Part shown: piece by piece, positions 1 through 64,000 of the stretch
Numbering within the stretch: position 1 is the first letter of the stretch
How the letters are laid out: each line of letters starts with the position of its first letter
Assembly: GCA_965207455.1 (NCBI GenBank)
Contig: CBDBMJ010000001.1
Coordinates: 544,001 to 608,000, forward strand
Origin: Bdellovibrionota bacterium
GTDB taxonomy: Bacteria > Bdellovibrionota > UBA1018 > CAIPTA01 > JAALKR01
Length of the DNA stretch: 64,000 nucleotides
Direction of reading: 5' to 3'
Translations under genes and position numbers: made by a program
The notes under the pieces: generated by a model
What the model saw: only the letters and a program-made list of their open reading frames with translations
Told to the model about the DNA's origin: nothing
Database searches by the model: none

Positions 1-1
1 G

Positions 2-1237
2 GTGGATTCCGAACTGGATGGTATAGGCAATCAAAATATAGAAATAATGGATGGGTCAGGTGATAGAATAGATGCCCCTATTATAAAATTAGTGAATTCT
101 ATTCTTATTAATTCTGTACAAAAAAAAGCATCTGATATTCATGTTGAGCCTTATCAAAATATTTTTCGTATACGTATGCGTGTAGATGGAACCTTGGTAG
201 AAACCATAAGACCACCGTATAAAACTCGTAATGCAGTTGTTGCACGTTTAAAAATCATGGCAAAAATGGATATTGCAGAAAAACGCTTACCTCAAGATGG
301 AAAAATCAAAATTCGTACAAAATATGGGGAGATGGATTTTCGTGTTTCTAGTATGCCTACTGTAAATGGAGAAAAAGTTGTATTACGACTTTTAGATAAA
401 TCTGGTTTAGAAACAGACCTCACCGCCCTTGGTTTTAGTGAAGAAGAGTATAAACTTTTTCATAGATCTATTTATGAAAGTAATGGAATGTTATTAGTAA
501 CGGGGCCTACAGGTTCAGGAAAAACCACTACCCTATATTCAGCCTTGGCGGAACGAAATAAACCCTCTGAAAACATATCTACAGCAGAAGATCCTGTGGA
601 GTATAATTTAGAGGGTATTAATCAATGTCAAACCCATGCTGATATTGGTTTAAATTTTGCAAAAACACTACGTACCTTTCTTCGTCAAGATCCAGATATT
701 ATTTTAGTGGGTGAGATTCGAGATCTTGAAACAGCAGAAGTAGCCATACAAGCAGCCTTAACAGGGCACTTAGTTTTTTCTACTCTACATACCAATGACG
801 CCCCATCTACGATCACTAGATTTTTAAATATGGGTATAGAACCTTTTTTAGTAACTGCCTCGGTACGAACGATTATTGCCCAGCGATTGCTTCGGTCTAT
901 TTGCTCGTCATGCAAGGAGGAGATATCTGTTCCTGTGGAACGTTTGATTGAACTGGGTATAGATAAAGAAGCTGCCAATACAGTAAAGATTTTTCAAGGC
1001 AAGGGCTGTAGTGAATGTGATAATAGTGGATATAAAGGTAGGTTTGCTGTTTTCGAAATCATGGATTTCACCACTAGACTCAAGGAAGCTGTTTTAAAAG
1101 GAGCCAATGCCATTGAGTTAAAAAAACTAGCTTTAGAGGGTGGAATGACTACTCTTCGAATGAATGCTTTAAAAAATACATTTCGAGGAAAGACAACATT
1201 GGAAGAAGCGATAGGAAATACATCCAATGACTTATAG
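2..1237 (+). CDS. pilB: Type IV pilus assembly ATPase PilB (5'-truncated by window edge)
   Basis: ASDIHVEP, RLPQDG, Walker A GPTGSGKT, EDPVEY, LRQDPD..GEIRD, TGHLVFSTLHTND, tetracysteine Zn motif; followed by pilT and pilC. Confidence 0.95.
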   Translation: MDSELDGIGNQNIEIMDGSGDRIDAPIIKLVNSILINSVQKKASDIHVEPYQNIFRIRMRVDGTLVETIRPPYKTRNAVVARLKIMAKMDIAEKRLPQDGKIKIRTKYGEMDFRVSSMPTVNGEKVVLRLLDKSGLETDLTALGFSEEEYKLFHRSIYESNGMLLVTGPTGSGKTTTLYSALAERNKPSENISTAEDPVEYNLEGINQCQTHADIGLNFAKTLRTFLRQDPDIILVGEIRDLETAEVAIQAALTGHLVFSTLHTNDAPSTITRFLNMGIEPFLVTASVRTIIAQRLLRSICSSCKEEISVPVERLIELGIDKEAANTVKIFQGKGCSECDNSGYKGRFAVFEIMDFTTRLKEAVLKGANAIELKKLALEGGMTTLRMNALKNTFRGKTTLEEAIGNTSNDL

Positions 1238-1251
1238 AGAAGGATGAATTT

Positions 1252-2337
1252 ATGCCAGCATTAAGTATTAAACAACTTCTTCAAGCAGTAATACAGCAAA
1301 AAGCATCTGACCTGCATATTACTATTGGTTCTCCACCTCTTCTGAGAGTACAGGGAAAAATGCTTCCCATAAAAACAGAATCTCTTAATAGTGACGATAC
1401 TAAATCTCTTTGTTATGAAATTATTACGGATAGGCAGAAAAAGGAATTGAGTGAAAATCTTTCCATCGATCTTTCTTTTGCTTTGGATAAAACCTCCCGG
1501 TTTCGTGGAAATATATACCTTCAACGAGGCAGTCTGGCAGCAGCTTTTCGTTATATTCCTGTGGAAATTCCTTCTATAGAATCTCTAAAACTTCCTAATA
1601 CATTAAAGAAAATGATGGAAGTTCCAAACGGCTTGCTTTTAGTTACCGGCCCCACAGGTTCAGGAAAAACCACTACTCTTGCCAGTCTCCTAGATTATAT
1701 TAATGAAACTAGGCAAGGGCATATTATAACCTTAGAAGATCCTATTGAGTTTATTCATTTGCATAAAAAATGTGTGGTCAACCAAAGAGAAATCGGACCC
1801 GATGCTCCGTCCTACTCCTCTGCCATGAGAGCATTGTTGCGCCAAGACCCAGATTATGTGCTTTTAGGAGAAATGCGAGATAGAGAATCGGTGCAAATGG
1901 CACTCACAATTGCAGAAACAGGCCATTTACTCTTTAGTACGCTCCATACAAATTCAGCAGTGCAAACAATTAATCGATTGATTAATATTTTCCCTGCTCA
2001 CGAGCAGAATCAAGTTCGTAATATGCTCAGTCTCACGCTTATTGGAATTGTTTCTCAGCAACTTATACATACAGAGAAAGGAAAACTTGCTTTGGCTATG
2101 GAGATAATGCGATGTACGCCGGCGATTCGGAATCTTATTCGAGAGCAAAAAATAGAGATGATTTACTCTTCCATGCAATCTAATCAAGAAAAAACTGGAA
2201 TGCAAACTATGAATCAAAGTTTATTGAGTCTTTATGAACAAGGTAAAATTTCTGATCAAACAGCCATTGAAAAATCCTCTGAGCAAGAGGAGCTTATACG
2301 AATGTTAAGTACTTCATCTAAAGTAGGGAACTTTTAA
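1252..2337 (+). CDS. pilT: Type IV pilus retraction ATPase PilT
   Basis: ASDLH, GPTGSGKT, EDPIEF, VNQRE, AIRNLIRE motif, GMQTM. Confidence 0.95.
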   Translation: MPALSIKQLLQAVIQQKASDLHITIGSPPLLRVQGKMLPIKTESLNSDDTKSLCYEIITDRQKKELSENLSIDLSFALDKTSRFRGNIYLQRGSLAAAFRYIPVEIPSIESLKLPNTLKKMMEVPNGLLLVTGPTGSGKTTTLASLLDYINETRQGHIITLEDPIEFIHLHKKCVVNQREIGPDAPSYSSAMRALLRQDPDYVLLGEMRDRESVQMALTIAETGHLLFSTLHTNSAVQTINRLINIFPAHEQNQVRNMLSLTLIGIVSQQLIHTEKGKLALAMEIMRCTPAIRNLIREQKIEMIYSSMQSNQEKTGMQTMNQSLLSLYEQGKISDQTAIEKSSEQEELIRMLSTSSKVGNF

Positions 2338-2343
2338 CTTATA

Positions 2344-3543
2344 ATGCCTGTTTTTAAATATGTAGGATTACAAAGAGATGGTACAAATGTTGATGGTGAG
2401 ATCGATTTACCTACGGAAAATGATGTGCGCAATCATTTGCGTCAGCAGGGTATTCGTTTAAAAAAACTATCAAAAGCTTCCATATTTAATGCTGATTTAT
2501 CTTTTGGATCTCCGGTAAAAGAAGTGGAGTTATCTATCATGACCCAACAACTTGCTATTATGCTAGAAGCAGGACTGCCCATTCTACAAGCATTGCAAAT
2601 TTTGGAATCTGGAGAACAAAATCCAGCATTAAAGAAAATTTTAAAGAAAGTTTCTGCATCCATTTCTGGTGGTGGTGCTTTGTGGGAAGCACTCTCTGTG
2701 CATAAAAAAGTTTTTCCTAACATATATATTTACCTTGTTCGTGCAGGTGAATTTAGCGGCTCCTTGGGAACCTCATTAAAACGATTAGCAACCTATCTGG
2801 AAAATAGCGTGGCACTTAAGCGCATGGTGAAGGGAGCTATGATATATCCAGCCGTCATTGCTATGGTGGGAATGGGAGTAACTTTTGGTTTATTGGCCTT
2901 TGTGGTTCCTCAATTTGAGTCAATGATTAAAAGTGGTGGCGGTGAACTTCCTGCTATTACAGCTTTTGTTATTGCTGCCAGTGATTTTGCAAGTTCACAG
3001 GCCCATATTATTATAGGAGGAGTAATAGCTGTAATTTTTATTTTTAAAAAAATAATCAGCACACCCAATGGACGTATGGCTTGGCATTTATTTTTATTGT
3101 CCGTTCCTGGCATTAAAACGCTTATCACGAAATCGTCCACAGCAGTATTTACTCGTACACTTGGCACTATGCTGCTTTCTGGAGTGAATCTAGTGGATGC
3201 CATAGAAATTTGCAAGGATGTAATAGACAATGAAGTAATGAAAAGATCTCTTACAAAAGTAAAAGCTGAAATTGTTGCAGGAAAAAGTATTGCTGGACCA
3301 TTGGCAAGAACGAAATTATTTCCCCATATGGTGGTGCAAATGGTTAGTGTTGGTGAAAATACTGGTGCCCTAGATAAAATGCTTATCCGTATTGCTGACT
3401 TTTATGAAGAAGAAGTAAAGGCGGTTGTTTCTGCCTTAACTAAGCTTATTGAGCCTTTGGTTCTTGTGGTTTTAGGTGGAGTTGTGGCTACTATTCTCAT
3501 TGCCATGTACTTACCCATATTCCAGTTGGCTGGTGGCGCATAA
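2344..3543 (+). CDS. pilC: Type IV pilus inner-membrane platform protein PilC (T2SS F family)
   Basis: Two T2SSF domains (AGE.SG.L; VGENTGALD..L), C-terminal EP...AMYLPIF. Confidence 0.95.
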   Translation: MPVFKYVGLQRDGTNVDGEIDLPTENDVRNHLRQQGIRLKKLSKASIFNADLSFGSPVKEVELSIMTQQLAIMLEAGLPILQALQILESGEQNPALKKILKKVSASISGGGALWEALSVHKKVFPNIYIYLVRAGEFSGSLGTSLKRLATYLENSVALKRMVKGAMIYPAVIAMVGMGVTFGLLAFVVPQFESMIKSGGGELPAITAFVIAASDFASSQAHIIIGGVIAVIFIFKKIISTPNGRMAWHLFLLSVPGIKTLITKSSTAVFTRTLGTMLLSGVNLVDAIEICKDVIDNEVMKRSLTKVKAEIVAGKSIAGPLARTKLFPHMVVQMVSVGENTGALDKMLIRIADFYEEEVKAVVSALTKLIEPLVLVVLGGVVATILIAMYLPIFQLAGGA

Positions 3544-3582
3544 GGATCGAGATCACTGTGCGGGCTAAGGAGTAAGATCGCT

Positions 3583-5034
3583 TTATGGATCAATAGTATG
3601 TACCTTTACGGTATTGGTTTTCGTGTTTTTAGATATGGGTAGGCCAATGGTAATGACCAGCAAGTCTCCCTTTTCCATGGGACGAAAAGCTCCAGTAAGG
3701 TAGGTGTTCCACCAGTCCACTACTGTTTTACTAACAAACAAAAAAGTATGATCTACTGCAGAAACCTTAGGGATTAAAATTCCCTTTACCCCCCAGGTAA
3801 GAGCCAATCGTTGGAGTATTTGTTTTTTATTGGTAAGGGCAAAAATAGGTGCAGTGGATCGAAAGGTGGATAGGGTTTGGGCACCTTTTCCGCTATTGGT
3901 GATGCAACAGATAGCTCGCGCGCCAGAATTTTTTGCAATTTGAGCAGCAGCGTATTCAATGGCGTCGGGTACATTGGAAATGGGAGGTGTGGGGCTGGGA
4001 GTGAGTTTTAGTTTTTGCCTATCTTGCTCTGCTTGCCCAATAATATCGGTCATTATTTGTAATGCTTTAAAGGGATATTTTCCGTAAGCGGTTTCTCCGG
4101 AAAGCATTAGGGCATCGGCACCGTCGAACACTCCGTTGGCCACATCTGAGGCTTCTGCACGCGTGGGGCGAGGGTTATAGGTCATACTTTCCAGCATTTG
4201 AGTGGCTAGAATCACAGTCTTTCCTTTTGCATTACATTTTTGAATAATTTGCTTTTGTATGCTAGGGACTTTTTGTGGAGAGATTTCTACGGCCATGTCT
4301 CCCCGGGCGATCATAATTCCATCGGCAACAGCAATAATCTTGTCTATATTCTTCACTGCCTCTGGTTTTTCTATTTTTGCAATGACAGGTGTGTCTTTTC
4401 CCTGGGCTTGGATAAATTTTTGTATTTTCAGTACGTCCTGTGGTTGGCGTACAAAAGATAGTGCCACATAATCGACGTTTAAAGAGAGCCCGTGGAGGAG
4501 GTCTTGTTTGTCTTTTTGGTTTAGTATGGGAACGGATGTTTTTATACCAGGAAGATTCATTCCCTTGTGGCTTGATAGTGTTCCATTAAATAAAGAGACA
4601 CATTCTATTTCTGTGCTATTTATGATTTTTTTTACTTTCATTTCAATATTGCCGTCGTCGATTAAAATTCGATCTCCTACTGAAACATCTTTTACCAACC
4701 GCTTATAGACAGTGTTAATTTTCTTGGCATTACAGCCATGGGGAAGTTCTTTTGTTGTGATAGATACGATGTCTCCAGCTTGGATTTCCACGGGGCCATC
4801 TGGGAAATGACCTAAGCGGATTTTAGGACCTTGCAAGTCTAAAAGAACGGCTACGGGACGGGTTTGTTCTTTGGAAGCTTTGCGGATATATTGTACGGCT
4901 TGGGTGAGCTCTTCATGGGAGGCATGACTGCAGTTCAGACGAGCCACGTCCATGCCCTTTTCCATAAGCTGGCTAACAGCTTTATAGGAAGAGGTGGCTG
5001 GACCAAGTGTACATACAATTTTAGCTCGTCTCAC
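3583..5034 (-). CDS. pyk: Pyruvate kinase
   Basis: KIVCTLGPA, DLQGPKIR, IAKIE, ARGDM, ATQMLESM..NPRPTRAE.SDVAN, MLSGETA. Confidence 0.97.
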   Translation of the reverse strand: MRRAKIVCTLGPATSSYKAVSQLMEKGMDVARLNCSHASHEELTQAVQYIRKASKEQTRPVAVLLDLQGPKIRLGHFPDGPVEIQAGDIVSITTKELPHGCNAKKINTVYKRLVKDVSVGDRILIDDGNIEMKVKKIINSTEIECVSLFNGTLSSHKGMNLPGIKTSVPILNQKDKQDLLHGLSLNVDYVALSFVRQPQDVLKIQKFIQAQGKDTPVIAKIEKPEAVKNIDKIIAVADGIMIARGDMAVEISPQKVPSIQKQIIQKCNAKGKTVILATQMLESMTYNPRPTRAEASDVANGVFDGADALMLSGETAYGKYPFKALQIMTDIIGQAEQDRQKLKLTPSPTPPISNVPDAIEYAAAQIAKNSGARAICCITNSGKGAQTLSTFRSTAPIFALTNKKQILQRLALTWGVKGILIPKVSAVDHTFLFVSKTVVDWWNTYLTGAFRPMEKGDLLVITIGLPISKNTKTNTVKVHTIDP

Positions 5035-5072
5035 ATTATGGCCATATAGTAATCTTTAAGTAGGGAAGAGTC

Positions 5073-6140
5073 TTATCGTTTCATTTTCTTCATCTTCAGC
5101 TCTGCATCAATTATAGTTACAAATTTTTCCACATCTCGAGCGCCTTTAACGGGCTGGCTATTCACAAAAAAGCTCGGTGTGGAATTTACTCCAATTTTCA
5201 AGCCTTCATTGAAATCATTTTGCACAACTTTGGCAAATTTCTTTTGGGAATAACAGTCTTCAAATTTTTTCATATTTACGCCAACTTTTTTTGCGTATTT
5301 TTTTAGATCTTCGTCCCCAAGCTTTCGTTGGTTTTGAAATAATAGATCATGAAAGGTCCAGAATTTTTTCGGATTTTGATCATGTATACACATGGAAGCC
5401 TCTGAGGCAGGCTTTGCCCTTGGGTGCATACTGAGAGGAAAGTGTTTGAAAAGAATTCTAATTTTCTTTTTACCGTAGTGTTTTTTTAGTTTTGCCACTA
5501 TCTGCTTGTTGGCAAGAGCACAGTAGGGGCACTCAAAGTCGGAAAATTCTACTATAGTTATGGGTGCATTTTTGTTACCCCAGCTAGCCACATTACTCTC
5601 ATTAAATGAAATTTCAGTAGCACGTGGGCGTGCGAGATAAAATTCTATGGGATGTTTCCTAGTATATCTTGCTACCACATTTTTGAGATGTATTATGTTT
5701 CTCACTTGAACTTGAATGTGTTCCGGAGGATTTTTGTGGTCTTGGATTTTACCTTCCAGAAAAGCAATAATTTTTCTCTTAGAGACTTTTTTCTTAGCAA
5801 CATCTTCTTGTTTTTTTAAAAAAGCTTCTACAGGCATTTTTGCTTTGCTTGCCAATATTTCAAAGACTCTTTGGCGAACTCGCCCTTCTAATTCCCCTTT
5901 TTGAGCCTCGTATAACTCCAAGCGTTTCTCAAAGATTTTCATATTACTAGCAAAGTCTTTATCATAAATGACAGTACCAAAGATATTAGCCACAGCACCT
6001 TGGGTGGGGGGCTTTTTTTCTATTATATTGAGTTTTTGGCTATTGGTCTGTTTTGAACAGGAAAGAAAGACAATAAAGCATAGGGCTAGAATTTGTAGTG
6101 GAAGTTTTCGGGTTACTTTGGGTTTCGTGGATTTGGACAT
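5073..6140 (-). CDS. Exported DsbA/thioredoxin-fold oxidoreductase
   Basis: EFSDFECPYC active site, HFPL..H, GVNSTPSF cis-Pro; N-terminal hydrophobic/lipoprotein-like signal. Confidence 0.85.
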   Translation of the reverse strand: MSKSTKPKVTRKLPLQILALCFIVFLSCSKQTNSQKLNIIEKKPPTQGAVANIFGTVIYDKDFASNMKIFEKRLELYEAQKGELEGRVRQRVFEILASKAKMPVEAFLKKQEDVAKKKVSKRKIIAFLEGKIQDHKNPPEHIQVQVRNIIHLKNVVARYTRKHPIEFYLARPRATEISFNESNVASWGNKNAPITIVEFSDFECPYCALANKQIVAKLKKHYGKKKIRILFKHFPLSMHPRAKPASEASMCIHDQNPKKFWTFHDLLFQNQRKLGDEDLKKYAKKVGVNMKKFEDCYSQKKFAKVVQNDFNEGLKIGVNSTPSFFVNSQPVKGARDVEKFVTIIDAELKMKKMKR

Positions 6141-6281
6141 TTTTGGATTTTCCTCTTTAATGTTGGTTGTTGCGTTACAATTATTTCTTAATGATATCGC
6201 TATTTTCTACAAAAATATAGTGTTGGGGTAGAAAAAAAGGAAAGAAAAGTAACGCCTCACACTATTCCCGTTATGGTGTTT

Positions 6282-7256
6282 TTAATGGTGGCTATTAAAC
6301 CAAGCCAATGTTTCCTGTACCACTCGACTACGCACAGTATCTTTTTCCAGTTCATGGAGGGCTTGGGGAAATTCAATAATTTTATGCTTTAGGTTGGACA
6401 GTCCATTGGAGGCAAAATTGCGAGCTTCCCCCAAGTTCGTAACATATTCCCTTCCTGAAAGGAGCAAAAGTATGGGACAGGCATGGGAAAACTCAGGGGC
6501 TTTTACCTGGAGTTTCTGGATTGCCTTCCTAGCAGATCGGAGCCATGCAGGAGTTATTTTGTTGTGAATAAGGGAGTCCTCCAATCTTTTTTTTAAGTAG
6601 TCTTCATTTGAGCTTAGGGCAGCGGGAGGTGTATCCACGGAAATTTGCAGGGTGGGGGCAATATAATACAACAGTGTGGCTACTTTCATTAACAGCTTTT
6701 TCTTGCCCCGTACGTTTGGTAGCCCTAGCATTGGGCTGGAGAGGCAAGCGCCAGAAATTTTTTTCCATGGCTGGGGACTCATTAGGAGTTTTAGGGCAAT
6801 AGTACTCCCCAGGCTATGTGCCCAAACATATAAGGGAGTGGATGGGGGGATGGTGGAACGAGTGATTTCTAGCCATTGCTGTATATCTTCTACATAGTGA
6901 TCAAAGTGGTCCACATGACCTCGAAGGCCCTCAGATAGGCCATGCCCCCTAAGATCTAGGGTGATCACTCCGTACTTTGCTTTCACTAGGTCGCATACGA
7001 GTTTTCCATAATTTCCACTGTGCTCTCCAAATCCATGGATAATGAGGACTGTTCCACGGGCATGGGGAGGTATCCATGTTTGCCCAAACAATTTTACTTG
7101 GTTGCGCCTTTGGTGGGTTTCGAAGAATTGGTTGCCGTAGCGAATATTGGAACCTCTGGGAAAACCATAGCCCTGTAGATACGCAATGATATTGGGGTCG
7201 GATTCAGAATAGGATTTAATGGGTTTGGATAGTTCTAAGGGAGTGGGTTTGTTCAT
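6282..7256 (-). CDS. Alpha/beta hydrolase, lysophospholipase/monoacylglycerol lipase family
   Basis: HGFGEHSG, DLRGHGLSEG.RGH, nucleophile elbow AHSLG, C-terminal LHEL. Confidence 0.85.
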   Translation of the reverse strand: MNKPTPLELSKPIKSYSESDPNIIAYLQGYGFPRGSNIRYGNQFFETHQRRNQVKLFGQTWIPPHARGTVLIIHGFGEHSGNYGKLVCDLVKAKYGVITLDLRGHGLSEGLRGHVDHFDHYVEDIQQWLEITRSTIPPSTPLYVWAHSLGSTIALKLLMSPQPWKKISGACLSSPMLGLPNVRGKKKLLMKVATLLYYIAPTLQISVDTPPAALSSNEDYLKKRLEDSLIHNKITPAWLRSARKAIQKLQVKAPEFSHACPILLLLSGREYVTNLGEARNFASNGLSNLKHKIIEFPQALHELEKDTVRSRVVQETLAWFNSHH

Positions 7257-7274
7257 TATCTTACATCACAACAA

Positions 7275-7766
7275 TTAGGAACGCATATTAATAAACTGCA
7301 GATCCACGGGCACTTCCGTTGTCTTGAGTAAGGAAATAATATCCTGTAGGCTATCTATTTTTTTACTGGTTACCCGGATTTGAATATCCATGATTTGGGC
7401 CTGCACTTTTAGTCGAGACTGGGTAATAGCTTTGGTAATTATTTTTGCATTTTCTTTTGAAATTCCTTCTTGGACAGTAATTTCTTGGCGAATTTGTGCG
7501 CCAAGAGCGGTTTCAATTTTTCCGTACTGGAGATTTTTCAAAGGTACTTCTCGCTTCACCATTTTTGATTGTAGGATATCCATTACTTGGGAGAGTTTGT
7601 ATTCATCGTCGGCTATAATAGTAATTTTTTTTTCTTTGGAGTTCCATTCCACTTTAGACTTGGAATTTTTGAAGTCGTAACGCTGGGCAATTTCTTGGGC
7701 CACCTGATTAATTGCGTTATCAATTTCTTGGTTATCTATCTGAGAGACAATATCAAAAGAGGGCAT
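7275..7766 (-). CDS. yajQ: YajQ family nucleotide/cyclic-di-GMP-binding protein
   Basis: MPSFDIVS start, RYDFK, KVQAQI, LQFINMR. Confidence 0.95.
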   Translation of the reverse strand: MPSFDIVSQIDNQEIDNAINQVAQEIAQRYDFKNSKSKVEWNSKEKKITIIADDEYKLSQVMDILQSKMVKREVPLKNLQYGKIETALGAQIRQEITVQEGISKENAKIITKAITQSRLKVQAQIMDIQIRVTSKKIDSLQDIISLLKTTEVPVDLQFINMRS

Positions 7767-7810
7767 GAGGGGTATTTCCTTTCCTGTTTGTTCCGTTGTT
7801 TGTTCCGTTC

Positions 7811-8449
7811 TTATTCCATTTTTGCTGGGTTAAATTGAAATAAAGTCAAGGGCAGATTAACATTTAATTTCATATTTTTCAAAGCGATTTTTATTTGGTT
7901 GCCAGTTTCTTGGTGGAGCACTAGTTTTTCTATGAGGGATTTAGAGTTTACCGTCAGTTCCAGACGAAGGAGTCCATTCATTTCTTTTTTCGGTTGGAGG
8001 AATAGTGTATAGCTGTTTTTATTTGTTACTTTCTTTTTTATGGTAAAGGCTTCTTTTAGCTTTATGCTTCCGTCTAAGATACGAAGGAATACATAGTTTT
8101 TCAGGTAGTCGGCTGAATGCACGCTCACCTCGCCTTTGTGTTTTCCAGAATGGGCAGGGGAGTAATACCAAACTTTTTTTCCATTGGAGACCAGGAGTGA
8201 TTTTGTGGGTTTTTGCACTTCCCATCGTATTTTATGGGGCTTTTGTAAGTAAAGGATGCCGTGGCTCACTTTTGTGCGATCCAAGGTGGCCTGGAAAACG
8301 CTTTGGGTAAAGACTGCTTTTATGGAACCCAGATTTTTATAGAGTGTTTCCAATTTTAGTAGATCAGGTTTTTTCCCATAGACTTGGGAAGCTTGGGAGA
8401 TAATCAACAGGCCAAGAAGGACTGGAGCAAGAAAATAACGGATTTGCAT
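7811..8449 (-). CDS. lolA: Outer-membrane lipoprotein carrier LolA family
   Basis: Signal peptide; A.F.Q, G.LYLQKP.KIRWE..KP, LVSNGKKVW.Y, C-terminal F.F.P. Confidence 0.85.
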   Translation of the reverse strand: MQIRYFLAPVLLGLLIISQASQVYGKKPDLLKLETLYKNLGSIKAVFTQSVFQATLDRTKVSHGILYLQKPHKIRWEVQKPTKSLLVSNGKKVWYYSPAHSGKHKGEVSVHSADYLKNYVFLRILDGSIKLKEAFTIKKKVTNKNSYTLFLQPKKEMNGLLRLELTVNSKSLIEKLVLHQETGNQIKIALKNMKLNVNLPLTLFQFNPAKME

Positions 8450-8456
8450 CTTTTCT

Positions 8457-10253
8457 TTAGCTCTCTACAAAGCTTTTTAGGAGTCGTACCCTCGATGAAT
8501 GGCGTAGCTTACGAAGAGCTTTTGCCTCAATCTGACGAATTCTTTCCCTAGTGACAAAAAAATCATGACCCACTTCTTCCAGCGTATGGTCGCTTTTTTC
8601 TCCGATACCGAATCGCATTCTTAGGACTTTCTCTTCCCGTGGCGTGAGTGTGGCAAGTACTTTTCTGGTTTGTTCCGATAGGTTAACGCTCATTACTGCC
8701 TCTGATGGGTTAATGATATTTTTATCTTCGAGGAAGTCGCATAGGTAGGAGTCCTCATCTTCACCAATGGGTGTTTCCAAAGAAATGGGTTCTTTTGCAA
8801 TTTTTAATACCTTACGGACCTTCTCCGTGGGCATGTGCATTTTCTCTGCAATTTCTTCCGGTGTGGCTTCCCGTCCCAGTACTTGAACCAGTTGTCGAGA
8901 TGTGCGCACCAACTTATTAATCGTTTCAATCATGTGCACTGGGATACGAATCGTACGAGCTTGGTCCGCAATGGCACGGGTGATGGCTTGACGAATCCAC
9001 CAAGTGGCGTAGGTGGAGAACTTATATCCTCTCCTGTACTCAAATTTATCCACGGCCTTCATGAGTCCAATATTTCCTTCTTGAATCAGGTCTAAAAACT
9101 GCAATCCCCGGTTGGTATATTTTTTGGCAATGGATACCACGAGGCGAAGGTTGGCTTCCACTAGTTCGCTTTTCGCTAAATCTGCTCGCCTTTCTCCACC
9201 AAGAACGGACTGGCATACTTTTTTTAGATCCTCGCCCTTTAGTCCAACCAAATCTTCTATTTCCTTGCATTTAATAAGGGCGTCTTGGTAGCGAGTAATG
9301 ATTTCTTCTATTCTCTTTTCGGTCACGTCCTGTTCTTTTAGTACATCTTGTTTGGAAGTTTCACTTCCCGTATAGGCAAGTAGTATTTTTTGCAAGTCCT
9401 CTTCTTTTTTTATTCCAAAAAATGCGAAGGTTTTTTTCACTTCATCCTTAACGCCTAAATATGCCCTGTCTATAGATCTGATTTCAGCTAAGAGTAGGTT
9501 AATTGTTTTTCGATTAAAGATAACAGAAAGGAAGTCTTTCATGATTTTTTCATTGAATTTTTCCAGATCTTTTTCTAATTTATCACGTTCCTTTGGAGGT
9601 TTTGTTTTCGCTTCTTCTTTTTGCTTCAGGTATCCGACTTTCTCTTTGAGTGCATCAATGGAAACAGCTAGCCTTGCCTTGTGAGCGCGTTCGTCCTCTT
9701 CGGAAAGCTCTTCGTCAACTCCCCGTATAACATCCTTCACACGAAGCTGACCATCGGCCACCTGTTTGGCTAAAGATAGGATTATATTTACTCCAAGTTT
9801 GCACGCCACTAAGGAGCATATAATTTCTTCTTCACCCTTCTCAATTCGCTTGGCAATTACCACCTCTCCTTCTCTTGTGAGAAGGGAGACACTGCCCATT
9901 TTTCGTAAGTATAGTTTTACTGGGTCCCCTGGCTTAGCACCTGTTTCAGTGCCCGTGACTTTCTTTCCTTTCGACGGAGTTCCCACTGTGCTCTCAGGTC
10001 TGGTGTTCTCCGGAGTGTTTTCTGTTTCAGCGGGTTTTGCTTTGTATACGTCAGATATTTCAATGTCGTTATCCATGAGGAAGTTCATGACGGCATCAAT
10101 ATCTTCCATTTTTGTTATTTCAGGTGGGATGAGGTCGTGGAGTTCTACGTAGGTGAGAATGCCCCGACTTCTTCCAAGCTCTAAAAGTTTTTTGACTTCT
10201 TTTTCTTTTAAGAAAGACAAAGATTTATAAATTTTATTTTTATTTTTAATCAT
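8457..10253 (-). CDS. rpoD: RNA polymerase primary sigma factor RpoD
   Basis: [56 protein letters not shown]. Confidence 0.98.
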
Positions 10254-12174
10254 TTAATTTCTCCAGTCTTATTTTCAATTCCTTTATTGCCATAATCAGT
10301 TCCTTTTGAAGCGCTTTATACTTACTTATATTTCCCTCAAGTTCTGCTTGGTGAATCGCTAGGTTCATTTTTTTTCGGTTGCGATGGGATTCCTGTATAT
10401 ATAGTTTTTGTAACGCATGTTTTAATAACGGCTCTTCTCCTTCTCTCACCACTCCTTTTTGAGGAACGGTGGCTAGTGCAATTACATTACGCAGTTGCGT
10501 TTTATTGCGGGCACTTAAGTTCTCCATCAGATCTCCAAGGCGCGCGTTTTCTGTCTCCCCGTCTCGTAGTGGCTGGATCAAAAAATTCACTGCCTGGCTA
10601 ATCTCTTCATTTTCTAAAAAGGGTGCCAATACGAGAGCATCTTTTTGAAAGCGTTCCCTTAACTCTGGCAACCACTTGGAATATCCGAATAGATAGCTTA
10701 AAAACTGTATCTCAAATCGCCGCTCAAACCTATTTTTATCACTTTGTGCTAGAAAAGTCTTCATTTTTTGTGACGCGGCTGGTTTTTTTTGGGTATTTTT
10801 TTGGGTATTTGGCATGTTTTTTGCCTTTTTTCTGTGTTTTCCCCAAACGGTCGCCTCCACAAGGGCTTCCTCCAAAAGGAGACGGTTGGCTATATTGGAA
10901 ATTCTAGCCTGAATCCACAGGGGATCCTTCAAATACCCTAACTTTTCTCCTATCCGATTTAAGCAATCCACCCTGCTTTGTAGGGATTTAGCGCACGATC
11001 CTATCTCTCCATCTATCCATGTATCAATGGTGGCAGGGGCATGGTGAATGAGCTTTCTTAGCTTGGCAGGGCCTGCGCTTCCATGGGTTTTTAGGAACTC
11101 GTCGGGGTCTTTGCTATCGGGTAGGAATAGGGAGGTTAGGGGAAAGCCTGAGATTTGTAAAAATAAATCCATGCTGCGAAGAGCGGCTTTTTTTCCTGCC
11201 GTATCGGCGTCATAAATACTGATTATCGGATTGTCCGAACGGGAAAGAAAATGGACATGGTGGGAGGTGAGACTGGTTCCCAGCATGGCCACCACATTGG
11301 GTATTCCTGCCTGATCCATGGCAATACAGTCCATATAGCCCTCCACTAAAATGGTGGATTGTTTTTCCCTCAGGTGTCGTCTCGCCCGGTCCCAGTTATA
11401 GAGTAACTCACCCTTTTTATAGATGGAGGACTCGGAGCTGTTGAGGTATTTTGCTGGGTCTTGGGGGTCTAGGGTTCGTCCGCCAAAGCCCACAATTTCC
11501 CCTGTTCCGTTCCGAATGGGAAATATAATGCGGTTGCGAAAAGCGTCGTAAAGATTCGCTGTATTGGGATTTCCTTTCGACTGAGAGTCGTTGTTTTTTG
11601 TGGATTTTTTCAGGAGTCCCAGCTCCAGTGCTAAGGGTAGGGGAGCTTTAATACGAACGAGAAAGTTGCGTAGTTGATTCCAAGAAGGGGGAGCAAACCC
11701 TAAACCAAAATTTCTCTGGCTTGTGAGGGATACGCCTCGTTGGGTTAGGTATTTTTTGGCACCTGCGCCTTCTTTGGATTCCAGTTGTTCTTGAAAAAAG
11801 TTTGCTACATAGCGATTGAGTTTATAGGCGCGTAGTTCTGCTTGTTTTTTATCACTATTGACGCCGACCCTGGACTCCAATGCATTTTTGGGTATGAAAA
11901 TCCCCTTTTTTTCTGCCAGCCAAGCTAGGGCTTCTTGGAAGTCCAAGCCCCTGGTTTGTACAATAAAATCAATGACATCGCCGCCCTGGTTGGTGCTAAA
12001 GCAGTAGTAGAGTTGGAGGTCCGGGTTAACAAAAAAAGAAGGGCTTTTTTCCTGAGAAAAGGGGGAGAGTCCTTTGAGACGGTTTCCAGCTTGTTTCAAT
12101 TGAACCTGTTCCCCAATGATATCAACAATATTTGTAGATACCTTAATCTTTTGTATTAACTCTTTTGTTGCCAT
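10246..12174 (-). CDS. dnaG: DNA primase
   Basis: N-terminal Zn-finger-like region (SPF..EKSPSF, YYCFS; degenerate ligands), [37 protein letters not shown]. Confidence 0.96.
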
Positions 12175-12180
12175 AGTCGC

Positions 12181-12624
12181 CTATTTTAATTTTTCTCGCA
12201 CCAAGCTGCTTAGTTTTTTACCGTCCACCTGACCCATAAATTTCTCTGTTATGGTTTTCATTACAGTGCCCATGTCTTTGAGGCTGGATGCGCCCGTTTC
12301 CTTTATTGCCGTTGCAATTTCTTTTTCCACTTCTTCGGGGGTGAGGGGTTTGGGTAGGTAGGATCGTATAATGGCGAGCTCTGCTGTATCTTTTTCCACA
12401 AGGTCGGGTCGATTGCCTTGGGTAAATAGGTCGATGGACTCCGCATACTTTTTTGCCATCCCGTTGAGTAGGGATAGTAATATGGGGTCGTCGAGTTCTT
12501 TGCCAAGGGCAATTTCCTTATTTTTAACGGCAGCATGGATTAGGCGAATCACGCCGACTCGTTGGGTTTCTCGAGCCTTCATTGCCACGATCAAATCCGC
12601 TTTCAGTTTTGATTTAATGGACAA
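12181..12624 (-). CDS. yqeY: GatB/YqeY domain protein
   Basis: AMKAR, YLP..L, KDMG.VM, DGK motifs; conserved rpsU-yqeY-dnaG-rpoD order. Confidence 0.92.
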   Translation of the reverse strand: MSIKSKLKADLIVAMKARETQRVGVIRLIHAAVKNKEIALGKELDDPILLSLLNGMAKKYAESIDLFTQGNRPDLVEKDTAELAIIRSYLPKPLTPEEVEKEIATAIKETGASSLKDMGTVMKTITEKFMGQVDGKKLSSLVREKLK

Positions 12625-12647
12625 GATGCCTCCTCAAATCAATATGT

Positions 12648-12863
12648 TTATGTTTCGTTTCTACTACTGCTGGTACGTTGCTGTTTTTCCCCGCGTTTGC
12701 GAGCAGCAATAGATTTTTTCTTTCGTTTTACACTGGGTTTTTCATACGCTTCTCGCTTACGAACCTCAGCTAAAAGACCGGATCTTTCGCAAAGTTTCTT
12801 AAACCGTCGTAGGGCAGATTCAAATGACTCTCCGTCATAAAGTCGAATAGTTGGTTTGTCCAT
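12648..12863 (-). CDS. rpsU: 30S ribosomal protein S21
   Basis: [24 protein letters not shown]. Confidence 0.97.
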
Positions 12864-12918
12864 ATTTAGTAATCACCTGCCTTACTATAGGCAAAAATAG
12901 GAGGATTCTCTGGGAATG

Positions 12919-13323
12919 TCAACGTTTTCTCTTATAGAAATAGCCTTGGCGCCCAGCAATGGGAAGTCCTCTGCCATCTATTTGAAATTCAAAGAGATTT
13001 CCAGTATCTGCGCCACAGACCAGGACTCGCATTTTCCCGTCATGGCGAGTTCGGGCCTTGAAAATACGTAGTCCTAGGCGTTTAAGGATCCTTTTTTCTC
13101 TTTCCAGGGACTCACCCTTTTTGATTCCACAGGACTTTGAGCCGTCTGGCTTATAGATCCATACTCGACCCTTTACTGGCTCTAGCTTTTGGATTTTTTT
13201 CTCCTCTAGTGCTGGAAACATGGAAATGGACTGTTGGGGAGTGGAGCAAGTCGCAAAAAACAGGACTAAAAATGGGACGAAAAAACAGATGTAAAACATT
13301 CTCATGACAAAATACCTTACCAT
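12919..13323 (-). CDS. Hypothetical lipoprotein
   Basis: Hydrophobic N-terminus ending FATC; YKPDGSKSC and CGADTG Cys pair. Confidence 0.6.
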   Translation of the reverse strand: MVRYFVMRMFYICFFVPFLVLFFATCSTPQQSISMFPALEEKKIQKLEPVKGRVWIYKPDGSKSCGIKKGESLEREKRILKRLGLRIFKARTRHDGKMRVLVCGADTGNLFEFQIDGRGLPIAGRQGYFYKRKR

Positions 13324-13373
13324 CTTCTCTAATATCTTGCAAAGCCTGTAGAGGGGGTTATGATCAGAATTGT

Positions 13374-15686
13374 ATGTCGAATGAAGAAGAAGTACTGAAA
13401 TACCACTCCCAATGGCCCCGGGGCAAGATTGAAATAAACCCCACCAAGCCCTGTATTACGTCAAGGGATTTGTCCTTGGCCTATTCTCCAGGTGTGGCTG
13501 TCCCCTGTGTACATATTGCCAAAAATCCCAACGATGTATACAAGTATACTGCCAAGGGAAATTTGGTGGGTGTGGTTTCCAATGGAACTGCGGTTCTGGG
13601 TTTGGGAAATATAGGGCCTTTGGCAGCCAAGCCGGTGATGGAGGGTAAGGGTGTTTTATTTAAGAAGTTTGCAGACATTGATGTCTTTGATATTGAGCTC
13701 AATACTACAAGCAAAGAAGAAGTGGTCCAGGCTTGTAAATTCTTAGAGCCGACCTTTGGAGGAATTAATTTAGAAGATATTAAGGCCCCAGAGTGCTTTT
13801 ATATAGAGGAGCAACTACGAAAAACGCTATCGATTCCCGTTTTTCATGACGACCAACATGGCACTGCTGTCATTGCTGGTGCTGCCTTTATCAATGCTGT
13901 AGAGATTACGGGCAAGGATATTAAAAAAATGAGAGCAGTGTTCTCTGGTGCGGGTGCTGCAGCCATTGCTTGTGCGGGTATTTTGGTTTCTCTTGGTTTG
14001 AAAAAAGAAAATATTATTTTATGTGATTCTAAGGGTGTGGTTTATAAGGGTCGAGGAGAGGGAATGAATCCCTACAAAGAGCGTTTTGCGGTGGACACGA
14101 AGCTACGTACTTTGGAAGAGGCCATGAAGGGTGCCGATGCTTTTTTAGGTGTGAGTGCAGCGGGGTTATTGAGTGATCAAATGGTAAAATCCATGGCAAA
14201 AAAGCCCATTATATTTGCCATGGCCAACCCGGAGCCTGAAATCCTTCCCTCTAGGGCAAAGAAAGTTCGTTCCGACGTGATTATTGCCACAGGGCGATCC
14301 GACTTTCCCAACCAAGTGAATAATGTACTCTGCTTTCCTTTTATTTTTCGTGGAGCTTTAGATGTGTATGCAAAGTCTATCAATGAGGAGATGAAGTTAG
14401 CGGCTGTGCATGCTTTAGCCAAACTAGCAAAAGAGCCGGTGCCTGAGTTAATTGCAAGCATATACGGTGGTCATCATTTTAGTTTTGGTCCTGAGTATTT
14501 AATTCCCAAGCCCTTTGATCCCAGGGTGCTCCTGTGGGTGGCGCCTGCGGTGGCAAAAGCAGCCATGGATTCGGGTGTGGCTCGTGAACCTATAGAGAAT
14601 ATAGAGGAGTATAAGGAAAAGTTAGAGCAGAGAATGGGAAATAATTTTATGGTGGCCATGCGATCGTTACGCAATACGGTTCGTAAGAGAACAGCGGAGC
14701 GCAAAGTAGCTCCAAAAATTGTTTTTCCAGAGGGGGATAGTGAAACCATTCTTCGTGCCTGTAGAATTGTGAAAGAAGAGGGAATAGCCACTCCCATATT
14801 ATTAGGAGATGAAAAGCATATCCGGGGTTTAATAGAGGAGTACAAGCTGACTCGTTTAAGGGATGTTACCATCATTGATCCGAAGAAATCGGAAAAGGCA
14901 GAGCACTATGCCAGGGTGTTTGCTAAAAAAAGAGAGCGTAAGGGGATGACGTTTGTTACAGCGGAAAAGAGTCTCAAGCGGAGAAATTATTTTGGTCCAA
15001 TGATGGTGGAAGTGGGAGATGCGGATGGGGTGATCAACGGAATTAGCCAAAGTTATCCTGAGGCGATTCGTCCCATGGTAACGACCATTGGTGCTAAGCC
15101 GGGGCACCGTCTTGCAGGTATTTACATTATGAACTGTAAGTCTCGAATACTATTTTTTGCAGACACTACAGTGAATATTGATATTTCCGCAAGAGAGTTA
15201 GCCGGTATTGCTTTAGAGACTTCTAAAATAGCGAGAAACTTTTTACAGACGGAGCCCAGAGTGGCCATGTTATCTTTTTCTAACTTTGGATCGGCTCCAT
15301 CTGCGGAGACAAGAAAAGTACGGGAAGCGATGGAGTATTTAAGGGAATTGGACCCGGAGTTAATTGTGGACGGAGAGATGCAAGTGGATACGGCGATTTC
15401 TCCGGATGTGGCAAGCAGAATTTTCCCCTTCTCTAAAATCCAGGGAAATGCCAATGTGCTTATTTTTCCCAATCTTGCTTCGGCTAATATTTCTTATAAG
15501 CTTTTACTGCGCTTAGGGGGAGCCGAGTCCATTGGTCCCATTTTGATTGGAATGAACAAACCGGTGAATGTACTACAACGGGTTTCCACGGTTCAGGACG
15601 TGGTGAACATGACGACAATAACAGCAATGAGGGTCCATATTGCGGATACAGTGAAAAATGAAAAAAGAAGTCATACAAACAGCTAA
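13374..15686 (+). CDS. maeB: NADP-dependent malic enzyme with phosphotransacetylase-like domain
   Basis: [43 protein letters not shown]-terminal PTA domain (FADT, DGEMQ, NVLIFP). Confidence 0.96.
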
Positions 15687-16047
15687 AGCGCCCAAGGCCA
15701 TTGGTCCATATTCTCAGGGCGTTGTTGTATCCGATCAGAAAAAAACTATTTTTTTCTCCGGTCAAATTGCCCTTGATCCCCAAACAGGGGAATTTATTTC
15801 CCAAGGGATAGAGGGGGAGACCAAGCAAGTTTTAAAGAATATTTCCGCTTTATTAGAGGAGGTGGGTGCCGAGTTTCATCATATTATAAAAACCACTATT
15901 TTTTTAAAAAGCATGGAAGACTTCCAGACCGTCAATGTGATTTATGGAGAGTACTTTACGTTAGAGCCACCAGCCAGATCCACTGTGGAGGTTTCTTGCT
16001 TGCCTAAGAATGCTTTAGTGGAAATAGAGTGTATTGTGGTGATGTAG
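15658..16047 (+). CDS. ridA: RidA/YjgF family enamine/imine deaminase
   Basis: APKAIGPYSQG, SGQI, PARS.VEV..LP, VEIE. Confidence 0.93.
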   Translation: MKKEVIQTAKAPKAIGPYSQGVVVSDQKKTIFFSGQIALDPQTGEFISQGIEGETKQVLKNISALLEEVGAEFHHIIKTTIFLKSMEDFQTVNVIYGEYFTLEPPARSTVEVSCLPKNALVEIECIVVM

Positions 16048-16056
16048 GGAAAGTGT

Positions 16057-16971
16057 ATGAGTAAAGCAACGGGAAAAAGAATTGGCATTGTATTGAAATA
16101 TAAAATCGATCATGCCAATAAGTTAGCAGGGGAATCCATCCAGTGGTTGTTGGATAGAAACTGTGACATTGTTATTGATAAAGAGGCTAGCCATTTGTGT
16201 GAAAAGTTTCCACAAGCCAAGCACTTGTCCAAGTCGTCTATTCCCGAAGCCACTGATCTTATTTTAGTTTTTGGAGGGGATGGAACGTTTTTAAGTATTG
16301 CTCGTCAAATGCGCAAGCACTCCACTCCCATACTTGGTATCAATATGGGTCAGTTGGGGTTTCTCACGGAAACGCCTGTGGAAAAAGTGGGGCTTGCTTT
16401 GGAGAGTATTCTTTCGGGCGAGTATGAGATTCAGGATCGAACCATGCTTTCTGCCACAGTGTTGCGTGATGGAAAGACGGTTCTTACTCAGCCGGCGCTA
16501 AATGATGCGGTTATTACCAATAATGGTATTGCTCGGATATTGGACTTGCACTTAAAAATTGATTCTGTACCTGTGGCCTCCATTAAAGCCGACGGGCTTA
16601 TTTTTTCCACTCCAACGGGTTCCACGGCCTATAGTTTGGCAGCTGGAGGGCCTATTATTCATCCCTGTATGTCTGCGCTTACGATTGTGGCGATTTGCCC
16701 CCACAGCTTGACAGTGCGTCCTATTGTGGTGCCCGATACCTCACACATTGAGGTGAATATAGGTCAAAAAGGTGGGCGTTTCGTATTGACCTTAGACGGG
16801 CAATTTGGTTACGATTTAAACTCTGAGGACACCTTGGTGGTCACACGATACATGGATCATCCTTTAAAGATAATTCGCATGGTGGGGCATGATTTTTTTG
16901 AGACTTTACGAGAGAAATTAAAGCTGGGTGCCCGAGGAGAAAACAAAGGGGAAGACACGGGAGGAAAATAA
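16057..16971 (+). CDS. nadK: NAD kinase
   Basis: GGDGT, GIN.G.LGFL, ALND, DGLIFSTPTGSTAYSLAAGG. Confidence 0.96.
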   Translation: MSKATGKRIGIVLKYKIDHANKLAGESIQWLLDRNCDIVIDKEASHLCEKFPQAKHLSKSSIPEATDLILVFGGDGTFLSIARQMRKHSTPILGINMGQLGFLTETPVEKVGLALESILSGEYEIQDRTMLSATVLRDGKTVLTQPALNDAVITNNGIARILDLHLKIDSVPVASIKADGLIFSTPTGSTAYSLAAGGPIIHPCMSALTIVAICPHSLTVRPIVVPDTSHIEVNIGQKGGRFVLTLDGQFGYDLNSEDTLVVTRYMDHPLKIIRMVGHDFFETLREKLKLGARGENKGEDTGGK

Positions 16972-16974
16972 ACG

Positions 16975-18669
16975 ATGCTAAAACTTCTACGAATACAAAA
17001 CTTTGCCATCATAGAGAACATGGAGATTGAGTTCGGAACGGGACTAAATATTTTTTCTGGGGAAACGGGCGCAGGAAAATCCATTGTAATGGAAGCCTTA
17101 AACATGATTTTAGGTGGGAGGGCTTCTTCCAATATTATTCGCCAGGGAGCTGAGTCTGCTTCTGTAGAGGCGTTGTTTGAAATAGAGGACAAGTCTTTCC
17201 TTGCAGGAGTGTTGGAATCTTCTGGTATTTCTTTTGATGAAGAAAAATTCATTGTACGTAGGGTGATTCAGCCTTCAGGTAAGAGTAGGGCTTATATTAA
17301 TAATTCCATGGCCAGCCTTCAAACATTGCAGCAAATCACAGCGCCCTTTGTGGATATTTGTAGTCAAGGGGACCAGCAATTATTGGTAAAGTCAGAGGAG
17401 CAACTCCTGTGGTTGGATCGTTATGGAGACCTTACGGATTTGCGCAACTTTGTAAAAGAAAGGTTTATGCTTTGGAAAGAAAGGTTGGGGGCATTGAAGA
17501 AATTGGAAGCGGATTCCACGGACCGTGCCCAAAGAATAGATTTCTTAAAATTTCAATTAAAAGAACTCAATGAAGCAGAATTATCTAATCCTAATGAAGA
17601 CGAAGAAATTAAGCAGGAGTTGGAAGTTCTTTCTAACTCGGAAACCTTATGTGCTTTTGCCAAAGAGTCGGAAGCGGCTATTTATGGTATAGATGATTCC
17701 CAAAAATCTATGTTAGACGTTTTAAATGGATTGGTGCAAAAGGCAGAAAGTTTAGTAAAAACCGATCCAAAATTAACTCCAGCATACGAGTTAATGAATT
17801 CCTTAAAAGTTACGGTGGAGGAGGCTGGTTATTTCTTTCGAGACTATACAAAGAGTATTGTTGTTGACGAATCTCGCCTAGAAGAGCTCAATATTCGTTA
17901 TAATATATTAAATCAATTAAAGAGGAAATACGGTCCAGAGTTAGAAAAGGTAATGGCTTCTAGGGATAGGTTTACAGAGGAGTTGCAGTCCTTTGAAAAT
18001 CACAAGGAGTCTTCGCAAATTGCTAAGGCAGCAGTTCATGAGTCTAGGGAGTTATTGGATACGGAAGCCCGGGTTTTATCAGAAAAAAGAAGTGTGGTTT
18101 CTAGAGCTTTCGGTCAGGATGTGGAAAAGGAGCTTTCCGAATTGAATATGTTAGAGGCTCGCTTTATTGTGGATGTGAATACATTGGAAGACCCTACGGT
18201 AAATGGTACTAACAGGGTGGAATACAAAATTGCAGCCAATCCGGGAGAGCTTCCACAAGCCATACAAAAGGTGGCCTCAGGTGGAGAGTTGAGTAGGATT
18301 ATGCTTGCTCTACATAATGTGCTTTCCGCAAAAGATAGAATACATCTTTATCTATTCGATGAGGTGGATGCTGGCATTGGGGGTAAAACAGCGGCCACAG
18401 TAGGAAAAAAGCTCCAGCAAGTAGCAAAAAACAATCAAGTAATTTGCATCACCCACTTACCTCAGGTGGCTTGTTTTGCTAATCATCATTTTCGTGTGGA
18501 GAAGTCTATCGAAGAAAAAAATGGAGAAGCGCGAACTATTTGTTCCGTGCTTTCTTTGAAAAAAGAGGATCGCACTCTAGAGATTGCTCGTATGCTCAGT
18601 GGCGTGGAAAATGATGAAAAAGCATTGGCCAATGCGGAGTCCATGCTTTCCAATTCCCATGCCAACTGA
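16975..18669 (+). CDS. recN: DNA repair protein RecN
   Basis: GETGAGKS, coiled coil, ASGGELSR, FDEVDAG, QVICITHLPQVA; nadK-recN synteny. Confidence 0.96.
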   Translation: MLKLLRIQNFAIIENMEIEFGTGLNIFSGETGAGKSIVMEALNMILGGRASSNIIRQGAESASVEALFEIEDKSFLAGVLESSGISFDEEKFIVRRVIQPSGKSRAYINNSMASLQTLQQITAPFVDICSQGDQQLLVKSEEQLLWLDRYGDLTDLRNFVKERFMLWKERLGALKKLEADSTDRAQRIDFLKFQLKELNEAELSNPNEDEEIKQELEVLSNSETLCAFAKESEAAIYGIDDSQKSMLDVLNGLVQKAESLVKTDPKLTPAYELMNSLKVTVEEAGYFFRDYTKSIVVDESRLEELNIRYNILNQLKRKYGPELEKVMASRDRFTEELQSFENHKESSQIAKAAVHESRELLDTEARVLSEKRSVVSRAFGQDVEKELSELNMLEARFIVDVNTLEDPTVNGTNRVEYKIAANPGELPQAIQKVASGGELSRIMLALHNVLSAKDRIHLYLFDEVDAGIGGKTAATVGKKLQQVAKNNQVICITHLPQVACFANHHFRVEKSIEEKNGEARTICSVLSLKKEDRTLEIARMLSGVENDEKALANAESMLSNSHAN

Positions 18670-19792
18670 TCTTTTGAAAATTACAATTAAGGATAGTTTT
18701 AAAAATATTTATGTGCACCTGCCGTTTTGTCAAATCATTTGCCATTACTGTGATTTTTATGTAGCAAAAGTTAAGAACACCAATCAGGACAGATTCTTCC
18801 AGGCCTTAGATAGGGAGCTTGCCCTATGGGACGAAATAAAAAACCCAATAGAAACAATTTATTTAGGTGGTGGCACCCCGAGTGAATCTCCAGTTACAGC
18901 TGTTGAGCACTTTCTCCAGCAACTCCTTCCCAAGGCTCATCCCGACGTGGAAGTAACCATGGAAGTAAATCCAACTTCGGTAACAGAGGAAAAGCTCCAG
19001 CAATGGAGGTCCATGGGTATTAATCGTCTCAGTATGGGAGTGCAAAGTCTTACGGACAAACATTTGAAAAGATTGGGGCGGGGTCATTCTTCCCAGGAAG
19101 CTCTCCATGCTCTTCATCTTGCCACGAAATATTTTAAAAATATTTCTGTGGATTTAATTTACGGGATTCCTGAACAATCTATTTCTGAATTGAAGGCGGA
19201 TATTTTAAAGCTTTGTGCTTTTCCTATTGCACACCTATCTGCCTACACTCTTACGCTTAAGTCTGAGCACTTTCTCTATACTAGGCTTCCTTCCGGTGAT
19301 ATTGCCATGGATCAGGCAAATGCCATTTGTCAAACCTTGGAGTCTTTGGGTTGGAACCAGTATGAGGTTTCTAATTTTTCCCGTCCTGGTTGTCGTTCTC
19401 GTCATAATGAGAACTATTGGTCTGGAAACTCTTATTTAGGGTTGGGTCCGTCTGCCCATAGTTTTAATGGGGAATCTATGCGTTGGAAAAATGTTTCCAA
19501 TTGGAAGCAATATTGTGAAGAATTGGAGAACAATGAATTGCCCATTGTTGAGCTAGAGACGCTTAGTGAAAAAGAAAAAATCACTGAATATTTGCTTACG
19601 AAGTTTCGTCACATAAATGGGTTTCATAATGGGGATTTTCATGAACGGTTTGGAGTTGACCTTTTTCTTCAGAAGCAGGATGTTTTTCGAGAGATGGAAG
19701 CTATTGGTTTGGGAAAGAAAAATAAAGAACATTGGAAGCCAACCTTTCGTGGGCTTATGTTGGGAGAGGAAATCATTTTAAAACTTCTTTAG
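18659..19792 (+). CDS. hemW: Radical SAM heme chaperone HemW (HemN-like)
   Basis: YVHLPFCQIICHYCDF, GGGTP, RLSMGVQS, YEVSNF, HN..YW, YLGLGPSAH; start moved to ATG 18659 overlapping the recN end. Confidence 0.88.
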   Translation: MPTDLLKITIKDSFKNIYVHLPFCQIICHYCDFYVAKVKNTNQDRFFQALDRELALWDEIKNPIETIYLGGGTPSESPVTAVEHFLQQLLPKAHPDVEVTMEVNPTSVTEEKLQQWRSMGINRLSMGVQSLTDKHLKRLGRGHSSQEALHALHLATKYFKNISVDLIYGIPEQSISELKADILKLCAFPIAHLSAYTLTLKSEHFLYTRLPSGDIAMDQANAICQTLESLGWNQYEVSNFSRPGCRSRHNENYWSGNSYLGLGPSAHSFNGESMRWKNVSNWKQYCEELENNELPIVELETLSEKEKITEYLLTKFRHINGFHNGDFHERFGVDLFLQKQDVFREMEAIGLGKKNKEHWKPTFRGLMLGEEIILKLL

Positions 19793-19976
19793 TTACCTTT
19801 TTCAGTATTCCGCTACTTTATCTGCAATACATTTTTTTTGATACCTGTACCTTGTATCTTGATACTTGTGTGCGGTATTTAAACGGAATTTGTTTGCACT
19901 TTTTTTTTCATATTTTTCGTGCTACAATTGTTAAATAAAGTAAACTTTTTGTTTTTTTAACAAAGGGAGAGGAACT

Positions 19977-21758
19977 ATGAAAATGCAAACATTTATTTAT
20001 ATACTGATCCTAGTATTCTTTTTGGGTGGTTGTGGAGCCAATATAGCTGCTGATTTACCTGATTTGCCAGTAGACATTGACTATCTACTTAGGAGCAGTA
20101 CACCGTCTAATAGTAAGAGAATAGATATTAATCTTTCTGGTTTAACGGCGGGAAAAGTAGAAATATATACGGATAGTCTTTGTGGTATTGATAAAAAAAT
20201 AGGAGAGAGTACTGGAGATGGAGACATTAGCCTTACTTTAAAATCCACGGCTCTGGATGGTGTCTATGATTTTTATTTTATACACATTCCTTTGAGTGGA
20301 ATATCCACTGATTGTATTCCTACAAATATGGCCTATGAGTTGGATACAATAGTAAGCACTCCGTCTTTGGCATTAACAGGTGAGGCTCTTTCTAATCTTA
20401 GAAATCCACAATTGAGTGCCACTGAGGTGGAGGCTGGTGCCAGTATTGAATTATATTCCGATGATCTTTGTGAGCAGAAAATTCAATCCAATCTCGTTCC
20501 GCCAGAAGTGGCTAGCATAGAGATTAGGCCTCCTGAGTTGATTGCCGATGGTGTTTATAATTATTACTTGAAACAAACAGATGTGTTGGGAAATGTGTCT
20601 CCTTGTTCCTCTGGAGTCGTCTATACTTTGGACACGCAAGTTACAATACCTACTATAGTATTGCTCGATCCGTCGTCAGAGAATTTCAATAAGAGGAGAC
20701 CTGCTTTTGAAATTTCAGGTTTAGAAGAAAGTTCTGTAGTAAGTATATATTCCGATGATCAATGTTCCACGTTATTGGACTCCATTGTTGTAATGGGAAA
20801 TACGGGAAAAGTTCAGTTTTCTTCTAATATTGTGGCAAATGGTGATTATACTTATTATGCGAAGCAAGTGGATGTGTTAGGAAATATATCAACCTGTTCC
20901 GAGGGTTTATTATATGCGTTCCAAGCTCCGGTGGCTGTTGATATTTCTGCTGGTACTGATTATACCTGTGCGATTCTTTCCGATGGATCGGCTCAGTGTT
21001 GGGGAGATAATAGTTTGACTCAAATAGTGGTTCCAAGTATTAGCTCCACGGTTACTCAAATTTCGTCTGGTCAGTATCATAGCTGTGCTCTTCTTTCGGA
21101 CAACAGTGTGACTTGTTGGGGTAGTAACAGCAACGGGCGAAGAAATATTAGTACTATTGATCAGTTTGTCCAAGTTAGTGCTGGAAGTGTTCACACTTGT
21201 GCTATTTTAGAGGATGGGGCATCTATTCAGTGTCAGGGGTATAATTCGAATGGACGGACAGAACCGCCTAGTTTAGGTTCCAATACTGCAATTGAAATTT
21301 CTGCTGGTGCTTACCATACCTGTGCTATTCTTTCCGATGGAAGTGCTGTTTGTTGGGGAACGGATGCTTTTGGTGAAGCAACGGTGCCTAGTATAGATAC
21401 AAATACTTTCGTTCAAATTTCAGCTGGTGGACGGCATACTTGTGCTATTTTATCTGATGGAAGTGCAAAATGTTGGGGAGTGGATACTTACAGTATAGCT
21501 GAGGTGCCTGATATAGGCACGAATACCTTTACTCAAATTTCATCTGGAGATCAGAACGTTTGTGGTGTTTTATCTGATGGAAGTGCGGTTTGTTGGGGAA
21601 ATGTTGGTAACGGTCGGTCAACGGTGCCAGACGTGGGTACGAGGACTTTTGTTAAAATTAGTGCGGGTAGGTTGCACACCTGTGCCATTCTTTCCGATCA
21701 GTCCTCTATGTGTTGGGGAGACAATAATTCAGGTCAAACGAACGTGCCTGCTTTTTAG
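19977..21758 (+). CDS. Surface lipoprotein with three Ig-like repeats and a C-terminal RCC1-like beta-propeller
   Basis: Lipobox LGGC; three ~95-aa repeats (V/IxIYxDxxC...DGxYxxY); seven short blades (ISAGxxHTCAILSDGSxxCWG); RBS GGAGAGG. Confidence 0.8.
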   Translation: MKMQTFIYILILVFFLGGCGANIAADLPDLPVDIDYLLRSSTPSNSKRIDINLSGLTAGKVEIYTDSLCGIDKKIGESTGDGDISLTLKSTALDGVYDFYFIHIPLSGISTDCIPTNMAYELDTIVSTPSLALTGEALSNLRNPQLSATEVEAGASIELYSDDLCEQKIQSNLVPPEVASIEIRPPELIADGVYNYYLKQTDVLGNVSPCSSGVVYTLDTQVTIPTIVLLDPSSENFNKRRPAFEISGLEESSVVSIYSDDQCSTLLDSIVVMGNTGKVQFSSNIVANGDYTYYAKQVDVLGNISTCSEGLLYAFQAPVAVDISAGTDYTCAILSDGSAQCWGDNSLTQIVVPSISSTVTQISSGQYHSCALLSDNSVTCWGSNSNGRRNISTIDQFVQVSAGSVHTCAILEDGASIQCQGYNSNGRTEPPSLGSNTAIEISAGAYHTCAILSDGSAVCWGTDAFGEATVPSIDTNTFVQISAGGRHTCAILSDGSAKCWGVDTYSIAEVPDIGTNTFTQISSGDQNVCGVLSDGSAVCWGNVGNGRSTVPDVGTRTFVKISAGRLHTCAILSDQSSMCWGDNNSGQTNVPAF

Positions 21759-21766
21759 CAGGCACG
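21743..21766. terminator. Perfect 10-bp stem-loop spanning the lipoprotein stop codon, between convergent genes
   Basis: CGTGCCTGCT-TTTT-AGCAGGCACG; no clear U-tract. Confidence 0.45.
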
Positions 21767-21818
21767 GGGGTGTTAGTGGCATAGGGGGTATTAGCCCAGG
21801 GTGAGTAAGTCTCTTCCC

Positions 21819-22241
21819 TTATCTTTTTTTCTTTCTTCTAGTGGTTTTCTTTTTGGTTGTTTTTTTGGTTGTTCTTTTCTTTTTGCTCGCTTTTTTCTTA
21901 GTTTTGGTGCGAATGGATTTTTGGGAGTCTTTAATATTTTGTAGCAGTCGTTGGGCAACTTTTTCCAACTCTTTTTGTCGAATTTTTATTTGCTTTTTCA
22001 TGGTTCTTACTTCGTTGGGAAGTGCTCTTATGAAGCGGTCCAGCTCTTTATTGCGAGTTTCCACATATTTTAGAAGGCGTTTCACATCCCCATTATTTTT
22101 TAGCTGTTTTTTCAGTACTCCGGTTTTCGAGCGAGCAAAATTCTTCATTTCCTTCACTACAGCACTTTTGTCTATGCGAGTTTTCATCATCTTTTGAGCG
22201 TCTCTTACTTTTTTTAGCATTTTATTTAAATCTCTTTTCAT
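21819..22241 (-). CDS. Very basic hypothetical protein: helical body with a Lys/Thr/Arg-rich histone-H1-like tail
   Basis: Strong RBS AGGAGG; tail KTKKKASKKKRTTKKTTKKKTTRRKKKR. Confidence 0.7.
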   Translation of the reverse strand: MKRDLNKMLKKVRDAQKMMKTRIDKSAVVKEMKNFARSKTGVLKKQLKNNGDVKRLLKYVETRNKELDRFIRALPNEVRTMKKQIKIRQKELEKVAQRLLQNIKDSQKSIRTKTKKKASKKKRTTKKTTKKKTTRRKKKR

Positions 22242-22321
22242 TTTTCCTCCTAGTTTATTTATTTCTGTGTGTTCGGATACAAGAATAGTATATGCTCTAA
22301 ATTATTCTAAATACAAGGCTT

Positions 22322-24001
22322 TTAATTAAAAATTGGAATTTGTTTGGTGATGGGATATCTTCTGCCCATGCCAAAAGCCTGCTGGCTTACCCGAAGGATG
22401 GGGGCGAATTGTTTTCGTTTATATTCCGACTGCCAAAGGCGTCGCTCTATATCGCTGAGAGTGGCTTTTTTCACCTTGAGACCATCGGACTGGAGTTGAG
22501 TCCAGCACTCCTCCAGTGTTTTTTCTTGTTCAATAAGATAGTACAGCATGGAATCCAAGTCCTTATAGGGAGGGAGTGTTTGTTGGTCGGTCTGATTTGG
22601 GCTTAATTCTGCCGAAGGTGCTTTTTTTATAGTATGTTCTGGAATTCTTTCTTTGGAAAGGTTCAAATGACGAGCCAATGCATAGACCTGGGTTTTGTAT
22701 AAATCTCCGATGGGGGCCAAGGCTCCGCACATGTCTCCATAGAGGGTGGCATATCCCATGGCTAGTTCCGATTTATTTCCTGTGGCAAGCAGTAGGGATT
22801 GGAACTTATTGGCTAGGGCCATGAGCAATAGGCCCCGGGTTCGGGCCTGGATATTTTCTTCTGTTACGTCCCGGGTTCTTCCTTCAAAGTAGGGCTTAAG
22901 TGTCATCTTGATCACACTATCTAGAAATTTAATGGGAATGGTATATAGCTGTATGCCAAGATTGCTTACTAGGGCTTCCGTGTCCGTCACGCTATGGGAT
23001 GAGGAGTGGGGGCCTGGTAGAGTTACACCCAGTATATTTTCGGGGCCCACGGCATCTGCTGCTAGGGCGGCCACTACGGCAGAATCAATTCCACCGGAGA
23101 GGCCCAGGATAATTTTTTTGAATTTATTTTTTGCCATATAGTCTTGGATGCCCATGCATAGAGCTCTTTTTATTTCTTCCATTTCACTCAATGTTTCTTC
23201 TTTGCTGGGTTTAGGGCTTGTGATTTTTTTTTCCAAGTCTATGTATAGTACATCTTCCACAAATCTTTTACCTTCAATGATTGTGGTTTTATCCATGACG
23301 AATTGGTCGCCGTCGAAGATCAGTTCGTCTTGGGCTCCAGATTGGCTTACATAGAGTGTGGTTATTTGCTTGGCTCCGGATTGAATCATGCGTCTCCGAC
23401 GGTCTTTTTGACCTATACTAAAGGGAGAGGCTGAAATATTTATGGCAAAGTGGCACTTGGCTCGGACTAAGTCTGCTACAGGATTATCCACATAGAGCTT
23501 ACGATTATACTTTTCTTCTTTTTCCCAAGAATCTTCACAAATAAGCAGTCCAATTTTTTTCTCTTGAAAAAGAATGGGACCTAAAAAGTTTTGGGGCAAA
23601 TTTTTAGCAGAGGCAAAATAGCGTTGTTCATTGAAAATAGTATAATTGGGGATCAGGGTTTTTGCTCTATAGGTAATTGTTCCTCCTTGTATAAAGGCAG
23701 CGCAGTTGACTAGAGGTGGCCCGCTGTTGGTGGGATTACTCACTATGGTTCCAACCACCACGCCTAAATGTTTAAAGGGAGGTTTGTTTAGAAATGTGGC
23801 TAAATCATCGAGTTGTTTTTTTGCAAACTGAGGAAAGGAGGGGCGTAGTAATAGATCCTGTGGAGGGTATCCAATCAGGGCTAGTTCAGGGAAGACAACA
23901 AGATTGGCGTTTTGAGCTTCTTGGCAAAAATCACAGACCTTTTTTAAATTGCCAGAAAAATCTCCGACAATGGGATTAAGGGTAATGAGAGCTATTTTCA
24001 T
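22322..24001 (-). CDS. nadE: Glutamine-dependent NAD+ synthetase
   Basis: Nitrilase domain (FPEL, ICED), GLSGGIDS, ENIQAR, TGNKSE, GYATLYGD, PSAEL; true start MKIALI at 24001. Confidence 0.95.
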   Translation of the reverse strand: MKIALITLNPIVGDFSGNLKKVCDFCQEAQNANLVVFPELALIGYPPQDLLLRPSFPQFAKKQLDDLATFLNKPPFKHLGVVVGTIVSNPTNSGPPLVNCAAFIQGGTITYRAKTLIPNYTIFNEQRYFASAKNLPQNFLGPILFQEKKIGLLICEDSWEKEEKYNRKLYVDNPVADLVRAKCHFAINISASPFSIGQKDRRRRMIQSGAKQITTLYVSQSGAQDELIFDGDQFVMDKTTIIEGKRFVEDVLYIDLEKKITSPKPSKEETLSEMEEIKRALCMGIQDYMAKNKFKKIILGLSGGIDSAVVAALAADAVGPENILGVTLPGPHSSSHSVTDTEALVSNLGIQLYTIPIKFLDSVIKMTLKPYFEGRTRDVTEENIQARTRGLLLMALANKFQSLLLATGNKSELAMGYATLYGDMCGALAPIGDLYKTQVYALARHLNLSKERIPEHTIKKAPSAELSPNQTDQQTLPPYKDLDSMLYYLIEQEKTLEECWTQLQSDGLKVKKATLSDIERRLWQSEYKRKQFAPILRVSQQAFGMGRRYPITKQIPIFN

Positions 24002-24005
24002 TTCT

Positions 24006-24434
24006 CTATTTCCGTGAGATAAGCTCCTGATCGTCGAAAAAATAAGCCAACTCTCGTACAGCAGAAGTTGTGGAATCGCTACCATGAACTGCATTTGCCT
24101 CAATGCCTTCTCCAAAATCTTTTCGAATGGTGCCTGCATTGGCTTTTTCGGGGTCTGTTTCTCCCATGATTGTTCTATTTTTGTTTACAGCGTCTTCTCC
24201 ACGTAGAGCCAGTATTAGTATTGGACCACTTGTCATAAAGGTGATTAAGCTTTGAAAAAATGGACGTTCTTTGTGTTCGATATAAAAACCTTCTGCTTTT
24301 TCCTTAGGAAGATGGATCATTCGGGCTCCCACTATTTCTAAGTTATTTTCTTCGAATCGGCTTAGAATTTTGCCGATATTATTTTTCTGTACAGCATTGG
24401 GTTTAATCATTGAAAAAGTTGTTTCTATGGACAT
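24006..24434 (-). CDS. ndk: Nucleoside diphosphate kinase
   Basis: TFSMIKP, FY.EH.ERPFF, GTIR.DF, NAVHGSD; RBS AGGAG upstream of ATG 24434. Confidence 0.97.
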
Positions 24435-24694
24435 AAGTATATTTCTCCTAGTTGAAATGTAAGGCATTTATGACAAAAAAAACCCACTTTGACAAGCCCG
24501 AATGGGTCATAAAAGAAGAAGAACCCGCCCCCATGCCGATTATTCTTCTGTTTTTCCCGGTATTTTGAGGTTGCTGGAAGAGCAGGAGGAGTTAATGCGC
24601 CGAGCTATTGCGGTGAAATTATAGGAGTTAAGAGCAAATGAACGTAGTCTCTTTATTTATTCTTGTTTGATATTATGCATATTGGGTTCGTAGA

Positions 24695-25651
24695 TCATCT
24701 TCCTGGGAAGCTGAATGTTCGAGAGCTGCTGCGTTTTTTCCTTTTGCTCTTGTTTTTGCTTTGGCATCTTTTCACGTTGTGGGTCATAGAGCCAATGGCA
24801 GCGATAATGAATGTAATGTCTTTTTTACCTTCCGCAGTTCTTATGGTTCCATCTGAACTAATTTTTGTTAGATTTCTTTTTCCAAGGCGAATAGCTTTTT
24901 CAAAATGCGGAATAAGATTATCTTGGTAGCACTTTGTTGATTTCCTTTTTAATCTAGCTAGTTTATCGAGGACGCCTTTCAGATTCTTTTCACAAACTTC
25001 TTCAAGACTTTTTCCTTTACTAGTTCTTATGAGCAGTTTTTTTCTCCATTGTGCTGGATTGGTTTTTTGAGGGTCATAGCTTAGGGTGCGAAAAGTACCA
25101 TTGCGACTAAAGAGTGAGAAGTAAGAGTTTTGAGAGGAAAGTACTGTGCCCTTTTTATCATGAAAAAGATTTTTTGCTATATTAAGTGCTTGGACATCAC
25201 GATAGCAAGGACGAATTGGATCATGCCCCAAGGTTTTTACGTTTGCATTTTTTGCCATTAAGCAGCTGTATTGACGAAGTATGTTTTCCCCTTTTCTAGT
25301 CTTAGCTTCAGGGATATTATTGAAACCAAAGCCATAAAAAGAAAGATTTTTTATTTTATTACATCCTCTTGATAAACTTTTGAATTTACCTTCCAAAGAA
25401 TCGGATAGGGGATAATGTTTGTTAAAAGTGTTAATATTTTTGATCCAGTAAATTTGCGAAGCATTACCACATTTTCTTCTTGCTTGAGCTATCGCTTGTT
25501 TTCCATCTTTTTGGATACGTTTGCTTACAAAGCACACATTGAGTTCTTTAGAAACACTACACTCGTTACAGACACTCTCCTCAGCTAGTGCTGGAAGGGA
25601 AGTGATGATTAGAAATAGGAGGAAGGGATGGAGAAAGAAATTATATTTCAT
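24695..25651 (-). CDS. Secreted basic, Cys-containing hypothetical protein
   Basis: Signal peptide ending ALA; 318-aa ORF overlapping the upstream gene; no recognisable family. Confidence 0.6.
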   Translation of the reverse strand: MKYNFFLHPFLLFLIITSLPALAEESVCNECSVSKELNVCFVSKRIQKDGKQAIAQARRKCGNASQIYWIKNINTFNKHYPLSDSLEGKFKSLSRGCNKIKNLSFYGFGFNNIPEAKTRKGENILRQYSCLMAKNANVKTLGHDPIRPCYRDVQALNIAKNLFHDKKGTVLSSQNSYFSLFSRNGTFRTLSYDPQKTNPAQWRKKLLIRTSKGKSLEEVCEKNLKGVLDKLARLKRKSTKCYQDNLIPHFEKAIRLGKRNLTKISSDGTIRTAEGKKDITFIIAAIGSMTHNVKRCQSKNKSKRKKRSSSRTFSFPGR

Positions 25652-26324
25652 GTCGTTTTACTAATGAACTTAGTCTCCTTTTTTGTTTTTGAGAAGTTTC
25701 ACGCTTTTTGGATATCATATAGGCACTTTGGGCTAAGCCAGTAGAGATTTCATGAATTGCGTCTACTTGTTTAAATAAAGCATTGCATTTGGGAGTGTTT
25801 ATTTTTTCTTGGCTCGAACAAGCGGCAGCCCATTTATTATAATGTTTTTGTAAAACTTCTGTTCTGATAGTGTGGTTAAGTACCAATAAGCTGTAAAATA
25901 AACGCAAGCTTGGGTCTTTTTTCATCTCTTTTTGTGTTTTCTGGACAAAGCGCCACTGTTCCCACACGTTATTTATTTGTCTCTGGCACTCCTCTTCCTG
26001 TTGTTTTCTTTCCCTACAGTTGTTATGAATTTTTTTTACTTTTGCTTGGAATTCTTGGTATATTTTTTTTGTGCCCTTGAGTAGAGCATACTTATAGAGT
26101 CTGGTACGAGAAACCTTTTCTCCCTTAAAGACGGCATTATAGGCTTGTCTGAGGGAGATTCCTGTGTCTGTGGCAATATTATTGTAAAGAGTTTGGCTCA
26201 ATGTTTTTTTTGGAGGGTTTTTTCCATGGGCTATGGGTAGGCATAAAACAATAGATAAAAAAACAATACAGAGTGAATGGGAAGAGGATGGGAGAATAGA
26301 AAACATATTACTAGTATGTGGCAT
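25641..26324 (-). CDS. Secreted helical hypothetical protein
   Basis: Signal peptide ending AHG; two C-x9-C pairs; no recognisable family. Confidence 0.6.
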   Translation of the reverse strand: MPHTSNMFSILPSSSHSLCIVFLSIVLCLPIAHGKNPPKKTLSQTLYNNIATDTGISLRQAYNAVFKGEKVSRTRLYKYALLKGTKKIYQEFQAKVKKIHNNCRERKQQEEECQRQINNVWEQWRFVQKTQKEMKKDPSLRLFYSLLVLNHTIRTEVLQKHYNKWAAACSSQEKINTPKCNALFKQVDAIHEISTGLAQSAYMISKKRETSQKQKRRLSSLVKRHEI

Positions 26325-26397
26325 GGCAGGGATTAGCGCAAAGTTTTTTAGAGCATAATTTCAATTATTTCACCCATTTTCGTGATGTTTTATCACT

Positions 26398-26436
26398 TAT
26401 CGTGTAGAGCGTATTGGTTAAAGCTTAGTATTTTTC
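26398..26436 (+). repeat. 39-bp direct repeat, left copy (upstream of higBA)
   Basis: TATCGTGTAGAGCGTATTGGTTAAAGCTTAGTATTTTTC; 36/39 identical to 27234-27272. Confidence 0.9.
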
Positions 26437-26473
26437 CTTTCTTAAAATATAGTAATCTACTATATTCTGAAAA

Positions 26474-26746
26474 ATGAATGTTATGGGTAAGGGAGCCATA
26501 GTTGCTTTCAAAAGGAAGCATGCAAATAGTGAAAAAGCACTGGATAGATGGATGAAGCTGATAGGAGAAGCTGAATTTAAGAACCCTCAAGGTATGAAAC
26601 AAGTATTTGGGAATAAAGTGGATTTTATAAGCAGACAAACTGTGTTTAACATCGGAGGTAATAAATTTCGATTGATAGCGAAAGTAAGCTTTGAAACTGT
26701 TCTTGTAACTCATATTTTGACCCACAAAGAGTATATGAATAAATAG
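26474..26746 (+). CDS. higB: HigB family mRNA interferase toxin
   Basis: VFNIGGNKFRLI, THKEY; toxin-first gene order. Confidence 0.9.
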   Translation: MNVMGKGAIVAFKRKHANSEKALDRWMKLIGEAEFKNPQGMKQVFGNKVDFISRQTVFNIGGNKFRLIAKVSFETVLVTHILTHKEYMNK

Positions 26747-26758
26747 AAGGAATAAAAC

Positions 26759-27211
26759 ATGAGTACCGCAAAGAATCTGATAAATGCATTGAAAAAAGAG
26801 GTATCCCTGCAAAAGGTAAACCCCACTTATATGGAGCTTATAAAAATATTCCCCATCCAGCCCATTACCTCAAAGAATCAATATAAAATAGCCCTCCATA
26901 CTCTGGAAAAAATTATTTCTCATATCAACGAAGAAGGAAGTTCTAATAAAGGAGTTGAAGATTATTTTGATATTTTAGTTAAATTAGTTAGTGATTATGA
27001 AAAAATTCAATTCAAACCCTCTGTAGTTAGTGGAACTGAAATGCTTTCCTATTTGATGGAACTGCAAGGACTGAATCAAAGTGACCTTTCTAGGGAACTT
27101 GGTGGGCAACCCGTGGTTTCAAAAATTTTAAAGGGAGAACGGGAATTAAATATTCGTCAAATTAAAGCTCTTGCCAAGCGATTCAAAGTTTCTCCTAAAG
27201 TGTTTCTTTAA
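26759..27211 (+). CDS. higA: HigA antitoxin (C-terminal XRE HTH)
   Basis: LV.DYE, LMELQGLNQSDL, VSKILKGERELN..QIKALA.RF.VSP. Confidence 0.9.
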   Translation: MSTAKNLINALKKEVSLQKVNPTYMELIKIFPIQPITSKNQYKIALHTLEKIISHINEEGSSNKGVEDYFDILVKLVSDYEKIQFKPSVVSGTEMLSYLMELQGLNQSDLSRELGGQPVVSKILKGERELNIRQIKALAKRFKVSPKVFL

Positions 27212-27233
27212 TTTTATTCTAAAAAATAAACTA

Positions 27234-27272
27234 TATCGTGTAGAGCGTATTGGCTAAAATTTAGTATTTTTC
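27234..27272 (+). repeat. 39-bp direct repeat, right copy (overlaps the hutF 3' end)
   Basis: TATCGTGTAGAGCGTATTGGCTAAAATTTAGTATTTTTC. Confidence 0.9.
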
Positions 27273-28615
27273 AATGCTCTTGAAAAATTAGATGCAATTT
27301 CATAGTGTTTATTTTTTGTGTGGCATTGGCCAGCCACAATGGTTGTTTGAATGGCTGTGGAGTCGCTGGAATAGAGAAAAGTGGATAATTTTCTTTGGAG
27401 TTGGGCTCCTTCAATGAGAGGAGAGTTTATTACAACAGCGTCTAAGGGTTGCCCCACTGAGAAGTATTCTGTATGGGAATTTCCCATTGCGGCTCGTCCC
27501 CAACGAATACTTTCATGAAAAGAAATATTTCCACTGTCTTCCTCTGGATGCAAACAAAATATATTTCGTTTTTCTTTTTGTAGGCGCTGGCCATAGTCTA
27601 ACCATCGGAGTTCTTCCATGGGGCTTAGGCTCACATGGCTGTCTGTTCCTATGCACCACCGTCCTCCTGCTTTCCAAAAAGGTTCCATGGCAAAGAAACC
27701 GTCGCCTAGATTTCCCTCAGTAGAGGGGCAAAGCACTACGGTGGCTTTTGCGTTTACCAAAGCTTGTATTTCTTTTTCGTTGGTATGCGTGGCATGGACG
27801 AGAAAAAAATTTTCTCCCACTTGAGTGTTTTCTAGTAACCATTCCACAGGACGTTTTCCCAGGGCTTTTGTACAATCCTCCACTTCTTTTCTTTGTTCTG
27901 CAATATGGATATGCAGGGGGATAGCCAATGAGGAAGAAAGTGAGGCAATTTCTTGCACATCTTTTGGTTTGGCTGCTCGTAGGGAGTGTATTGCCATACC
28001 CAGTTGCACGTTACTGTATCCTTGGGTCATCTTTTTTGTAGCTTCCCATAGAGAAAGATAATCTTCCACAGATTTACTTAAGAAGCGGCGTTGCTGGGAA
28101 TTTGCTGGGCTTTGAAAATTACTTTGGGAGTAAAAAACGGGAAGGAGGGTGAGGCGAATCCCTGCTCGTTGGGCTGCTCGTACTAGGCGCTCTCCCATTT
28201 CTGCGGGGTTGTTGTAGGGATTGCCGTAGGGGTCGTGGTGGAGGTAGTGAAACTCAGCCACTGAGGTATAACCGTGACGGATCATTTCTACATATAACTG
28301 AGTGGCAATAGCTTCCATGTCCTCAGGGCTAAGGCTTTCTGCTAGCCCGTACATGGACTTTCGCCAAGACCAAAAATTATTTTCCTTGTGGCTGGGATGG
28401 GCGTATTCCGTTTGCCCAGCCATTGCATACTGGAAGGCGTGAGAATGGGCGTTTTGAAAACCAGGAATGGCCCAAGCATAACGGGTTGGTTCTTGATCTT
28501 TGTTTTTTGAGGAGGATATGCGAATAATAATACCCTTGTCATCTGTTTCCACAAAAGCAGGGCTTAGCCATTGTGCTTTTTTTTGCAATAATCCCTCAAA
28601 GCGCCAATGCTTCAT
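27254..28615 (-). CDS. hutF: Formimidoylglutamate deiminase
   Basis: NAHSHAFQYAMAG, FWSWR, AEFHYLHH, HSLRA, HIHIAEQ, CPSTEGNLGDG, GTDSH. Confidence 0.93.
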   Translation of the reverse strand: MKHWRFEGLLQKKAQWLSPAFVETDDKGIIIRISSSKNKDQEPTRYAWAIPGFQNAHSHAFQYAMAGQTEYAHPSHKENNFWSWRKSMYGLAESLSPEDMEAIATQLYVEMIRHGYTSVAEFHYLHHDPYGNPYNNPAEMGERLVRAAQRAGIRLTLLPVFYSQSNFQSPANSQQRRFLSKSVEDYLSLWEATKKMTQGYSNVQLGMAIHSLRAAKPKDVQEIASLSSSLAIPLHIHIAEQRKEVEDCTKALGKRPVEWLLENTQVGENFFLVHATHTNEKEIQALVNAKATVVLCPSTEGNLGDGFFAMEPFWKAGGRWCIGTDSHVSLSPMEELRWLDYGQRLQKEKRNIFCLHPEEDSGNISFHESIRWGRAAMGNSHTEYFSVGQPLDAVVINSPLIEGAQLQRKLSTFLYSSDSTAIQTTIVAGQCHTKNKHYEIASNFSRALKNTKF

Positions 28616-29400
28616 AAATGGCCTAATGTTTTGTTGAGCTCGAAAAATAATTTTTTTAGAACGGAGCGAACCTTTTTTTCCTTAATAAGAGTACAAGAAG
28701 ACTCGTCCATATAGATACTTTGATCCATTTCCAATTGCATGGCATGAATACCTTTGCTGGGTTTTCCCATATAGCGAGTGAGGTGTCCGCCCTTAAAGGG
28801 AGTATTTATGGAAAAAGAGTAGGGAGGGGTGAGTGTGTTGGCACCAGCATCTATGAGTTTCATGCTGGACGATAGGCCATCGCAATTACTTATAGTCATT
28901 TCTGAAAAGGAAGGGATGTGGTGGGCATTGTGTGTAATGGAATGGGCATCAAAAAATAAAACAGCAGGGAACTTTTCTCGAAGCCCAGCCAATAGTGATT
29001 CTATTTTTTTATAGTACGGCCAATAGTATTTTGTTATGCGATCTTGAATTTCCTCAGGGTCGGGGGGTGAAAGGTATATGGACTCCCCAGCAAATGTTTT
29101 TGTGGGCACTAGACTGGTTTCTATTCGATTGTCTCCATAGAGGGCTTTTTGCTCATGGGAACGGTTTAAGTCGATCACATAACGACTCAAATTTGCCACT
29201 ATCATGGTAATACCCATTTGTGGTGCAAAATCATATAGCTTGTCCACAAACCAGTCTGTGTCTTCAGGATGGTGAATGTGCTTTTCCTTGTATTGTTTTT
29301 TTAAGTCGGAGGGAAAGAAGGTTCCACTATGGGGCACGCTGATGATAATGGGTAGTATTTCTGCGCTTGGTTCATAAATAGTATGGATTGGCTTAGACAT
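28612..29400 (-). CDS. hutG: N-formylglutamate amidohydrolase
   Basis: SVPHSG, DTDWFVD.LY, SRYVIDLNR, DAHSI, PFKGG.LTR, QLEM; start MSKPIH at 29400. Confidence 0.92.
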   Translation of the reverse strand: MSKPIHTIYEPSAEILPIIISVPHSGTFFPSDLKKQYKEKHIHHPEDTDWFVDKLYDFAPQMGITMIVANLSRYVIDLNRSHEQKALYGDNRIETSLVPTKTFAGESIYLSPPDPEEIQDRITKYYWPYYKKIESLLAGLREKFPAVLFFDAHSITHNAHHIPSFSEMTISNCDGLSSSMKLIDAGANTLTPPYSFSINTPFKGGHLTRYMGKPSKGIHAMQLEMDQSIYMDESSCTLIKEKKVRSVLKKLFFELNKTLGHL

Positions 29401-31111
29401 CTTGAAATGGAGGGGTAAATACTCCTTGTCCCCCAGGCTTGGCATATTCTCCGTTGGGACCAAAATTGGAAGCGATTTTCTTTAAATTGGCAATGTCCAA
29501 GGTTTCGGCATCTTTGGTTTTTTCCATAGATATTATTTGTGTTGGAGAAAATTCCACACCAAGCTTTTTCGCTAGTCGGTAGATTTCTAGAAAAATATTT
29601 TGACGTTCCACAAGTTCCACATCCCATCCTGGAACTTTTAAATAACAATAGAGCATGATTTCCAAATCTGGTCCCCTGTAGGAGTTAAACACCACATGGA
29701 AATTATCTTTTTGAGTATGGGGGTTTGCCAGTATAATATTCTTTATCCCCTCTAAAAAAGCCTCTATTTTTTCAACAGGAGTGCCGTATGAAATGCCCAA
29801 GTAGGCGAGCACTCGTCGGTAGTGTCGCAAGCCGTAGTTGTCTATATTTTCACTAGCCATTGTGGCGTTGGGCACGGTAATGAGGGAATGGTAAAAGGTG
29901 CGCACTCGCGTGGATCGAAAACCAATATCTTCTACAACACCATCCACCTTTCCCACTGCGATCCAGTCACCAACTCTAAAGGGAGCGTCTAAAACAATCA
30001 TAATGGATCCAAACAGGTTGGCGCAGGTATCCCGAGCAGCAAGTGCAAAGGCGAGTCCTCCTAAACCTAGTCCTGCCAGTACGGACACCACGTTTACTCC
30101 TAAATTCTCAAACATAACAAGGGCACCGAGAATAAGAATAAAGAAACGCAGGGAACGCTTTATAAGAGGAATGAGATGATCATCCAGTGTTGTATCCGTT
30201 TTTGCCGTAACTTTGTATAGGAAGTCGGTGAGTACATCTACGGAACTATAGATAACCAATATAATACTTACACTAAATAGAACTCTTACTATGGAGGTTA
30301 AAAAGATGAGGGCAAAGCCGTCGAAATATAAAGCATGAATCGCTAGGAAATAAAAAACAGACATTAAAACATAGCTCAATGGTTTAGTGGTGGATTGGAG
30401 GAGCTGGTGCTGCCAGTAGAAACCTTTTTTGGCAGCAATAAACGTTTGGAAGAGAGACACGGAATACTGGAAAATACTTCGCACAACTAAACCCAGAAAG
30501 ATGGCACATAGAAGACCCGCCCACTGCCAATTGGGCAGAAGAAAAAACTCAGCCTTAGTCCAACTGGGTAGTAAGGAAGTGAAGTAAGGTTCTTTATAGA
30601 GAGCGCCATGACCCGAAGCCTTTTTATAGGGTAGTTTCTTTACTTTATTATAAAACTCCTTTGCCCGGTTCGCAGTGTTTTTTGTAAAAAGGTATTTGCC
30701 CTTTTCTTCTCCCTTACTCACAAGAGCAATAGCAATTTCCGTATTTTTTATCGTCCAAGTGGGAGATCCACTTTTTATCTTTAAGGGAATCTCATTGTAG
30801 TCAATGACTGTGATTCGATCGATGACTTCCTTGAGGAAGATAGCTGCTTCCTTTCCCTCCACATAACGAGATATGCTGGAAAAACGACTTAAATCTAGGG
30901 TTTGAATGGCTTTATTTATATTTGCAGTAAGATTGTCGTCTTTTTTTTCTATGCCTTTTTTATAATTATTCATAGCGTCCATAAAGGTGCGCATGGTTTC
31001 CCTGGGAGAATCCACCCGTATGGGTTCCAGAGGATTGGTGGCAGTGAGTGCGGGATAGGAATAAAAGAGAAAGAAAAAAGAGAGGATCTGTATGGTACTT
31101 ATTTTATTCAT
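29393..31111 (-). CDS. MscS family mechanosensitive channel with periplasmic N-terminal domain
   Basis: SPRET periplasmic motif, LAGLGLGGLAFALAA, PFRVGDWI, VEDIGFRST, VPN. Confidence 0.92.
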   Translation of the reverse strand: MNKISTIQILSFFFLFYSYPALTATNPLEPIRVDSPRETMRTFMDAMNNYKKGIEKKDDNLTANINKAIQTLDLSRFSSISRYVEGKEAAIFLKEVIDRITVIDYNEIPLKIKSGSPTWTIKNTEIAIALVSKGEEKGKYLFTKNTANRAKEFYNKVKKLPYKKASGHGALYKEPYFTSLLPSWTKAEFFLLPNWQWAGLLCAIFLGLVVRSIFQYSVSLFQTFIAAKKGFYWQHQLLQSTTKPLSYVLMSVFYFLAIHALYFDGFALIFLTSIVRVLFSVSIILVIYSSVDVLTDFLYKVTAKTDTTLDDHLIPLIKRSLRFFILILGALVMFENLGVNVVSVLAGLGLGGLAFALAARDTCANLFGSIMIVLDAPFRVGDWIAVGKVDGVVEDIGFRSTRVRTFYHSLITVPNATMASENIDNYGLRHYRRVLAYLGISYGTPVEKIEAFLEGIKNIILANPHTQKDNFHVVFNSYRGPDLEIMLYCYLKVPGWDVELVERQNIFLEIYRLAKKLGVEFSPTQIISMEKTKDAETLDIANLKKIASNFGPNGEYAKPGGQGVFTPPFQDV

Positions 31112-32400
31112 AGTGAGTTCTTTCCTATACGCTTAGGTTCTTGTCTTAGACTGTTGAGGAGATCTTTATTGGGAACCACATAGAATAATTTTCCATACTC
31201 TTTCATCACACCAGCCGATTTTTTAGCCTTGTCTCCACTGCCCCAAAATAAATCCAATCTGCCCCCACCACGAATCGCTCCCCCCACATCCTGATCCACT
31301 ACAAAACGAGACACCGGCAACCAACCCAAGGGAGTCATATCGTTGGAATTCTGAAAAATAGGTTTTTTAAAAGAAAGAAAGGCCAGTGCGCCCTTTGAAA
31401 AAAATCTGGGGTCGGTTGCAATGGTTCGTCCCGCAGTGGCAGGCACACCTAAATAGGTTACGGCTTTTTGTCGCATTTTTTTGAAAAATACGTAACTGGG
31501 ATTTTTATTAAAAAAAGAAAGCATATCTTTTTTGGGAATGGAACGCAGGTAACCTTCAATTGTATGCAAAGTTATGTCTTCTTTAGGAATCACGTCCGTT
31601 AGGAAACGACCAACAGCTTCGTAAGGGTGACCATTTTGTCCCGCATAGCCCACCCTCAATCTTCGTTTTTTACCCAAAGTAATCACTCCAGATCCCTGAA
31701 TCTGTAGAATAAACGCATCCAGTGGGTCGATCCAGCATAACTCTAAACGCTTATTCCTAAGCATACCCAAACTATCTATTTCCTCCCTAGAATAATAGGG
31801 AACAACAGAGGGTATAAGACCCTTGGATCGAATGATACGACCCCTAAGGACCGAGGGAATATCCACAGTGTCCGGCATATTTGACATAAGCTTTTCCCAC
31901 TCCTCTATTTTAATTTCCACTAAATCTTTGGGGAGCCTATATAAGGGCTGAGTATGGTTGCCACGCCTTCTTCTCGATCCTCTTATAATGGGCTCGTAGT
32001 AGGAAGTAATAAAGACCTCTCCCCAAGAGTCTCTCCCATATACCTCATAAAAATCAAAGTAACGGTGTAGTTCTTTCCAAAGCATTTCTTTGTTTGGAAT
32101 GATCCGTTTGTCGTTAATATGATTTCCTAGGAGACGGGTAAAGTACTCTAAGCTTCGAAGGTAGTCCTTTTGGCTAATGATCTGGTTACCAAACTGAAAG
32201 GGCTTCGTTCTTTTACTCTTACGAAAAAAAACAATCTGTCTTTTTATGGCTAAGAGAAGGGAATCAATGGAAAGGTCTTCCTTCCATTGGGGAACATCAT
32301 CGGGGCTTACCTTTCGCATAGCTTGATCTCTTTTCATGAGGGGTGCACGAGCGCAGGAGAAAAGAAGGGAGCAACAAACTAGGGAAAGAATAATTCGCAT
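31108..32400 (-). CDS. mltA: Membrane-bound lytic murein transglycosylase A (lipoprotein)
   Basis: Lipobox LFSC, TSYYEP, LQIQGSG, YAGQNGHPY, NPSYVFF, QDVGGAIRG..RLDLFWG. Confidence 0.92.
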   Translation of the reverse strand: MRIILSLVCCSLLFSCARAPLMKRDQAMRKVSPDDVPQWKEDLSIDSLLLAIKRQIVFFRKSKRTKPFQFGNQIISQKDYLRSLEYFTRLLGNHINDKRIIPNKEMLWKELHRYFDFYEVYGRDSWGEVFITSYYEPIIRGSRRRRGNHTQPLYRLPKDLVEIKIEEWEKLMSNMPDTVDIPSVLRGRIIRSKGLIPSVVPYYSREEIDSLGMLRNKRLELCWIDPLDAFILQIQGSGVITLGKKRRLRVGYAGQNGHPYEAVGRFLTDVIPKEDITLHTIEGYLRSIPKKDMLSFFNKNPSYVFFKKMRQKAVTYLGVPATAGRTIATDPRFFSKGALAFLSFKKPIFQNSNDMTPLGWLPVSRFVVDQDVGGAIRGGGRLDLFWGSGDKAKKSAGVMKEYGKLFYVVPNKDLLNSLRQEPKRIGKNSL

Positions 32401-32474
32401 AGTGATTATTATGGAAGAAAAGAAGTGTTTGGGCAAGATGAAACTGGTTTTAGCACGTCGAGTCTAACGATCTA

Positions 32475-33143
32475 CTAAGAGCAAACCCGTAGAAACTCAC
32501 TCCGGGTTTCTGAATTTGTCTTAAAAGCACCACGGAGGTCCGAGGTGGCAGTGACACTATTGATATCCTCTATTCCACGGGCCACAACACAGAAATGCTT
32601 GCCCTCTATATATACGGCAACATCCTCCGTATCCAGCACATAGCTCAAGCAATCTCCCACCTGCATACTAAGGCGCTCTTGGATCTGAGGCCTGCGAGCA
32701 AAATAACGAACAATACGGTTGATCTTCGATAAGCCAATAACCCTGTTTTTAGGAATATAGGCCACTTGCGCCCGTCCCTGTATGGGTAGAAAATGGTGCT
32801 CACAGATGGAAAGCATATTAATATTTTTTACAATGATCATTTGATCATAATGCATACTGTTTTCCACCACCGTAACTTTGGGGAAGTTTTTTGGATCCAA
32901 ACCAGAAAATAGTTCTTTTATATACATTTGAGCTACCCTGTGGGGGGTGCGCTGGATACTTTCGTCCTTGGGGTCTAGGCCCAGAGTTTCCAAAATACCT
33001 TGGAAGTGCTCCATAATTTTCTTGTGCTTTTCTTCATCCAGGAGATCGTTTTTCCAGATAGGGGAGGGACGTACATGGGCAAGGATGTCCATGGTTGAGA
33101 ACTCCACCTTTTTTCCCTTAGTGTCTGTTTCATCATACTTCAT
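32475..33143 (-). CDS. folE: GTP cyclohydrolase I
   Basis: TPHRVA, CEHHFLP, GLSKINR, RPQIQERL, HFCV..RG. Confidence 0.96.
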   Translation of the reverse strand: MKYDETDTKGKKVEFSTMDILAHVRPSPIWKNDLLDEEKHKKIMEHFQGILETLGLDPKDESIQRTPHRVAQMYIKELFSGLDPKNFPKVTVVENSMHYDQMIIVKNINMLSICEHHFLPIQGRAQVAYIPKNRVIGLSKINRIVRYFARRPQIQERLSMQVGDCLSYVLDTEDVAVYIEGKHFCVVARGIEDINSVTATSDLRGAFKTNSETRSEFLRVCS

Positions 33144-33210
33144 GCTATTATTCTATATAATTAAGGCTAGGATGGTTGTCAACCGCTCTTAGTCGCTCCC
33201 TCCATTTATC

Positions 33211-34332
33211 ATGTCTAAAAGCATATCTAAAAGTGGACAAGGGAAGGGAAGTATTGTACGAAGGACTATTATGACGGGTAACAATCTCTGCAGTTGTGGT
33301 TCAGGGGAAAAATTAAAAAATTGCTGTAGAGGGAAGATCATTCCTTTTCCTGTTCCTCCCATGAGTGACAGAAAAAGTTCTTCTCTGGAGTTGATCGAAG
33401 AATTTCTCGATGAACGGGAGCATGAGCATTTTTCCTACAGGGATGCCCCTAAATATACAGAGAATAGGGATACACTTAAATATACAGAAAAAGATGTGGA
33501 GAACGACTCAGATATGCTACTTCCATTAGCGCCTGAGAATAAGCCCAATCCAGAGCTGCTTGGGCTTAGTCCCAATCAATTTAAGAACCTACTGTCCGTA
33601 GAGGCCATATTCAATAATCCATTTCTTACTTTCGACAATAGTAATCCCAGTGAGGATTTTTTGAAAATACCCATGATGAAACAAATCATCTATTTTCTCA
33701 ATACGCTTAAAAAAGAAGGGAGCATTAAGGCCACAGCAAAAGGTAATTTATCTAAAAAATTCGTTCAAGATTTTTATCGAGAATTTGCCGACCCTACCAT
33801 AGTCATGTTCCTTCCCCACACAGAAGACAATTATCCAGAAGTCACACGACTGAGAACAATTCTTTGCTTGCAAGAAATAGTGGAATTCAGGAGCAATAAA
33901 TTTTATTTAACTGACTATGGTGAGGAACTCCTAGATCAGAAGGATTATTCCACTATTTACAGTGAATCTTTCCACGCCTGTGTGAACCATTTTTACTGGA
34001 GCTATATGGGTCGTTTTACAGATTTTGATATTATACAGGAGACAGCCCCGTTTAATTTTTACCTCCTGGACCAAAAAGCCCAAGACTGGGTTTCTTTTGA
34101 GCGTTTGGGAGAAACGTATATCAGTATATTTCCCGAGGTGGTAAAGAGCTCGTCCCATCCCCTCTATGAAACACCAAAAGAAGAGGCAATAACTTGCTTT
34201 CATCATCAATTTCTTATTGATGCTTGTCTTTTTTTAGGCATTCTTTTGGGGGACGATCGAGAAGGGTATGGAACACCAACTCACTTTAAAGTGAGTCCAT
34301 TTTTTAAGAAGCGCTTTTCTTTTTTTTCGTAA
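33211..34332 (+). CDS. SEC-C motif-containing hypothetical protein
   Basis: CSCGSGEKLKNCC; GLSP.Q and IKATAKGNL motifs; start uncertain (33211 or 33271). Confidence 0.7.
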   Translation: MSKSISKSGQGKGSIVRRTIMTGNNLCSCGSGEKLKNCCRGKIIPFPVPPMSDRKSSSLELIEEFLDEREHEHFSYRDAPKYTENRDTLKYTEKDVENDSDMLLPLAPENKPNPELLGLSPNQFKNLLSVEAIFNNPFLTFDNSNPSEDFLKIPMMKQIIYFLNTLKKEGSIKATAKGNLSKKFVQDFYREFADPTIVMFLPHTEDNYPEVTRLRTILCLQEIVEFRSNKFYLTDYGEELLDQKDYSTIYSESFHACVNHFYWSYMGRFTDFDIIQETAPFNFYLLDQKAQDWVSFERLGETYISIFPEVVKSSSHPLYETPKEEAITCFHHQFLIDACLFLGILLGDDREGYGTPTHFKVSPFFKKRFSFFS

Positions 34333-35659
34333 AAATACACTCAGGTTCTACCCGTAGAGCAATGATTCCCAATAATTCTTGGGAAAGAAAACAAGAGTTG
34401 GAAGAAATGCCGGGTAAGGAGGATTCACTGAGAGTAAATTTTTCTTCCGGGTCTACAAAAAGATAGCCTTTAGGCTCCGGAGCGGATGGCAGAATCTCTC
34501 TTCCTTTAAGGGCATAGACCTCAATCAATCGTTCCAAGGAAAGCGCTCCCTGTTTCATCAATGTAATCAAAGTGGGAAGGGCAGTAATGAGTCCTCTGGT
34601 GCCAAAGGGGGCTTTTTCCCAAGAAAGCTCTTTGGACTGAAGTGTGTGTGGAGCATGGTCCGTGGAAACACAATCAATTAAACCGCTTTGCAGTCCTTCC
34701 CGTAGGGCCCCACGATCTGTTGGGCTAAATAGGGGAGGGTTCATTTTGAAAAAAGTGGATTGTGGGTGAGTGGGAGGTGGAATATCCTCGTTGGAAAAAA
34801 ATAAGTGATGGGGAGTAACTTCTGCAGTAATATTGAGTCCTGCCTCCTTGCCCTTGCGAATTTCTTCCAGGGTTTTTCTTGTGGAGATATGGAGTGCATG
34901 GTAATGGGCCCCGGGCACTTGCTTTAATAAACGAATGTCTCGAGCGACCATTTCACTTTCTGCTGTGTCGGGATATAAGGGCCAGTGGTATTTTTTTTGA
35001 ATGGCACTGGCACTGGCCACTCCACCATGACCGGGCATTTCGGCATGTTGGAGAAAAGGAACGTTATGTTTTGCTGAGAGTTCCAGGGCTTGTTTCATAG
35101 CTTGAGAAGAACCGATACCCCAACCGTCGTCCGTGATGGCAGCCGCCCCTGCTTCTACTAAACCCCCAATGTCGCTTACTTTGTCGCCTTTCATTCCCAG
35201 GGTTCCTGATCCTGAGAAAAATACGGTGGGCAGGGAATATTGTTGGGTGGAGAATTGGGAAAAGGTGGACACCTCTTGGTAAAAACGTTCCCTTGCGTTT
35301 TTTAAAATTTCAGGGCTGTCTAGGAAGGGTTGGGAGTTGGGCATGGTAAGAAGGGAGTCGTAGCCTCCCATAAAGGCAGATAGCAATCCTCCCTCTAGGG
35401 TTTCCTTGTCCGACTGGCCGGGAAAACGCAGGTGCACTTGGAGGTCGAAACCTGTGGGCACACAAATATAGTGGCTGGGTACCTCAAAGCGTTCTCCTTT
35501 CTCTTTTGTGATTTTATCTATTATGGAGGATGGTTTTTCCCCCACATATACCTTGGCATCCTCTTGACTATAAGCCCAAAAATGCTGAAATTCGCTGGAA
35601 TTTCGGGCCTTTTGTAAAACAATCCAACTTTTTCCTTTAGGTTGTGGTGATGCTCTCAT
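34304..35659 (-). CDS. pyrC: Dihydroorotase (amidohydrolase superfamily)
   Basis: DLQVHLRFPG, MPN, TDDG, HAE, HIST, EVTPHHL, KMNPPL, TDHAPH, APFG. Confidence 0.85.
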   Translation of the reverse strand: MRASPQPKGKSWIVLQKARNSSEFQHFWAYSQEDAKVYVGEKPSSIIDKITKEKGERFEVPSHYICVPTGFDLQVHLRFPGQSDKETLEGGLLSAFMGGYDSLLTMPNSQPFLDSPEILKNARERFYQEVSTFSQFSTQQYSLPTVFFSGSGTLGMKGDKVSDIGGLVEAGAAAITDDGWGIGSSQAMKQALELSAKHNVPFLQHAEMPGHGGVASASAIQKKYHWPLYPDTAESEMVARDIRLLKQVPGAHYHALHISTRKTLEEIRKGKEAGLNITAEVTPHHLFFSNEDIPPPTHPQSTFFKMNPPLFSPTDRGALREGLQSGLIDCVSTDHAPHTLQSKELSWEKAPFGTRGLITALPTLITLMKQGALSLERLIEVYALKGREILPSAPEPKGYLFVDPEEKFTLSESSLPGISSNSCFLSQELLGIIALRVEPECIFTKKKKSAS

Positions 35660-35696
35660 AGTATAAGGAGTCTAACTTTTCTTGTGAGGAAACTCA

Positions 35697-36479
35697 ATGC
35701 TCCTGATTGTTATCGTCATCGCTGGAGGTCTTGCCATCGGTACTGTTATGGGGCTACTGGGCAGTGGTGGGGCTATCATTGCTATTCCCATACTGATCCA
35801 TGCTTTGGGCTATCCCGCGGCCCATGCCATGGGGCTTGCTCCCCTACTCATGTTTTGCACTGCTCTTGCCTCTTTTGTACGGAGTGGGCAAACGCGATCC
35901 TTTCCCCATGTGATTGTCTATGGCAGCACCACGGCTGTGTTTGCTTTTATTTGTGCTTTGTATGCGCCGGGTGTGTCTCCCAACGTTCGCATTATTCTTT
36001 TTATTTCTTTAATAATCCTTAGCAGTGTTTCCATATTATTCTCTCGACCTTCCCTAGAGGATAGTCGTGGGTATAGAAGCCCATTGACTCTGCCTTATTT
36101 TTTCCAGCATTTTATTTTTGCTGCCGTTGTGGGTTCCATTGTGGGCACTGTGGGTATGGGTGGAGGGATTTTGCTGGTCCCCATTTTACATCGCTTTTGT
36201 CGATTGCCGCTTACGGAAGCGATGAGTACGTCCATTACTATTATTTTAGCCACGAGTAGTTTTGCTTTTTTAGGTTCCCTATCTTTTCTGCTTTCCTCCG
36301 ATGTGCGTTGGTTGCCCTTTCTTTCATTAACCGCCATAGGGTTGGTGTGTTCTTGGTGGTTGACGAAAGTTCGTCACCAAGTGCCGGTGAGAAAACTGCG
36401 TATTGGTTTTGCGGTCTTTCTATGGTTCTTGGCGATTATGGAGTGTGTTTACTATGCTACGCAAAGTACAGGGCACTAA
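35697..36479 (+). CDS. Sulfite exporter TauE/SafE family membrane protein
   Basis: GLLGSGG...P and G.GGG...VP repeats, multiple TM helices. Confidence 0.85.
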   Translation: MLLIVIVIAGGLAIGTVMGLLGSGGAIIAIPILIHALGYPAAHAMGLAPLLMFCTALASFVRSGQTRSFPHVIVYGSTTAVFAFICALYAPGVSPNVRIILFISLIILSSVSILFSRPSLEDSRGYRSPLTLPYFFQHFIFAAVVGSIVGTVGMGGGILLVPILHRFCRLPLTEAMSTSITIILATSSFAFLGSLSFLLSSDVRWLPFLSLTAIGLVCSWWLTKVRHQVPVRKLRIGFAVFLWFLAIMECVYYATQSTGH

Positions 36480-36570
36480 TATAAGTTTGACGAATATACA
36501 ATTTCTCCCTACAATAGTGAGGTGCGGTAATGAGGGGCAATAATAGTGATAATGGTGGCAATAATGGAGG

Positions 36571-38418
36571 GTGATAATGGGAGTGCATGAAAATAAAGAA
36601 TCGATGGAAATAGCTGAGGACGCTCGACAAAAAGAATGGGAAGATCCCAGTTTTGTGGCAAACATTTTTGCTGGCAGGTTTTCCATGGAGGATGTATTTC
36701 CAGAACAAAACCCTGAGGATAAAATTCAGGGCGACGATTTTCTAGAAAAGTTTGGAAACGTTGTTCGAGAGAATGTCGATCCAGACGCCATTGATCAGAA
36801 TCAAAAGACTCCTCCGGAAACTCTTCAAGCGCTTAAAAAATTTGGTGCCTTTGGCATGAAGATTCCTAAAAAATATGGAGGTATGGGGTTGAGCCAAACA
36901 AACTATACGCGGGCATTGGAAATGTTGGGTGGTCATTGTGGCACGATGACTGCTTGGATTTCTGCTCATCAAAGTATTGGCGCACCACAACCGCTCCTTG
37001 TGTTTGGAACAGAAGCGCAAAAAGAAAAATACCTTCCTCGACTTTGCCAAGAGATTTCTGCCTTTGCGCTCACTGAGCCAGATGTGGGTTCGGATCCTGC
37101 TCGAATGAGTACCATGGCCACTCCTTCGTCGGACGGAAAAACTTGGAAAATCACTGGTCAGAAATTATGGTGCACCAATGGTTCGGCTGCGGACATTATC
37201 GTTGTTATGTGTCGAACACCGGATAAGATTGTCAACGGTAGGGCGAAAAAACAAATCACGGCTTTTCTTGTGGAGAAGACCATGCCTGGTTTTAGTGTGA
37301 AACACCGTTGTAGATTTATGGGTTTAGAGGGCATTGAAAATGGATTTTTGGAATTTAAGGACGTGGAAGTTCCCCACGAGAATATTATAGGAGAAGTGGG
37401 CGGTGGGCTTCGTTTGGCTCTTACCACGCTCAATACAGGAAGGCTGGGGTTGCCGGGTACTTGTGTGGGTTTGGGGAAAAAATGTTTAGAGATATTACGT
37501 CACTGGGTTCGAGAGCGGGAGCAGTGGGGAACTAAGATAGGAAACCACGAAGAGATTGCGGCGAAGGTTACCGACGTTGCTGCCCATACTTTTGCCATGG
37601 AAGCCATCACCTACTGGACTTGTAATTTGGTGGACAGGGGCGGGGCCGACATTCGCCTAGAGGCAGCCATGTGTAAATTATTTTGCACGGAAACTTCTTG
37701 GCGCATAACGAACGAAACCTTGCAGGCTCGAGGGGGAAGGGGCTATGAGCGTGCCACATCTTTGAAAGAGCGAGGAGAAGCTCCCATTCCTTTGGAGCGT
37801 ATGGTGCGAGATATTCGTATTAATACAATTTTAGAGGGAAGCACGGAAATTATGCACCTATTTATTGCACGAGAAGCTTTGGACATGCACATGCGCCTAG
37901 CAATGCCTCTTCTACAGCCCCACACACCGGTTACCACTAAATTACTGACTTTCTTAAGGTGTGCTGCTTTTTATTCCCTATGGTATCCCAGACAATGGTT
38001 CCATTGGAGTTATTGGCCCATGTATTTTAATTTGAGGCTAGGCAAGCACCTTCGTTATGCAAAACGCACTAGCCATAGGCTTGCCCGAACTATTTTTCAT
38101 TCCATGCTTTGCCATGGTCCATCTTTGGAACGCCGTCAGCTTTTATTGGGTAGAATTGTGGAGATCGGAACGGAGCTTTTTGTGATTTCAGTTACTGTTG
38201 GGAAGGCTCACGCCATGATGAAAAAAAATCCCAGCAACCGCACACCTGAAATTTTAGCTAACTTGGCTTGCAGGAGTTCTCGAAGAAAAATAGAAAACCA
38301 CTTTCGTAAAATGCGCAGTAACGAGGACAAAGAGTCTCTTCAATTATCCAAAGACGTTATGAAAGGTAAATATACATGGCTAGAGGAAGGCACGATGAAA
38401 GGAAATATTTCCTATTAA
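36571..38418 (+). CDS. Acyl-CoA dehydrogenase (ACAD9/VLCAD-like)
   Basis: AFALTEPDVGSD, G.KLWCTNG, TLN.GR, R.QWG, GGRGYE, RD.RINTILEGSTEI. Confidence 0.92.
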   Translation: MIMGVHENKESMEIAEDARQKEWEDPSFVANIFAGRFSMEDVFPEQNPEDKIQGDDFLEKFGNVVRENVDPDAIDQNQKTPPETLQALKKFGAFGMKIPKKYGGMGLSQTNYTRALEMLGGHCGTMTAWISAHQSIGAPQPLLVFGTEAQKEKYLPRLCQEISAFALTEPDVGSDPARMSTMATPSSDGKTWKITGQKLWCTNGSAADIIVVMCRTPDKIVNGRAKKQITAFLVEKTMPGFSVKHRCRFMGLEGIENGFLEFKDVEVPHENIIGEVGGGLRLALTTLNTGRLGLPGTCVGLGKKCLEILRHWVREREQWGTKIGNHEEIAAKVTDVAAHTFAMEAITYWTCNLVDRGGADIRLEAAMCKLFCTETSWRITNETLQARGGRGYERATSLKERGEAPIPLERMVRDIRINTILEGSTEIMHLFIAREALDMHMRLAMPLLQPHTPVTTKLLTFLRCAAFYSLWYPRQWFHWSYWPMYFNLRLGKHLRYAKRTSHRLARTIFHSMLCHGPSLERRQLLLGRIVEIGTELFVISVTVGKAHAMMKKNPSNRTPEILANLACRSSRRKIENHFRKMRSNEDKESLQLSKDVMKGKYTWLEEGTMKGNISY

Positions 38419-38419
38419 T

Positions 38420-39199
38420 TTGCACAGCATTGTCCTAGGTATTATCCAAGGCATTAGTGAATTTCTTCCCATTAGTTCGTCTGCTCATCTTATTACCATT
38501 CCATGGCTTTTGGGTTGGCCACCGCACAGCCTAACCTTGGACGTTGCTCTTCATGTGGGCACTCTTATGGCAGTGGTGATTTACTTCCGAAAAAAATGGG
38601 CGCAAATGGCAAGTGCCTTGTTTCAGGGAAAATATAAAGAACCGGAGTCCAGGCTTTTTTTTCAAATTCTTTTGGCGACTATTCCTGGAGCTGTTATTGG
38701 ACTTTTGGGTAAAAGCTATGCAGAAACCGTATTTCGTACGCCTATTTTAATTGCTGCCACCCTTGCTTTTATGGGTATTGTGTTGTGGCTATGTGATAGC
38801 AAGTCGAGTAAAACAAGGGAACTTACGGATCTCAATACCAAGGATTGTCTGATCATCGGATTGTTCCAAGGGTTTGCCATTATTCCGGGTTTTTCTCGTT
38901 CAGGAACCACCATTTCAGCAGCTCTTCTATTGGGCATGAAAAGAAGTGCCGCTGCTGAGTTTTCTTTTCTCTTGAGCGTGCCCATTATTGCAGGAGCTGC
39001 GCTTCTTCAAATCCCGTCGGCAATGGAGCAGCAACTGTATAGCGATATAAATTTTTGGGTGGGTATGACAGTCTCTTTTCTTCTCGGTTATGCTTCCATC
39101 GCCTTTCTTTTAAAGTATGTGACAAAAATAGGCTATCTGCCATTTGCCATATACCGTTTTCTGCTGGGGTTTGTGATTCTTGTTTATTGGCTGTATTGA
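38420..39199 (+). CDS. uppP: Undecaprenyl-diphosphate phosphatase
   Basis: GISEFLPISSSAH, PGFSRSGTTI, AAEFSF, FAIYR. Confidence 0.95.
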   Translation: MHSIVLGIIQGISEFLPISSSAHLITIPWLLGWPPHSLTLDVALHVGTLMAVVIYFRKKWAQMASALFQGKYKEPESRLFFQILLATIPGAVIGLLGKSYAETVFRTPILIAATLAFMGIVLWLCDSKSSKTRELTDLNTKDCLIIGLFQGFAIIPGFSRSGTTISAALLLGMKRSAAAEFSFLLSVPIIAGAALLQIPSAMEQQLYSDINFWVGMTVSFLLGYASIAFLLKYVTKIGYLPFAIYRFLLGFVILVYWLY

Positions 39200-39204
39200 A
39201 TAGC

Positions 39205-40074
39205 TTACTTCAATTTTAAATCACTGGCATATTTATAGCTTAAGGTTTGCAAAAAGATTGATTTTTTATATGCTTTTTCTTCATGTGAGGATTTATATAT
39301 TCCATTTAATCCTTTTTCTTTGATGAAATTGATGACTTTCTTAATTGTTTCTATTTCCCGATCATCAAATATTGATTTATTTATTTTTTTATTTGGTATT
39401 AGATTATGTCCACGGTCTTCTTTTATCATTTTTTTCTCCAGCATTAGCTGAAAAATTTCTCTAAATTTATCAGGGCATGGTCCATGTTCTAAACGAATAT
39501 ATTTACTACCTGTAAGGCTTACTTTGAAATTTTTAAAGTGGAGGAAATCAGCATAAAATAATGCTTTATTTATATATAAAGGGGTTTTGCATACTTTAAC
39601 TAAAGAAAGGACAAGATTTGAAAATAAATCAAAACTGAATTTTCTATTTCCTGAATAAATATCTTCTTTTTGGTTTTTCCAATACACATTTAAGAGGTTC
39701 AGTGTAGCGCTAAACTCATTAGTTTTTAGGCGAATATGTTCATTTTGGCTTGCGTCTTGGATATAGTATGTTTCCCATCTTTTTATGCTAGCTTCACCTA
39801 CCTTTAAGTATTTAGCAAATTCTAGTTGCGACATAGCAAATTTCTTTCTTATCGCTATAATTTCTTTTGAAGTCTGTAAATTGTGATTTTTTCTATATTT
39901 GTCTGCGGCAGCATTTCTTAATCCATCTGCTTGCTTTGAATCCATTAAGGACTCTCCGCAATTTGTACACACATATGCCGGTGATAATACATCTAAAGTT
40001 TCGCCTTTTAGTTTTGGCTTAAATCTAATTTTTTTTGTTTCAAAATCTTTGCTGTTGCAGTGTAAGCATTTCAT
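39205..40074 (-). CDS. Antitoxin: MqsA-type Zn finger + XRE HTH + Panacea/SocA (DUF4065) domain
   Basis: CxxC...CxxCGE, IRKKFAMSQLEFAKYL.VGEASIKRWE, NKALFYADFLHF...SLTG..Y....HGPCP, SH.E..Y. Confidence 0.85.
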   Translation of the reverse strand: MKCLHCNSKDFETKKIRFKPKLKGETLDVLSPAYVCTNCGESLMDSKQADGLRNAAADKYRKNHNLQTSKEIIAIRKKFAMSQLEFAKYLKVGEASIKRWETYYIQDASQNEHIRLKTNEFSATLNLLNVYWKNQKEDIYSGNRKFSFDLFSNLVLSLVKVCKTPLYINKALFYADFLHFKNFKVSLTGSKYIRLEHGPCPDKFREIFQLMLEKKMIKEDRGHNLIPNKKINKSIFDDREIETIKKVINFIKEKGLNGIYKSSHEEKAYKKSIFLQTLSYKYASDLKLK

Positions 40075-40106
40075 GGTTCTCCTCTTCTTTTTTGTTACTA
40101 CTGTTG

Positions 40107-40517
40107 TTATTTATCTTTATGTAAGGAAATATAGTAAAAATAATCATCTATTAAAACATATTTCAGATACATCCTTTTGGATAGTTTTTGACTATTCCAA
40201 GCGAATGCAATTAATTCCTTTCCTTTAATTTTAGATTCATAAGACTTGTCTGGTGGCCTTCCTCCAGCATAATCAGATGGATCGATTTCTTTTAGTAAGT
40301 CTGATATTAATGACCAGACATCTGCTGAATTTCCTATTTCTAGCTCCATAAGTTCATTTACGAATTTAGAAGTTGCAAACATTCCTTTCTTTTCATTTAG
40401 AGCTTTTTTTGCATTTTCTATCTTGCCTGTTAGCTCTTTATGTGATGGTCGTCTTCGACCAGAGTTTCCTGAGTTGTGCAATTCCTCCTCCTCTATAGTA
40501 TCATCTATTGGTATCAT
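40107..40517 (-). CDS. Putative MqsR-like type II toxin
   Basis: Directly upstream of the MqsA-like gene; C-terminal MYLKY...YYISLH resembles the MqsR-family YLK...SFH end. Confidence 0.55.
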   Translation of the reverse strand: MIPIDDTIEEEELHNSGNSGRRRPSHKELTGKIENAKKALNEKKGMFATSKFVNELMELEIGNSADVWSLISDLLKEIDPSDYAGGRPPDKSYESKIKGKELIAFAWNSQKLSKRMYLKYVLIDDYFYYISLHKDK

Positions 40518-40743
40518 ATGATACTTTTTTTTGCAAAGGTTTTTTCTTTAGAAATTATAGGTATTTATAGGTCTAAATCGCATTTGAGGGAGGTTGAAAT
40601 CTCTCAATTTAAAAATATGAATAGCACAGGATATTTATGGAACAATCCCCTCCAGATTGCTTGGCAAGGGTCATATTACTTGGAGGTTATTTTAGAAAAT
40701 TCATTATGAATCAATTTCATTTCCTAAGTGGAAAGGGGATTTT

Positions 40744-41049
40744 TTATTTACGACGCCCCCTTTGTCGAGTGGTTTTATTCATATTTAGTACTTCATCAAT
40801 TGAAGCGAATGAAGTTGGTGATGCTTGACTTGCTTTCAGTAATTCTTCTAAGCCACCAAGAACCATTAAGATTTTTAAAAAAGATTCTAGGGAGATGGAT
40901 CCTTTCTGTTCAAATTTGCGTAATGTGGGTAAAGCTACGCCAGATCGTTTTGCCAATCCTTCTTGGGTTAGGTTCATGCCTAAGCGTTGTTCACGGACGT
41001 TTTCGACCAGTTTTTTTTGTGCTTTTGATGCTGTTATAAATAATACCAT
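40744..41049 (-). CDS. XRE/HipB-like helix-turn-helix regulator
   Basis: R.QRL..NLTQEGLAKRSGV...TLRKFEQ.G.ISLESF; basic C-terminus RQRGRRK. Confidence 0.85.
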   Translation of the reverse strand: MVLFITASKAQKKLVENVREQRLGMNLTQEGLAKRSGVALPTLRKFEQKGSISLESFLKILMVLGGLEELLKASQASPTSFASIDEVLNMNKTTRQRGRRK

Positions 41050-41076
41050 TTTATTATTAATATCCAGTAAATCCCT

Positions 41077-41114
41077 ATTACTAATACTATAATATTAGTA
41101 ATTCTTAGAATCAA
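41077..41114 (-). promoter_or_regulatory. Sigma70 promoter of the XRE gene overlapped by a perfect 10-bp inverted-repeat operator
   Basis: Minus strand TTGATT-N17-TATAGT; plus strand ATTACTAATA-CTATAA-TATTAGTAAT (41077-41102). Confidence 0.65.
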
Positions 41115-41130
41115 GCATTTCCCCTAGTTT

Positions 41131-41257
41131 GACCTATACGTTCGTTTTATTGATATTTACTGTCCTAATTACGGACACCAGTCAATGAATATAGGCCCCT
41201 AGAGGGGGCTCTGTGCCAGCTTTTTTGGTACGGAAATTGCTTTTACATGATTAAGAT
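41131..41257 (+). repeat. ~126-bp direct repeat, copy 1 (upstream of the methyltransferase)
   Basis: GACCTATAC...GTCCTAATTACGGACACCAGTCAATGAATATAGGCC...CTGTGCCAGCTTTT.TGGTACGGAAATTGCTTTTACATGATTAAGAT, shared with 43486-43610. Confidence 0.92.
41226..41241 (+). promoter_or_regulatory. Sigma54 (-24/-12) promoter, copy 1
   Basis: TGGTACGGAAATTGCT matches the TGGYACR-N4-TTGCW consensus with exact GG-N10-GC spacing. Confidence 0.7.
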
Positions 41258-41300
41258 TTTCAGTTATTCTCTAGTAAGAGTTTTTGGCGGTTTATATAAT

Positions 41301-42476
41301 ATGGTAAAAAAATCATTAAGATGCGTATCCCTTTTTAGCGGAGGATTTGGTTTAGACATAGGTTTAGAGAAAGCTGGAATTTATTGCGATCTTGCTATTG
41401 AAATTGATCCTACCGCATGTAAAACAATTGAAATGAATAGGCCTGATATAGAGGTGTGGTGCAAAGATATTTCAGAACTTAAGGGTCGTGATATTTTAAA
41501 AGCACTTGGATGCAAAAAAGGTGAAGTAGATTTGATCGTAGGTGGACCACCATGTCAGTCATTTTCTACAGCGGGTAATCGAAAAACAGTCACCGATCCT
41601 AGAGGCTCTCTAATATTTCAATTTCTCAGAATTGTTGAAGAGGTGAAACCAAAAGCCTTTATAATGGAAAATGTAAGAGGGTTATTATCAGCGGTTAAAA
41701 ATTCAACAAGACTAATGCATGAATCAGGAAATGTATCCATTACTAGCGCTACTTTTTTGGGTTCCGTTGCAAGAGAATTAATCAATGAGTTCGCATTGCT
41801 TAATTATAGAGTAGATTACTACGCCGTAAATTCTGTAAATTATGGGGTTCCTCAATTAAGAGAACGAGCTTTATTTTTTGGTAATAGATTAGGTTTAAAG
41901 ACTGAATTTCCTCAACCCAATCATGGTTTAGAATTTACCAAGCCCTATCAAACAGTGAAACAAGCTTTAGCTGGCTTGAAAGAAAAAAACCCAGTCATTA
42001 TGGATTTCAGCCCTAGAAAGAAAAAATACTTGAGCATGATTCCTCCCGGAGAAAACTGGAGGACATTGCCTAATGAAATTGCAAAAGAATCTATGGGAAA
42101 AGCTTTTTATGCAAAGGGAGGGCGGTCAGGTTGGTGGAGAAGGCTTAGTTTTGATAGACCAAGTCCCACTATTGTAACCATGCCAAACCATGCTGGCACT
42201 TCTCTTTGTCACCCTATTGAAACTAGAGCACTTTCTGTGCGAGAATGCGCCTGCATCCAAGGTTTTCCCCGAAGTTGGAAATTTGCAGGTAGACCTAGTG
42301 AGCAATATAAACAGGTGGGGAATGCTGTGCCAATAAAACTGGGCGAGCTTTGTGGGAAAGCAATCTTGAAAGTTCTCGATGGAGTTGGTGCAATAGTGAA
42401 AAATGGCACAACCGAAGGTAAGGTACTAAAATCAACAGTGAGAACTAAGATCTACAAAGAGCGAAAATCGATATAA
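41301..42476 (+). CDS. DNA (cytosine-5)-methyltransferase of a type II R-M system
   Basis: Motifs I (LFSGGFG), IV (GGPPCQSFS), VI (ENV), VIII (QLRER), IX (RECACIQGFP), X (YKQVGNAV); start at ATG 41301 or 41247. Confidence 0.95.
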   Translation: MVKKSLRCVSLFSGGFGLDIGLEKAGIYCDLAIEIDPTACKTIEMNRPDIEVWCKDISELKGRDILKALGCKKGEVDLIVGGPPCQSFSTAGNRKTVTDPRGSLIFQFLRIVEEVKPKAFIMENVRGLLSAVKNSTRLMHESGNVSITSATFLGSVARELINEFALLNYRVDYYAVNSVNYGVPQLRERALFFGNRLGLKTEFPQPNHGLEFTKPYQTVKQALAGLKEKNPVIMDFSPRKKKYLSMIPPGENWRTLPNEIAKESMGKAFYAKGGRSGWWRRLSFDRPSPTIVTMPNHAGTSLCHPIETRALSVRECACIQGFPRSWKFAGRPSEQYKQVGNAVPIKLGELCGKAILKVLDGVGAIVKNGTTEGKVLKSTVRTKIYKERKSI

Positions 42477-42494
42477 AGACGTAAAAAAAATACT

Positions 42495-43480
42495 ATGAGG
42501 AAGCAATATAAATTTTCAGAAGCATTTAATATCGAGCAAGTACTATCAAAACAAAAATGTGTTGATCTCATTAAAAAAGTGGATGCAGATGACAGATTAT
42601 CGACTAAGGTTGGGAAAATAGCATATGACTTGCGACAGAGATTTAGTTCCTCAACAACAGCACCACCTAAAATTGACGGTAAATCACTCAATCCATTTGT
42701 CTTGAGTATGATTTCATTTAAAAATAAGTTTAGTAAACCAACTGACTTAGTTCCAATTCTGCAATCCAGTAAGGAATTTTCTAGTTTTGAAACGTCTGCT
42801 GGAAAAATTATTGAAGATATTTTCCCCTTCCATTATGGATTTACAACAGAAGCAACAGCCAGTCATGATCCGTTTTCTGAAATAGATTGTATAAAAAAAG
42901 ATTCTCAATCAATAAAACTAATAGCGCTTAAAAGTGGACCTTCATGCATGAACGATACCATGGCTAATAAGATTGGTAGCGCAATTGCAGAATATAATCA
43001 TATATGGTTTGAACGATACAAGAAAACCATTTAACTTTTATAATTGGAATGAATTATAGCACAGCGAAATTATCTAATAAAAAGGATTGGCATGCTATCC
43101 GAATCGCTGAAGAGAAATTAAGATTTAACGGATATCATATCAAGAGCAGTTGTATTCGAAATAACAATATTGCAATTCCAAGCTTCACTGCTGAAAAGAA
43201 TAACAAGAAATTAGTTGTTCAAACACTCCAGGGTAAAAAATTATGGGAATTCATTACAGGATCAGAGATTGACTTTACTGTACTAATTCTCGCGCTGGCT
43301 AAAGCCTCGGTTGAAACTCCTAAATTATCTGATGCAAGTCTAGCAGTTTCCACTGGAGGGTTTTTAGAAACTATCGACTATAAATCCGTTACTCTTCCAG
43401 CGTTTGAAAATTTCAAGCATGAATTGATTCCTTGGTTTTTTCTTTATGTAAGACACTTTGTTGATCGGCTGGAACATTGA
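42495..43480 (+). pseudogene. Putative type II restriction endonuclease (PmeII-like), split by a 1-bp frameshift near 43025
   Basis: ORF1 has ETSAG.IIE, EIDC and LKSGP..N (PD-(D/E)xK-like); adding one A in AAGAAAACC gives ...YKKNHLTFIIGMNYS, continuous into ORF 43049-43480; adjacent to the MTase. Confidence 0.7.
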
Positions 43481-43485
43481 TACTG

Positions 43486-43610
43486 GACCTATACATGCGC
43501 TTATTGACATTTACCGTCCTAATTACGGACACCAGTCAATGAATATAGGCCATAGAAGGGGTTCTGTGCCAGCTTTTCTGGTACGGAAATTGCTTTTACA
43601 TGATTAAGAT
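43486..43610 (+). repeat. ~126-bp direct repeat, copy 2 (begins 5 bp after the endonuclease stop)
   Basis: Near-identical to 41131-41257. Confidence 0.92.
43579..43594 (+). promoter_or_regulatory. Sigma54 (-24/-12) promoter, copy 2
   Basis: TGGTACGGAAATTGCT, about 70 bp upstream of the small ORF at 43664. Confidence 0.7.
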
Positions 43611-43663
43611 GTTTACAGATGGTCCATTGATTTCATCTGTGTTAAGATAAATAAGGAGGAGAT

Positions 43664-43810
43664 ATGATGCAAGGCAAGAAAAAAGGAACAAAGAAAAAAA
43701 CTAAAAAAGTTAGAGCCAAAAAAAAGAAAAAAGATCACTGGGCTGATTTCAAGCCCTTAAGTCCCTTTTCTTTCTTTATTGCAGAAAGAGAACATTCCAG
43801 GTTAAAATAA
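43664..43810 (+). CDS. Unannotated 48-aa Lys-rich small protein, copy 1
   Basis: RBS AAGGAGGA; MMQGKKKGTKKKTKKVRAKKKKKDHWADFKPLSPFSFFIAEREHSRLK; paralog at 44942. Confidence 0.7.
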   Translation: MMQGKKKGTKKKTKKVRAKKKKKDHWADFKPLSPFSFFIAEREHSRLK

Positions 43811-43853
43811 CAGGTAATTAGTTAAAAAAAGTATTTATTTTTAACTGTGTTCT

Positions 43854-44873
43854 ATGAGTAATCCATTCCTTAATAAATATAAAACATGCATGTATGCAGA
43901 CAAACCATCTAAGGTTTTGCGAGCAGGAGATGTTATTACCCTTACTTTAGAGGATGTGAGTAGAATTGCTAGGCATCCCTCTATTCTTGAGGTATTTAAA
44001 CAGTATTCAGAAGATCTGCAATATCCACGGAATCTATGGGCAATATTAAATAAACCCTGCGATATGATTCATGATGGAGAAAATAAAAGATACTTCACAG
44101 CCAACTTATTTTTATCTCCACTCCAAGGGTTGAAAAATGTGTTGAAGCAGAAAACTGTCAAGGAAATTTTATTCCAACAAAAGAGAGCGATGGAATCTGT
44201 AAGAGAGACTTTTCATCAATACATTCAAAAAAATAAAAATACAATCCCCAGTTTCAAGGATACAGTGACATCCCTTTTATACTCTGTTGAGAGTGAAATA
44301 GAGTCATTGGAGACTCCAGAAGAAATATTAGATTATCTCATTAGTTATATAAATAAGAACAAGAAAAATAAACAGCAAGTTATTGACTTAGAATCTTTTA
44401 GAAATTCTTCTATTTGGAAGAAAAATCTTAAAAGACACAATCCTGTAAAAATAGATAAAAGTATAATCATACTTAAAGGGGATAAACCAAAGCCATTGGT
44501 TAATCTATTTCGCAATCAACTTGACTCCCAAGGAATTTTCTTCTATGAACCTCATAAAGATTTATCTAGCGTGGACCATGATTTGGCTTATGTGATACAA
44601 ATAGAGGATATGATAACTCTAAAAATAAAAAAAGAGTTTCAAAGGAATGGTGAGCTTCCGGAAATATTGATAAAAAATAGGAAGATATCCTTGTCAGAAA
44701 GTTTCTCAGATAGGCTTCTTAATATTATGGGTAATTATTTTTCAAGAATTGCAACAGATGATGTGAGTATTAGTGAGGTTACTGATTTATATAAGAAAAT
44801 CTATCCAGAAACTTTTTTTACCAGTGAAAAACAGTTTAACGAGGAGAAAGGGCAATTAAAAAGCCTAATTTAA
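43854..44873 (+). CDS. Hypothetical protein, possibly PemK/MazF-like
   Basis: LRAGDV...WAILNKPCDM and C-terminal ISL...F..RL...MGNYFSRIA; family assignment is by eye. Confidence 0.55.
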   Translation: MSNPFLNKYKTCMYADKPSKVLRAGDVITLTLEDVSRIARHPSILEVFKQYSEDLQYPRNLWAILNKPCDMIHDGENKRYFTANLFLSPLQGLKNVLKQKTVKEILFQQKRAMESVRETFHQYIQKNKNTIPSFKDTVTSLLYSVESEIESLETPEEILDYLISYINKNKKNKQQVIDLESFRNSSIWKKNLKRHNPVKIDKSIIILKGDKPKPLVNLFRNQLDSQGIFFYEPHKDLSSVDHDLAYVIQIEDMITLKIKKEFQRNGELPEILIKNRKISLSESFSDRLLNIMGNYFSRIATDDVSISEVTDLYKKIYPETFFTSEKQFNEEKGQLKSLI

Positions 44874-44941
44874 TTTTTTTTGCCTATCATTTCAATGTAT
44901 GATACGAATTTTATTAAGATAGAAGGAGAAGGGAAGAGACC

Positions 44942-45103
44942 ATGAAGCGAAGCGTCGGAAGGAAAGTGGGAACAAAGAAAAAAACGGCTAAAAAACCTAG
45001 AGCCAAAAAAAAGAAAGAAGATTATTGGGCTGATTTCAAGCCCTTGAGTCCCTTTTCTTTCTTTATTGCAGAAAGAGAATATTCCAAGTCAAAATATAGA
45101 TAA
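44942..45103 (+). CDS. Unannotated 53-aa Lys-rich small protein, copy 2
   Basis: Purine-rich RBS region; MKRSVGRKVGTKKKTAKKPRAKKKKEDYWADFKPLSPFSFFIAEREYSKSKYR. Confidence 0.65.
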   Translation: MKRSVGRKVGTKKKTAKKPRAKKKKEDYWADFKPLSPFSFFIAEREYSKSKYR

Positions 45104-45190
45104 TTAGTTGAAAAATAATTTGCATCAACTGAGGGTGTCATAAACGCAACTCTTAACTACACAATTTACTTTACAGGCCCACTATGTTCC

Positions 45191-45226
45191 ATGAATAATC
45201 CGTTCCTTAATAAATATAAATCCTGA
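45191..45226 (+). pseudogene. Truncated duplicate of the first 10 codons of the 339-aa gene
   Basis: MNNPFLNKYKS* versus MSNPFLNKYKT at 43854; upstream bases also match. Confidence 0.75.
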
Positions 45227-45262
45227 CCTGTTCGAATATTGAGATTGCAATTACAGAATAGC

Positions 45263-45523
45263 TTACAGACGTATAGGAGTCCTTTCTTTAAGCTGAATTT
45301 TTTCCCTTATATCTGTATAAATATCTATATCTTCTTCTGTTTCTAAAGTAACAGCTAGGCTATATGGTATTGAAGAATTTATTTCAGGAGCATTTTCAGT
45401 ACAATTAATCTGAATGTTTATTTTTTCATCGTCAATAAATTCTGAAATTTTTGTTTTTGAAGATAATACTGAATGTTGAATTGTTCCGGCTCTTTTTTCT
45501 TGGTGTCCATCTACCTCTATCCC
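45263..45523 (-). pseudogene. Out-of-frame C-terminal fragment of the S8 peptidase
   Basis: Reads GIEVDGHQEKRAGTIQH...IPYSLAVTLE...IYTDIREKI...PIRL*, resembling the C-terminus of IetS-like proteases; no start of its own. Confidence 0.75.
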
Positions 45524-47748
45524 AGAATATTTGGGATTCCAAAACCCAGATATCTGGGGAGGTCTTTTTTTGAAGCCTTAGGAAAGCTTTCCTTTGCTTC
45601 ACCCCACTTGGCACTGTGAACTAAAAGCGTTTTTAGGACTACTGCATAGTTTCCATTAGGAATATTAAATTTATTTTTTTCTAACATTTCAAAAATTAAC
45701 CCTGCACTTCTAGATGCTAATGCATTGGCATTGCTGGTTCCTCTAGTGTAAGAATATTTGTTAGATGGTATGGCTACTTTTTGTCCCGGAGGTTTATTGG
45801 ATTTATTTATTTCATATTCTTTTTGGCTTGGACTACTATCTCTAACATTGTTATATAATTGTCGTCCTCCAGGGAGTAAAACATCTGGTTTTATAGAGTT
45901 TTTAAAACCATATCCTATTGATGATATGGGGGAGAGGGTGCCTTTACCGGAAGGCAAAATATCAATTCTATTGCCTATGTTAAATTCAGATACGTTATCT
46001 GTATGAGTGGCGCCAACCGTGATAGAGTTTATAGAGTCAGCAGGCATTATGATTTTTCGAAGTCGATGGTCACCCATTATTTTTTTAATTATTGATTTTG
46101 TTAAATCCTCATTTGTAGAATTATTATTTTCAATTTGTATATTATCTAAAAAATTACCAGCACTTACAAGAAAGAGAACTTTATATTTCCATGATAAGTA
46201 ATCTAAAAGCCTGCCTCCAGAGGTCATATTTTTATAAAACCATCTAGATTTATGCCCAACTGATAGATTAATAATTTTCACATTTGAGGCCATTGGAGGT
46301 ATGTCACCTGTTTCTTCAAACATTCTGCGAACAGACCGCTCAATTATATCTTCAAAAAATAAATCTGATGGAATTTCTTCTACATTCATGATTGGATGAT
46401 TTTTTAAAATTGGTCTGACATATATTTTTCGCTCTAAAGGTTTTTCTTCTATTTCTAAATCACCATTACAGATTAAAGAAGCCATGCTTGTTCCATGGAG
46501 TCTGGAGGTTGAGGGGTATGAGCTCTGAAAATCATCAGGGTCATCTATAGTTAGTTTTTCAGATAAAGCTTCATGATTTTGTAATGGAAGCCCGTCTAGC
46601 ATGGCTATAATAGGAGGTTTATTGTTTTTCTCTACACGATTAAAATCTCTGGCACTTGAAAAACCTCCTTGACTGTTAATATTTAAAGAATTTTGTCCAG
46701 ATGGTCTGAAAAATTTTATATTGTCATTTTTAAATAATTTATTAAATTGCCCATTCAAAGCAAGTTGAACCTCATTTGGAGGTAAGTTAACCTTGGCTAA
46801 ATGTATTTTGACATCATGTTTTTGATAAAATTTAACTTCTCCAACGTTGCCGCCTCGTTCTTGAACTATTTCTCTGATGTTTCTTTCAGCTATCTTTCTT
46901 TTCTCTTCATTTTCTTTGTACCAAAACTCCAATTCAAAGGAAATATTTTCGGTTTGAATTTTTGCATCATTTCTGAGATTTTGCAATATATTGCTTTCCT
47001 CTAATCTGTCATTTTCATTCCAATAGCGGATATTATGGAGGCAGTCGAAAACATCTCGCCATGGTGTTGTTCCTCTTTCAAAAACCCCGTTATTTTTATA
47101 TTTCCTCCATAATCTTAATAACTGTTCAATGCCATCTTGATTGCTCATACAAAGAAAAAGTTTGCCACGCAATGAAGTAGGGCACCCTTCTTTTTTAATT
47201 GCTTGCTTCAGAATTTTAATAATCTCTATTTCAGCGTGCTTTAATTTTTCAGGAATAAATTGGCTAAAATCACCCGGCGACTTCTTTTCATTCCAGAAAT
47301 ACTTTTTATTTTCTTGGTTCTCTAAAATGAAGTCATTGTTTTTCAAGCAGGCATAAATTTCCTTTAATTCGTCTGTTTTTTTAGTAATGTTTTCAGTTTT
47401 GAATAAATTAACTTTGATTGTATCTGTCTTGAAACCTATATTTTCTTCTATTTCAAAATCTTCAATCACTTGGTCTAAGCATTCAAGGCCAATTTTTTTG
47501 GCTGCAGCACTCAGATCTGTAATCTTTTCACCGAGGACCTCTAAAACAAGAACTTTTTCGATTGCTGAAATTTCAGATGGAGTGTTGGCAATAAATGCTT
47601 CATTCATAGAATTCATTTTTTTATTCAGGCGTTCCCATTGTTCACCTCTGTTTGGTTTGATGAAACCTTGAGAAATAGGGCGTAGGATTTTTTGTACTGA
47701 ACTTATATTTGGTTTGTTAAATAAAAGGAGAGGTCTATTTTCTGGCAT
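45517..47748 (-). CDS. S8 (subtilisin-like) peptidase, IetS-like, C-terminally truncated
   Basis: Catalytic D (MLDG), H (HGTSMAS), oxyanion N (SAGN), S (GTSNA); overlaps the upstream AAA ATPase. Confidence 0.85.
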   Translation of the reverse strand: MPENRPLLLFNKPNISSVQKILRPISQGFIKPNRGEQWERLNKKMNSMNEAFIANTPSEISAIEKVLVLEVLGEKITDLSAAAKKIGLECLDQVIEDFEIEENIGFKTDTIKVNLFKTENITKKTDELKEIYACLKNNDFILENQENKKYFWNEKKSPGDFSQFIPEKLKHAEIEIIKILKQAIKKEGCPTSLRGKLFLCMSNQDGIEQLLRLWRKYKNNGVFERGTTPWRDVFDCLHNIRYWNENDRLEESNILQNLRNDAKIQTENISFELEFWYKENEEKRKIAERNIREIVQERGGNVGEVKFYQKHDVKIHLAKVNLPPNEVQLALNGQFNKLFKNDNIKFFRPSGQNSLNINSQGGFSSARDFNRVEKNNKPPIIAMLDGLPLQNHEALSEKLTIDDPDDFQSSYPSTSRLHGTSMASLICNGDLEIEEKPLERKIYVRPILKNHPIMNVEEIPSDLFFEDIIERSVRRMFEETGDIPPMASNVKIINLSVGHKSRWFYKNMTSGGRLLDYLSWKYKVLFLVSAGNFLDNIQIENNNSTNEDLTKSIIKKIMGDHRLRKIIMPADSINSITVGATHTDNVSEFNIGNRIDILPSGKGTLSPISSIGYGFKNSIKPDVLLPGGRQLYNNVRDSSPSQKEYEINKSNKPPGQKVAIPSNKYSYTRGTSNANALASRSAGLIFEMLEKNKFNIPNGNYAVVLKTLLVHSAKWGEAKESFPKASKKDLPRYLGFGIPNILG

Positions 47749-48700
47749 TTTTTTTACTGGAAGATTTTAATTGACTAAGTCTATCTGTGATAGTGCGTTT
47801 GGTTATTTTCCCTGATCTTAATAAGACAGATTGTCTATAAATATCTAAACAGAAATCTTCTATTTCAGAAAAGCTTAATTTATAAAGTTTTTCTGACAAA
47901 TGCTCAATATTATAATCAAAACCTAGATTTGTTTTTTCAATAAATTGACTTAAGAAAGGAATTATTTGTTTTTTCAAGGGCATTGAAAGTTCTAATTTTA
48001 ATTGAAAACGCCTCCATACTGCTTTATCTAAAAGTTCAGGATGGTTGGTTGCTGTGATAACAACAACATAACTAGGTAGTTTATCTATTTGAAGTAATAA
48101 TGAACTCACTACTCGCTTAATTTCTCCTGTTTCTTTTGAGTCGCCTCGTTCTTTAGCTAAGGTATCAAACTCATCAAAAAATAAAACACAGCTTCTTGTT
48201 TTGATATAGTCAAATAAACTTTGCAGTTTTGTTGCTGTTTCACCTAAATAACTTCCAATTAAATTTTCATACCTTACAGTAAACATAGGGATCATCAGTT
48301 CTGTGGCGATAGCTTCAGCTAAACTTGTTTTTCCATTTCCAGGAGGTCCGTCTAAAAGAATTCTATGCCTGGGTTCTAGCGAATAGGATTGAAGCAGTTC
48401 TGCTCTATGTTGCTCCTCAATTAATGCTTCGCATACAGTGAGATTGGTTTTGCTTAGAAAGAGGCTATCTAAATTTCTATTTGGAGTAGTTTCAAAAAAT
48501 AAATCGTCGCATTTATTTGCAGTGTTATAGAATGTTTTTTTAGCTCCGTTCTTTAAAATTTTGCGCAATTGGTCGGCCAAAACATGATGGTTTTTTGCTT
48601 GTTCCTCATTAATTAAAGCTTCAACGCTTTTCTTAAGTAGGGATATATCTCCAGAATAGCCAGATTTAACGATGCGCATGATTATGTCGGATTTTGCCAT
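47735..48700 (-). CDS. AAA+ ATPase, IetA-like
   Basis: GPPGNGKT, SYLGETA, FFDEFD, ATNHPELLD.AVWRRF; paired with the S8 peptidase. Confidence 0.88.
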   Translation of the reverse strand: MAKSDIIMRIVKSGYSGDISLLKKSVEALINEEQAKNHHVLADQLRKILKNGAKKTFYNTANKCDDLFFETTPNRNLDSLFLSKTNLTVCEALIEEQHRAELLQSYSLEPRHRILLDGPPGNGKTSLAEAIATELMIPMFTVRYENLIGSYLGETATKLQSLFDYIKTRSCVLFFDEFDTLAKERGDSKETGEIKRVVSSLLLQIDKLPSYVVVITATNHPELLDKAVWRRFQLKLELSMPLKKQIIPFLSQFIEKTNLGFDYNIEHLSEKLYKLSFSEIEDFCLDIYRQSVLLRSGKITKRTITDRLSQLKSSSKKNARK

Positions 48701-48877
48701 TTAAGGTTCTCCGTTGCTGTAGTCATAATATTTTGCCAATACATTATTTATAATCTTATTTTGCTCTGCGCCTTAGTGTAATTTTACCTCAAAAAATAGA
48801 TATTGTTCTAAGCGATACCACAATTTCTTTTGTTAATATAATTCATTGAACTCGAATATCCAAGAGTATATTTTGCT

Positions 48878-49960
48878 TTAATTATGGCCCTTCCACTCCT
48901 TCAAAATCGACTGCACCGCACGTTTAGACGGCAGGGGTATGGTTAAGTTTTGGGTGGATTTCCAAGAGAACTCCTTGCCAACGCCATGGAATTTTTTTTG
49001 CAGGAATTTTTGTAAGGGCTTTTTATCTACAAAAAAGCAATCTACGGTGAAGTGAATTCGATGATGGGTGATAGTGCGCTTGCCCCTATACTCTCCAATT
49101 TTTTTCCATTGAGGCGAGGGAGAAATAGCTTTATCTTCTATCCACCACGGGAGATCCCATAACCCTTGCAGCCAAGACCCCTTGGGACGACGGTTAAGCA
49201 GAACCTCTAAACCCTTGCCACTCACACCCCTTTTGCCATAGAAAATAAGCATACTTCGAGCCACTAAATCCACCACCTTTGTTTTGGCTTTTTTTACAGG
49301 GATTTCGTTCAAAAGATTCTTATGTAAGCCTATACAATGTTTCGTAAGGGGACAGACCAGGCATTTAGGATTTTTTACGGAGCAAATACCAGAACTTATG
49401 TCCATCAAGGCTTGATTTATATCCCCTGGCTGGCCTTGCTCCACGAGCCTTTGGGCTAGATCAGAAACAGGCTTTGCCCCTTTGGCGATTTCTCTCCATC
49501 CCAATAACCGGGAGAGAACCCTTTCTAAATTACCGTCCACTGAGGCATAGGCCTGGTTAAAAGCCATGCTGGAAATAGCTGCTGCGGTATAGGGACCAAT
49601 CCCAGGCAACTCTACTAACTCTTCATAACTGTTGGGTAAACACCCTCCATGCTTATTTACAATAACCACCGCAGCCTTGCGGAGATTCTCAGCCCTAGAG
49701 TAATAACCTAAGCCCGTCCATAGGGTTCGTAAATTGTCCATGGAAGAATCAGCAAGCTGGTATACAGTGGGAAAGGCTTTTAAAAATCGCTCATAATAGG
49801 GCAGCACTGTCTCCACCCGCGTTTGCTGTAACATAATCTCTGAAATCCAAATGCGATAAGGGTCTTGGTTTTTCCGCCACGGGAGCGTGCGCTTTTCCCG
49901 TTGGTACCAATCCACTAAGATCGTATGTATGGCGTTAACTTTTTTTGACGAAAAACTCAT
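48878..49960 (-). CDS. mutY: A/G-specific adenine glycosylase MutY
   Basis: LPWR, WISEIMLQQT, GLGYYSRA, LPGIGPYTA, VDGN, Fe-S motif C-x6-C-x2-C-x5-C. Confidence 0.95.
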   Translation of the reverse strand: MSFSSKKVNAIHTILVDWYQREKRTLPWRKNQDPYRIWISEIMLQQTRVETVLPYYERFLKAFPTVYQLADSSMDNLRTLWTGLGYYSRAENLRKAAVVIVNKHGGCLPNSYEELVELPGIGPYTAAAISSMAFNQAYASVDGNLERVLSRLLGWREIAKGAKPVSDLAQRLVEQGQPGDINQALMDISSGICSVKNPKCLVCPLTKHCIGLHKNLLNEIPVKKAKTKVVDLVARSMLIFYGKRGVSGKGLEVLLNRRPKGSWLQGLWDLPWWIEDKAISPSPQWKKIGEYRGKRTITHHRIHFTVDCFFVDKKPLQKFLQKKFHGVGKEFSWKSTQNLTIPLPSKRAVQSILKEWKGHN

Positions 49961-49962
49961 TT

Positions 49963-51150
49963 CTATACTACTTTGTGTTTTTTTCCCACCTCTGTAAAAG
50001 CATCCACGGCACGATCGATTTGATCCGTCGTGTGAGCAGCTGAAATTTGTACGCGCACTCTGGCCTCTCCCTGTGGAACCACAGGATAGAAAAAACCCAC
50101 CACATAAATTCCCATCTTTAACAAATCCTGGGCAAAGACCTGAGAAAGCCGAGCCTCACCAAGCATAATAGGTATAACAGGATGATGACCACTCTTACTA
50201 GTAAAACCAGCTTCTTGTATGCGAGTACGAAAAAGCTTTGTATTGTCCCATAGTCGCTGTCGTAATTGCTTCCCTATGCTGGAATCGCCTACCATATCAA
50301 TGGCAGTTAAACTGGCCATGACCACGGGAGGAGTAATAGTATTGGAAAAAAGATAGGGCCTAGCCTTTTGCCTAAGCATGGCAATGACCTCATTACTAGC
50401 ACTCACAAAACCACCTGAGCTTCCTCCCAGCGCTTTTCCTAACGTGGAGGTAATAATATCCACACCGTCCAAGCCAAAAAACTCATGGGTGCCTCGCCCA
50501 TTTTCCCCCATAATTCCCGTGCAATGGGAGTCGTCCACCATTACCATGGCTTGGTACTTCTTTCCTAAGGCACAGATTTCTTTAAGGGGAGCAATCGTGC
50601 CGTCCATACTAAATGCACCGTCAGTTACAATAAGACGAAAGCGATGGTTCTTAGCCTCCTTGAGCTTGTTTTCTAAATCACTCATGTTGCGATTTTTATA
50701 GCGGTAGCGCTGAGCTTTACACAGACGTATGCCGTCGATAATGGAAGCGTGATTGAGAGAGTCGGAAATAATAGCATCCTCCTTATTCAACAAAGCCTCA
50801 AAAACACCTCCATTGGCATCAAAGCAAGAAGAGAAAAGGCAAGTATCCTCCATCCCTAAAAAATTGGAAATTTTCTTTTCCAACGATCGATGTATATCCT
50901 GAGTTCCACAAATAAAACGAACACTGGAAAGACCATAGCCGTATTGATCTAAGCCCCTATGGGCAGCCTCCACTAAGCTGGGATGATTGGAAAGCCCTAA
51001 ATAATTGTTGGAACAGAAATTTAATACCTTCCTGTTGTTTACACGAATTTCTCCACCCTGCGGGGACTGTATCTCCTGCTCTCTTTTATATAAACCCTGA
51101 GAATCTATTTCTTTTAATCTTGCATGGAGATGGTCTTTAAATAGTCGCAT
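49963..51150 (-). CDS. kbl: 2-amino-3-ketobutyrate CoA ligase (glycine C-acetyltransferase)
   Basis: [46 protein letters not shown]. Confidence 0.96.
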
Positions 51151-51158
51151 TTTTAAGG

Positions 51159-52307
51159 TTACCGGAAATCAATAAGTACTTTAGAATAGGTACGGATCTT
51201 TTCTTCAAACAAAGGAGGATGGAACTCATGGAAGGGAATCGTTCCCTTACCTTCGTTTAAAATATACTTCCATATACTCTCCTGCACTCCATTACTTTTG
51301 TCCTCTAAAATTTCTTTTGTTTGCTCCCATGTGGAAAAAATCCTTCTACCAATTATGGGAAAAATTCTCTTTCCCGATTTAATATACTGCTCAAAGGAAG
51401 GGATTTCCAAAGCACCACTGGAGACTCCAAATAATACAATATTACCACCACGGGCACTTCCCACTAGAGCTTGGAGGAAACTAGTGGGGTGTCCGCTCAT
51501 TTCTAAGCAGTAGTCGGCTCCAATGCCGTCGAAATAATCTAGAACTGCTTGGCCTGTGGCATCTTTCGCACCCGTAGTAAGGGGAGCCATTACATGGTTG
51601 GCACCCATTTGCTTGGCCTTCTCTCCATTCGCCTTATTCGGTTCCACACAAAGTATTTTTTTTGCTCCTAAACTACGAGCCACTAAAACAGAAAATAAAC
51701 CAATAGCACCACAACCAAAGATGGCTATGTTTTTTCCCTTCAACGACGCTCCTTCAAAAGGCAAACAAGCGTGAACAGCGTTGCCAAAAGGCTCTTGAAT
51801 AGCTCCCACCTCAGGACGAATTTTATCCAAATCTGTGGGCCATAAAGTATTGGCAGGAAGCTTTACCGATTGTGCAAAACAACCATGAGCTGTAACACCA
51901 ATAATGCGATCCTTTAGGCAAACATGGCGATTATTATTTGCACAAGCCGAACATTCACCACAATATAGATGGCTTTCCGTGCTTACTATTTCTCCTATAC
52001 GCAGCCCTCCTGCGCGTTTTACATTCGATCCAAGAGCAGTAATTTTTCCTAACATTTCATGACCAGCAATACGGTAGTGGAACCTTTCCCGCTCTAGGCT
52101 GCTAAGAATGGACTCTTTAAAGATTTTGCGAAACCAAATACCCTTATCTGTACCGCATACTCCTCCAAAAATAGGAGCTACAAGTACAGCATTAGCGTCG
52201 CTGGGATTTTGGGACTCCTCTAAACGGGGAGCTTCTACGTCTCGGGAAACATAGCCCTTGGTGGTGGACCAGTTTTTGCGATTTACCTCCAATACAATGG
52301 CCTGCAT
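51159..52307 (-). CDS. tdh: Zn-dependent dehydrogenase, probably L-threonine 3-dehydrogenase
   Basis: CGTD, GHE, ESH..CGEC.AC...[16 protein letters not shown]; adjacent to kbl. Confidence 0.8.
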
Positions 52308-52369
52308 GGCTCCGTTCTATCATATTTTACCTATTTTAATGAATAATAGCGTGTATTTTCAATAAAGTA

Positions 52370-52398
52370 TTGCAGTGCGCTATTAAATTGACTAAAAT
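52370..52398 (+). promoter_or_regulatory. Sigma70-like promoter immediately before the first pilin-RCC1 gene
   Basis: TTGCAG-N17-TAAAAT ending 8 bp before ATG 52407; no SD sequence. Confidence 0.5.
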
Positions 52399-52406
52399 AG
52401 TAGTAT

Positions 52407-55088
52407 ATGGGTTTGGGGATCACATTTAAGCAACAAAGCAAAGAGACTCAGTCGGGTTCTGCCATTTTAATGGTGATGGTCTTAGGTTTATTTATATCTA
52501 GCCTTTCCTACCTTTCCCTTCGAAAGTATCAGATTCATTTAGGGTCGCAAAAAACAGCGGAAGCTCGACAAACACTGCACATGATCCATACAGATATTCG
52601 AGGTGTATTGGGAGACACGCAATCTTGCACAGAGACAATAAAAAAAATTGCCATTTCAGAGGTAAGTAGCAAACTTCTTCCATTTATTAAAGGTTCTGGT
52701 GGGCAGATACTCTACCGGGTTAATAGGCCAGATAGCACTGGAACAACAATCACTGAACTGCAACTCTCCAAGCTTACTCCTATCCCGGGTACTACTAGCT
52801 CCATGGCAGAACTCTCTATCTTTTTTGAAAGGAAAAATAGCACTGGTCTTGAACTTCCTTCCTTTCGAGCCAGAGATATTAAAATTAAAATAGATCATCC
52901 ACCTCTTAATGTGACTCAACTTGCTCTCGGGAAATACCACACATGTGCGTTGTTTACTAATGGAAGGATGAAGTGCTGGGGCGGTGGTAGCGGAGGGAAT
53001 AATAAAGGACAATTAGGTTATGAAAATAAGGATACTATAGGTGATATTGTAGATGAGTTAGGGGGCAATCTTCCCTTTGTAGATTTAGGGTCCGGTATTA
53101 ATGGTCCTTATAAAGCAACAGCTATTTCTGCTGGTAATCAGCATACCTGTGCACTTTTAAATGTGGAAGGAACGGGAAGAGTAAAATGCTGGGGAAATAA
53201 TGCTGCTGGACAGTTGGGTTATGGCAATATATTTTCAAAGGGAGATCAAGAACATGATATGACAAATCTTCCTTTTATAGATTTGGGTGGTATTATTGAC
53301 GGTCATCATTTTTCAGTGCTGGCTATTGCTAGTGGGGATAGTCACAACTGTGCAATTATAGTGGATCCTCCTAGAGCGCCACCGGGACGAGCTTGGGAAG
53401 AAAGAAAAGTTAAGTGCTGGGGAGAGAATGAGCATGGGCAGCTTGGGCGAGGGAATACAGAGGATAGAGGCGATGAGGGTGGGGAGATGAGAAACGCTTT
53501 GGACTTCATACAATTAGGGCAAGGAGGAGGGCAACAGTTAGAGGTTGTTGCTATTAGTGCAGGAATAAGCCACAGCTGTGCTATTTTGAATACTACGCAA
53601 GGTAAGCAAATTAAGTGTTGGGGAAGTAATAGTGCTGGTCAATTAGGGGCAGGATCTACTGCTAGTAAAAGAGGAGCACTTGCAAATGAGATGGGTAGTT
53701 TTTTAAATTTTATTAATTTAGGAACGATTAGTGGTGGTACTGATCCTTTACATGTTTTGTCGATGAGTACAGGGGGAGAAACTAGCTGTGCTGTTTTAGA
53801 TATAAGTACCGGAAGTAGGTTAAAGTGCTGGGGATATAATTCAAAAGGACAGTTAGGTATTGGTAACAGTAATTCAAAGGGACAATCTCCCAACCATATG
53901 GGAAACTATATTTCCTCTAGTGTAGGGCTTCCCTTTGTGGATTTGGGTACAAATTTAGTGGCTAAATCCGTTTCTGTTGGTAATAAGCATACTTGTGTTA
54001 CTTTAACAAGTGGTAAAGTAAAATGTTGGGGAGAGGGTGGTGATGGTCGGCTTGGTTTGGGTAGTGGAGGTGTTTCTGATCCTATTGGCAATAGAGCTAA
54101 CGAAATGGGATATTATTTAAAATATTCTAAATTGGGAACTGATGCTAGTACTGGTGAACGCCATAGGGCTAGTGATGTTTTTGCTGGTTTTGTTCACACT
54201 TGTGCTGTAATGAGTGAAAAAGTAAAGTGTTGGGGTGAGGGAGGTGACAGAGCGCTTGGGTATGGCAATAACCAAAGTATTGCTCGTTTTAACGCTGGTG
54301 AAATGGGGAACAATCTTGGATTTGCTTTGATAGGGTCAGAAAAAATATGCACAGCAATTTTTGCCGAAGATGGAGAAAATTGGGAGTATAAGGATGGGTC
54401 CATTTTTTTGGGTGATGATAGCACAAAGCTGGGTATTGGTACGGATGAACCCGAGGAGATGCTTCATGTGAAGGGTACTATGAAAATAGAGGGAGATGCT
54501 TCTGCTGAAAATGTGTTCAGTTCTGGTTCGATACAATTAGATGAATTTACAGGATCGGATTGTACTGATACAGAAAAGGGGACTCAGCGATTTCGTGGAT
54601 ATGAAATGGAATATTGTGACGGAACTGATTGGAGGAATTTGGGTCAATCGCTTTGGGAGGAACATCCTAACCAAATAGCCACACCAGCTACTGGTACGCC
54701 TAGAAATGTGGGAATAGGAACGGATAATCCTCAAGCTAGATTACATGTTGCAGGAGAAAGTAAATTAGAAAACGGTGAATTTACAGTAGATGGCAATTCC
54801 GCTAGTCCTAGTAGCATTCCTAAGGCATTAGCTATTGGTGGTAATGTTGGAGTTGGGGGAGATGCTACAGGTGCGGAAAATACGGGTACAGATTATAGAT
54901 TAAAAATTGAGGATGGAAACTTTGTATCTACGGGTTTTACGAAAATGGATCATATGAAGTTGAAGGCTACAACTGCTCCTGAGTGCTCCCCTGCAAAGGG
55001 TTTAAACACTCTCTACTATAATATAGCTATTAATAGTCTCCAGTACTGTGATGGGAATATCTGGAGAAGTTTTAGGGTAGCTCCCTAG
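52407..55088 (+). CDS. Pilin-like (PilX-type leader) protein with internal RCC1 propeller and C-terminal fibre-like repeats (gene A)
   Basis: Leader QSG|SAILMVMVLG; seven RCC1 blades (HTC...KCWG..GQLG...EMG..L..IDLG); GIGTxxPxxxLHVxG x2; C...YCDG..W x2. Confidence 0.8.
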   Translation: MGLGITFKQQSKETQSGSAILMVMVLGLFISSLSYLSLRKYQIHLGSQKTAEARQTLHMIHTDIRGVLGDTQSCTETIKKIAISEVSSKLLPFIKGSGGQILYRVNRPDSTGTTITELQLSKLTPIPGTTSSMAELSIFFERKNSTGLELPSFRARDIKIKIDHPPLNVTQLALGKYHTCALFTNGRMKCWGGGSGGNNKGQLGYENKDTIGDIVDELGGNLPFVDLGSGINGPYKATAISAGNQHTCALLNVEGTGRVKCWGNNAAGQLGYGNIFSKGDQEHDMTNLPFIDLGGIIDGHHFSVLAIASGDSHNCAIIVDPPRAPPGRAWEERKVKCWGENEHGQLGRGNTEDRGDEGGEMRNALDFIQLGQGGGQQLEVVAISAGISHSCAILNTTQGKQIKCWGSNSAGQLGAGSTASKRGALANEMGSFLNFINLGTISGGTDPLHVLSMSTGGETSCAVLDISTGSRLKCWGYNSKGQLGIGNSNSKGQSPNHMGNYISSSVGLPFVDLGTNLVAKSVSVGNKHTCVTLTSGKVKCWGEGGDGRLGLGSGGVSDPIGNRANEMGYYLKYSKLGTDASTGERHRASDVFAGFVHTCAVMSEKVKCWGEGGDRALGYGNNQSIARFNAGEMGNNLGFALIGSEKICTAIFAEDGENWEYKDGSIFLGDDSTKLGIGTDEPEEMLHVKGTMKIEGDASAENVFSSGSIQLDEFTGSDCTDTEKGTQRFRGYEMEYCDGTDWRNLGQSLWEEHPNQIATPATGTPRNVGIGTDNPQARLHVAGESKLENGEFTVDGNSASPSSIPKALAIGGNVGVGGDATGAENTGTDYRLKIEDGNFVSTGFTKMDHMKLKATTAPECSPAKGLNTLYYNIAINSLQYCDGNIWRSFRVAP

Positions 55089-55253
55089 TCCATCCTATAA
55101 AAATCTATAAATAGTCTATAAATAGGGCTGAAACCTTATTATATTTGACTTGAGCAAAAAATGTTAATTTTTCTAAATATTTGTTTAGTTGACTAAAAAA
55201 CAATGTTATACTAAAGGTAGAGTATTTTTACAGAAAAGTAATGGGGGATTTTA

Positions 55254-58200
55254 ATGCTAACAAAGCCAATAAGTGGAAAGCGTCCTTTTAGTAATCAGTC
55301 TGGTGTAACCCTAGTGGGTGTGGTAGTAGCGGCTGGTTTGCTGGGAGTGCTTACCCTATTTTCCATGCAAGTCCAAATTAATTTAATCGGTAGTCAGGAA
55401 ACAACGGATAATCGGTATGCGTTTAATAATATTCAATCTAATATTCGTCAATTGTTAGGGAGTCCAAAAGCTTGTAGAGAAACGTTAGAAGGACAGATCA
55501 TTCCTAATCTACCGAATAATTATCTTTCTGTTTCTGACATAAGAGACGATACGGGATCAGCAACGTACAGTCAAGGTAGTTCTTATGAGGGTGGTAGGGT
55601 ATTGATTTCAAAAATGGATCTTTCTTCCTTTGTTCCCAGTGAAAGCGGTTCCCATGAAGGTACAGCAGAATTGCTGGTCTTTTTTCAATCCGCAACAAAT
55701 GTTCCTGGAACTATTGATGCAAAACCAAGAAGAATTGCTTTAAGTATTAAAACCAATCTTACTACTCGTTCTATTACTAAGTGTAGTGCCCTATTTTCAG
55801 AAAAAAATGACAACTCTTGGAGAGAGAATGTCCAGAAGGATCTGTATTTTGATGCTAGTTATGTGGGTATTGGTGTGGAGAATCCAGAAAATGAACTGGA
55901 TATATTGGGAGACGCTAAGTTTAAAGGTAGTTTGAATGTAATAGGCTTATATGATCTGAAAACAATAAAGGTTGGATTTTCGGGTGACTGTAATGCAGGG
56001 TCTCAGCGATATAATACGGGCACCGATACTATGGAGTTTTGCAATAGTGGTAGCTGGGAAGCGATGGGGAGCCTTTGGTCTCAAACGGATACTGGAAACT
56101 TTTATACTGATCCCGCAAAAAATGTTGGTATTGGAACAGAAACACCAGAAAAGAAATTTCATGTGGATGGTAATGCTAAGTTTGATGGTTATATGAGGAT
56201 GGATTCCAGTTCTGGATCAAGCCAGGCATTGGCAGTGCAGGGAAGAGTTATCATTGGACAAAATTTAGATAGCAGCTCTTCTATTGTAATTCCTCCAACG
56301 CTAGCTTCTGATGATACACAGTTCGGTGTGGATGGTGATGTGGAAATTGAAGGCACACTAGAAACGAGTACTATGCAAATAAGCCATGGCAGTCAAGCCT
56401 GTAATGGGGAGAGCATTGGAGTAACGAAGCGTTCTGGTTCAGGTCAGTTTAAATACTGTGATGGAAATAATTGGCAAGTTCTTTTGCCTGAGGATGTAAA
56501 CTTTGTGAAGGAAGAAGATGATGAAATTTTAGAGGTAGATAAAATAATGGTGGGTAAAAATCATACTTGCACTTACTTTACGAATAAAAAAGTAAAATGT
56601 TTTGGAAAAAATAATAAGGGTCAACTGGGTGATAATACGAATAATGATAGTGGTACTCCTGTTTATGTTGAAGATGATGGAGGTAACCATTTAGAAGATG
56701 TTGCTGCAATTTCAACCCATGGAGAGAGCGATTCCACCTGTGCTCGTATGGTTGATGGAACGGTGAGATGTTGGGGAGCAAATAATGAAGGCCAGTTAGG
56801 TAACGGGAGTTCTTCTGATTCGAATCATGCAGTAGCAGTTAATGATATTTCTACAGCTACTTTAATTTCTGTGGCTGCTAAACATGCTTGTGTGCGGTTG
56901 AGTGACGGTACTGCAAAATGTTGGGGAGCAAATGATGAAGGCCAGTTGGGTGATGGTACTAAATTCCAGAGAAATACGCCTGTTTTAGTTAAAGACTCTT
57001 CGGGTACAGATAATCGTGAAGATATTACAAGTATAGAAACAGGTAATGATAGGACTTGTATTAACTATGAGGTTGGTGGGGAGACTAGATCTGGATGTTG
57101 GGGCAAAGATGGAGATCAAACAGCACCTGGTAATACAGATGATTCACTTTTTTCAGGGCCAGTAGATATTGCTATAGCAGGAGATCATATTTGTATGCGA
57201 CCACAAAGTGGAACCGTTCAATGCTGGGGGCTGAATCAATTTGGGCAACTTGGTGATGGTCATACTAGTAGTGATGAGACATACAGATCAGAGCCAAAGC
57301 TTGTGATTGGTATAACGAGTGCAGTGAAAATTGCTGTACGCAATGGATCTAGCTGCGCTATCTTAAGAGATAAGTCTTTGTGGTGTTGGGGACAGATAAC
57401 AAATGATATATCATCAAACAAAGCAGTTAAGGTTGTGGGTTTTGAGAATGTTGTGGATGTTCGTCTTGGTTATTATCATAACTGTGTAACATTTGAAGAC
57501 GGAACAGGCAAGTGCTGGTCAAATGACCCCAGCAGTGTTACGAATCAAGAAGGTCTTGTTAGTAATCCAGATAATTCTATTTCTACCGAGAGTGAGACGC
57601 TTGAAATATTTGATCATGCTGAAACGGTTGGACAATTCAGGTTTAGACCTTGTGGAGGTGTAATTAGACATAAAAGTGAATCTACTGGTGTAGTAGGAGA
57701 TAGGCGATCTTGTGCAGTAGGTTCTGCTTTTCATAACGATATTGTAGACGGTGTTTGTGTTCAATCCTTAAATTGTTCTTTTGATGGTTCAGGGTATGGC
57801 CGTGAGAGAGTTTGTGAATCTGCACAAGGAACCTGTAAGTATACATGTAGTAATAGTACTTGGACAAGAAAGACAAACAATTGTGAAAAGCTAGTAACGC
57901 GAGTTCATTCACCAGACGGACCGCCACCAGTGTGGCCTATACAAATTGCCTCGGGATATTATCATACCTGCGTAGTTCTTAATGATGGCACAGCCAAATG
58001 CTGGGGGAGGAATAATAAAGGGCAATTGGGTAATGGTACTAAAGACAGTAGTTCAACACCAGTTAAAGTTTCTGATCTAACGAATGCGGTTCAAATTTCC
58101 GTGGGAGATAATCACAGTTGCGCAGTTCTTAGTGATGGCACAGCCAAGTGCTGGGGAAATAACGAAGATGGACAATTGGGTGATGGTCATACAACCAATA

Positions 58201-60080
58201 GATATACACCAGTTGCAGTTTCTGGTCTAACGAATGCGGTTCAAATTGCCTTGGGGGAAGAACACACCTGCGCAGTTCTTCGTGACGGCACAGCCAAATG
58301 CTGGGGAGCTAATAGTAGCGGGCAATTGGGTGATAATAGTTTAACCAGGAGAAATACAGCAGTTGCAGTTGATGGTATAACGAATGCGGTTCAAATTGCC
58401 TTGGGATATACTCACAGTTGCGCAGTTCTTAATGATGGCACAGCAAAGTGTTGGGGAAAGAATAATTTTGGGCAGTTGGGTGACGGTTTTACAACTAATA
58501 GACGTAAACCAGTTGAAGTTTTTGAGTTAACGAATGCCGCTCAGATTGCCTTAGGAGATTTTCACACCTGTGCGATTCTTACTGATGGTACAGCAAAATG
58601 CTGGGGGCGGAATAACTATGGGCAATTGGGTGATAGTACAGGAACCCAGAGAAATACCCCAGTTGCAGTTCTCGAGTTAACGAATGCGGTTCAAATTGCC
58701 TTGGGATCTTATCACACCTGCGCAGTTCTTCGTGACGGCACAGCCAAATGCTGGGGGTATAATAATAGAGGGCAATTGGGTAATGGTAGTACAACCCATA
58801 GATCTACACCAGGTACAGTTCCTGTGTTAACGAATGTGCTTCAAATTGCCTTGGGATCAGCGCACAGTTGCGCAGTTCTTCGTGACGGCACAGCCAAATG
58901 TTGGGGGTGGAATGCATATGGGCAATTGGGTAATGGTAGTACAACCCAGAGAACTACACCAGTCTTCGTTGATGGTTTTTCCACTCCCTACCTTTTTCCC
59001 ACGGAAATTGCTGGGGGAGAAACCCACAGTTGCGCACTTATGAATGATGGCACAGCCAAATGCTGGGGGTGGAATAACTATGGGCAATTGGGTAATGGTA
59101 CTAAAGACAGTAGTTCAACACCAGTTAAAGTTTCTGATCTAACGAATGCGATTCAAATTTCCTTGGGAGATAATCACAGTTGCGCAGTTCTTAGTGACGG
59201 CACAGCCAAATGCTGGGGGTATAATAATAAAGGGCAATTGGGTGATAATACTACAGCAGATAAATTAACACCAGTTAAAGTTTTAGGGTTAGCGAATGCG
59301 GTTCAAATTGCCTTGGGAGGGTATCACACCTGCGCACTTCTTCGTGACGGCAAAGCAAAGTGCTGGGGGAATAATAATAGAGGGCAATTGGGTGATGGTA
59401 CTACAACCCATAGATCTAAACCAGTTGCAGTTCTCGTGTTAACGAATGCGGTTCAAATTGCCTTGGGAGAAAACCACAGTTGCGCAGTTCTTCTTGACGG
59501 CACAGCAAAATGCTGGGGGTGGAATAAATATGGGCAATTGGGTAATGGTACAGGAACCCAGAGAAATACCCCAGTTGCAGTTCTCGAGTTAACGAATGCG
59601 ATTCAAATTTCCTTGGGAGGTTACCACAGTTGCGCACTTCTTCGTGACGGCACAGCCAAATGTTGGGGGCGGAATGGTAATGGGCAATTGGGTGCTAGCA
59701 CTACACAGACATGTGGCACTGCAAATATTCCTTGTAGCAGCACACCAGTTGCAGTTGATGGGTTAACGAATGCGGTTCAAATTGCCTTGGGATTTCACCA
59801 CAGTTGCGCAGTTCTTCGTGACGGCACAGCCAAATGTTGGGGGTGGAATGCATATGGGCAATTGGGTAATGGTAGTACAACCGATAGATATACACCAGTT
59901 GCAGTTTCTGGGTTAACGAATGCCGTTCAAATTTCCTTGGGAGATAATCACAGTTGCGCAGTTCTTAGTGATGGCACAGCCAAATGCTGGGGGAGGAATG
60001 CATCTGGGCGATTGGGTGATGGTCATACAACCGACAGATCTACACCAGTCTTCGTTGATGGTACATTATTAAATCCATAA
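55254..60080 (+). CDS. Giant pilin-like adhesin: class III leader, fibre-like repeats, three RCC1 propellers (gene B)
   Basis: Leader NQSG|VTLVGVVVAAG; VGIG..P repeats; C...FCN/YCDG..W; about 6-7 diverged blades, a Cys-rich linker, then 14 near-identical blades. Confidence 0.85.
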   Translation: MLTKPISGKRPFSNQSGVTLVGVVVAAGLLGVLTLFSMQVQINLIGSQETTDNRYAFNNIQSNIRQLLGSPKACRETLEGQIIPNLPNNYLSVSDIRDDTGSATYSQGSSYEGGRVLISKMDLSSFVPSESGSHEGTAELLVFFQSATNVPGTIDAKPRRIALSIKTNLTTRSITKCSALFSEKNDNSWRENVQKDLYFDASYVGIGVENPENELDILGDAKFKGSLNVIGLYDLKTIKVGFSGDCNAGSQRYNTGTDTMEFCNSGSWEAMGSLWSQTDTGNFYTDPAKNVGIGTETPEKKFHVDGNAKFDGYMRMDSSSGSSQALAVQGRVIIGQNLDSSSSIVIPPTLASDDTQFGVDGDVEIEGTLETSTMQISHGSQACNGESIGVTKRSGSGQFKYCDGNNWQVLLPEDVNFVKEEDDEILEVDKIMVGKNHTCTYFTNKKVKCFGKNNKGQLGDNTNNDSGTPVYVEDDGGNHLEDVAAISTHGESDSTCARMVDGTVRCWGANNEGQLGNGSSSDSNHAVAVNDISTATLISVAAKHACVRLSDGTAKCWGANDEGQLGDGTKFQRNTPVLVKDSSGTDNREDITSIETGNDRTCINYEVGGETRSGCWGKDGDQTAPGNTDDSLFSGPVDIAIAGDHICMRPQSGTVQCWGLNQFGQLGDGHTSSDETYRSEPKLVIGITSAVKIAVRNGSSCAILRDKSLWCWGQITNDISSNKAVKVVGFENVVDVRLGYYHNCVTFEDGTGKCWSNDPSSVTNQEGLVSNPDNSISTESETLEIFDHAETVGQFRFRPCGGVIRHKSESTGVVGDRRSCAVGSAFHNDIVDGVCVQSLNCSFDGSGYGRERVCESAQGTCKYTCSNSTWTRKTNNCEKLVTRVHSPDGPPPVWPIQIASGYYHTCVVLNDGTAKCWGRNNKGQLGNGTKDSSSTPVKVSDLTNAVQISVGDNHSCAVLSDGTAKCWGNNEDGQLGDGHTTNRYTPVAVSGLTNAVQIALGEEHTCAVLRDGTAKCWGANSSGQLGDNSLTRRNTAVAVDGITNAVQIALGYTHSCAVLNDGTAKCWGKNNFGQLGDGFTTNRRKPVEVFELTNAAQIALGDFHTCAILTDGTAKCWGRNNYGQLGDSTGTQRNTPVAVLELTNAVQIALGSYHTCAVLRDGTAKCWGYNNRGQLGNGSTTHRSTPGTVPVLTNVLQIALGSAHSCAVLRDGTAKCWGWNAYGQLGNGSTTQRTTPVFVDGFSTPYLFPTEIAGGETHSCALMNDGTAKCWGWNNYGQLGNGTKDSSSTPVKVSDLTNAIQISLGDNHSCAVLSDGTAKCWGYNNKGQLGDNTTADKLTPVKVLGLANAVQIALGGYHTCALLRDGKAKCWGNNNRGQLGDGTTTHRSKPVAVLVLTNAVQIALGENHSCAVLLDGTAKCWGWNKYGQLGNGTGTQRNTPVAVLELTNAIQISLGGYHSCALLRDGTAKCWGRNGNGQLGASTTQTCGTANIPCSSTPVAVDGLTNAVQIALGFHHSCAVLRDGTAKCWGWNAYGQLGNGSTTDRYTPVAVSGLTNAVQISLGDNHSCAVLSDGTAKCWGRNASGRLGDGHTTDRSTPVFVDGTLLNP
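57936..60062 (+). repeat. 14 tandem ~150-bp intragenic repeats (two 7-bladed RCC1 propellers)
   Basis: Unit QIxxGxxHxCAVLxDGTAKCWGxNxxGQLGxGxxxxRxTPVxVxxLTNA, near-identical at DNA level. Confidence 0.95.
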
Positions 60081-60092
60081 AGGAGAGTAAGC

Positions 60093-62591
60093 ATGGGAAG
60101 AAAGGTTGATAGAATGATGAAAAAAATAGTTCTTTTAAAAAAAATAATGGGCACGGAATCTGGTGTTTCTTTAGTGAGTGTAATGATAGCGGCAGGGATA
60201 TTGGGTATAGTTACACTTTTTTCTATTAAAGTTCAAGAAGGAATGATAGGAGGAGCAAAGTCTGTGGAGCGAAGGCATTCCGTAATGGGAGTATTTTCTA
60301 ATATTCGTTCCTTTCTTGCTAATGCTGAGGTTTGTAAGGAAAGCTTAGCTGGATTAAAGCCCGCAGAATCCGTTCCTGAAATAAAGGATGATAAAGGGAA
60401 TGTAGTATACCAAGAAAATAATTTTTATGAAGATGGAAATATTCAGCTTCAGTCCATGAATCTTTCAGCTTTAACAGAGAGCTTTAGTGGATCCAGCAGA
60501 GGGTTTCTTGATTTGAATGTAGTATTTTCTCAGGGAGAAAATAGGACTGGAAGACAATCCTTAGGATTTCTTCCCAGGAGGATTCGCCTTTATGTGGAAA
60601 TAGACCCTAACAATGATGGTGTTATTAAAAACTGTATTACTGTTGCGGGAAAAAATAGTGGAAACTGGCAATATGGATCCAATGAAAGTTTATACTATAT
60701 GGGTAATTCTGTGGGGGTTGGAACCAATAGTCCTGGATCGAAATTAGATGTTCAAGGAAATGCTAAAATAGAGGGACAAATGGGAGCTCACCATGTAGAG
60801 AGTAAGGGTGCTATACAAGTGGGTCAAACAGCAAGTACCTTAGCTTGTTCTGGAAACAATAGGGGAACCCAGCGCTATAGCGTTATTGGTGGTGAAATTG
60901 TTATGCAGTTTTGCAGTGAAAATCGTTGGAAAGCTATGAAAGAGATTTGGGAAGAAAACGGTTCATTTATATTCTCACCCACTGATAGTATTGTGGGTAT
61001 TGGAACCAATACCCCCAGTAGTACTGAAAGATTGGAAGTGAAAGGTGATAGTTGGTTTCAAGGTTTTATGGCTATGAGTGCTCCGTCCGGTTCCTCTAAA
61101 GCACTGGTGGTACGAGGAAATGTTCGTATTGATGACTCATCCTCTGATGCAGACACTGTTTTGCAAGATCCAAGCACATCAGTAAGGTTAGGTGTAAATG
61201 GAAATGTAAAAATAGAAAAATCCATTAAATCAGTATTGTGGCTGAAAGACGGTGGTGCGAATAGTATAACTTGTGATGCTACTAAAGTAGGGTCAGTGCG
61301 AAGTAACGTTAGTGAATTACAGTATTGTAATGGAACAGCTTGGAAAACCATACAAACAAAAAAATTGCCAACAGTGGATCAAATTGGGAGTGGTCTATAT
61401 CATTCTTGTGCAAAAATTAACGATGGAATTCAAACAACAGCTAAATGCTGGGGTTCTAATACCTGGGGACAATTAGGCATTGGAAAGTTTGGACAGAATA
61501 TTCCCGTACCCACTACAGTATTAGAAAGTGGTACACCTGAGAGTAACCCGATACCTTTTAAGCAAATTAAAGAGCTTTCTTTGGGTGATAGCCATACCTG
61601 TATAATAGCTGGAACTAATAGAAAAGCTTATTGCTGGGGAAATAATCATTCCTATAAATTAGGTATTGATGGTTTTGAACAGAGGGACGCTGATAATAAG
61701 CTCACATTTAAGATTCATCCTACTGAAATTGTTAAAACTATTGCTGATGATCCATTTACTGATATAGATAAGATATCCGCAGGTTTCTATCATACTTGCG
61801 CTGTTAAGAATCAAGCGGCTTGGTGTTGGGGTGGAAATTTTTATGGTCAAATTGGAAATGGAGAGTCTGGTAATGACAAATTTGTAAAACTTCCCACTAA
61901 GATTAATACTGATGGGTATGTGGTAGATGTGGCTGCCAGCGAATCTTTTACTTGCGCATTATTGGCGAATAAAAAAGCACAATGCTGGGGGGCTAATTGG
62001 TATGGTCAACTTGGTAATGACAATGATGAGTATAAAGGAAAAGGTAGTCCTGAACATATTTATGTAGAAGGAATTACTGATATAGCGCAAATTGCTGTAG
62101 GCTTGCGCCACGCCTGTGCTCGATTAGAGAATGGATCAATGTGGTGTTGGGGTGCTGGTTGGTCTGGGCAGCTAGGTAACGGTACTTTCGATTCCAGTTC
62201 TATTCCCGTTCAAGTAGAAACAAGTCCAGGGGTAGCGCTTCTTGGAGTTACTCATATTTCTGCTTCTCAATACCAAACTTGCGCTGTTTTAACTGGAGGT
62301 AAAGCTATGTGCTGGGGATTGAATAAAAAAGGAGAAGTGGGTAATGGATTAACTGAGAAAACCCATACTCCCGCTCTAGTATCTGATATTATAAATGTGG
62401 AAAAAGTTTCTGCAGGATATAACCATACCTGTGCGGTTTCCAACGAGCCTGTCAATGGTGGTAACCCTTTAGTTAAAGGAAGTACAGTTTCTTGCTGGGG
62501 TTCCAATTATAAGGGTCAACTGGGCGTTGGTCAGGATAGCTCAAGCCACAGTCTGCTTCCTAAAGCAACGCTTCTGTTGCTCCAAGACTAG
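60093..62591 (+). CDS. Pilin-like adhesin: class III leader, fibre-like repeats, one RCC1 propeller (gene C)
   Basis: RBS AAGGAG; leader ESG|VSLVSVMIAAG; VGVGT..P and VGIGT..P; C...FC/YCNG..W; seven RCC1 blades. Confidence 0.85.
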   Translation: MGRKVDRMMKKIVLLKKIMGTESGVSLVSVMIAAGILGIVTLFSIKVQEGMIGGAKSVERRHSVMGVFSNIRSFLANAEVCKESLAGLKPAESVPEIKDDKGNVVYQENNFYEDGNIQLQSMNLSALTESFSGSSRGFLDLNVVFSQGENRTGRQSLGFLPRRIRLYVEIDPNNDGVIKNCITVAGKNSGNWQYGSNESLYYMGNSVGVGTNSPGSKLDVQGNAKIEGQMGAHHVESKGAIQVGQTASTLACSGNNRGTQRYSVIGGEIVMQFCSENRWKAMKEIWEENGSFIFSPTDSIVGIGTNTPSSTERLEVKGDSWFQGFMAMSAPSGSSKALVVRGNVRIDDSSSDADTVLQDPSTSVRLGVNGNVKIEKSIKSVLWLKDGGANSITCDATKVGSVRSNVSELQYCNGTAWKTIQTKKLPTVDQIGSGLYHSCAKINDGIQTTAKCWGSNTWGQLGIGKFGQNIPVPTTVLESGTPESNPIPFKQIKELSLGDSHTCIIAGTNRKAYCWGNNHSYKLGIDGFEQRDADNKLTFKIHPTEIVKTIADDPFTDIDKISAGFYHTCAVKNQAAWCWGGNFYGQIGNGESGNDKFVKLPTKINTDGYVVDVAASESFTCALLANKKAQCWGANWYGQLGNDNDEYKGKGSPEHIYVEGITDIAQIAVGLRHACARLENGSMWCWGAGWSGQLGNGTFDSSSIPVQVETSPGVALLGVTHISASQYQTCAVLTGGKAMCWGLNKKGEVGNGLTEKTHTPALVSDIINVEKVSAGYNHTCAVSNEPVNGGNPLVKGSTVSCWGSNYKGQLGVGQDSSSHSLLPKATLLLLQD

Positions 62592-62622
62592 CTATAACTG
62601 TTTTGTGTGATGGAGGAGAATT

Positions 62623-64000
62623 ATGAGAAAAAAAGGCAAAACCACTTGGTTGAACTCTTCAGGTATGAGTTTAGTTGCTGTAATGATAGTTGTGACGTTT
62701 ATGAGTTCCTGTGGCAATGGAACATTTGAAGTTACAGCAGATTCCACAGGTGTGACGGGTACCACGAGAGACACAGCAAGTAAAATACTTTTGGGACGCG
62801 ATCATACTTGCGCACTTATTAGTGATGGCACTGTAAAATGTTGGGGAAATAATTTTTATGGGCAATTGGGTAACGATTCTACGGATGATAGCACCACCCC
62901 TGTTATAGTTTCTGGACTCTCTAACGTACGTCAAGTTATATTATATTGGGAACATACTTGCGCAATCATTAATGATGGTACTGTGAAGTGCTGGGGAAAG
63001 AATGAAAATAGTCAGTTGGGTGCTAGCACTACACAGACATGTGGCACTGCAAATATTCCTTGTAGCAGCACACCCGTTGAAGTTTCTGGCTTAAGTAATG
63101 TGAGTCAAATTGCTTCAGGAGCGTATCATTATTGTGCATTATTAACTACAGGCTCTGTAAAATGCTGGGGTTTAAATAGTTCTGGACAATTGGGCGACGG
63201 CAATGGTGGTAATACTGGAGATAAAAGTCCAACACCTGTTCTCGTTTCTGGGATTACCAATGCAAGTCGAATTGCCTTAGGACATTATTATAGTTGTGCA
63301 TTATTAACGACTGGCTCTGTGAAATGTTGGGGGCGAAATAGTTTTAGGCAGTTAGGCGACGGTACTTCTGAGCAAAGAACGGTGCCAGTTGCCGTTTCTG
63401 GGATTACCAATGCAAGTCAAATTAGAGCTGGGGAAGATTCCACCTGTGTTATTTTAAGTGACGCTTCTGTAAAATGCTGGGGAACTAGTTCTTATGGGAA
63501 GTTGGGTTATGGTAGTACAGATCATACCGCAATACCAGTTACAGTTTCCGGTATTGATAACGCAAGTCAAATTCTTATGTCCAATGTTCACGCTTGTGCA
63601 TTATTAACCACTGGTTCTGTGAAATGTTGGGGGAAGAATGAGTCCGGGCAATTGGGAAATGGCAGTGGTGGTAGCAGTGGAGATAAAAGTTTAGCACCAG
63701 TTGAGGTTTTTGGCATTACTAATGCAAGTCAAATTGATATTGGCTACTATCATTTTTGTGCATTATTATCGACTGGCTTTGTGAAGTGTTGGGGCTTGAA
63801 TAGTTCTGGGCAATTGGGCGACGGCAATGGTGGTAATACTGGAGACAAAAGCCTAGTACCGGTTACAGTTTCTGAACTCAGCAATGTAAGCCAACTTTCA
63901 TTAGGAGGTCATTATAGTTGTGTTGTTTTAAATGATGATACTGTGAAATGCTGGGGTCAGAATAGTGATGGGCAGTTAGGCGACGGTTCCACAGATGATC
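62623..64000 (+). CDS. RCC1-repeat surface protein, runs off the window end (gene D; absent from the ORF track)
   Basis: RBS GGAGGAG; MRKKGKTTWLNSSG|MSLVAVMIVVTFMSSCGNG...; at least 8 blades (H.CALL.TGSVKCWG.N..GQLG); no stop before 64000. Confidence 0.85.
   Translation, partial: MRKKGKTTWLNSSGMSLVAVMIVVTFMSSCGNGTFEVTADSTGVTGTTRDTASKILLGRDHTCALISDGTVKCWGNNFYGQLGNDSTDDSTTPVIVSGLSNVRQVILYWEHTCAIINDGTVKCWGKNENSQLGASTTQTCGTANIPCSSTPVEVSGLSNVSQIASGAYHYCALLTTGSVKCWGLNSSGQLGDGNGGNTGDKSPTPVLVSGITNASRIALGHYYSCALLTTGSVKCWGRNSFRQLGDGTSEQRTVPVAVSGITNASQIRAGEDSTCVILSDASVKCWGTSSYGKLGYGSTDHTAIPVTVSGIDNASQILMSNVHACALLTTGSVKCWGKNESGQLGNGSGGSSGDKSLAPVEVFGITNASQIDIGYYHFCALLSTGFVKCWGLNSSGQLGDGNGGNTGDKSLVPVTVSELSNVSQLSLGGHYSCVVLNDDTVKCWGQNSDGQLGDGSTDD

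Follow-up and report, generated by a model that had tools for sequence, protein, structure and literature searches.

What is a small lysine-rich reading frame doing on either side of a 339-residue gene, and do the two genes act together? We have addressed this in the window, the whole 64,000-nucleotide stretch of Bdellovibrionota DNA that was analysed. The micro-ORF and the large gene form a conserved operon, and the dependence between them is one-way, in that the large gene always has a micro-ORF as its neighbour at the loci inspected, but micro-ORFs also occur without the large gene. The reading we prefer, with a probability of roughly 0.55, is that the pair is a toxin-antitoxin-like or abortive-infection module, with the 339-aa protein as the effector and the upstream micro-protein as its neutraliser.

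Organisation of the locus

The initial annotation described small ORFs of 48 and 53 aa around the 339-aa gene, and all three were recovered at the same coordinates, within the following set of features.

41131-41260: copy A of the leader, 5' of a C5 methylase gene
43483..43613 (+): leader, 131 nt, copy B of this direct repeat
43562-43588: terminator-like hairpin within the 131-nt leader
43579-43594: sigma54-like -24/-12 element TGGTACGGAAATTGCT, inside the 131-nt leader
43653-43660 (+): ribosome-binding site (RBS) AAGGAGGA of micro-ORF 1, read from the sequence
43664..43810 (+): micro-ORF 1, 48 aa, or 47 aa if started at the ATG at 43667
43854..44873 (+): effector gene, 339 aa
44942..45103 (+): micro-ORF 2, 53 aa, an intact orphan copy
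45191..45226 (+): 11-codon remnant (MNNPFLNKYKS-stop) resembling the 5' end of the 339-aa gene

The two leader copies are 91% identical, with no other copies genome-wide, and the leader includes the first ~11 nt of the methylase ORF. The sigma54-like element overlaps the terminator-like hairpin, and a sigma54 gene is present in the genome. The RBS of micro-ORF 1 lies downstream of the sigma54-like element, as had been described, and is spaced 3 nt from the ATG at 43664 and 6 nt from the one at 43667. The second of these start codons agrees with a 47-aa gene call in public data, which covers 98% of the query. The micro-ORF 1 product has a net charge of +14 and a pI of 10.8, with a Lys-rich N-terminal half and a conserved C-terminal motif.

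Two pairs of direct repeats are present, one at 43691-43809 and 44978-45096 (89% identity) and one at 43844-43888 and 45181-45225 (87% identity). Over 48 aligned codons, 35 are identical, three differ synonymously, including the TTA/TTG change at Leu32 that had already been pointed out, and ten differ non-synonymously. The reading frame is preserved, also as first reported, because the indels between the copies are 6 nt and 3 nt in length. An 18-residue core, WADFKPLSPFSFFIAERE, is the same in both; it had been described as invariant, which is correct for the two window copies but does not extend to the family, where just a motif remains. It is also correct that each copy precedes either the start of the 339-aa gene or its remnant, which reads ATG AAT AAT CCG TTC CTT AAT AAA TAT AAA TCC TGA and whose likeness to the large gene stops after 11 codons. 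What does not stand is the duplicated, flanking layout as a design feature, as micro-ORF 2 and the 11-codon stub are the leftover of a second unit that has lost its effector gene. Both window micro-ORFs have long A runs, and Tandem Repeats Finder together with a repeat search upstream of the effector gene identified A-rich low-complexity sequence and no tandem-repeat array. No joint between the direct repeats was seen in the contigs of one dataset, of unstated kind.

The proposed location within a defence island is well founded, as the GC content of the island is 31-38%, compared with 41-49% in the flanks, and the unit is situated between a restriction-modification module and IetAS, with MqsA/Panacea also in the island. 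A second island holds a paralog alongside two ABC-3C systems and AbiEi, and in this island a shared leader and micro-ORF precede each of three things: a gene for a 268-aa protein, an ABC-3C operon, and the MazF-like paralog. Comparison of the 268-aa protein with the superfamily described below, and with the protein 'A' encoded by the viral operons, gave no significant match, and Rfam has no match in either the window or the second island. Other loci adjoin integrases, a transposase, Fic, RhuM or Bro-N, and the distribution of the family is patchy (4/401 genomes of the phylum).

Pairing of the micro-ORF and the large gene

Thirteen distinct loci (the window, its paralog, L007-L013, L016, and L019-L021) were inspected, out of a family for which a word search gives 39 proteins and an HMM search 55 representatives. 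At all 13 the micro-ORF is immediately upstream of the large gene with a gap of 3-43 nt, a co-occurrence that exceeds chance, and the genes are adjacent, co-oriented and conserved together, as is general for type II toxin-antitoxin pairs. The micro-ORF is intact at 12 of these loci and has a -1 frameshift within an A-run at the other, and every intact effector gene (10/10) has one. The two-gene unit postulated from the window alone is thus seen across genomes, and the co-occurrence check suggested with it, that homologs of the 339-aa protein should carry an upstream micro-ORF, has a positive outcome.

The converse relationship is quite different. An effector gene follows two of the seven micro-ORF copies in this genome, all seven of which are open frames, and one of four in a second genome, G339; at both of the orphan sites inspected, DNA likeness to the full unit ends at the effector start. 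Effector genes are disrupted at 3/13 loci and two more are deleted, which is the decay expected for a costly gene. Some of the frameshifts are possibly assembly errors. Effectors that always have a micro-ORF, and micro-ORFs that also occur without effectors, are the pattern expected of a toxin and its antidote, and this one-way dependence together with the defence-island setting favours a module with the large protein as toxin and the micro-protein as neutraliser, probably acting by abortive infection.

Copies of a phage-like nature provide a further perspective. Three G339 contigs contain an intact 50-aa micro-ORF with a 1-nt overlap with the stop codon of a gene for a PseT-like polynucleotide kinase/3'-phosphatase, a protein matched by 3020 phage records, and a baseplate-like protein (62 phage records) is encoded on the same contig and strand. 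The phage-like and chromosomal micro-ORFs of G339 have 100% DNA identity from start to stop codon with the exception of two differences, a 39-nt indel and an A8/A9 run, the latter shifting the micro-ORF frame. This comparison suggests that a phage-like element captured the micro-ORF precisely, from start codon to stop codon. Antidotes to toxins of the host are known from phages, and RNA ends of the kind left by MazF-type RNases (2',3'-cyclic phosphate and 5'-OH) are healed by PseT. The phage-borne copy of the proposed antidote beside a PseT-like RNA-repair phosphatase is a candidate for a natural counter-defence pairing. Searches of phage records with the phage-like micro-protein and of IMG/VR with the micro-protein gave no matches.

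The micro-proteins of the family are 48-70 aa long and share the motif W-x-x-[FV]-x-P-x-[VI]-P-[FL]-S-x-x-[LIV]-A-[SDE]-x-x-A-x-x-x-K-N, in which one Ala and one Lys are the sole invariant columns. This amino-acid motif of the C-terminal half is maintained at 19-45% identity in 12 relatives, and the N-terminal half differs in length between them and is A-rich in some but not in others (e.g. L008 and L009 are not). The micro-protein has no recognisable fold and is probably disordered. All 14 micro-proteins are strongly basic, with net charges of +3 to +17, and in this they are unlike the acidic classical antitoxins, which counts against a toxin-antitoxin reading.

The alternative that survives best is that the micro-protein works with the effector and does not inhibit it: as a polybasic sensor or adaptor that binds nucleic acid, it would bring the MazF-fold effector to phage DNA or RNA, or activate it there. 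In another version it would be a small general regulator of several defence cassettes. The basic charge of the micro-proteins, set against the mild acidity of most of the large proteins (median pI 5.9), is in keeping with this, as are the three different genes behind the leader and micro-ORF in the second island, a configuration that runs against the toxin-antitoxin interpretation and also fits a recombination handle. A comparable case would be the helicase GajB acting with the split-MazF-like GajC of type II Gabija (PMC13069673). However, an activator is not expected to outlast its effector as an orphan, nor would its precise start-to-stop capture by a phage-like element, beside an RNA-end-healing enzyme, be expected, and a shared regulator accounts less well than replaced cassettes do for likeness that stops at the downstream start codon of orphan sites. 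We therefore consider this explanation unlikely, and retain the toxin and neutraliser module.

A broader proposal incorporates several of these features, although we regard it as a long shot. The leader and micro-ORF could be a portable 5' 'safety-catch', a polybasic trans-acting neutraliser or sensor that gates the MazF-fold protein, the 268-aa protein and the ABC-3C operons alike; their DNA would serve as a homology handle for swaps of effector cassettes within islands, leaving orphans behind, and phages would steal the ORF beside an RNA-end-healing enzyme in order to disarm it.

It is also conceivable that the micro-ORF is a cis-acting regulatory uORF, such that translation of A-rich poly-Lys codons, through ribosome sliding or stalling, sets effector translation or mRNA fate and the peptide has no function in trans. 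The short distances between the ORFs, the A runs of the window copies and the A8/A9 frame shift in G339 are all compatible with this, but conservation lies in an amino-acid motif of the C-terminal half, with an N-terminal half that is variable and not always A-rich, and orphan and phage-borne copies stay intact without a downstream effector. We thus find a uORF role very improbable.

Structure and relatives of the large protein

The AF2 model of the 339-aa protein (pLDDT 88.1) has a MazF/CcdB-like core formed by residues ~20-108 and ~200-296, separated by a helical insert (~109-199) and followed by C-terminal helices; residues 112 to 195 of the insert form five helices of at least 10 residues and one short helix. 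VIA-align relates the model to MazF 4mzm_A (Z 5.2, 104/115 residues, 22% identity), MazF-mt1 (Z 5.1, 110/118 residues) and CcdB 1vub_A (Z 5.0, 92/95 residues), with alignments spanning residues 20..296. These Z scores of ~5 are exceeded by several matches to the helical insert, and Foldseek gives no match to this model at E <= 0.001.

The assignment is reinforced by a large superfamily without annotation, comprising at least 1495 proteins (sequence clusters), to which the 339-aa family is homologous over its whole length (hhalign 94.9%, E 4.6e-8; 96.6% in another hhalign comparison). The best 12 VIA-align matches of its AlphaFold model (pLDDT 94.5) are all MazF, Kid, CcdB or CptN (Z 8.6 to 5.5, the next being 4.8), and 11 MazF/Kid/CcdB chains at Z 8.6-6.1 exceed all other folds. 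The model covers 113 of 115 MazF residues at Z 8.6, and matches CcdB 1vub_A at Z 6.7, with 92-94 of the 95 residues covered across the two models. Foldseek matches to the superfamily model are nearly all MazF/CcdB, with probabilities of 0.9-1.0 and E values of 0.012-0.2. By these models, the 339-aa protein is a split MazF/CcdB-fold protein with a helical insert of ~90 residues. This fold and the one-way dependence both lend support to the initial suggestion that the large gene encodes an effector.

At the level of sequence the relationship is not apparent. Pfam has no MazF/PemK or CcdB match in 34/34 family members (E up to 1), the PF02452 model has no match in this genome and matches in 20/81 genomes of the phylum, and hhalign against an alignment of 29 PemK sequences gives the family a probability of 4% and the superfamily one of 0.1%. 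A PDB sequence profile search returned designed helical proteins alone (E >= 0.12), and the ESM Atlas nothing but unnamed clusters. Neither the micro-protein nor the large protein has an informative match in Pfam, PADLOC, NCBIfam or PHROGs, and neither matches a component model of PADLOC-DB v2, in which four superfamily members gave one sub-threshold match (PDC-S50, E 0.007). The initial statement that the unit matches no recognised system thus holds for sequence, but not for fold.

The conserved polar residues of the effector are Cys69-Asp70 after strand 2, N221/Q222, S285-D286-R287, and S297/T301/D303. MazF catalysis depends on an Arg in the beta1-beta2 loop and a Thr/Ser after beta3, where the MazF motif is P-[LI]-T-[ST]. 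In alignments read by eye, the 339-aa family has PLQG after the third strand, and the superfamily has PVRPL. Retention of the catalytic Thr (and of the Arg) is thus not evident, and the effector could have another activity, or none. That the pair has nothing to do with conflict, and consists of an accessory gene particular to the lineage, its small basic partner, and an old MazF-like scaffold in non-toxic use, would suit these residues, the lack of a defence library match and the modest Z scores of the window model, but is hard to reconcile with the placement of most loci in low-GC islands and mobile settings, a sporadic distribution with effector genes often pseudogenised, and superfamily members beside lysis genes and an OLD-family nuclease in viral contigs, and is highly improbable.

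Of the wider family, we note that the 71-85-aa ORFs upstream of superfamily genes have no evident likeness to the micro-proteins. In the phylum as sampled around G401, the superfamily is present in 1/401 genomes, as an IS-disrupted copy. No members of the 339-aa family were found in viral contigs, no relatives of the 339-aa protein or of P0087 in a plasmid collection, no matches to P0105 in phage records, and none to a viral-contig relative in E. coli genomes.

For the toxin and neutraliser module we envisage the following course of events. The effector would most likely attack nucleic acid, with RNA cleavage as a first guess at its activity, and would be neutralised by the micro-protein made from the same operon. 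The conserved C-terminal ~25 residues of the micro-protein may dock on the effector, and its disordered Lys-rich half may either make it short-lived or tie it to nucleic acid; a complex prediction for the two proteins, both given as alignments, gave no verdict (score 0.00, without controls). If supply of the micro-protein stopped or the protein was titrated, for example upon takeover by a phage, the effector would be freed and the cell arrested. Deletion of the effector gene from a second unit, with the harmless antidote gene kept, would leave just micro-ORF 2 and its stub. The proposed antidote, a polybasic micro-protein of a size often missed by gene callers, would be of a new type, and orphan micro-ORFs would record where cassettes of defence islands had earlier been lost or exchanged. 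The analysis also offers a fold and a testable function for the superfamily and its Bdellovibrionota branch.

Comparison with known systems

MazEF, Kis-Kid and PemIK (toxin PF02452) provide the closest parallel, with an effector core of the same fold and strand order, a small partner gene directly upstream in a single operon, mobile or defence contexts, and orphan 'antitoxin' copies. They differ in having no sequence similarity to the unit described here, whose effector is three times the size of their toxin, carries an insert and C-terminal helices, and has Cys-Asp and S-[KR]-x-G-T-x-D as conserved residues. The partners also differ, as classical MazE and CcdA antitoxins are acidic with a DNA-binding fold, and the polybasic micro-protein has neither an AbrB nor an RHH domain for DNA binding. 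CcdAB, whose CcdB is a gyrase poison (PF01845), is similar through the fold matches of both models to 1vub_A, and to the eye, residues resembling Q-S-x-D come after a strand in both proteins, with P-L further on; the effector here has no Pfam match, differs in size and inserts, and shows nothing that points to gyrase. ToxN, CptN and AbiQ, which are type III toxins acting by abortive infection, resemble the superfamily model less closely in fold (4rmo_A, Z 5.5; 7d8o_C, Z 4.1; 4glk_A, Z 3.8), but their antidote is a tandem-repeat RNA, whereas conservation of the upstream element is here at the protein level.

Full-text searches of the literature gave no description of this family, and the sole analogue found was GajC of type II Gabija (Liu-DS1). 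GajC is reported to be a split MazF-like effector with a helical insertion that requires a partner, the UvrD-type helicase GajB, for defence (PMC13069673, Nucleic Acids Res 2026). No helicase is present among the window neighbours of the effector gene or among 64 neighbouring ORFs of nine other loci, and the partner here is a micro-protein. The likeness is one of architecture, and lies in a MazF-like core that is split in the 339-aa model, as in GajC, by a helical insert.

The paired genes and their surroundings

The unit comprises two small Lys-rich ORFs (micro-ORFs 1 and 2) around a gene encoding a 339-aa protein, referred to here as the effector:

43664..43810, + strand, micro-ORF 1, 48 aa
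43854..44873, + strand, effector ORF, 339 aa
44942..45103, + strand, micro-ORF 2, 53 aa
45191..45226, behind micro-ORF 2, effector-start-like remnant of 11 codons resembling the start of the 339-aa gene

The micro-ORF regions form a direct repeat, with 89% identity between 43691-43809 and 44978-45096, and 87% between a second pair of segments, 43844-43888 and 45181-45225; likeness to the effector gene stops after the 11-codon remnant. Among 48 aligned micro-ORF codons, 35 are identical, three differ synonymously and ten non-synonymously, and the frame is kept despite indels of 6 nt and 3 nt. An 18-residue core is the same in both copies, the sole change within it being a synonymous TTA/TTG. 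The coordinates, repeats and codon comparison bear out the initial annotation, which described two related small ORFs with a preserved frame, each ahead of the effector gene or its remnant.

The unit lies in a 9.7-kb island of low GC content (31-38%, against 41-49% in the flanks), with bacA and a mutY-like gene on either side. The island has four modules: in the first, a 136-aa ORF accompanies an MqsA/Panacea-type antitoxin gene; in the second, two endonuclease-like ORFs accompany a C5 methylase; the third is the unit, and the fourth pairs IetS with IetA (PADLOC E-values of 4e-192 and 1.3e-138). The first of these, at 39205-40517 on the - strand, encodes an MqsA-HTH/SocA-Panacea antitoxin-type protein of 289 aa, with the 136-aa ORF, which belongs to no family, directly upstream; the two probably form a PanA-type toxin-antitoxin pair of their own at the island edge. 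Two adjacent ORFs follow the methylase gene, at 42495-43034 (179 aa) and 43049-43480 (143 aa). The 179-aa product is weakly similar to EcoO109I-type endonucleases (Pfam E 0.005; PADLOC REase_II E 2.6e-4), and the two ORFs may represent a restriction enzyme that has split or decayed. This restriction-modification module is bracketed by a 131-nt direct repeat (41131-41260 and 43483-43613, 91% identical) present at only these two places in the genome. In both copies a terminator-like hairpin accompanies an identical sigma54-like TGGTACGGAAATTGCT and about the first 11 nt of the methylase ORF. Micro-ORF 1 is therefore now preceded by a copy of the methylase leader, and the repeat suggests a trace of cassette insertion or duplication through recombination at leaders. 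Further along, at 52407-63999, ORFs of 893, 1608, 832 and at least 459 aa follow one another. Large RCC1-repeat proteins are encoded by the first three of them; an RCC1-repeat gene likewise adjoins the homologous unit in another genome, G276.

A word-indexed search of 5.8 billion clusters yielded 39 relatives of the effector, and 1.84 billion proteins scanned in full with an HMM yielded 55 family representatives; none has a Pfam domain or informative name. Readable DNA covered 13 distinct loci. Two are in this genome, namely the unit in the window and a paralog at another site (45% identity); the others are six species-genome loci (five titled as Bdellovibrionota lineages and one 'Rhodobacteraceae' MAG), two more genome handles and three metagenome contigs. 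The upstream peptide reported for the window accompanies the large gene at all 13, intact in 12 as an ORF of 48-70 aa ending 3-43 nt upstream, and present at the thirteenth, in genome G339, but with a -1 frameshift in an A-run. Few genomes of the phylum carry the pair: four of the 401 sampled. The 14 aligned micro-proteins have 19-45% identity to the micro-ORF 1 product, apart from that of micro-ORF 2 at 79%, and all are basic (net charge +3 to +17, pI 9.45-12.0), with a variable basic N-half and the C-terminal motif W..[FV].P.[VI]P[FL]S..[LIV]A[SDE]..A...KN. Since the upstream element has no Rfam match and no tandem array was found there, the alignments indicate a real protein family rather than an RNA element, and a type III toxin-antitoxin system is ruled out by the absence of upstream repeat RNA. 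The proposal that an effector and a basic peptide form a two-gene unit in a defence island thus holds for the conserved pair and the low-GC island, whereas the role of the partner is one that we infer.

A predicted toxin fold

Sequence libraries were uninformative for the 339-aa protein. Its AlphaFold model is confident (pLDDT 88.1, pTM 0.81), and Foldseek gave no match to it at E <= 0.001. In an exhaustive structural search the top matches were helical bundles aligning to residues 109-199 (Z up to 6.3), and residues 20..296 matched MazF (4mzm_A; Z 5.2, 104/115 residues, 22% identity), MazF-mt1 (Z 5.1, 110/118 residues) and CcdB (Z 5.0, 92/95 residues). Taken alone, these toxin matches of a predicted model are weak.

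The HMM scan also reached insert-less distant relatives of ~290-377 aa. They belong to a superfamily of 1495 or more clusters, each labelled 'hypothetical', and this superfamily is homologous to the window family from end to end (hhalign 94.9%, E 4.6e-8), with 96.6% in hhalign over the C-terminal core. One member, modelled from 54 sequences (pLDDT 94.5), has MazF, Kid, CcdB or CptN as all of its 12 best structural neighbours (Z 8.6 to 5.5, with 113/115 MazF residues aligned), the next fold is at Z 4.8, and nearly all of its Foldseek matches are MazF/CcdB. From this homology and these neighbours, the 339-aa protein is predicted to be a MazF/CcdB-fold core split by a ~90-residue helical insert, with extra helices after it. 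Pfam, and hhalign against a PemK alignment, did not place it in the PemK or CcdB sequence families. The window family and the superfamily both conserve G-D on strand 1, C-D after strand 2 and S-[KR]-x-G-T-x-D, a set that does not evidently match the catalytic residues of MazF.

Superfamily genes also occur on IMG/VR viral contigs (L055-L060), where a gene of 289-310 aa is the third and last of an operon, behind a 215-236-aa gene of no family and then a poorly conserved ORF of 71-85 aa overlapping or abutting the next gene. This order is seen in 6/6 viral loci with upstream DNA present; one operon (L060) follows a CHAP endolysin and holin, and another (L058) precedes an OLD-family ATPase/TOPRIM nuclease.

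Micro-ORFs apart from the effector

Strong matches to the micro-protein profile are confined to the four genomes in which the large gene also occurs, where micro-ORF copies outnumber effectors, with seven in this genome and four in G339. All seven are open frames and two have an effector downstream; the remaining five comprise micro-ORF 2, a trio of copies in a second island, and a diverged copy following a 343-aa ORF that by eye appears RhuM-like. Among effector genes at the 13 loci, all ten intact ones have a micro-ORF, and three more are disrupted. A harmful large product with a small antidote would be expected to leave this pattern, in which the large gene is lost and the small one kept.

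The second island (G000:C1:1746000-1765900) contains two ABC-3C systems (DUF2326 ATPases, MC6/MC8, CTD10/CTD12, HNH), an AbiEi-like gene, the MazF-like paralog and four micro-ORF copies spaced 2.5-4.6 kb apart, which are followed by:

MazF-like paralog
268-aa protein of no known kind, then an ABC-3C operon
~500 nt, then the HNH/CTD10 ABC-3C operon
Sel1-repeat genes

All four share the micro-ORF, spacer and an ATG at the downstream start, and three share ~200 nt of upstream leader and ATGAAT at that start, beyond which they diverge completely. These copies would allow the micro-protein to be an activator or adaptor, or a regulator common to several cassettes, a less probable alternative to an antidote. 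A ~40-nt sub-motif of the leader recurs in tandem ~14 kb away (G000:C1:1777908-1778099) and once more at 1849667-1849709.

In a phage-like element of G339, an intact micro-ORF of 50 aa starts with a 1-nt overlap on the stop of a 157-aa gene that matches pseT (polynucleotide kinase/3'-phosphatase) in 3020 phage records, and on the same contig and strand a 390-aa protein matches phage baseplate proteins (62 records). The same 3-kb arrangement is present on three G339 contigs (C4, C9 and C11; L065, L070, L072 and L078). The phage-like and chromosomal micro-ORFs of G339 have the same DNA precisely over the coding frame, start codon through stop codon, except for a 39-nt indel and an A-run. The one-A difference in that run (A8 vs A9) shifts the frame of the chromosomal copy (L015/L074, on G339:C16) relative to L065. 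Assembly error, gene decay or on/off switching of the poly-Lys tract through slippage could each account for it. MazF-type cleavage leaves 2',3'-cyclic-phosphate and 5'-OH RNA ends, which T4 PseT heals in counter-defence, and with this chemistry the micro-ORF/pseT-like pairing suggests, by analogy, that the element may counter an RNA-cutting effector with both an antidote and a repair enzyme.

A candidate mechanism and its known relatives

We slightly favor, at a probability of about 0.55, a pair in which the large protein is a toxin and the micro-protein its neutraliser. The two come from one operon; the C-terminal motif of the micro-protein would block the effector, and the disordered polybasic half would render the micro-protein unstable or tie it to nucleic acid. 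Interrupting the supply of micro-protein would free the effector, which could then damage nucleic acid, most likely RNA, and stop growth. Two further, unlikely alternatives to a neutraliser are that the micro-ORF is a cis-acting upstream ORF, and that the role of the pair is unrelated to conflict.

The initial annotation recognised no matching system, and full-text literature searches turned up no account of the 339-aa family. Type II Gabija includes a split MazF-like effector, GajC, with the helicase GajB (PMC13069673); the present family resembles GajC in its described architecture, and no helicase was seen among the neighbours in the window or the 64 neighbouring ORFs of nine other loci. 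Its nearest known counterparts are MazEF, Kis-Kid and CcdAB, which share the predicted fold, gene order and context of the present pair; the partner is of another nature, and the pair also differs from them in sequence, size, inserts and conserved residues.

Follow-up and report, generated by a model that had tools for sequence, protein, structure and literature searches.

Pilin-like modules joined to phage-like fibers and RCC1 propellers in a Bdellovibrionota bacterium

Gene layout of the locus

The window analyzed here is a whole stretch of 64,000 nt from a Bdellovibrionota bacterium (GCA_965207455.1, contig CBDBMJ010000001.1, positions 544,001 to 608,000 of the forward strand). Four genes, A to D, are found at its right end (Table 1). 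RCC1 families were the sole matches in all of them in a Pfam search at E ≤ 0.1, and counting by the C[WF]G motif gave 7, 21, 7, and 8 blades for A, B, C, and D, respectively, in agreement with the one to three propellers per protein attributed to A to C by a previous analysis made from the nucleotides only (the sequence-only reading). In addition, A, B, and C each carry a pilin-like N-terminal head and one fiber module, which is located after the propeller in A and ahead of it in B and C. The gap between B and C is only 12 bases, and D is probably cotranscribed with both. The 150-nt units that make up the array of B have 63 to 84% DNA identity to one another. By eye, the Cys-rich module of B recurs at the C terminus of its paralog B′ (see below) and is repeated in the relatives P0032 and P0033. 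The genes pilB, pilT, and pilC do lie in the same window, as had been pointed out, and the pil machine genes do not adjoin the array.

Table 1. Coordinates of the genes and modules within the window
Feature	Position	Strand	Description
pilB, pilT, pilC	2..3543	+	
Gene A, 893 aa	52407..55088	+	Head 1-168, one 7-bladed RCC1 propeller ~167-642, C-terminal fiber module 655-893
A leader, alpha1N, and pilin-like head	52407..52910	+	Gly17, hydrophobic helix without Glu5
A fiber module	54369..55085	+	Two VGIGTxxPxxxL capping-loop units and two Cys modules
Gene B, 1608 aa	55254..60080	+	Head, fiber module, propeller 1, Cys-rich module, propellers 2 and 3, in this order
B leader, alpha1N (NQSG/VTLVGVVVAAGLLG), and head	55254..55820	+	
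B fiber module	55815..56513	+	
B Cys-rich module, ~90 aa	57636..57899	+	Between propeller 1 and propellers 2-3 (by eye)
B array of 150-nt tandem units	57943..60078	+	14 RCC1 blades, propellers 2 and 3
Gene C, 832 aa	60093..62591	+	Head 1-196, fiber module 190-425, one 7-bladed RCC1 propeller
C leader, alpha1N (TESG/VSLVSVMIAAGILG), and head	60093..60680	+	
C fiber module	60660..61367	+	
Gene D, 471 aa	62623..64000	+	8-bladed RCC1 protein, ends 38 bases beyond the window

The array continues past the edge of the window with a second trio, A′-B′-C′ (G000:C1:608802-617732), coding for proteins of 870, about 880 to 900, and 812 aa. Types A, B, and C occur once each in both trios, with 46 to 54% identity between copies. 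A search for similar arrays in related genomes, suggested by the sequence-only reading, gave a negative answer: the trio arrangement was not found in the 10 other genomes of the order or in two collection scans, and its conservation is thus that of two paralogous copies in one genome.

Pilin identity of the N-terminal module

Four pilin-like starts had been proposed. This holds for A (TQSG/SAILMVM, the slash following the Gly), B (NQSG/VTLVGVV), and C (TESG/VSLVSVM), in which a short leader and a Gly precede ca. 20 hydrophobic residues. The start of D (NSSG/MSLVAVM) is followed, directly after the hydrophobic run, by a lipobox-like FMSSC, and the protein has neither head nor fiber; D is probably a lipoprotein and not a pilin. 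The residue at +5 is M in A, G in B, S in C, and A in D, confirming that Glu is missing at this position, and it is found in none of the six proteins A, B, C, A′, B′, and C′. In all six, an invariant Gly stands ahead of the hydrophobic run, at the alignment position where canonical relatives have the Gly of their cleavage site. In an alignment of A, B, C, the three paralogs, and one outside relative, S23, G24, I71, R72, and C81 are invariant. The IR..L....C.E stretch had, together with the head, rightly been described as common to A, B, and C by the sequence-only reading. The N terminus of A (QSG/SAILMVMVLG) resembles that of the probable GspK of the same genome (KSG/VALLLAL).

The proposed check with the N-methyl profile (PF07963, cut-off of 21.2 bits) went both ways. 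By hmmscan of the N-terminal pieces, all six proteins stayed below the cut-off (B′ 20.3, C′ 18.3, B 15.7, and C 12.3 bits, with no match for A and A′), while in the genome search B′ (23.4 bits) and C′ (21.4 bits) passed and B (18.6 bits) did not. The N-methyl matches of the genome were the pseudopilins of the type II secretion system (T2SS), one Tad-linked protein, the A-C/A′-C′ genes, and one further trio (C1:280936-286990), with no others. The cut-off was passed by 7 of the 22 scanned relatives of the head, with a best score of 32.7 bits.

The head itself (ca. 170 aa) is widespread. The A2 head profile detected relatives in 212 of the 401 genomes from this phylum; within one family (f22), 96 of 100 genomes gave matches. 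Among 1.84 billion sequences, it retrieved 1628 cluster representatives at E ≤ 1e-3 (317 at E ≤ 1e-10). The consensus of 123 aligned members, GFSLxEVxVAxGLxG...IRxxL....AC, has a canonical G/FSLxE N terminus, and the A-type head matches the profile of the B/C-type and outside heads (hhalign, probability of 99.2%, E of 9.6e-20, 151 columns). P0032, a B-type relative of 1535 aa with matching architecture and 38% identity over head and fiber, has a canonical G/MSLIE. Judged by these profiles, the head belongs to a large pilin family without a name.

The AlphaFold2 model of the head of C (pLDDT of 89.4, pTM of 0.78) has a 51-residue helix (6-56) that leads into an antiparallel sheet. A structure search with VIA gave Z ≥ 5 for three of 48,161 chains, all of them tip pseudopilins: XcpV (5bw0_B, Z of 6.2, rmsd of 3.0, 85/89 aligned), EpsI (2ret_A, Z of 5.6, 84/84 aligned), and GspK (3ci0_K, Z of 5.2), with an unrelated chain in fourth place (Z of 5.0); these are modest scores and, as the tool warns, a Z under 8 may merely mirror a common arrangement. 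Pilins made up 21 of the best 50 rows. Foldseek gave no match in the PDB at E ≤ 0.001 for the head or the other model, and its best rows for the head were NTF2-like folds (E of 0.011). Altogether, the homology to the G/FSLxE family and a modeled fold nearest to tip pseudopilins support a genuine type IV pilin-like module in A, B, and C.

Fiber module

The fiber module, one per protein and about 235 aa long, is co-linear in the six proteins, with 28 invariant columns. It contains the elements that had been listed for A to C, i.e., two VGIGTxxPxxxL repeats and two Cys modules, C..G.QRY..M.FC.G..W and C..G....YC.G..W. The assignment of these repeats to trimeric fibers was borne out, as the motif equals the capping-loop consensus of trimeric MAT/S74 fibers, V-G-G/N-pi-x-x-P-x-x-x-L (PMC10769870), and a profile of the six modules matched the Bd2133 fiber (8ond, E of 1.6e-6), MyRF (7dc3, E of 0.0076), and three more MAT fibers (E of 0.018 to 0.038). 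From these matches, the fiber loops of A to C are homologous to the solved Bdellovibrio MAT fibers. Modeled as a single chain, the fiber part had low confidence (pLDDT mostly 41 to 65). An S74 trimerization chaperone was found at the C terminus of relatives with the A-C-type head (6 of 22 scanned, or 38 of 149 by motif). The suggested link of the Cys modules to shufflon PilV adhesins found no backing, with no PF04917 match in A to C and no tblastn match in 72,556 plasmids.

Possible function and alternatives

The type IVa pilus machine encoded in the genome is complete and includes PilA, PilQ, and PilM, and the prepilin peptidase PilD is present in two copies. Somewhat more likely than not, A, B, C, A′, B′, and C′ serve as modular minor pilins, capping a type IVa pilus with trimeric fiber and propeller adhesins. 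The earlier proposal of pilus-tip adhesins is thereby supported in part, by the pilin-like module, the pilus machine, and the precedent of PilX2 (see below) for a tip-adhesin role.

We infer that A to C would be cleaved, trimerize, reach the tip, and bind ligands there. The alpha1N helix would place them in the inner membrane, and the prepilin peptidase would cut after the invariant Gly of the class III-type leader. In the periplasm, three fiber chains would join, so that the three attached pilin modules form a preassembled cap. Glu5 is described as bridging to the subunit above, with a Glu5-less pilin capping tip complexes (PMC10191384), and docking through Glu5 would not be needed in a cap already joined by its fibers. 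The cap would prime polymerization of PilA, the major pilin, on the PilB/PilC machine and, with up to five propellers, be pushed out through the secretin PilQ. At the tip, the propellers may bind substrates or surface molecules of other bacteria (prey), and retraction by PilT would then draw the cell onto its target. If they do act at the pilus tip, the two trios would supply two alternative caps; given such a location, one mixed A.B.C trimer per cap, the heterotrimer suggested by the sequence-only reading, has a little under an even chance, and separate homotrimers are only slightly less likely.

The version in which A3, B3, C3, A′3, B′3, and C′3 homotrimers provide six alternative tip caps, the trio order being a trace of block duplication, is on the whole unlikely. 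All solved fibers with the A-C-type capping-loop motif are homotrimers (PMC10769870), as is the tip pilin CofB (PMC10191384), and relatives combining the A-C-type head with the S74 chaperone stand as single genes, e.g., those of 794 and 706 aa in L039 and L040, without any head-bearing neighbor, and must therefore self-trimerize. The fiber modules of A, B, and C differ by indels and are only 27 to 34% identical, and that of A is on the opposite side of the propeller. Against this, exactly one A, B, and C type has been kept in both trios, B and C are almost contiguous, the N terminus of the A type stands apart as GspK-like, and the tip sets GspI-J-K, PilA-B-C of S. sanguinis, and KilL-M-N are mixed trimers (PMC8179133, PMC12075869).

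It is less probable still, and would be rather surprising, that the N termini are not processed as pilins but act as uncleaved membrane anchors or export signals of MAT adhesin-like surface fibers independent of pili. The predator uses an N-terminal domain of a non-pilin type to display MAT fibers with a matching loop motif on its surface (PMC10769870), the six proteins lack Glu5, and A and A′ lack any PF07963 signal. Among the other RCC1 proteins of the genome, most appear to carry a lipoprotein signal (judged by eye, at least 14 of 29 ORFs), which would make pilus-free surface display of propellers a local habit. However, an inner-membrane helix alone cannot set a fiber beyond the outer membrane, the invariant Gly coincides with the cleavage site of canonical relatives, and both the homology and the modeled fold of the head are those of a pilin.

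Very improbable is a role as minor subunits of a T2SS pseudopilus or a Tad pilus instead of the type IVa pilus: T2SS pseudopilins are the best structural neighbors of the head and the genome holds a full T2SS cluster (C1:703-716k) and a Tad locus (C3), but the former comes with GspG, H, I, J, and a probable GspK of its own, long fibers with adhesin heads would be useless to a periplasmic pseudopilus, and the head family has G/FSLxE N termini, which we take not to be of the Flp/TadE type.

Comparison with known systems

The statement that no system with this combination had been described was too strong. Modular pilins, MAT fibers, the RCC1-propeller pilin PilX2, and paralogous Kil trios are all known parts, and pilins with RCC1 or S74 are listed in Dataset S1 of Raynaud et al. 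2021, PNAS (PMC8179133): 29 proteins combine IPR012902 with S74, another 4 do so together with a further domain, and IPR012902 with RCC1 repeats occurs in six architectures of one protein each. None of these listed pilins was studied. Modular pilins such as PilB and PilC of Streptococcus sanguinis combine, like A to C, a pilin module with extra functional modules, and a tip location is expected for them (PMC8179133). In contrast to the catalogued ones, A to C add a trimerizing fiber module, between head and propellers or after both, and reach 1608 aa with three propellers and without Glu5. As they are mostly under the IPR012902/PF07963 threshold, a survey of that type would miss them.

PilX2 of the saccharibacterium TM7x (bioRxiv 2024, PMC11623550) has been described as a minor pilin in which an RCC1 propeller of seven blades is combined with a non-canonical signal, both as in A to C. 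Its deletion reduces binding to the bacterial host, for which it is proposed as a type IV pilus adhesin in bacterium-bacterium interaction. As described there, and unlike A to C, it comes from a lone gene and has just one propeller and no fiber module.

The MAT fibers of Bdellovibrio bacteriovorus (PDB 8ond, 8oml, 8ojn, and 8ol4) share with A to C the VG[GN]xxxPxxxL capping loop, profile-level similarity, and variable binding domains on a phage-like fiber, and the host of A to C is a relative of predatory bacteria. However, MATs have a signal peptide and a conserved beta-rich N-domain of ca. 130 aa in place of the pilin module, their described tips are TNF-like, C-type lectin, novel beta-sandwich, or S74 instead of RCC1 (Caulton et al. 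2024, PMC10769870), and the fiber module of A to C is short in comparison.

Like GspK-GspI-GspJ (3ci0) and KilL-M-N, the putative minor pilins A to C are encoded by three neighboring genes and include a capping candidate without Glu5, and paralogous trios in one genome are also found for Kil, the four kilLMN sets of Myxococcus being proposed to give interchangeable predation tips (PMC12075869). Those trimers are held by the pilin modules, whereas A to C each carry a matched fiber chain, and Glu5 is missing in one member of those sets but in all three here. In structure, the head comes closest to proteins of the GspI and GspK types. Unlike GspK, A has no alpha-domain (no PF03934 or PF21687 match). 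CofB and TcpB (type IVb) are large minor pilins at the pilus tip that trimerize through C-terminal domains (PMC10191384), similar to what is proposed here for A to C. As described, they are single genes forming homotrimers, with unlike C-terminal folds, and CofB aligned weakly with the head model (Z of 3.2). What appears new in A to C is the mix of a pilus-subunit anchor, a phage-like fiber, and propeller binding domains.

Gene layout of the two trios

The giant genes A, B and C, each coding for a pilin-like head, a fiber module and RCC1 propellers, are followed by D, an RCC1-only propeller gene, with intergenic gaps of 165 (A-B), 12 (B-C) and 31 bases (C-D). The window corresponds to positions 544001-608000 of contig C1 in the source genome, G000 (2.38 Mb, 3 contigs, 40% GC). 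The features listed by the sequence-only reading, i.e., the leader, the IR..L....C.E helix, the head, the fiber repeats, the Cys modules and the propellers, were all present in the translations. The propeller precedes the fiber in A and follows it in B and C, and the C[WF]G motif indicates 7, 21, 7 and 8 RCC1 blades in A, B, C and D, respectively. At E <= 0.1, Pfam found only RCC1 families in all four, and NCBIfam had no family for A, B or C. With RCC1 families at E values of 2e-48 to 7e-212 (Pfam) beside the head, the proteins classify as modular type IV pilins in the sense of Raynaud et al. (2021).

A paralogous trio of the same architecture (A', B' and C') is found just past the window end. 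The two copies share 54% (A/A'), 46% (B/B', over the shared part only) and 53% (C/C') identity, and B is equivalent to B' plus two more propellers. Three different putative minor-pilin genes are adjacent, with a paralogous trio in the same genome. An ORF resembling helix-turn-helix proteins breaks up the second trio, and an HTH_3 protein is encoded in the window as well. Promoter and terminator scans gave counts that were not above those of shuffled sequence.

Coordinates of the trios and of other features in G000 and one other genome (window positions, or genome:contig:positions; L, extracted loci)
Feature	Location	Strand or orientation	Product or content
A	window 52407-55088	+, co-oriented with B-D	893 aa
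B	window 55254-60080	+, co-oriented with A, C and D	1608 aa
Cys-rich module of B	window 57636-57899		ca. 90 aa, B residues about 795-882
Blade array of B	window 57943-60078		14 RCC1 blades
C	window 60093-62591	+, co-oriented with A, B and D	832 aa
D	window 62623 onward, open at window end	co-oriented with A-C	471 aa in full
A', 157-aa ORF, B', C'	G000:C1:608802-617732 (L009:2802-11732), past the window		870 aa; 157 aa; about 880-900 aa, start-dependent; 812 aa
157-aa ORF between A' and B'	L009:5886-6359		helix-turn-helix-like
RCC1 lipoprotein	after the second trio	opposite strand	775 aa
Third set	G000:C1:280936-286990 (L059)		1456-aa RCC1 protein, then two canonical pilin genes
Prepilin peptidase, copy 1	G000:C1:1819492-1820283		Peptidase_A24 at C1:1819807
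Prepilin peptidase, copy 2	G000:C1:1823645-1824436		Peptidase_A24 at C1:1823960
Head-only paralogue	G000:C1:1334427-1334996	-	189 aa
Longer head paralogue	G000:C3:325964-327283	+	439 aa
Three tandem head genes	G273:C4:76343-80627 (L038)		471, 476 and 479 aa
RCC1 ORF with Big_13 domain	window 19977-21755
HTH_3 protein	window 26759-27211		150 aa
Low-GC region	window 39205-48700		32-36% GC at 40-48 kb

The N-terminal domain is a pilin module

In all six proteins, a short charged leader closes with Gly and leads into ca. 20 hydrophobic residues, and the alignment shows the Ser-Gly ahead of these residues to be invariant (below, a slash follows the last leader residue). Against the N_methyl family PF07963 (cut-off, 21.2 bits), a genome-wide search placed B' (23.4 bits) and C' (21.4 bits) above the cut-off and B (18.6) and C (15.2) below it; hmmscan of the N-terminal pieces gave 20.3 for B', 18.3 for C', 15.7 for B and 12.3 for C, with no hit for A or A'. 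By eye, the N-termini of these last two lack Glu5 and follow the G-[VA]-A-L-L pattern (QSG/SAILMVM in A and QSG/AALLIVM in A'), comparable to that of the probable GspK of G000 (KSG/VALLLAL; T2SSK_1st at 25.6 bits versus a cut-off of 26.2). No T2SSK family, indicative of the GspK alpha-domain, was found in the head pieces of A and A' (E <= 10) or in whole A (E <= 0.1).

Further evidence comes from the relatives of the head, the N-terminal domain of ca. 170 aa. When residues 1-430 of C were searched against 5.8 billion proteins, C' was the sole close relative, and the remaining 23 matches were remote (E 2e-12 to 6e-4) and aligned mostly over the fiber loops. One of these, P0007, combines a canonical G/MTLVE N-terminus and the same IR..L....C head with GIGT repeats and an S74 chaperone; it also gave, only as a lead (score 0.84), a cluster of 87 proteins, 100% of which have S74 and 83% N_methyl. 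A profile of the six heads matched 212 of the 401 genomes sampled from the phylum and 96 of the 100 in family f22, often several times in the same genome, with ORF lengths of 170-800 aa and a best E value outside G000 of 2e-26. Among 1.84 billion cluster representatives, it retrieved 1628 at E <= 1e-3, 317 at E <= 1e-10 and 5 at E <= 1e-30. The 22 head-family ORFs that we extracted have typical prepilin leaders of the G/FSLxE type (e.g., MKQNKG/FSLVEIMIAA); among the relatives scanned, 7/22 passed the PF07963 cut-off and 6/22 ended in an S74 chaperone. The consensus N-terminus of 123 aligned members is GFSLxEVxVAxGLxG. Even the most divergent head, the A type, matched the profile of B/C-type and outside heads with an hhalign probability of 99.2%. 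The N-terminal domain of A-C is therefore homologous to proteins with canonical prepilin N-termini, i.e., it is a pilin module, as the sequence-only reading had it.

The predicted structure agrees. In an AF2 model of C 1-432, the head was confident (pLDDT 82-97) and the fiber poorly defined; modeled alone from a 123-row alignment, the head reached a pLDDT of 89.4 and a pTM of 0.78, with a 51-residue helix (6-56) followed by an antiparallel sheet (strands at 77-164). The pilin fold expected at the outset, a long N-terminal helix on an antiparallel sheet, is thus what the model (pLDDT 89.4) predicts. In an exhaustive comparison with 48,161 chains (VIA-align), Z >= 5 was reached only by XcpV, EpsI and GspK (Z 6.2-5.2), all of them members of the T2SS tip complex, and pilins or pseudopilins took 21 of the best 50 rows with the head model and 20 of the best 50 with the larger one. 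Since these Z values are modest and an unrelated chain comes next at 5.0, the sequence homology carries the weight and the fold serves as agreement. Foldseek found nothing in the PDB at E <= 0.001 with either the head or the 432-residue model; its top rows were the Bd2133 fiber for the latter (E 3.4e-3) and NTF2-like folds for the head (E 0.011 upward). Nor did phmmer, run with C 1-436, match any PDB sequence at E <= 10.

Two further head paralogues are present in G000. The shorter is a head-only pilin with the N-terminus SQSG/MSLLSVIMAAGLLG and Ser at +5. Three tandem head-bearing genes of matched length in another genome (L038) have a different stalk, with a GDTMTG motif and Cys-rich NxDG repeats, and E, K and E at +5. 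Several other genomes also have head genes arranged in tandem pairs.

Loss of Glu5

As claimed from the sequence, none of the proteins has Glu at +5 of the mature protein (0/6 over the two trios together; M, G, S, I, S and S occupy this position). In the wider head family, 75 of 149 representatives have Glu5, and 48 have S, G or Q instead; its loss is counted for 74 of the 149, and a further 11 could not be scored. The relative P0032 (1535 aa) is 38% identical to B over head and fiber and has the same domain order (head, fiber, propeller, Cys-rich modules, propeller). It has a canonical G/MSLIE, so that Glu5 is labile within the subfamily. Type IV filaments are built starting at the tip and proceeding toward the base, and Glu5 of one subunit binds the N-terminal amine of the next one up; the pilin that caps a tip complex lacks Glu5, and CofB is a trimer at the tip (Pelicic 2023, PMC10191384). 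If three pilin modules were bound together by a trimeric fiber, docking through Glu5 would be unneeded, which would fit its loss in all six proteins.

A fiber module of the MAT/S74 type

The fiber module (ca. 235 residues) consists of two VGIGTxxPxxxL units, found in each of the six proteins, and two Cys modules. It spans residues 655-893 of A, 188-420 of B and 190-425 of C. The modules are arranged co-linearly in these three proteins, and 28 alignment columns are invariant. When a profile built from all six modules was compared with PDB sequences, the GIGT units gave five matches, namely the Bd2133 fiber (8ond, E 1.6e-6), MyRF (7dc3, E 0.0076) and three further mosaic adhesive trimer (MAT) fibers of Bdellovibrio (8ojn, 8oml and 8ol4, E 0.018-0.038). 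The MyRF match was also remarked on by Caulton et al. (2024, PMC10769870), who described V-G-G/N-pi-x-x-P-x-x-x-L as the capping loop of the trimeric beta-helical MAT and S74 fibers. The GIGTxxP repeats, originally noted as tail-fiber-like, can accordingly be identified with this capping-loop motif, and the modules are predicted to form trimers. Complex prediction of the three fiber modules, with A as a partner, scored 0.46 versus 0.42 for a control with chain 2 replaced, a result that counts neither for nor against a complex. Among the best 149 family representatives, motifs indicated GIGT units in 78, an S74 signature in 38 and RCC1 in only 4, all of the latter being G000 proteins or near relatives. 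The RCC1 heads are thus lineage specific and the pilin-plus-fiber design is widespread.

Propellers and the RCC1 expansion

The tandem array of blades in B has a period of 150 nt and 63-84% DNA identity. P0029, a near-identical variant of B from elsewhere, has 1245 aa and is ca. seven blades shorter, and on this sequence comparison the number of blades seems to differ between strains. The Cys-rich module located before the array, also found at the C terminus of B', has no Pfam match; by eye, it recurs several times in P0032 and many times in P0033, another outside relative.

D had been counted as a fourth pilin-like member. Its first 25 residues do resemble the alpha1N of B and C (SSG/MSLVAVMIVV), followed by a lipobox-like FMSSC that groups it with the lipoprotein-signal RCC1 proteins of G000, and we do not retain it among the pilins. 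D and B have in common an identical stretch of ca. 19 residues (ASTTQTCGTANIPCSSTPV), which suggests recombination between propeller genes. RCC1-like proteins are greatly expanded in the 2.4-Mb genome: 54 domain matches fall within 29 ORFs, and inspection by eye indicates lipoprotein signals in at least 14 of these. One RCC1 ORF of the window also bears a Big_13 domain.

Pilus machinery and genomic context

G000 encodes PilB, PilT, PilC, PilQ and PilM, together with a PilA of 194 aa (N-terminus G/FTLIELMIVVAIIG). The prepilin peptidase gene is found twice, ca. 4 kb apart and adjoining the major pilin gene; the two copies have identical N-terminal sequences, the gene having been either duplicated recently or repeated in the assembly. 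The T2SS cluster has its own G, H, I and J pseudopilins in addition to the probable GspK, and a Tad locus is also present. The PF07963 search of G000 revealed no separate four-gene minor-pilin operon. Candidate primers of the type IVa pilus are the two trios plus a third set. In the latter, the RCC1 protein has an N-terminus (..EKG/LILILMSIL) that is GspK/PilX-like by eye, and the two pilins (195 and 355 aa) score 26.4 and 22.3 bits with PF07963. A C-5 DNA methylase and a SocA/Panacea antitoxin-like gene are found in the low-GC region of the window, together with several unannotated ORFs and an S8 peptidase beside an AAA ATPase; the region may be a mobile or defense island.

Distribution, novelty and a possible tip complex

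The search for conserved arrays in related genomes, proposed with the sequence-only reading, found no trio outside G000 among 11 genomes of the order (G000 included). A search for B-type head-plus-fiber loci gave 57 pattern matches in genome contigs and 214 in metagenome contigs, none of them confirmed. Our literature search found no description of a pilin-fiber-RCC1 protein or of such trios. To say that no system with this combination has been described is too strong, however, in view of the pairwise fusions: as far as its available part shows, Dataset S1 of Raynaud et al. (2021, PMC8179133) lists pilin plus S74 in 29 proteins (and in 4 that have one more domain), as well as pilin plus RCC1 in six architectures of one protein each, entered there without further study.

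A tentative reading, to which we give the smaller share of our belief, is that A, B and C make up one machine. Three Glu5-less pilins, one copy each, would be joined by a heterotrimeric phage-like fiber into a pre-assembled cap that shows five RCC1 propellers and, in this lineage, takes the place of the canonical PilHIJK/PilY1 priming complex of the type IVa pilus. The two caps and the third RCC1 trio would then be interchangeable prey-recognition tips, with changes in the blade number of B tuning specificity between strains. If true, the heterotrimeric S74/MAT-type fiber would be unprecedented.

How predatory and episymbiotic bacteria recognize other bacteria is largely an open question. The locus and its wider family represent a direct gene fusion of a pilus subunit to a MAT-like fiber, and provide a concrete and testable route by which phage-like receptor-binding fibers could be placed on a retractable filament. 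The pilin head with a GIGT fiber, with or without the S74 chaperone, is found in roughly one of every two genomes sampled from the phylum. The frequent loss of Glu5 and the tandem trios are also relevant to the priming of pilus assembly by tip complexes. In practical terms the locus is of modest value, the organism being apparently uncultured and the single parts already known.

Comparison with known systems

One parallel is provided by the MATs, whose shaft is like that of A-C. According to the available text of Caulton et al. (2024, PMC10769870), all 21 MATs have a signal peptide and a conserved beta-rich N-domain (ca. 130 aa) with no PDB homologue, their surface anchor is unknown, and a possible interplay with type IV pili is mentioned. 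The head of A-C, in contrast, resembles pseudopilins. This difference, together with the capping-loop match, leads us to describe A-C as a MAT-like shaft anchored by a pilin module. It is unlikely that the head family is itself the MAT N-domain: in a weak test on G128, one 3.8-Mb genome of f22, the head profile had just three matches at E <= 1e-5, all in short ORFs (248, 321 and 424 aa) and none of them fiber sized. We found no text on the N-domain or the signal peptides in the accessible part of Supplement 1 of the same article. The kinship with shufflon PilV adhesins, suggested by the Cys modules, found no support: PF04917 is absent from A-D (E <= 0.1), in P0007 its match falls on the GIGT part of the fiber and not on the Cys module, and tblastn of the C fiber module found no match among 72,556 plasmids (E <= 1e-3) or among phages, which removes this lead at that sensitivity.

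Two systems serve as precedents by analogy. The minor pilin PilX2 of TM7x, described in the available text as carrying a seven-bladed RCC1 propeller and lacking a predicted PilD signal, is needed for efficient host binding (PMC11623550), and is a functional precedent for the propellers of A-C. In Myxococcus, four kilLMN sets form interchangeable heterotrimeric tips that are required for predation (PMC12075869), a precedent for paralogous trios such as A-B-C and A'-B'-C'.

Follow-up and report, generated by a model that had tools for sequence, protein, structure and literature searches.

An RCC1 blade array with a uniform framework, mosaic tracts and variable loop codons in a putatively pilin-like, surface-displayed protein of a Bdellovibrionota bacterium

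Organisation of the locus

The window is a 64,000-nucleotide stretch of one Bdellovibrionota contig. It contains, from position 52407 on, the first four of nine RCC1 genes that follow one another in a run (G000:C1:596404-621595). At least four of the nine clustered genes have the same pilin-like N-terminus. The 2.4-Mb genome contains roughly 147 RCC1 blades. The gene analysed here is chromosomal and lies amid housekeeping genes. The features of the gene and its neighbours are as follows.

52407..55088, + strand, sister gene, N-terminus of the same type, RCC1 blades diverged
55254..60080, + strand, whole gene, 1608 amino acids (open reading frame list; Pfam RCC1, RCC1_2 and WD40_RLD matches well over cut-off)
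55290..55361, + strand, hydrophobic N-terminal segment, residues 13-36, resembling a prepilin-type methylation motif (Pfam N_methyl match below cut-off)
56541..57623, + strand, first propeller, seven diverged RCC1 blades, about residues 430-790 (motif anchors at residues 448-753; Pfam stretches)
57651..57932, + strand, Cys-rich linker 5' of the array (translation)
57933..58994, + strand, second propeller, array blades 1-7, starting at 57933, 58083, 58233, 58383, 58533, 58683 and 58833 (AlphaFold2 model; Foldseek to UVR8)
58995..60077, + strand, third propeller, array blades 8-14, starting at 58995, 59145, 59295, 59445, 59595, 59769 and 59919 (AlphaFold2 model; Foldseek to UVR8)
60093..62591, + strand, sister gene, N-terminus of the same type, RCC1 blades diverged
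62623..63999, + strand, sister RCC1 gene two genes downstream, running off the window and sharing a 59-base tract with blade 12

The protein consists, in order, of the pilin-like N-terminus, a putative stalk region, a diverged RCC1 propeller, the Cys-rich linker and two homogenised RCC1 propellers. A motif of about 50 residues recurs above the curated cut-off of the RCC1-like repeats (PF00415, PF13540, PF25390), with 579.6 bits against a cut-off of 21.7 for RCC1, 583.9 bits for RCC1_2 and 703.8 bits for WD40_RLD. The Pfam search of the protein returned RCC1 families and a weak N_methyl match only, with no NACHT or NB-ARC domain. Fourteen tandem blades close the reading frame (57933-60077). Eleven are 50 residues long and the others 54, 58 and 53 residues, and Tandem Repeats Finder reports a period of 150 bases.

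The N_methyl family (PF07963) matches the N-terminus at E 0.035 with 14.1 bits, under the cut-off of 21.2. The residue at +5 after the Gly of the motif is Gly, where type IV prepilins have a conserved Glu. Protein-atlas neighbours of the N-terminus fall into N_methyl and PilV-like clusters (score 0.82-0.85), which serve as a lead only. The N-terminal 442 residues have no NCBIfam match, no PHROG match and no solved-structure match at E up to 1. The protein is presumably displayed at the cell surface. Guanine-nucleotide exchange on Ran, the function of RCC1 proper, would not be expected of a surface protein from a bacterium and is not claimed here.

Variation among the blades

Across the 91 blade pairs, identity is 65-90% for DNA (mean 76%) and 48-80% for protein (mean 65%, median 0.66). 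The earlier note had described the blades as nearly identical even at synonymous sites. For whole blades this is overstated, but the framework codons are unusually uniform. The framework silent-site difference between array blades is pS 0.24-0.29, and the probability of using the same codon at 11 invariant residues is 0.88 within the array versus 0.45 among 129 other RCC1 blades in the genome. The framework silent sites are far more uniform than codon bias accounts for. Together with the low pS relative to control arrays, this codon sharing bears out the proposed homogenisation of the scaffold.

The residues that the note listed for the G-x-x-H and WG-x-N-x-x patches are correct letter for letter. 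Both patches vary as described, but the variation is not confined to them, as codons 17, 36-41, 45, 47 and 48 are also highly variable. The per-codon statistics use blade 12 without 8 of its codons and the first-length form of 50 codons for blades 7 and 14, both of which were shortened to it. At codons 9, 10, 26, 28 and 29, pN is 0.58, and at the other 39 codons pS is 0.244. The resulting ratio of 2.4 (bootstrap 95% interval 1.8-3.4), or 3.8 with Jukes-Cantor correction, is post hoc, the five codons having been selected from the very data used for the rate test. The 70 residues at these codons include 14 N, 13 Y and 6 R. Aromatic residues make up 29%, and L, I, V, M, P, C and Q are absent.

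In 12 control arrays, from seven sister genes and five loci of relatives, saturation at these five codons is just as high (pN 0.46-0.71). Their silent sites are also saturated (pS 0.40-0.76, ratio 0.79-1.22), and the low pS (0.26) of the present array is unique among the arrays compared. In this DNA comparison L001 is the gene's own locus, and loci L002, L004, L005 and L010, which gave no result row, are left out. The flagged codons are generic unconserved positions of bacterial RCC1 repeats, and relaxed constraint therefore accounts for part of the loop variation. The blade positions most variable here are also the most variable in nine other homogenised RCC1 arrays from a protein database (Spearman 0.51-0.68). 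These nine proteins come from diverse lineages.

Predicted fold and the variable face

The AlphaFold2 model of the array consists of two sets of seven blades with four strands per blade (mean pLDDT 92.6), the strands lying at blade positions 2-7, 11-16, 21-25 and 40-45. The best solved match is UVR8 (E 1.8e-38; Foldseek target TM-score 0.87-0.93). The model and this similarity identify the fold as a seven-bladed propeller. Across UVR8 structures (4nc4, 4dnw, 8gqe and others), identity is 30-31% and rmsd 1.7-1.9 Å. Unlike the array, UVR8 is a single propeller with diverged blades, and it is a cytoplasmic and nuclear plant UV-B photoreceptor.

From the strand topology of the model, loops 8-10 and 26-39 would lie on one common face. 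The assignment of faces combines this topology with homology to UVR8, the correspondences being those of our own residue count in the alignment. Positions 9 and 10 correspond to UVR8 W233 and the following Arg, a motif found again as W285/R286 and W337/R338. The counterparts of position 26 are W94 and W250, that of position 28 is D96 and that of position 39 is D107. In the source passages on UVR8, these are dimer-interface residues, and the dimer or partner interface there uses the repeat positions that vary in the array. The interface Trp, Arg and Asp are conserved in UVR8, whereas their array equivalents are variable. The proposal of one binding face stands in part. By homology, the flagged codons 9, 10, 26, 28 and 29 are predicted to lie on the face of the UVR8 dimer interface, but variable codons 17, 45, 47 and 48 are placed by topology on the opposite face, so the pattern would not be exclusive to one face.

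Exchange within and between genes

Long exact matches connect distant blades of the array and connect the array with sister genes.

58863..58946 = 59799-59882, + strand, 84-base tract shared by blades 7 and 13 (blade bases 31-114), containing the second variable patch
58020..58088 = 59082-59150, + strand, 69-base tract, end of blade 1 into 2 and end of blade 8 into 9
58636..58688 = 59548-59600, + strand, 53-base tract, blade 5/6 boundary and blade 11/12 boundary
59688..59746 = 63016..63074, + strand, 59-base tract, blade 12 including its 8-codon Cys-loop insertion and sister gene 62623..63999
58443..58481 = G000:C1:613909-613947, + strand, 39-base tract, blade 4 codons 21-33, including variable codons 26-29

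Between non-adjacent blades there are six exact matches of at least 38 bases (84, 69, 53, 46, 46 and 44 bases), at blade offsets of 6, 7, 6, 5, 12 and 3, in that order. The five sub-blade segments noted earlier as shared (blades 1/8, 5/11, 7/13, 2/13 and 2/9/14) are all exactly present. The recombination tests that the earlier note had called for give a significant result. Of the 91 blade pairs, 11 reach p<0.01 when run lengths are tested by permutation; 2000 column shuffles give a mean of 0.63 such pairs and a maximum of 9, and the mosaic of the array exceeds chance. Seven blade pairs have one variable patch in common and none has two. These mosaic tracts and the independent assortment of the patches uphold the suggestion of recombination or gene conversion among blades. 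Gene conversion re-deals existing variants and creates none; therefore point mutation plus selection is still required.

For each of the 14 blades, the most similar DNA is that of another array blade. Among sequences outside the array, blades 1 and 8 most resemble the blade that opens the second propeller of a sister gene, which also has a 7+7 layout. The 7+7 architecture and the junction are common to this diverged sister gene and therefore point to an older array that was homogenised, rather than to a fresh amplification from a single blade. That a single duplication of one propeller cannot explain the array also holds, as a trace of such an event is kept only in blades 1/8, 2/9 and 7/14. 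Mean blade identity is 0.80 at offset 7 versus 0.75-0.78 at most other offsets.

A history of whole-propeller duplication alone is rejected, as the longest tracts lie at offsets 3, 5, 6 and 12 besides 7.

The flanks of the 59-base tract are just 57% and 63% identical. This tract was exchanged between blade 12 and the sister gene, and either copy is a possible source. The partner of the 39-base tract belongs to a sister gene about 10 kb downstream, beyond the window, and ungapped comparison of the flanks gives 40% and 28% identity.

A second version of the array

In X1, the public run with the best coverage of the locus, there is a second version of the array that is absent from the assembly. 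Depth is 22-24 in the flanks, 11-14 in array contigs equal to the window and 10-12 in the alternative sequence. None of eight alternative sequences, at 25-mers or longer, is present in the assembled genome. In one contig the first blade differs and both of its patches have changed residues, and another contig joins a blade-13-like stretch to a blade-5-like end. Within this single run, the second version has other loop residues and another junction, in contigs that do not fix the number of blades, and strains may be polymorphic in repeat content. The linker (57651..57932) differs from the sole X1 contig there by 9 bases in 7 codons, with 6 residue changes. Positions 58297-58654 have almost no X1 cover, and no conclusion is drawn from them. 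The diversification had been called ongoing, and the second version agrees with this, but the evidence consists of short, unphased assembled contigs of one run, in which single-base variants of the flanks may be hidden.

Run X2 contributes three contigs at a depth of 2-4, one of which is traced to a sister gene via the shared 39-base tract. Run X3 has no contig matching the locus, and no RNA data covering the locus occur among the public runs listed. Among 40 genomes of relatives, the best identity is 42-45%, and a genome of the same family (88% complete) has no match. The best non-self identity in a search of 5.8 billion proteins is 55%, and JGI metagenomes yield one locus only, at 21% identity. 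No orthologue exceeds 55% identity in these collections.

Discussion

The reading we favour, with a probability of roughly 0.6, is gene conversion combined with diversifying selection in a putative pilin-like surface binding protein. It builds on the repeats, the fold, the mosaic, the sister-gene tracts, the excess of residue-changing differences and the second array version. The protein would be a cell-surface binder, anchored through its pilin-like N-terminus, which a stalk and three RCC1 propellers would follow. The two C-terminal, seven-bladed propellers would evolve in concert. Short conversion tracts between blades, occasionally from sister RCC1 genes, would hold the framework DNA uniform. 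The same tracts would re-deal three loop cassettes per blade (codons 9-10, 26-29 and 36-48), and selection for diversity would keep the loop codons distinct in every blade. The loops of seven blades would jointly make one propeller face, so reshuffling would combine them into novel binding surfaces with many Tyr, Asn, Arg, Asp, Ser and Trp residues. Selection rather than mere tolerance probably maintains the loop diversity. The variable face is a putative ligand-binding surface, for which prey, a host or particle surfaces are candidate ligands.

Recent amplification with relaxed constraint, under which purifying selection acts on the framework and the loops drift with no selection for diversity, is unlikely. 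It is congruent with the match between the variable positions and the 'x' positions of the general bacterial RCC1 consensus, and with loop saturation in 12 of 12 other arrays. Neutral sites should not surpass silent divergence, however, yet loop pN is 2.4 times framework pS. The lack of aliphatic residues, Pro and Cys at the five codons and their aromatic content also count against drift, and the mosaic and the sister-gene tracts show a history beyond duplication and drift. A related explanation, to which we give a small but real chance, is that conversion is limited by mismatches. Only the constrained framework would then be homogenised, the diverged loops would escape and saturate neutrally, and the contrast would be a by-product of recombination. 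The longest uniform stretch (codons 11-25, 45 bases) does lie between the patches, and breakpoints occur there. The 84-base tract of blades 7 and 13 and the 39-base sister-gene tract, on the other hand, both carry codons 26-29. The loops are therefore converted and would homogenise without counter-selection.

An assembly artefact is very unlikely; under it, two array versions would have been merged in the window into a chimera or into a consensus in the wrong order, and part of the mosaic would be non-biological. The two versions in X1 at about equal depth would allow this, as would the absence of the window's version of 57707-57922 from the aligned X1 contigs, the nearly uncovered stretch 58297-58654 and the fact that no contig spans the array. 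Against it, contigs with 0-1 differences bridge blade boundaries 6/7, 7/8, 9/10/11 and 11/12, and unique pieces do not have the raised depth expected of a collapsed repeat. The frame is open over 1608 codons, the model is confident throughout and the partner tracts sit in separate sister genes. The most improbable of these explanations is that the loop codons are written by a dedicated mutator, be it a diversity-generating retroelement or another form of targeted hypermutation, despite the sharp contrast between loops and framework and a composition that resembles binding libraries. There is no reverse transcriptase (PF00078) match in the 94.7%-complete genome, in a search whose control was positive in 3 of 14 known genomes. 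Loop changes are proportionate over the bases (the 9 T positions have 53 changes, the 8 A positions 45, the 3 G positions 16 and the 1 C position 8). There is no template copy either, as outside matches of at least 80% identity are only 37-81 bases long. Of the features of a diversity-generating retroelement (reverse transcriptase, template repeat, adenine-only variation), none is found in this genome. The term 'antibody-like', used in the earlier note, is apt for residue composition only, but not for a dedicated mutator, with neither a reverse transcriptase nor an adenine bias.

Retroelements, inversions (shufflons) and silent-cassette conversion are bacterial routes to diversified binding proteins. 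To our knowledge, the only good descriptions of propeller repeats with a homogenised framework and re-dealt binding loops concern fungal WD40 receptors. In the sections of PMC1805685 considered here (Paoletti, Saupe and Clave 2007), concerted evolution, acting both inside a locus and from one locus to another, keeps uniform the WD40 repeats of the HNWD genes of Podospora anserina (het-d, het-e and relatives), which are among the 'high internal conservation' repeats of fungal NLRs. Diversifying selection acts on a few interaction-surface codons in each repeat, and the repeats are reshuffled into new specificities. The exchange of repeats, seen here as the mosaic within the array and as exact 59- and 39-base tracts between genes, is similar in those sections. 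The likeness may extend to the loop pN/pS of 2.4 (1.8-3.4), with codons chosen post hoc, and to the placement on the interface, which follows UVR8 homology. HNWD proteins have a WD40 fold and are fungal cytoplasmic NLRs with a NACHT domain, whereas the present protein is bacterial, of RCC1 type and has a pilin-like N-terminus. As far as those sections go, identity among the repeats is higher in the fungal genes, and nothing here corresponds to the RIP process proposed for them. By analogy, the array appears to work like the HNWD type, yet it is outside that family, as it does not have NLR architecture. The process is already known from fungal recognition genes, and on the favoured reading the array is a bacterial instance of it and no new diversity machine.

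Highly symmetric RCC1/BLIP-II propellers, with a median blade identity above 60%, make up 10% of 10,480 domains and are mostly bacterial in the catalogue passages of Pereira and Lupas (2022, PMC9218822). With a median of 0.66, the array belongs to this class as those passages define it. They ascribe symmetric propellers to amplification from single blades, whereas the array has a 7+7 layout that a diverged sister gene has too. The text of PMC9218822 nowhere uses the words 'hypervariable', 'gene conversion' and 'recombination'. Symmetric bacterial RCC1 propellers are thus already catalogued, and variable patches and conversion are missing from the catalogue passages. A full-text literature search returned no title or abstract opening on codon-level variable patches or conversion tracts in bacterial RCC1 arrays. 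In honeybee-gut Bifidobacterium, according to the relevant passages of Ellegaard et al. (2015, PMC4449606), there are 7-24 RCC1 genes per genome, mostly in tandem clusters, with 2-4 propellers per protein. The proteins are surface anchored, and their high strain-level diversity is ascribed there to diversifying selection. Tandem clusters of multi-propeller RCC1 proteins with surface anchoring, putative here, are common to both. The Bifidobacterium proteins differ in their LPxTG anchor and Gram-positive host, and the diversity described in those passages is in gene and domain number, not in codon patches or conversion tracts.

A wider reading is tentative and, on balance, doubtful. The nine-gene run and the roughly 147 blades could form a recombinational binding repertoire, in which short conversion tracts carry cassettes of sister genes into the two homogenised propellers and closely related cells of one habitat display different faces. 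If true, a bacterium would here have its own retroelement-free equivalent of pilE/pilS variation or of fungal HNWD, for recognising prey, host or particle surfaces. Nine other database proteins vary at the same positions, and RCC1 propellers may therefore offer evolvable binding surfaces a natural scaffold that is common but has been overlooked. Such a scaffold would help in understanding surface recognition in uncultured bacteria and would be useful for design. Among the phage RCC1 families compared (PHROG 4219, 7220 and 16766), the 1608-residue protein matches phrog_4219 at E 1.2e-118.

Gene Structure and Predicted Fold

The protein that contains the array scores well over the cut-offs of the RCC1 families in Pfam, and phage RCC1 families also match it. 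The gene is composed as follows.

55254..60080, + strand: whole gene, an open frame of 1608 codons with the array at its 3' end
N-terminus: hydrophobic, with a weak resemblance to a prepilin methylation motif (Pfam N_methyl E 0.035, under the cut-off)
Following ~400 residues: no family match or solved-structure relative in Pfam, NCBIfam or solved structures
Upstream of the Cys-rich linker: seven diverged RCC1 blades, from motif anchors
Between the diverged blades and the array: Cys-rich linker
57933-60077: array of 14 tandem RCC1 blades, with a 150-base period by Tandem Repeats Finder

The protein-atlas neighbours of the N-terminus are pilin and PilV-like clusters (scores 0.82-0.85), which is a lead only. 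A stalk motif, VGIGT..P...L.V.G, occurs in two to three copies per sister gene (the RCC1-repeat genes of this genome), at 55850-56400 here and at 54400-55000 in the upstream sister. This motif has no match in Pfam, NCBIfam, PHROG or solved structures.

The AlphaFold2 model of residues 881-1608, with a 21-sequence alignment as input, has a mean pLDDT of 92.6 and contains two propellers, each of seven four-stranded blades. Each half superposes on the plant receptor UVR8 with a target TM-score of 0.87-0.93 and an rmsd of 1.7-1.9 Å. UVR8 is also the top sequence match among solved structures (E 5e-52). Cysteines at blade positions 13 and 23 are kept in all 14 array blades, and most are also invariant across the 21 aligned bacterial RCC1 sequences. 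The two are on adjacent strands and could be disulfide-bonded, as would suit an extracellular protein. At 5073-6140 the window encodes a DsbA-like thioredoxin.

Blade Uniformity and Variable Codons

On re-extraction of the blades, both residue lists in the earlier note (G-X-X-H and WG-X-N-X-X) are correct letter for letter, and all five shared sub-blade segments that it named are exact. Its description of the blades as nearly identical even at synonymous sites is right in direction but not in degree. Blade-to-blade DNA identity is 65-90% (mean 76%), and silent sites of the framework, the conserved codons outside the variable loops, differ at a proportion of 0.24-0.29. At 11 invariant residues, the probability of a shared codon is 0.88 between array blades and 0.45 for 129 RCC1 blades elsewhere in the genome, so the uniformity of the framework is not explained by codon bias.

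The two flagged patches, codons 9-10 and codons 26, 28 and 29, do change from blade to blade. They are not the sole variable sites, since codons 17, 36-41, 45, 47 and 48 are also highly variable. The 70 residues at the five flagged codons include 14 N and 13 Y and are also rich in R, D, E, S, K and W; L, I, V, M, P, C and Q are absent.

By Nei-Gojobori counts, pN is 0.58 at the five flagged codons and pS is 0.244 at the other 39 codons. The resulting pN/pS of 2.4 (bootstrap 95% interval 1.8-3.4), or 3.8 once corrected for multiple hits, applies to codons that were chosen from the same data and that bacterial RCC1 repeats in general leave unconserved. A comparison set of 12 further RCC1 arrays, 7 from sister genes and 5 from loci of relatives, shows equal saturation at these five codons (pN 0.46-0.71). 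Silent sites in these controls are saturated as well (pS 0.40-0.76), giving a ratio of 0.79-1.22. Compared with the controls, this array is alone in having loops that look old on a framework that looks young (framework pS 0.26, framework residue-changing difference 0.05).

Mosaic Structure and Exchange

Non-adjacent blades are joined by six exact matches, each of at least 38 bases.

Exact matches between non-adjacent blades
84 bases, blades 7/13, offset 6 blades
69 bases, blades 1-2/8-9, offset 7 blades
53 bases, blades 5-6/11-12, offset 6 blades
46 bases, blades 9/14, offset 5 blades
46 bases, blades 2/14, offset 12 blades
44 bases, blades 3/6, offset 3 blades

The recombination test suggested in the earlier note finds a significant mosaic. 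Run lengths over 95 polymorphic columns give p<0.01 in 11 of 91 blade pairs, whereas 2000 column shuffles give a mean of 0.63 and a maximum of 9. The three variable loop segments, or cassettes (codons 9-10, 26-29 and 36-48), assort independently, with one cassette common to seven blade pairs and two cassettes common to none.

Propeller duplication forms part of the history of the array. Blades 1 and 8 have first-blade features in common, blades 7 and 14 have last-blade features in common, and the seven-blade offset has the highest mean identity (0.80). Both the 7+7 layout and the inter-propeller junction are shared by a diverged sister gene, G000:C1:619268-621595 (contig coordinates). The nearest DNA neighbour of each of the 14 blades is another array blade. 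Beyond the array, one single blade of this sister gene is the closest match to every internal blade. Homogenisation of the array has therefore occurred in situ.

Exchange extends beyond the gene, to sister RCC1 genes. Blade 12 shares a 59-base tract, which takes in its 8-codon Cys-loop insertion, base for base with the second gene downstream (63016-63074); the flanks of the tract are only 57% and 63% identical. A 39-base tract of blade 4, with variable codons 26-29 inside, recurs unchanged in a blade of another sister gene ~10 kb away (ungapped flank identity 40% and 28%). The short two-Cys loop after the GQLG motif is found in blade 12 (59700-59723) and in single blades of several sister genes (e.g., 63028-63051), in several of which this is the last blade of a propeller. 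The blade-12 loop either came with the 59-base tract or was the source of that tract.

Population Variation

X1, a public sequencing run in which short assembled contigs represent the array, contains 83% of the gene's sampled words. Depth is 22-24 in the flanks (55254-57400 and past 60300), where contig building may mask single-base variants, 11-14 in window-identical array contigs and 10-12 in alternative sequence. The X1 contigs diverge from the window sequence at 57422 and rejoin it at 60300. The assembled genome contains none of the eight alternative strings of at least 25 bases, which excludes misplaced blades of this assembly as their source. These strings change residues at blade codons 9 and 29 (twice each), 20, 31 and 34, and also at codon 52, in the tail that follows blade 14; a single silent change is at codon 28. 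One X1 contig carries a different first blade, with two codons fewer before the blade and other residues in both patches, and another fuses a blade-13-like stretch to a blade-5-like end.

Where the earlier note looked to population reads for blade-order variants, the unphased contigs of this one run supply alternative loop residues and a new blade junction, which fits a second array version carried by close relatives of the assembled cells. For 57707-57922, the sequence seen in the window is absent among the X1 contigs matched to the region. In the Cys-rich linker (57798-57868), 9 bases differ from the sole X1 contig there (7 codons, 6 residue changes). These differences are upstream of the array, and population variation therefore begins before the repeats.

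Position of the Variable Codons

In the model, strands occupy blade positions 2-7, 11-16, 21-25 and 40-45. This topology would place loops 8-10 and 26-39 on one face and loops 17-20 and 46-51 on the other. UVR8 residues were counted in the alignment, and chain index + 12 reproduces the numbers in structure titles.

Blade positions aligned with UVR8 residues
9, 10: W233 and the following Arg (GWRHT motif, recurring as W285/R286 and W337/R338)
26: W94 and W250
28: D96
39: D107

According to PMC4501546 and PMC8017708, the UVR8 dimer interface takes in a Trp triad that includes W94, the arginines 286 and 338, and D96/D107, and mutation of D96/D107 yields a constitutive monomer. The alignment with these interface residues suggests that the two patches and codon 39 sit on the face that UVR8 uses for protein contacts. 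The single binding face proposed in the earlier note is retained in that the two patches share a predicted face. Diversity is not confined to it, since codons 17, 45, 47 and 48 (pN 0.53) are nearly as variable as the flagged codons and lie on the opposite face by model topology.

Interpretation

The initial observation is real and statistically solid, if somewhat overstated. Gene conversion between blades would produce both the uniform framework and the reshuffled blades, and selection would favour diverse loop residues in a putative surface binding protein; this combination has a probability of about 0.6. Conversion limited by mismatches, with the loops neutral, is a doubtful reading of the same contrast between loops and framework, and relaxed constraint following recent amplification is slightly more doubtful still. 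PMC9218822 catalogues highly symmetric bacterial RCC1/BLIP-II propellers (10% of 10,480 domains) and attributes them to amplification; the terms "gene conversion", "recombination" and "hypervariable" are absent from its text.

X1 contigs with 0-1 differences cross blade boundaries 6/7, 7/8, 9/10/11 and 11/12, and depth lacks the rise expected of a collapsed repeat, which makes an assembly chimera improbable, although no single contig spans the whole array. A dedicated mutator that writes the loop codons is highly improbable. Neither a reverse transcriptase match nor a template-like copy turned up in the genome (2.38 Mb, 94.7% complete), where matches of at least 80% DNA identity outside the array span just 37-81 bases, and loop-codon changes strike all four bases in proportion.

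Conversion with selection has a fungal parallel. The HNWD WD40 family is described in PMC1805685 as having concerted evolution within and between loci, reshuffled repeats and four surface codons under positive selection. The process is the same as that proposed for this array, but the RCC1 protein is outside the family because it is without an NLR domain. By this analogy, what may be new here is the fungal WD40 process on the RCC1 scaffold of a putative bacterial surface protein. Surface-anchored, multi-propeller RCC1 gene clusters that are diverse among strains are reported from bee-gut Bifidobacterium (PMC4449606). Among the titles and abstract openings listed by full-text searches, no description of codon-level variable patches and conversion tracts in bacterial RCC1 arrays was found. 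For mean blade identity, the best 120 database hits give 0.46 as the median and 0.61 as the 90th percentile, compared with 0.64-0.65 in this array. In the nine most homogeneous of these hits (0.64-0.76), variability peaks at this array's positions (Spearman 0.51-0.68).

Genomic Context

The genome contains 24 open frames with at least two RCC1 motifs (137 motif hits), a large share for 2.38 Mb. Nine of these are consecutive at G000:C1:596404-621595, four of them within the window, from 52407 to its end, and the surrounding genes have ordinary metabolic and repair roles. A further RCC1 gene, whose product also has a bacterial Ig-like domain (Big_13), is placed 35 kb before the cluster, at 19977-21758, amid housekeeping genes. 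The window opens (2-3543) with type IV pilus genes, two for type II/IV secretion ATPases and one for a platform protein (T2SSF); at 50 kb from the cluster, their products may still act on pilin-like proteins, the RCC1 family among them. The stretch at 40000-48000 has low GC (0.32-0.36, compared with about 0.40-0.45 elsewhere) and may be an acquired island; its genes encode a C-5 DNA methylase, an AAA ATPase and a subtilase whose fused N-terminal region is unassigned. The RpoD encoded in the window shares 80% identity with its counterpart from a soil "Deltaproteobacteria bacterium" genome.
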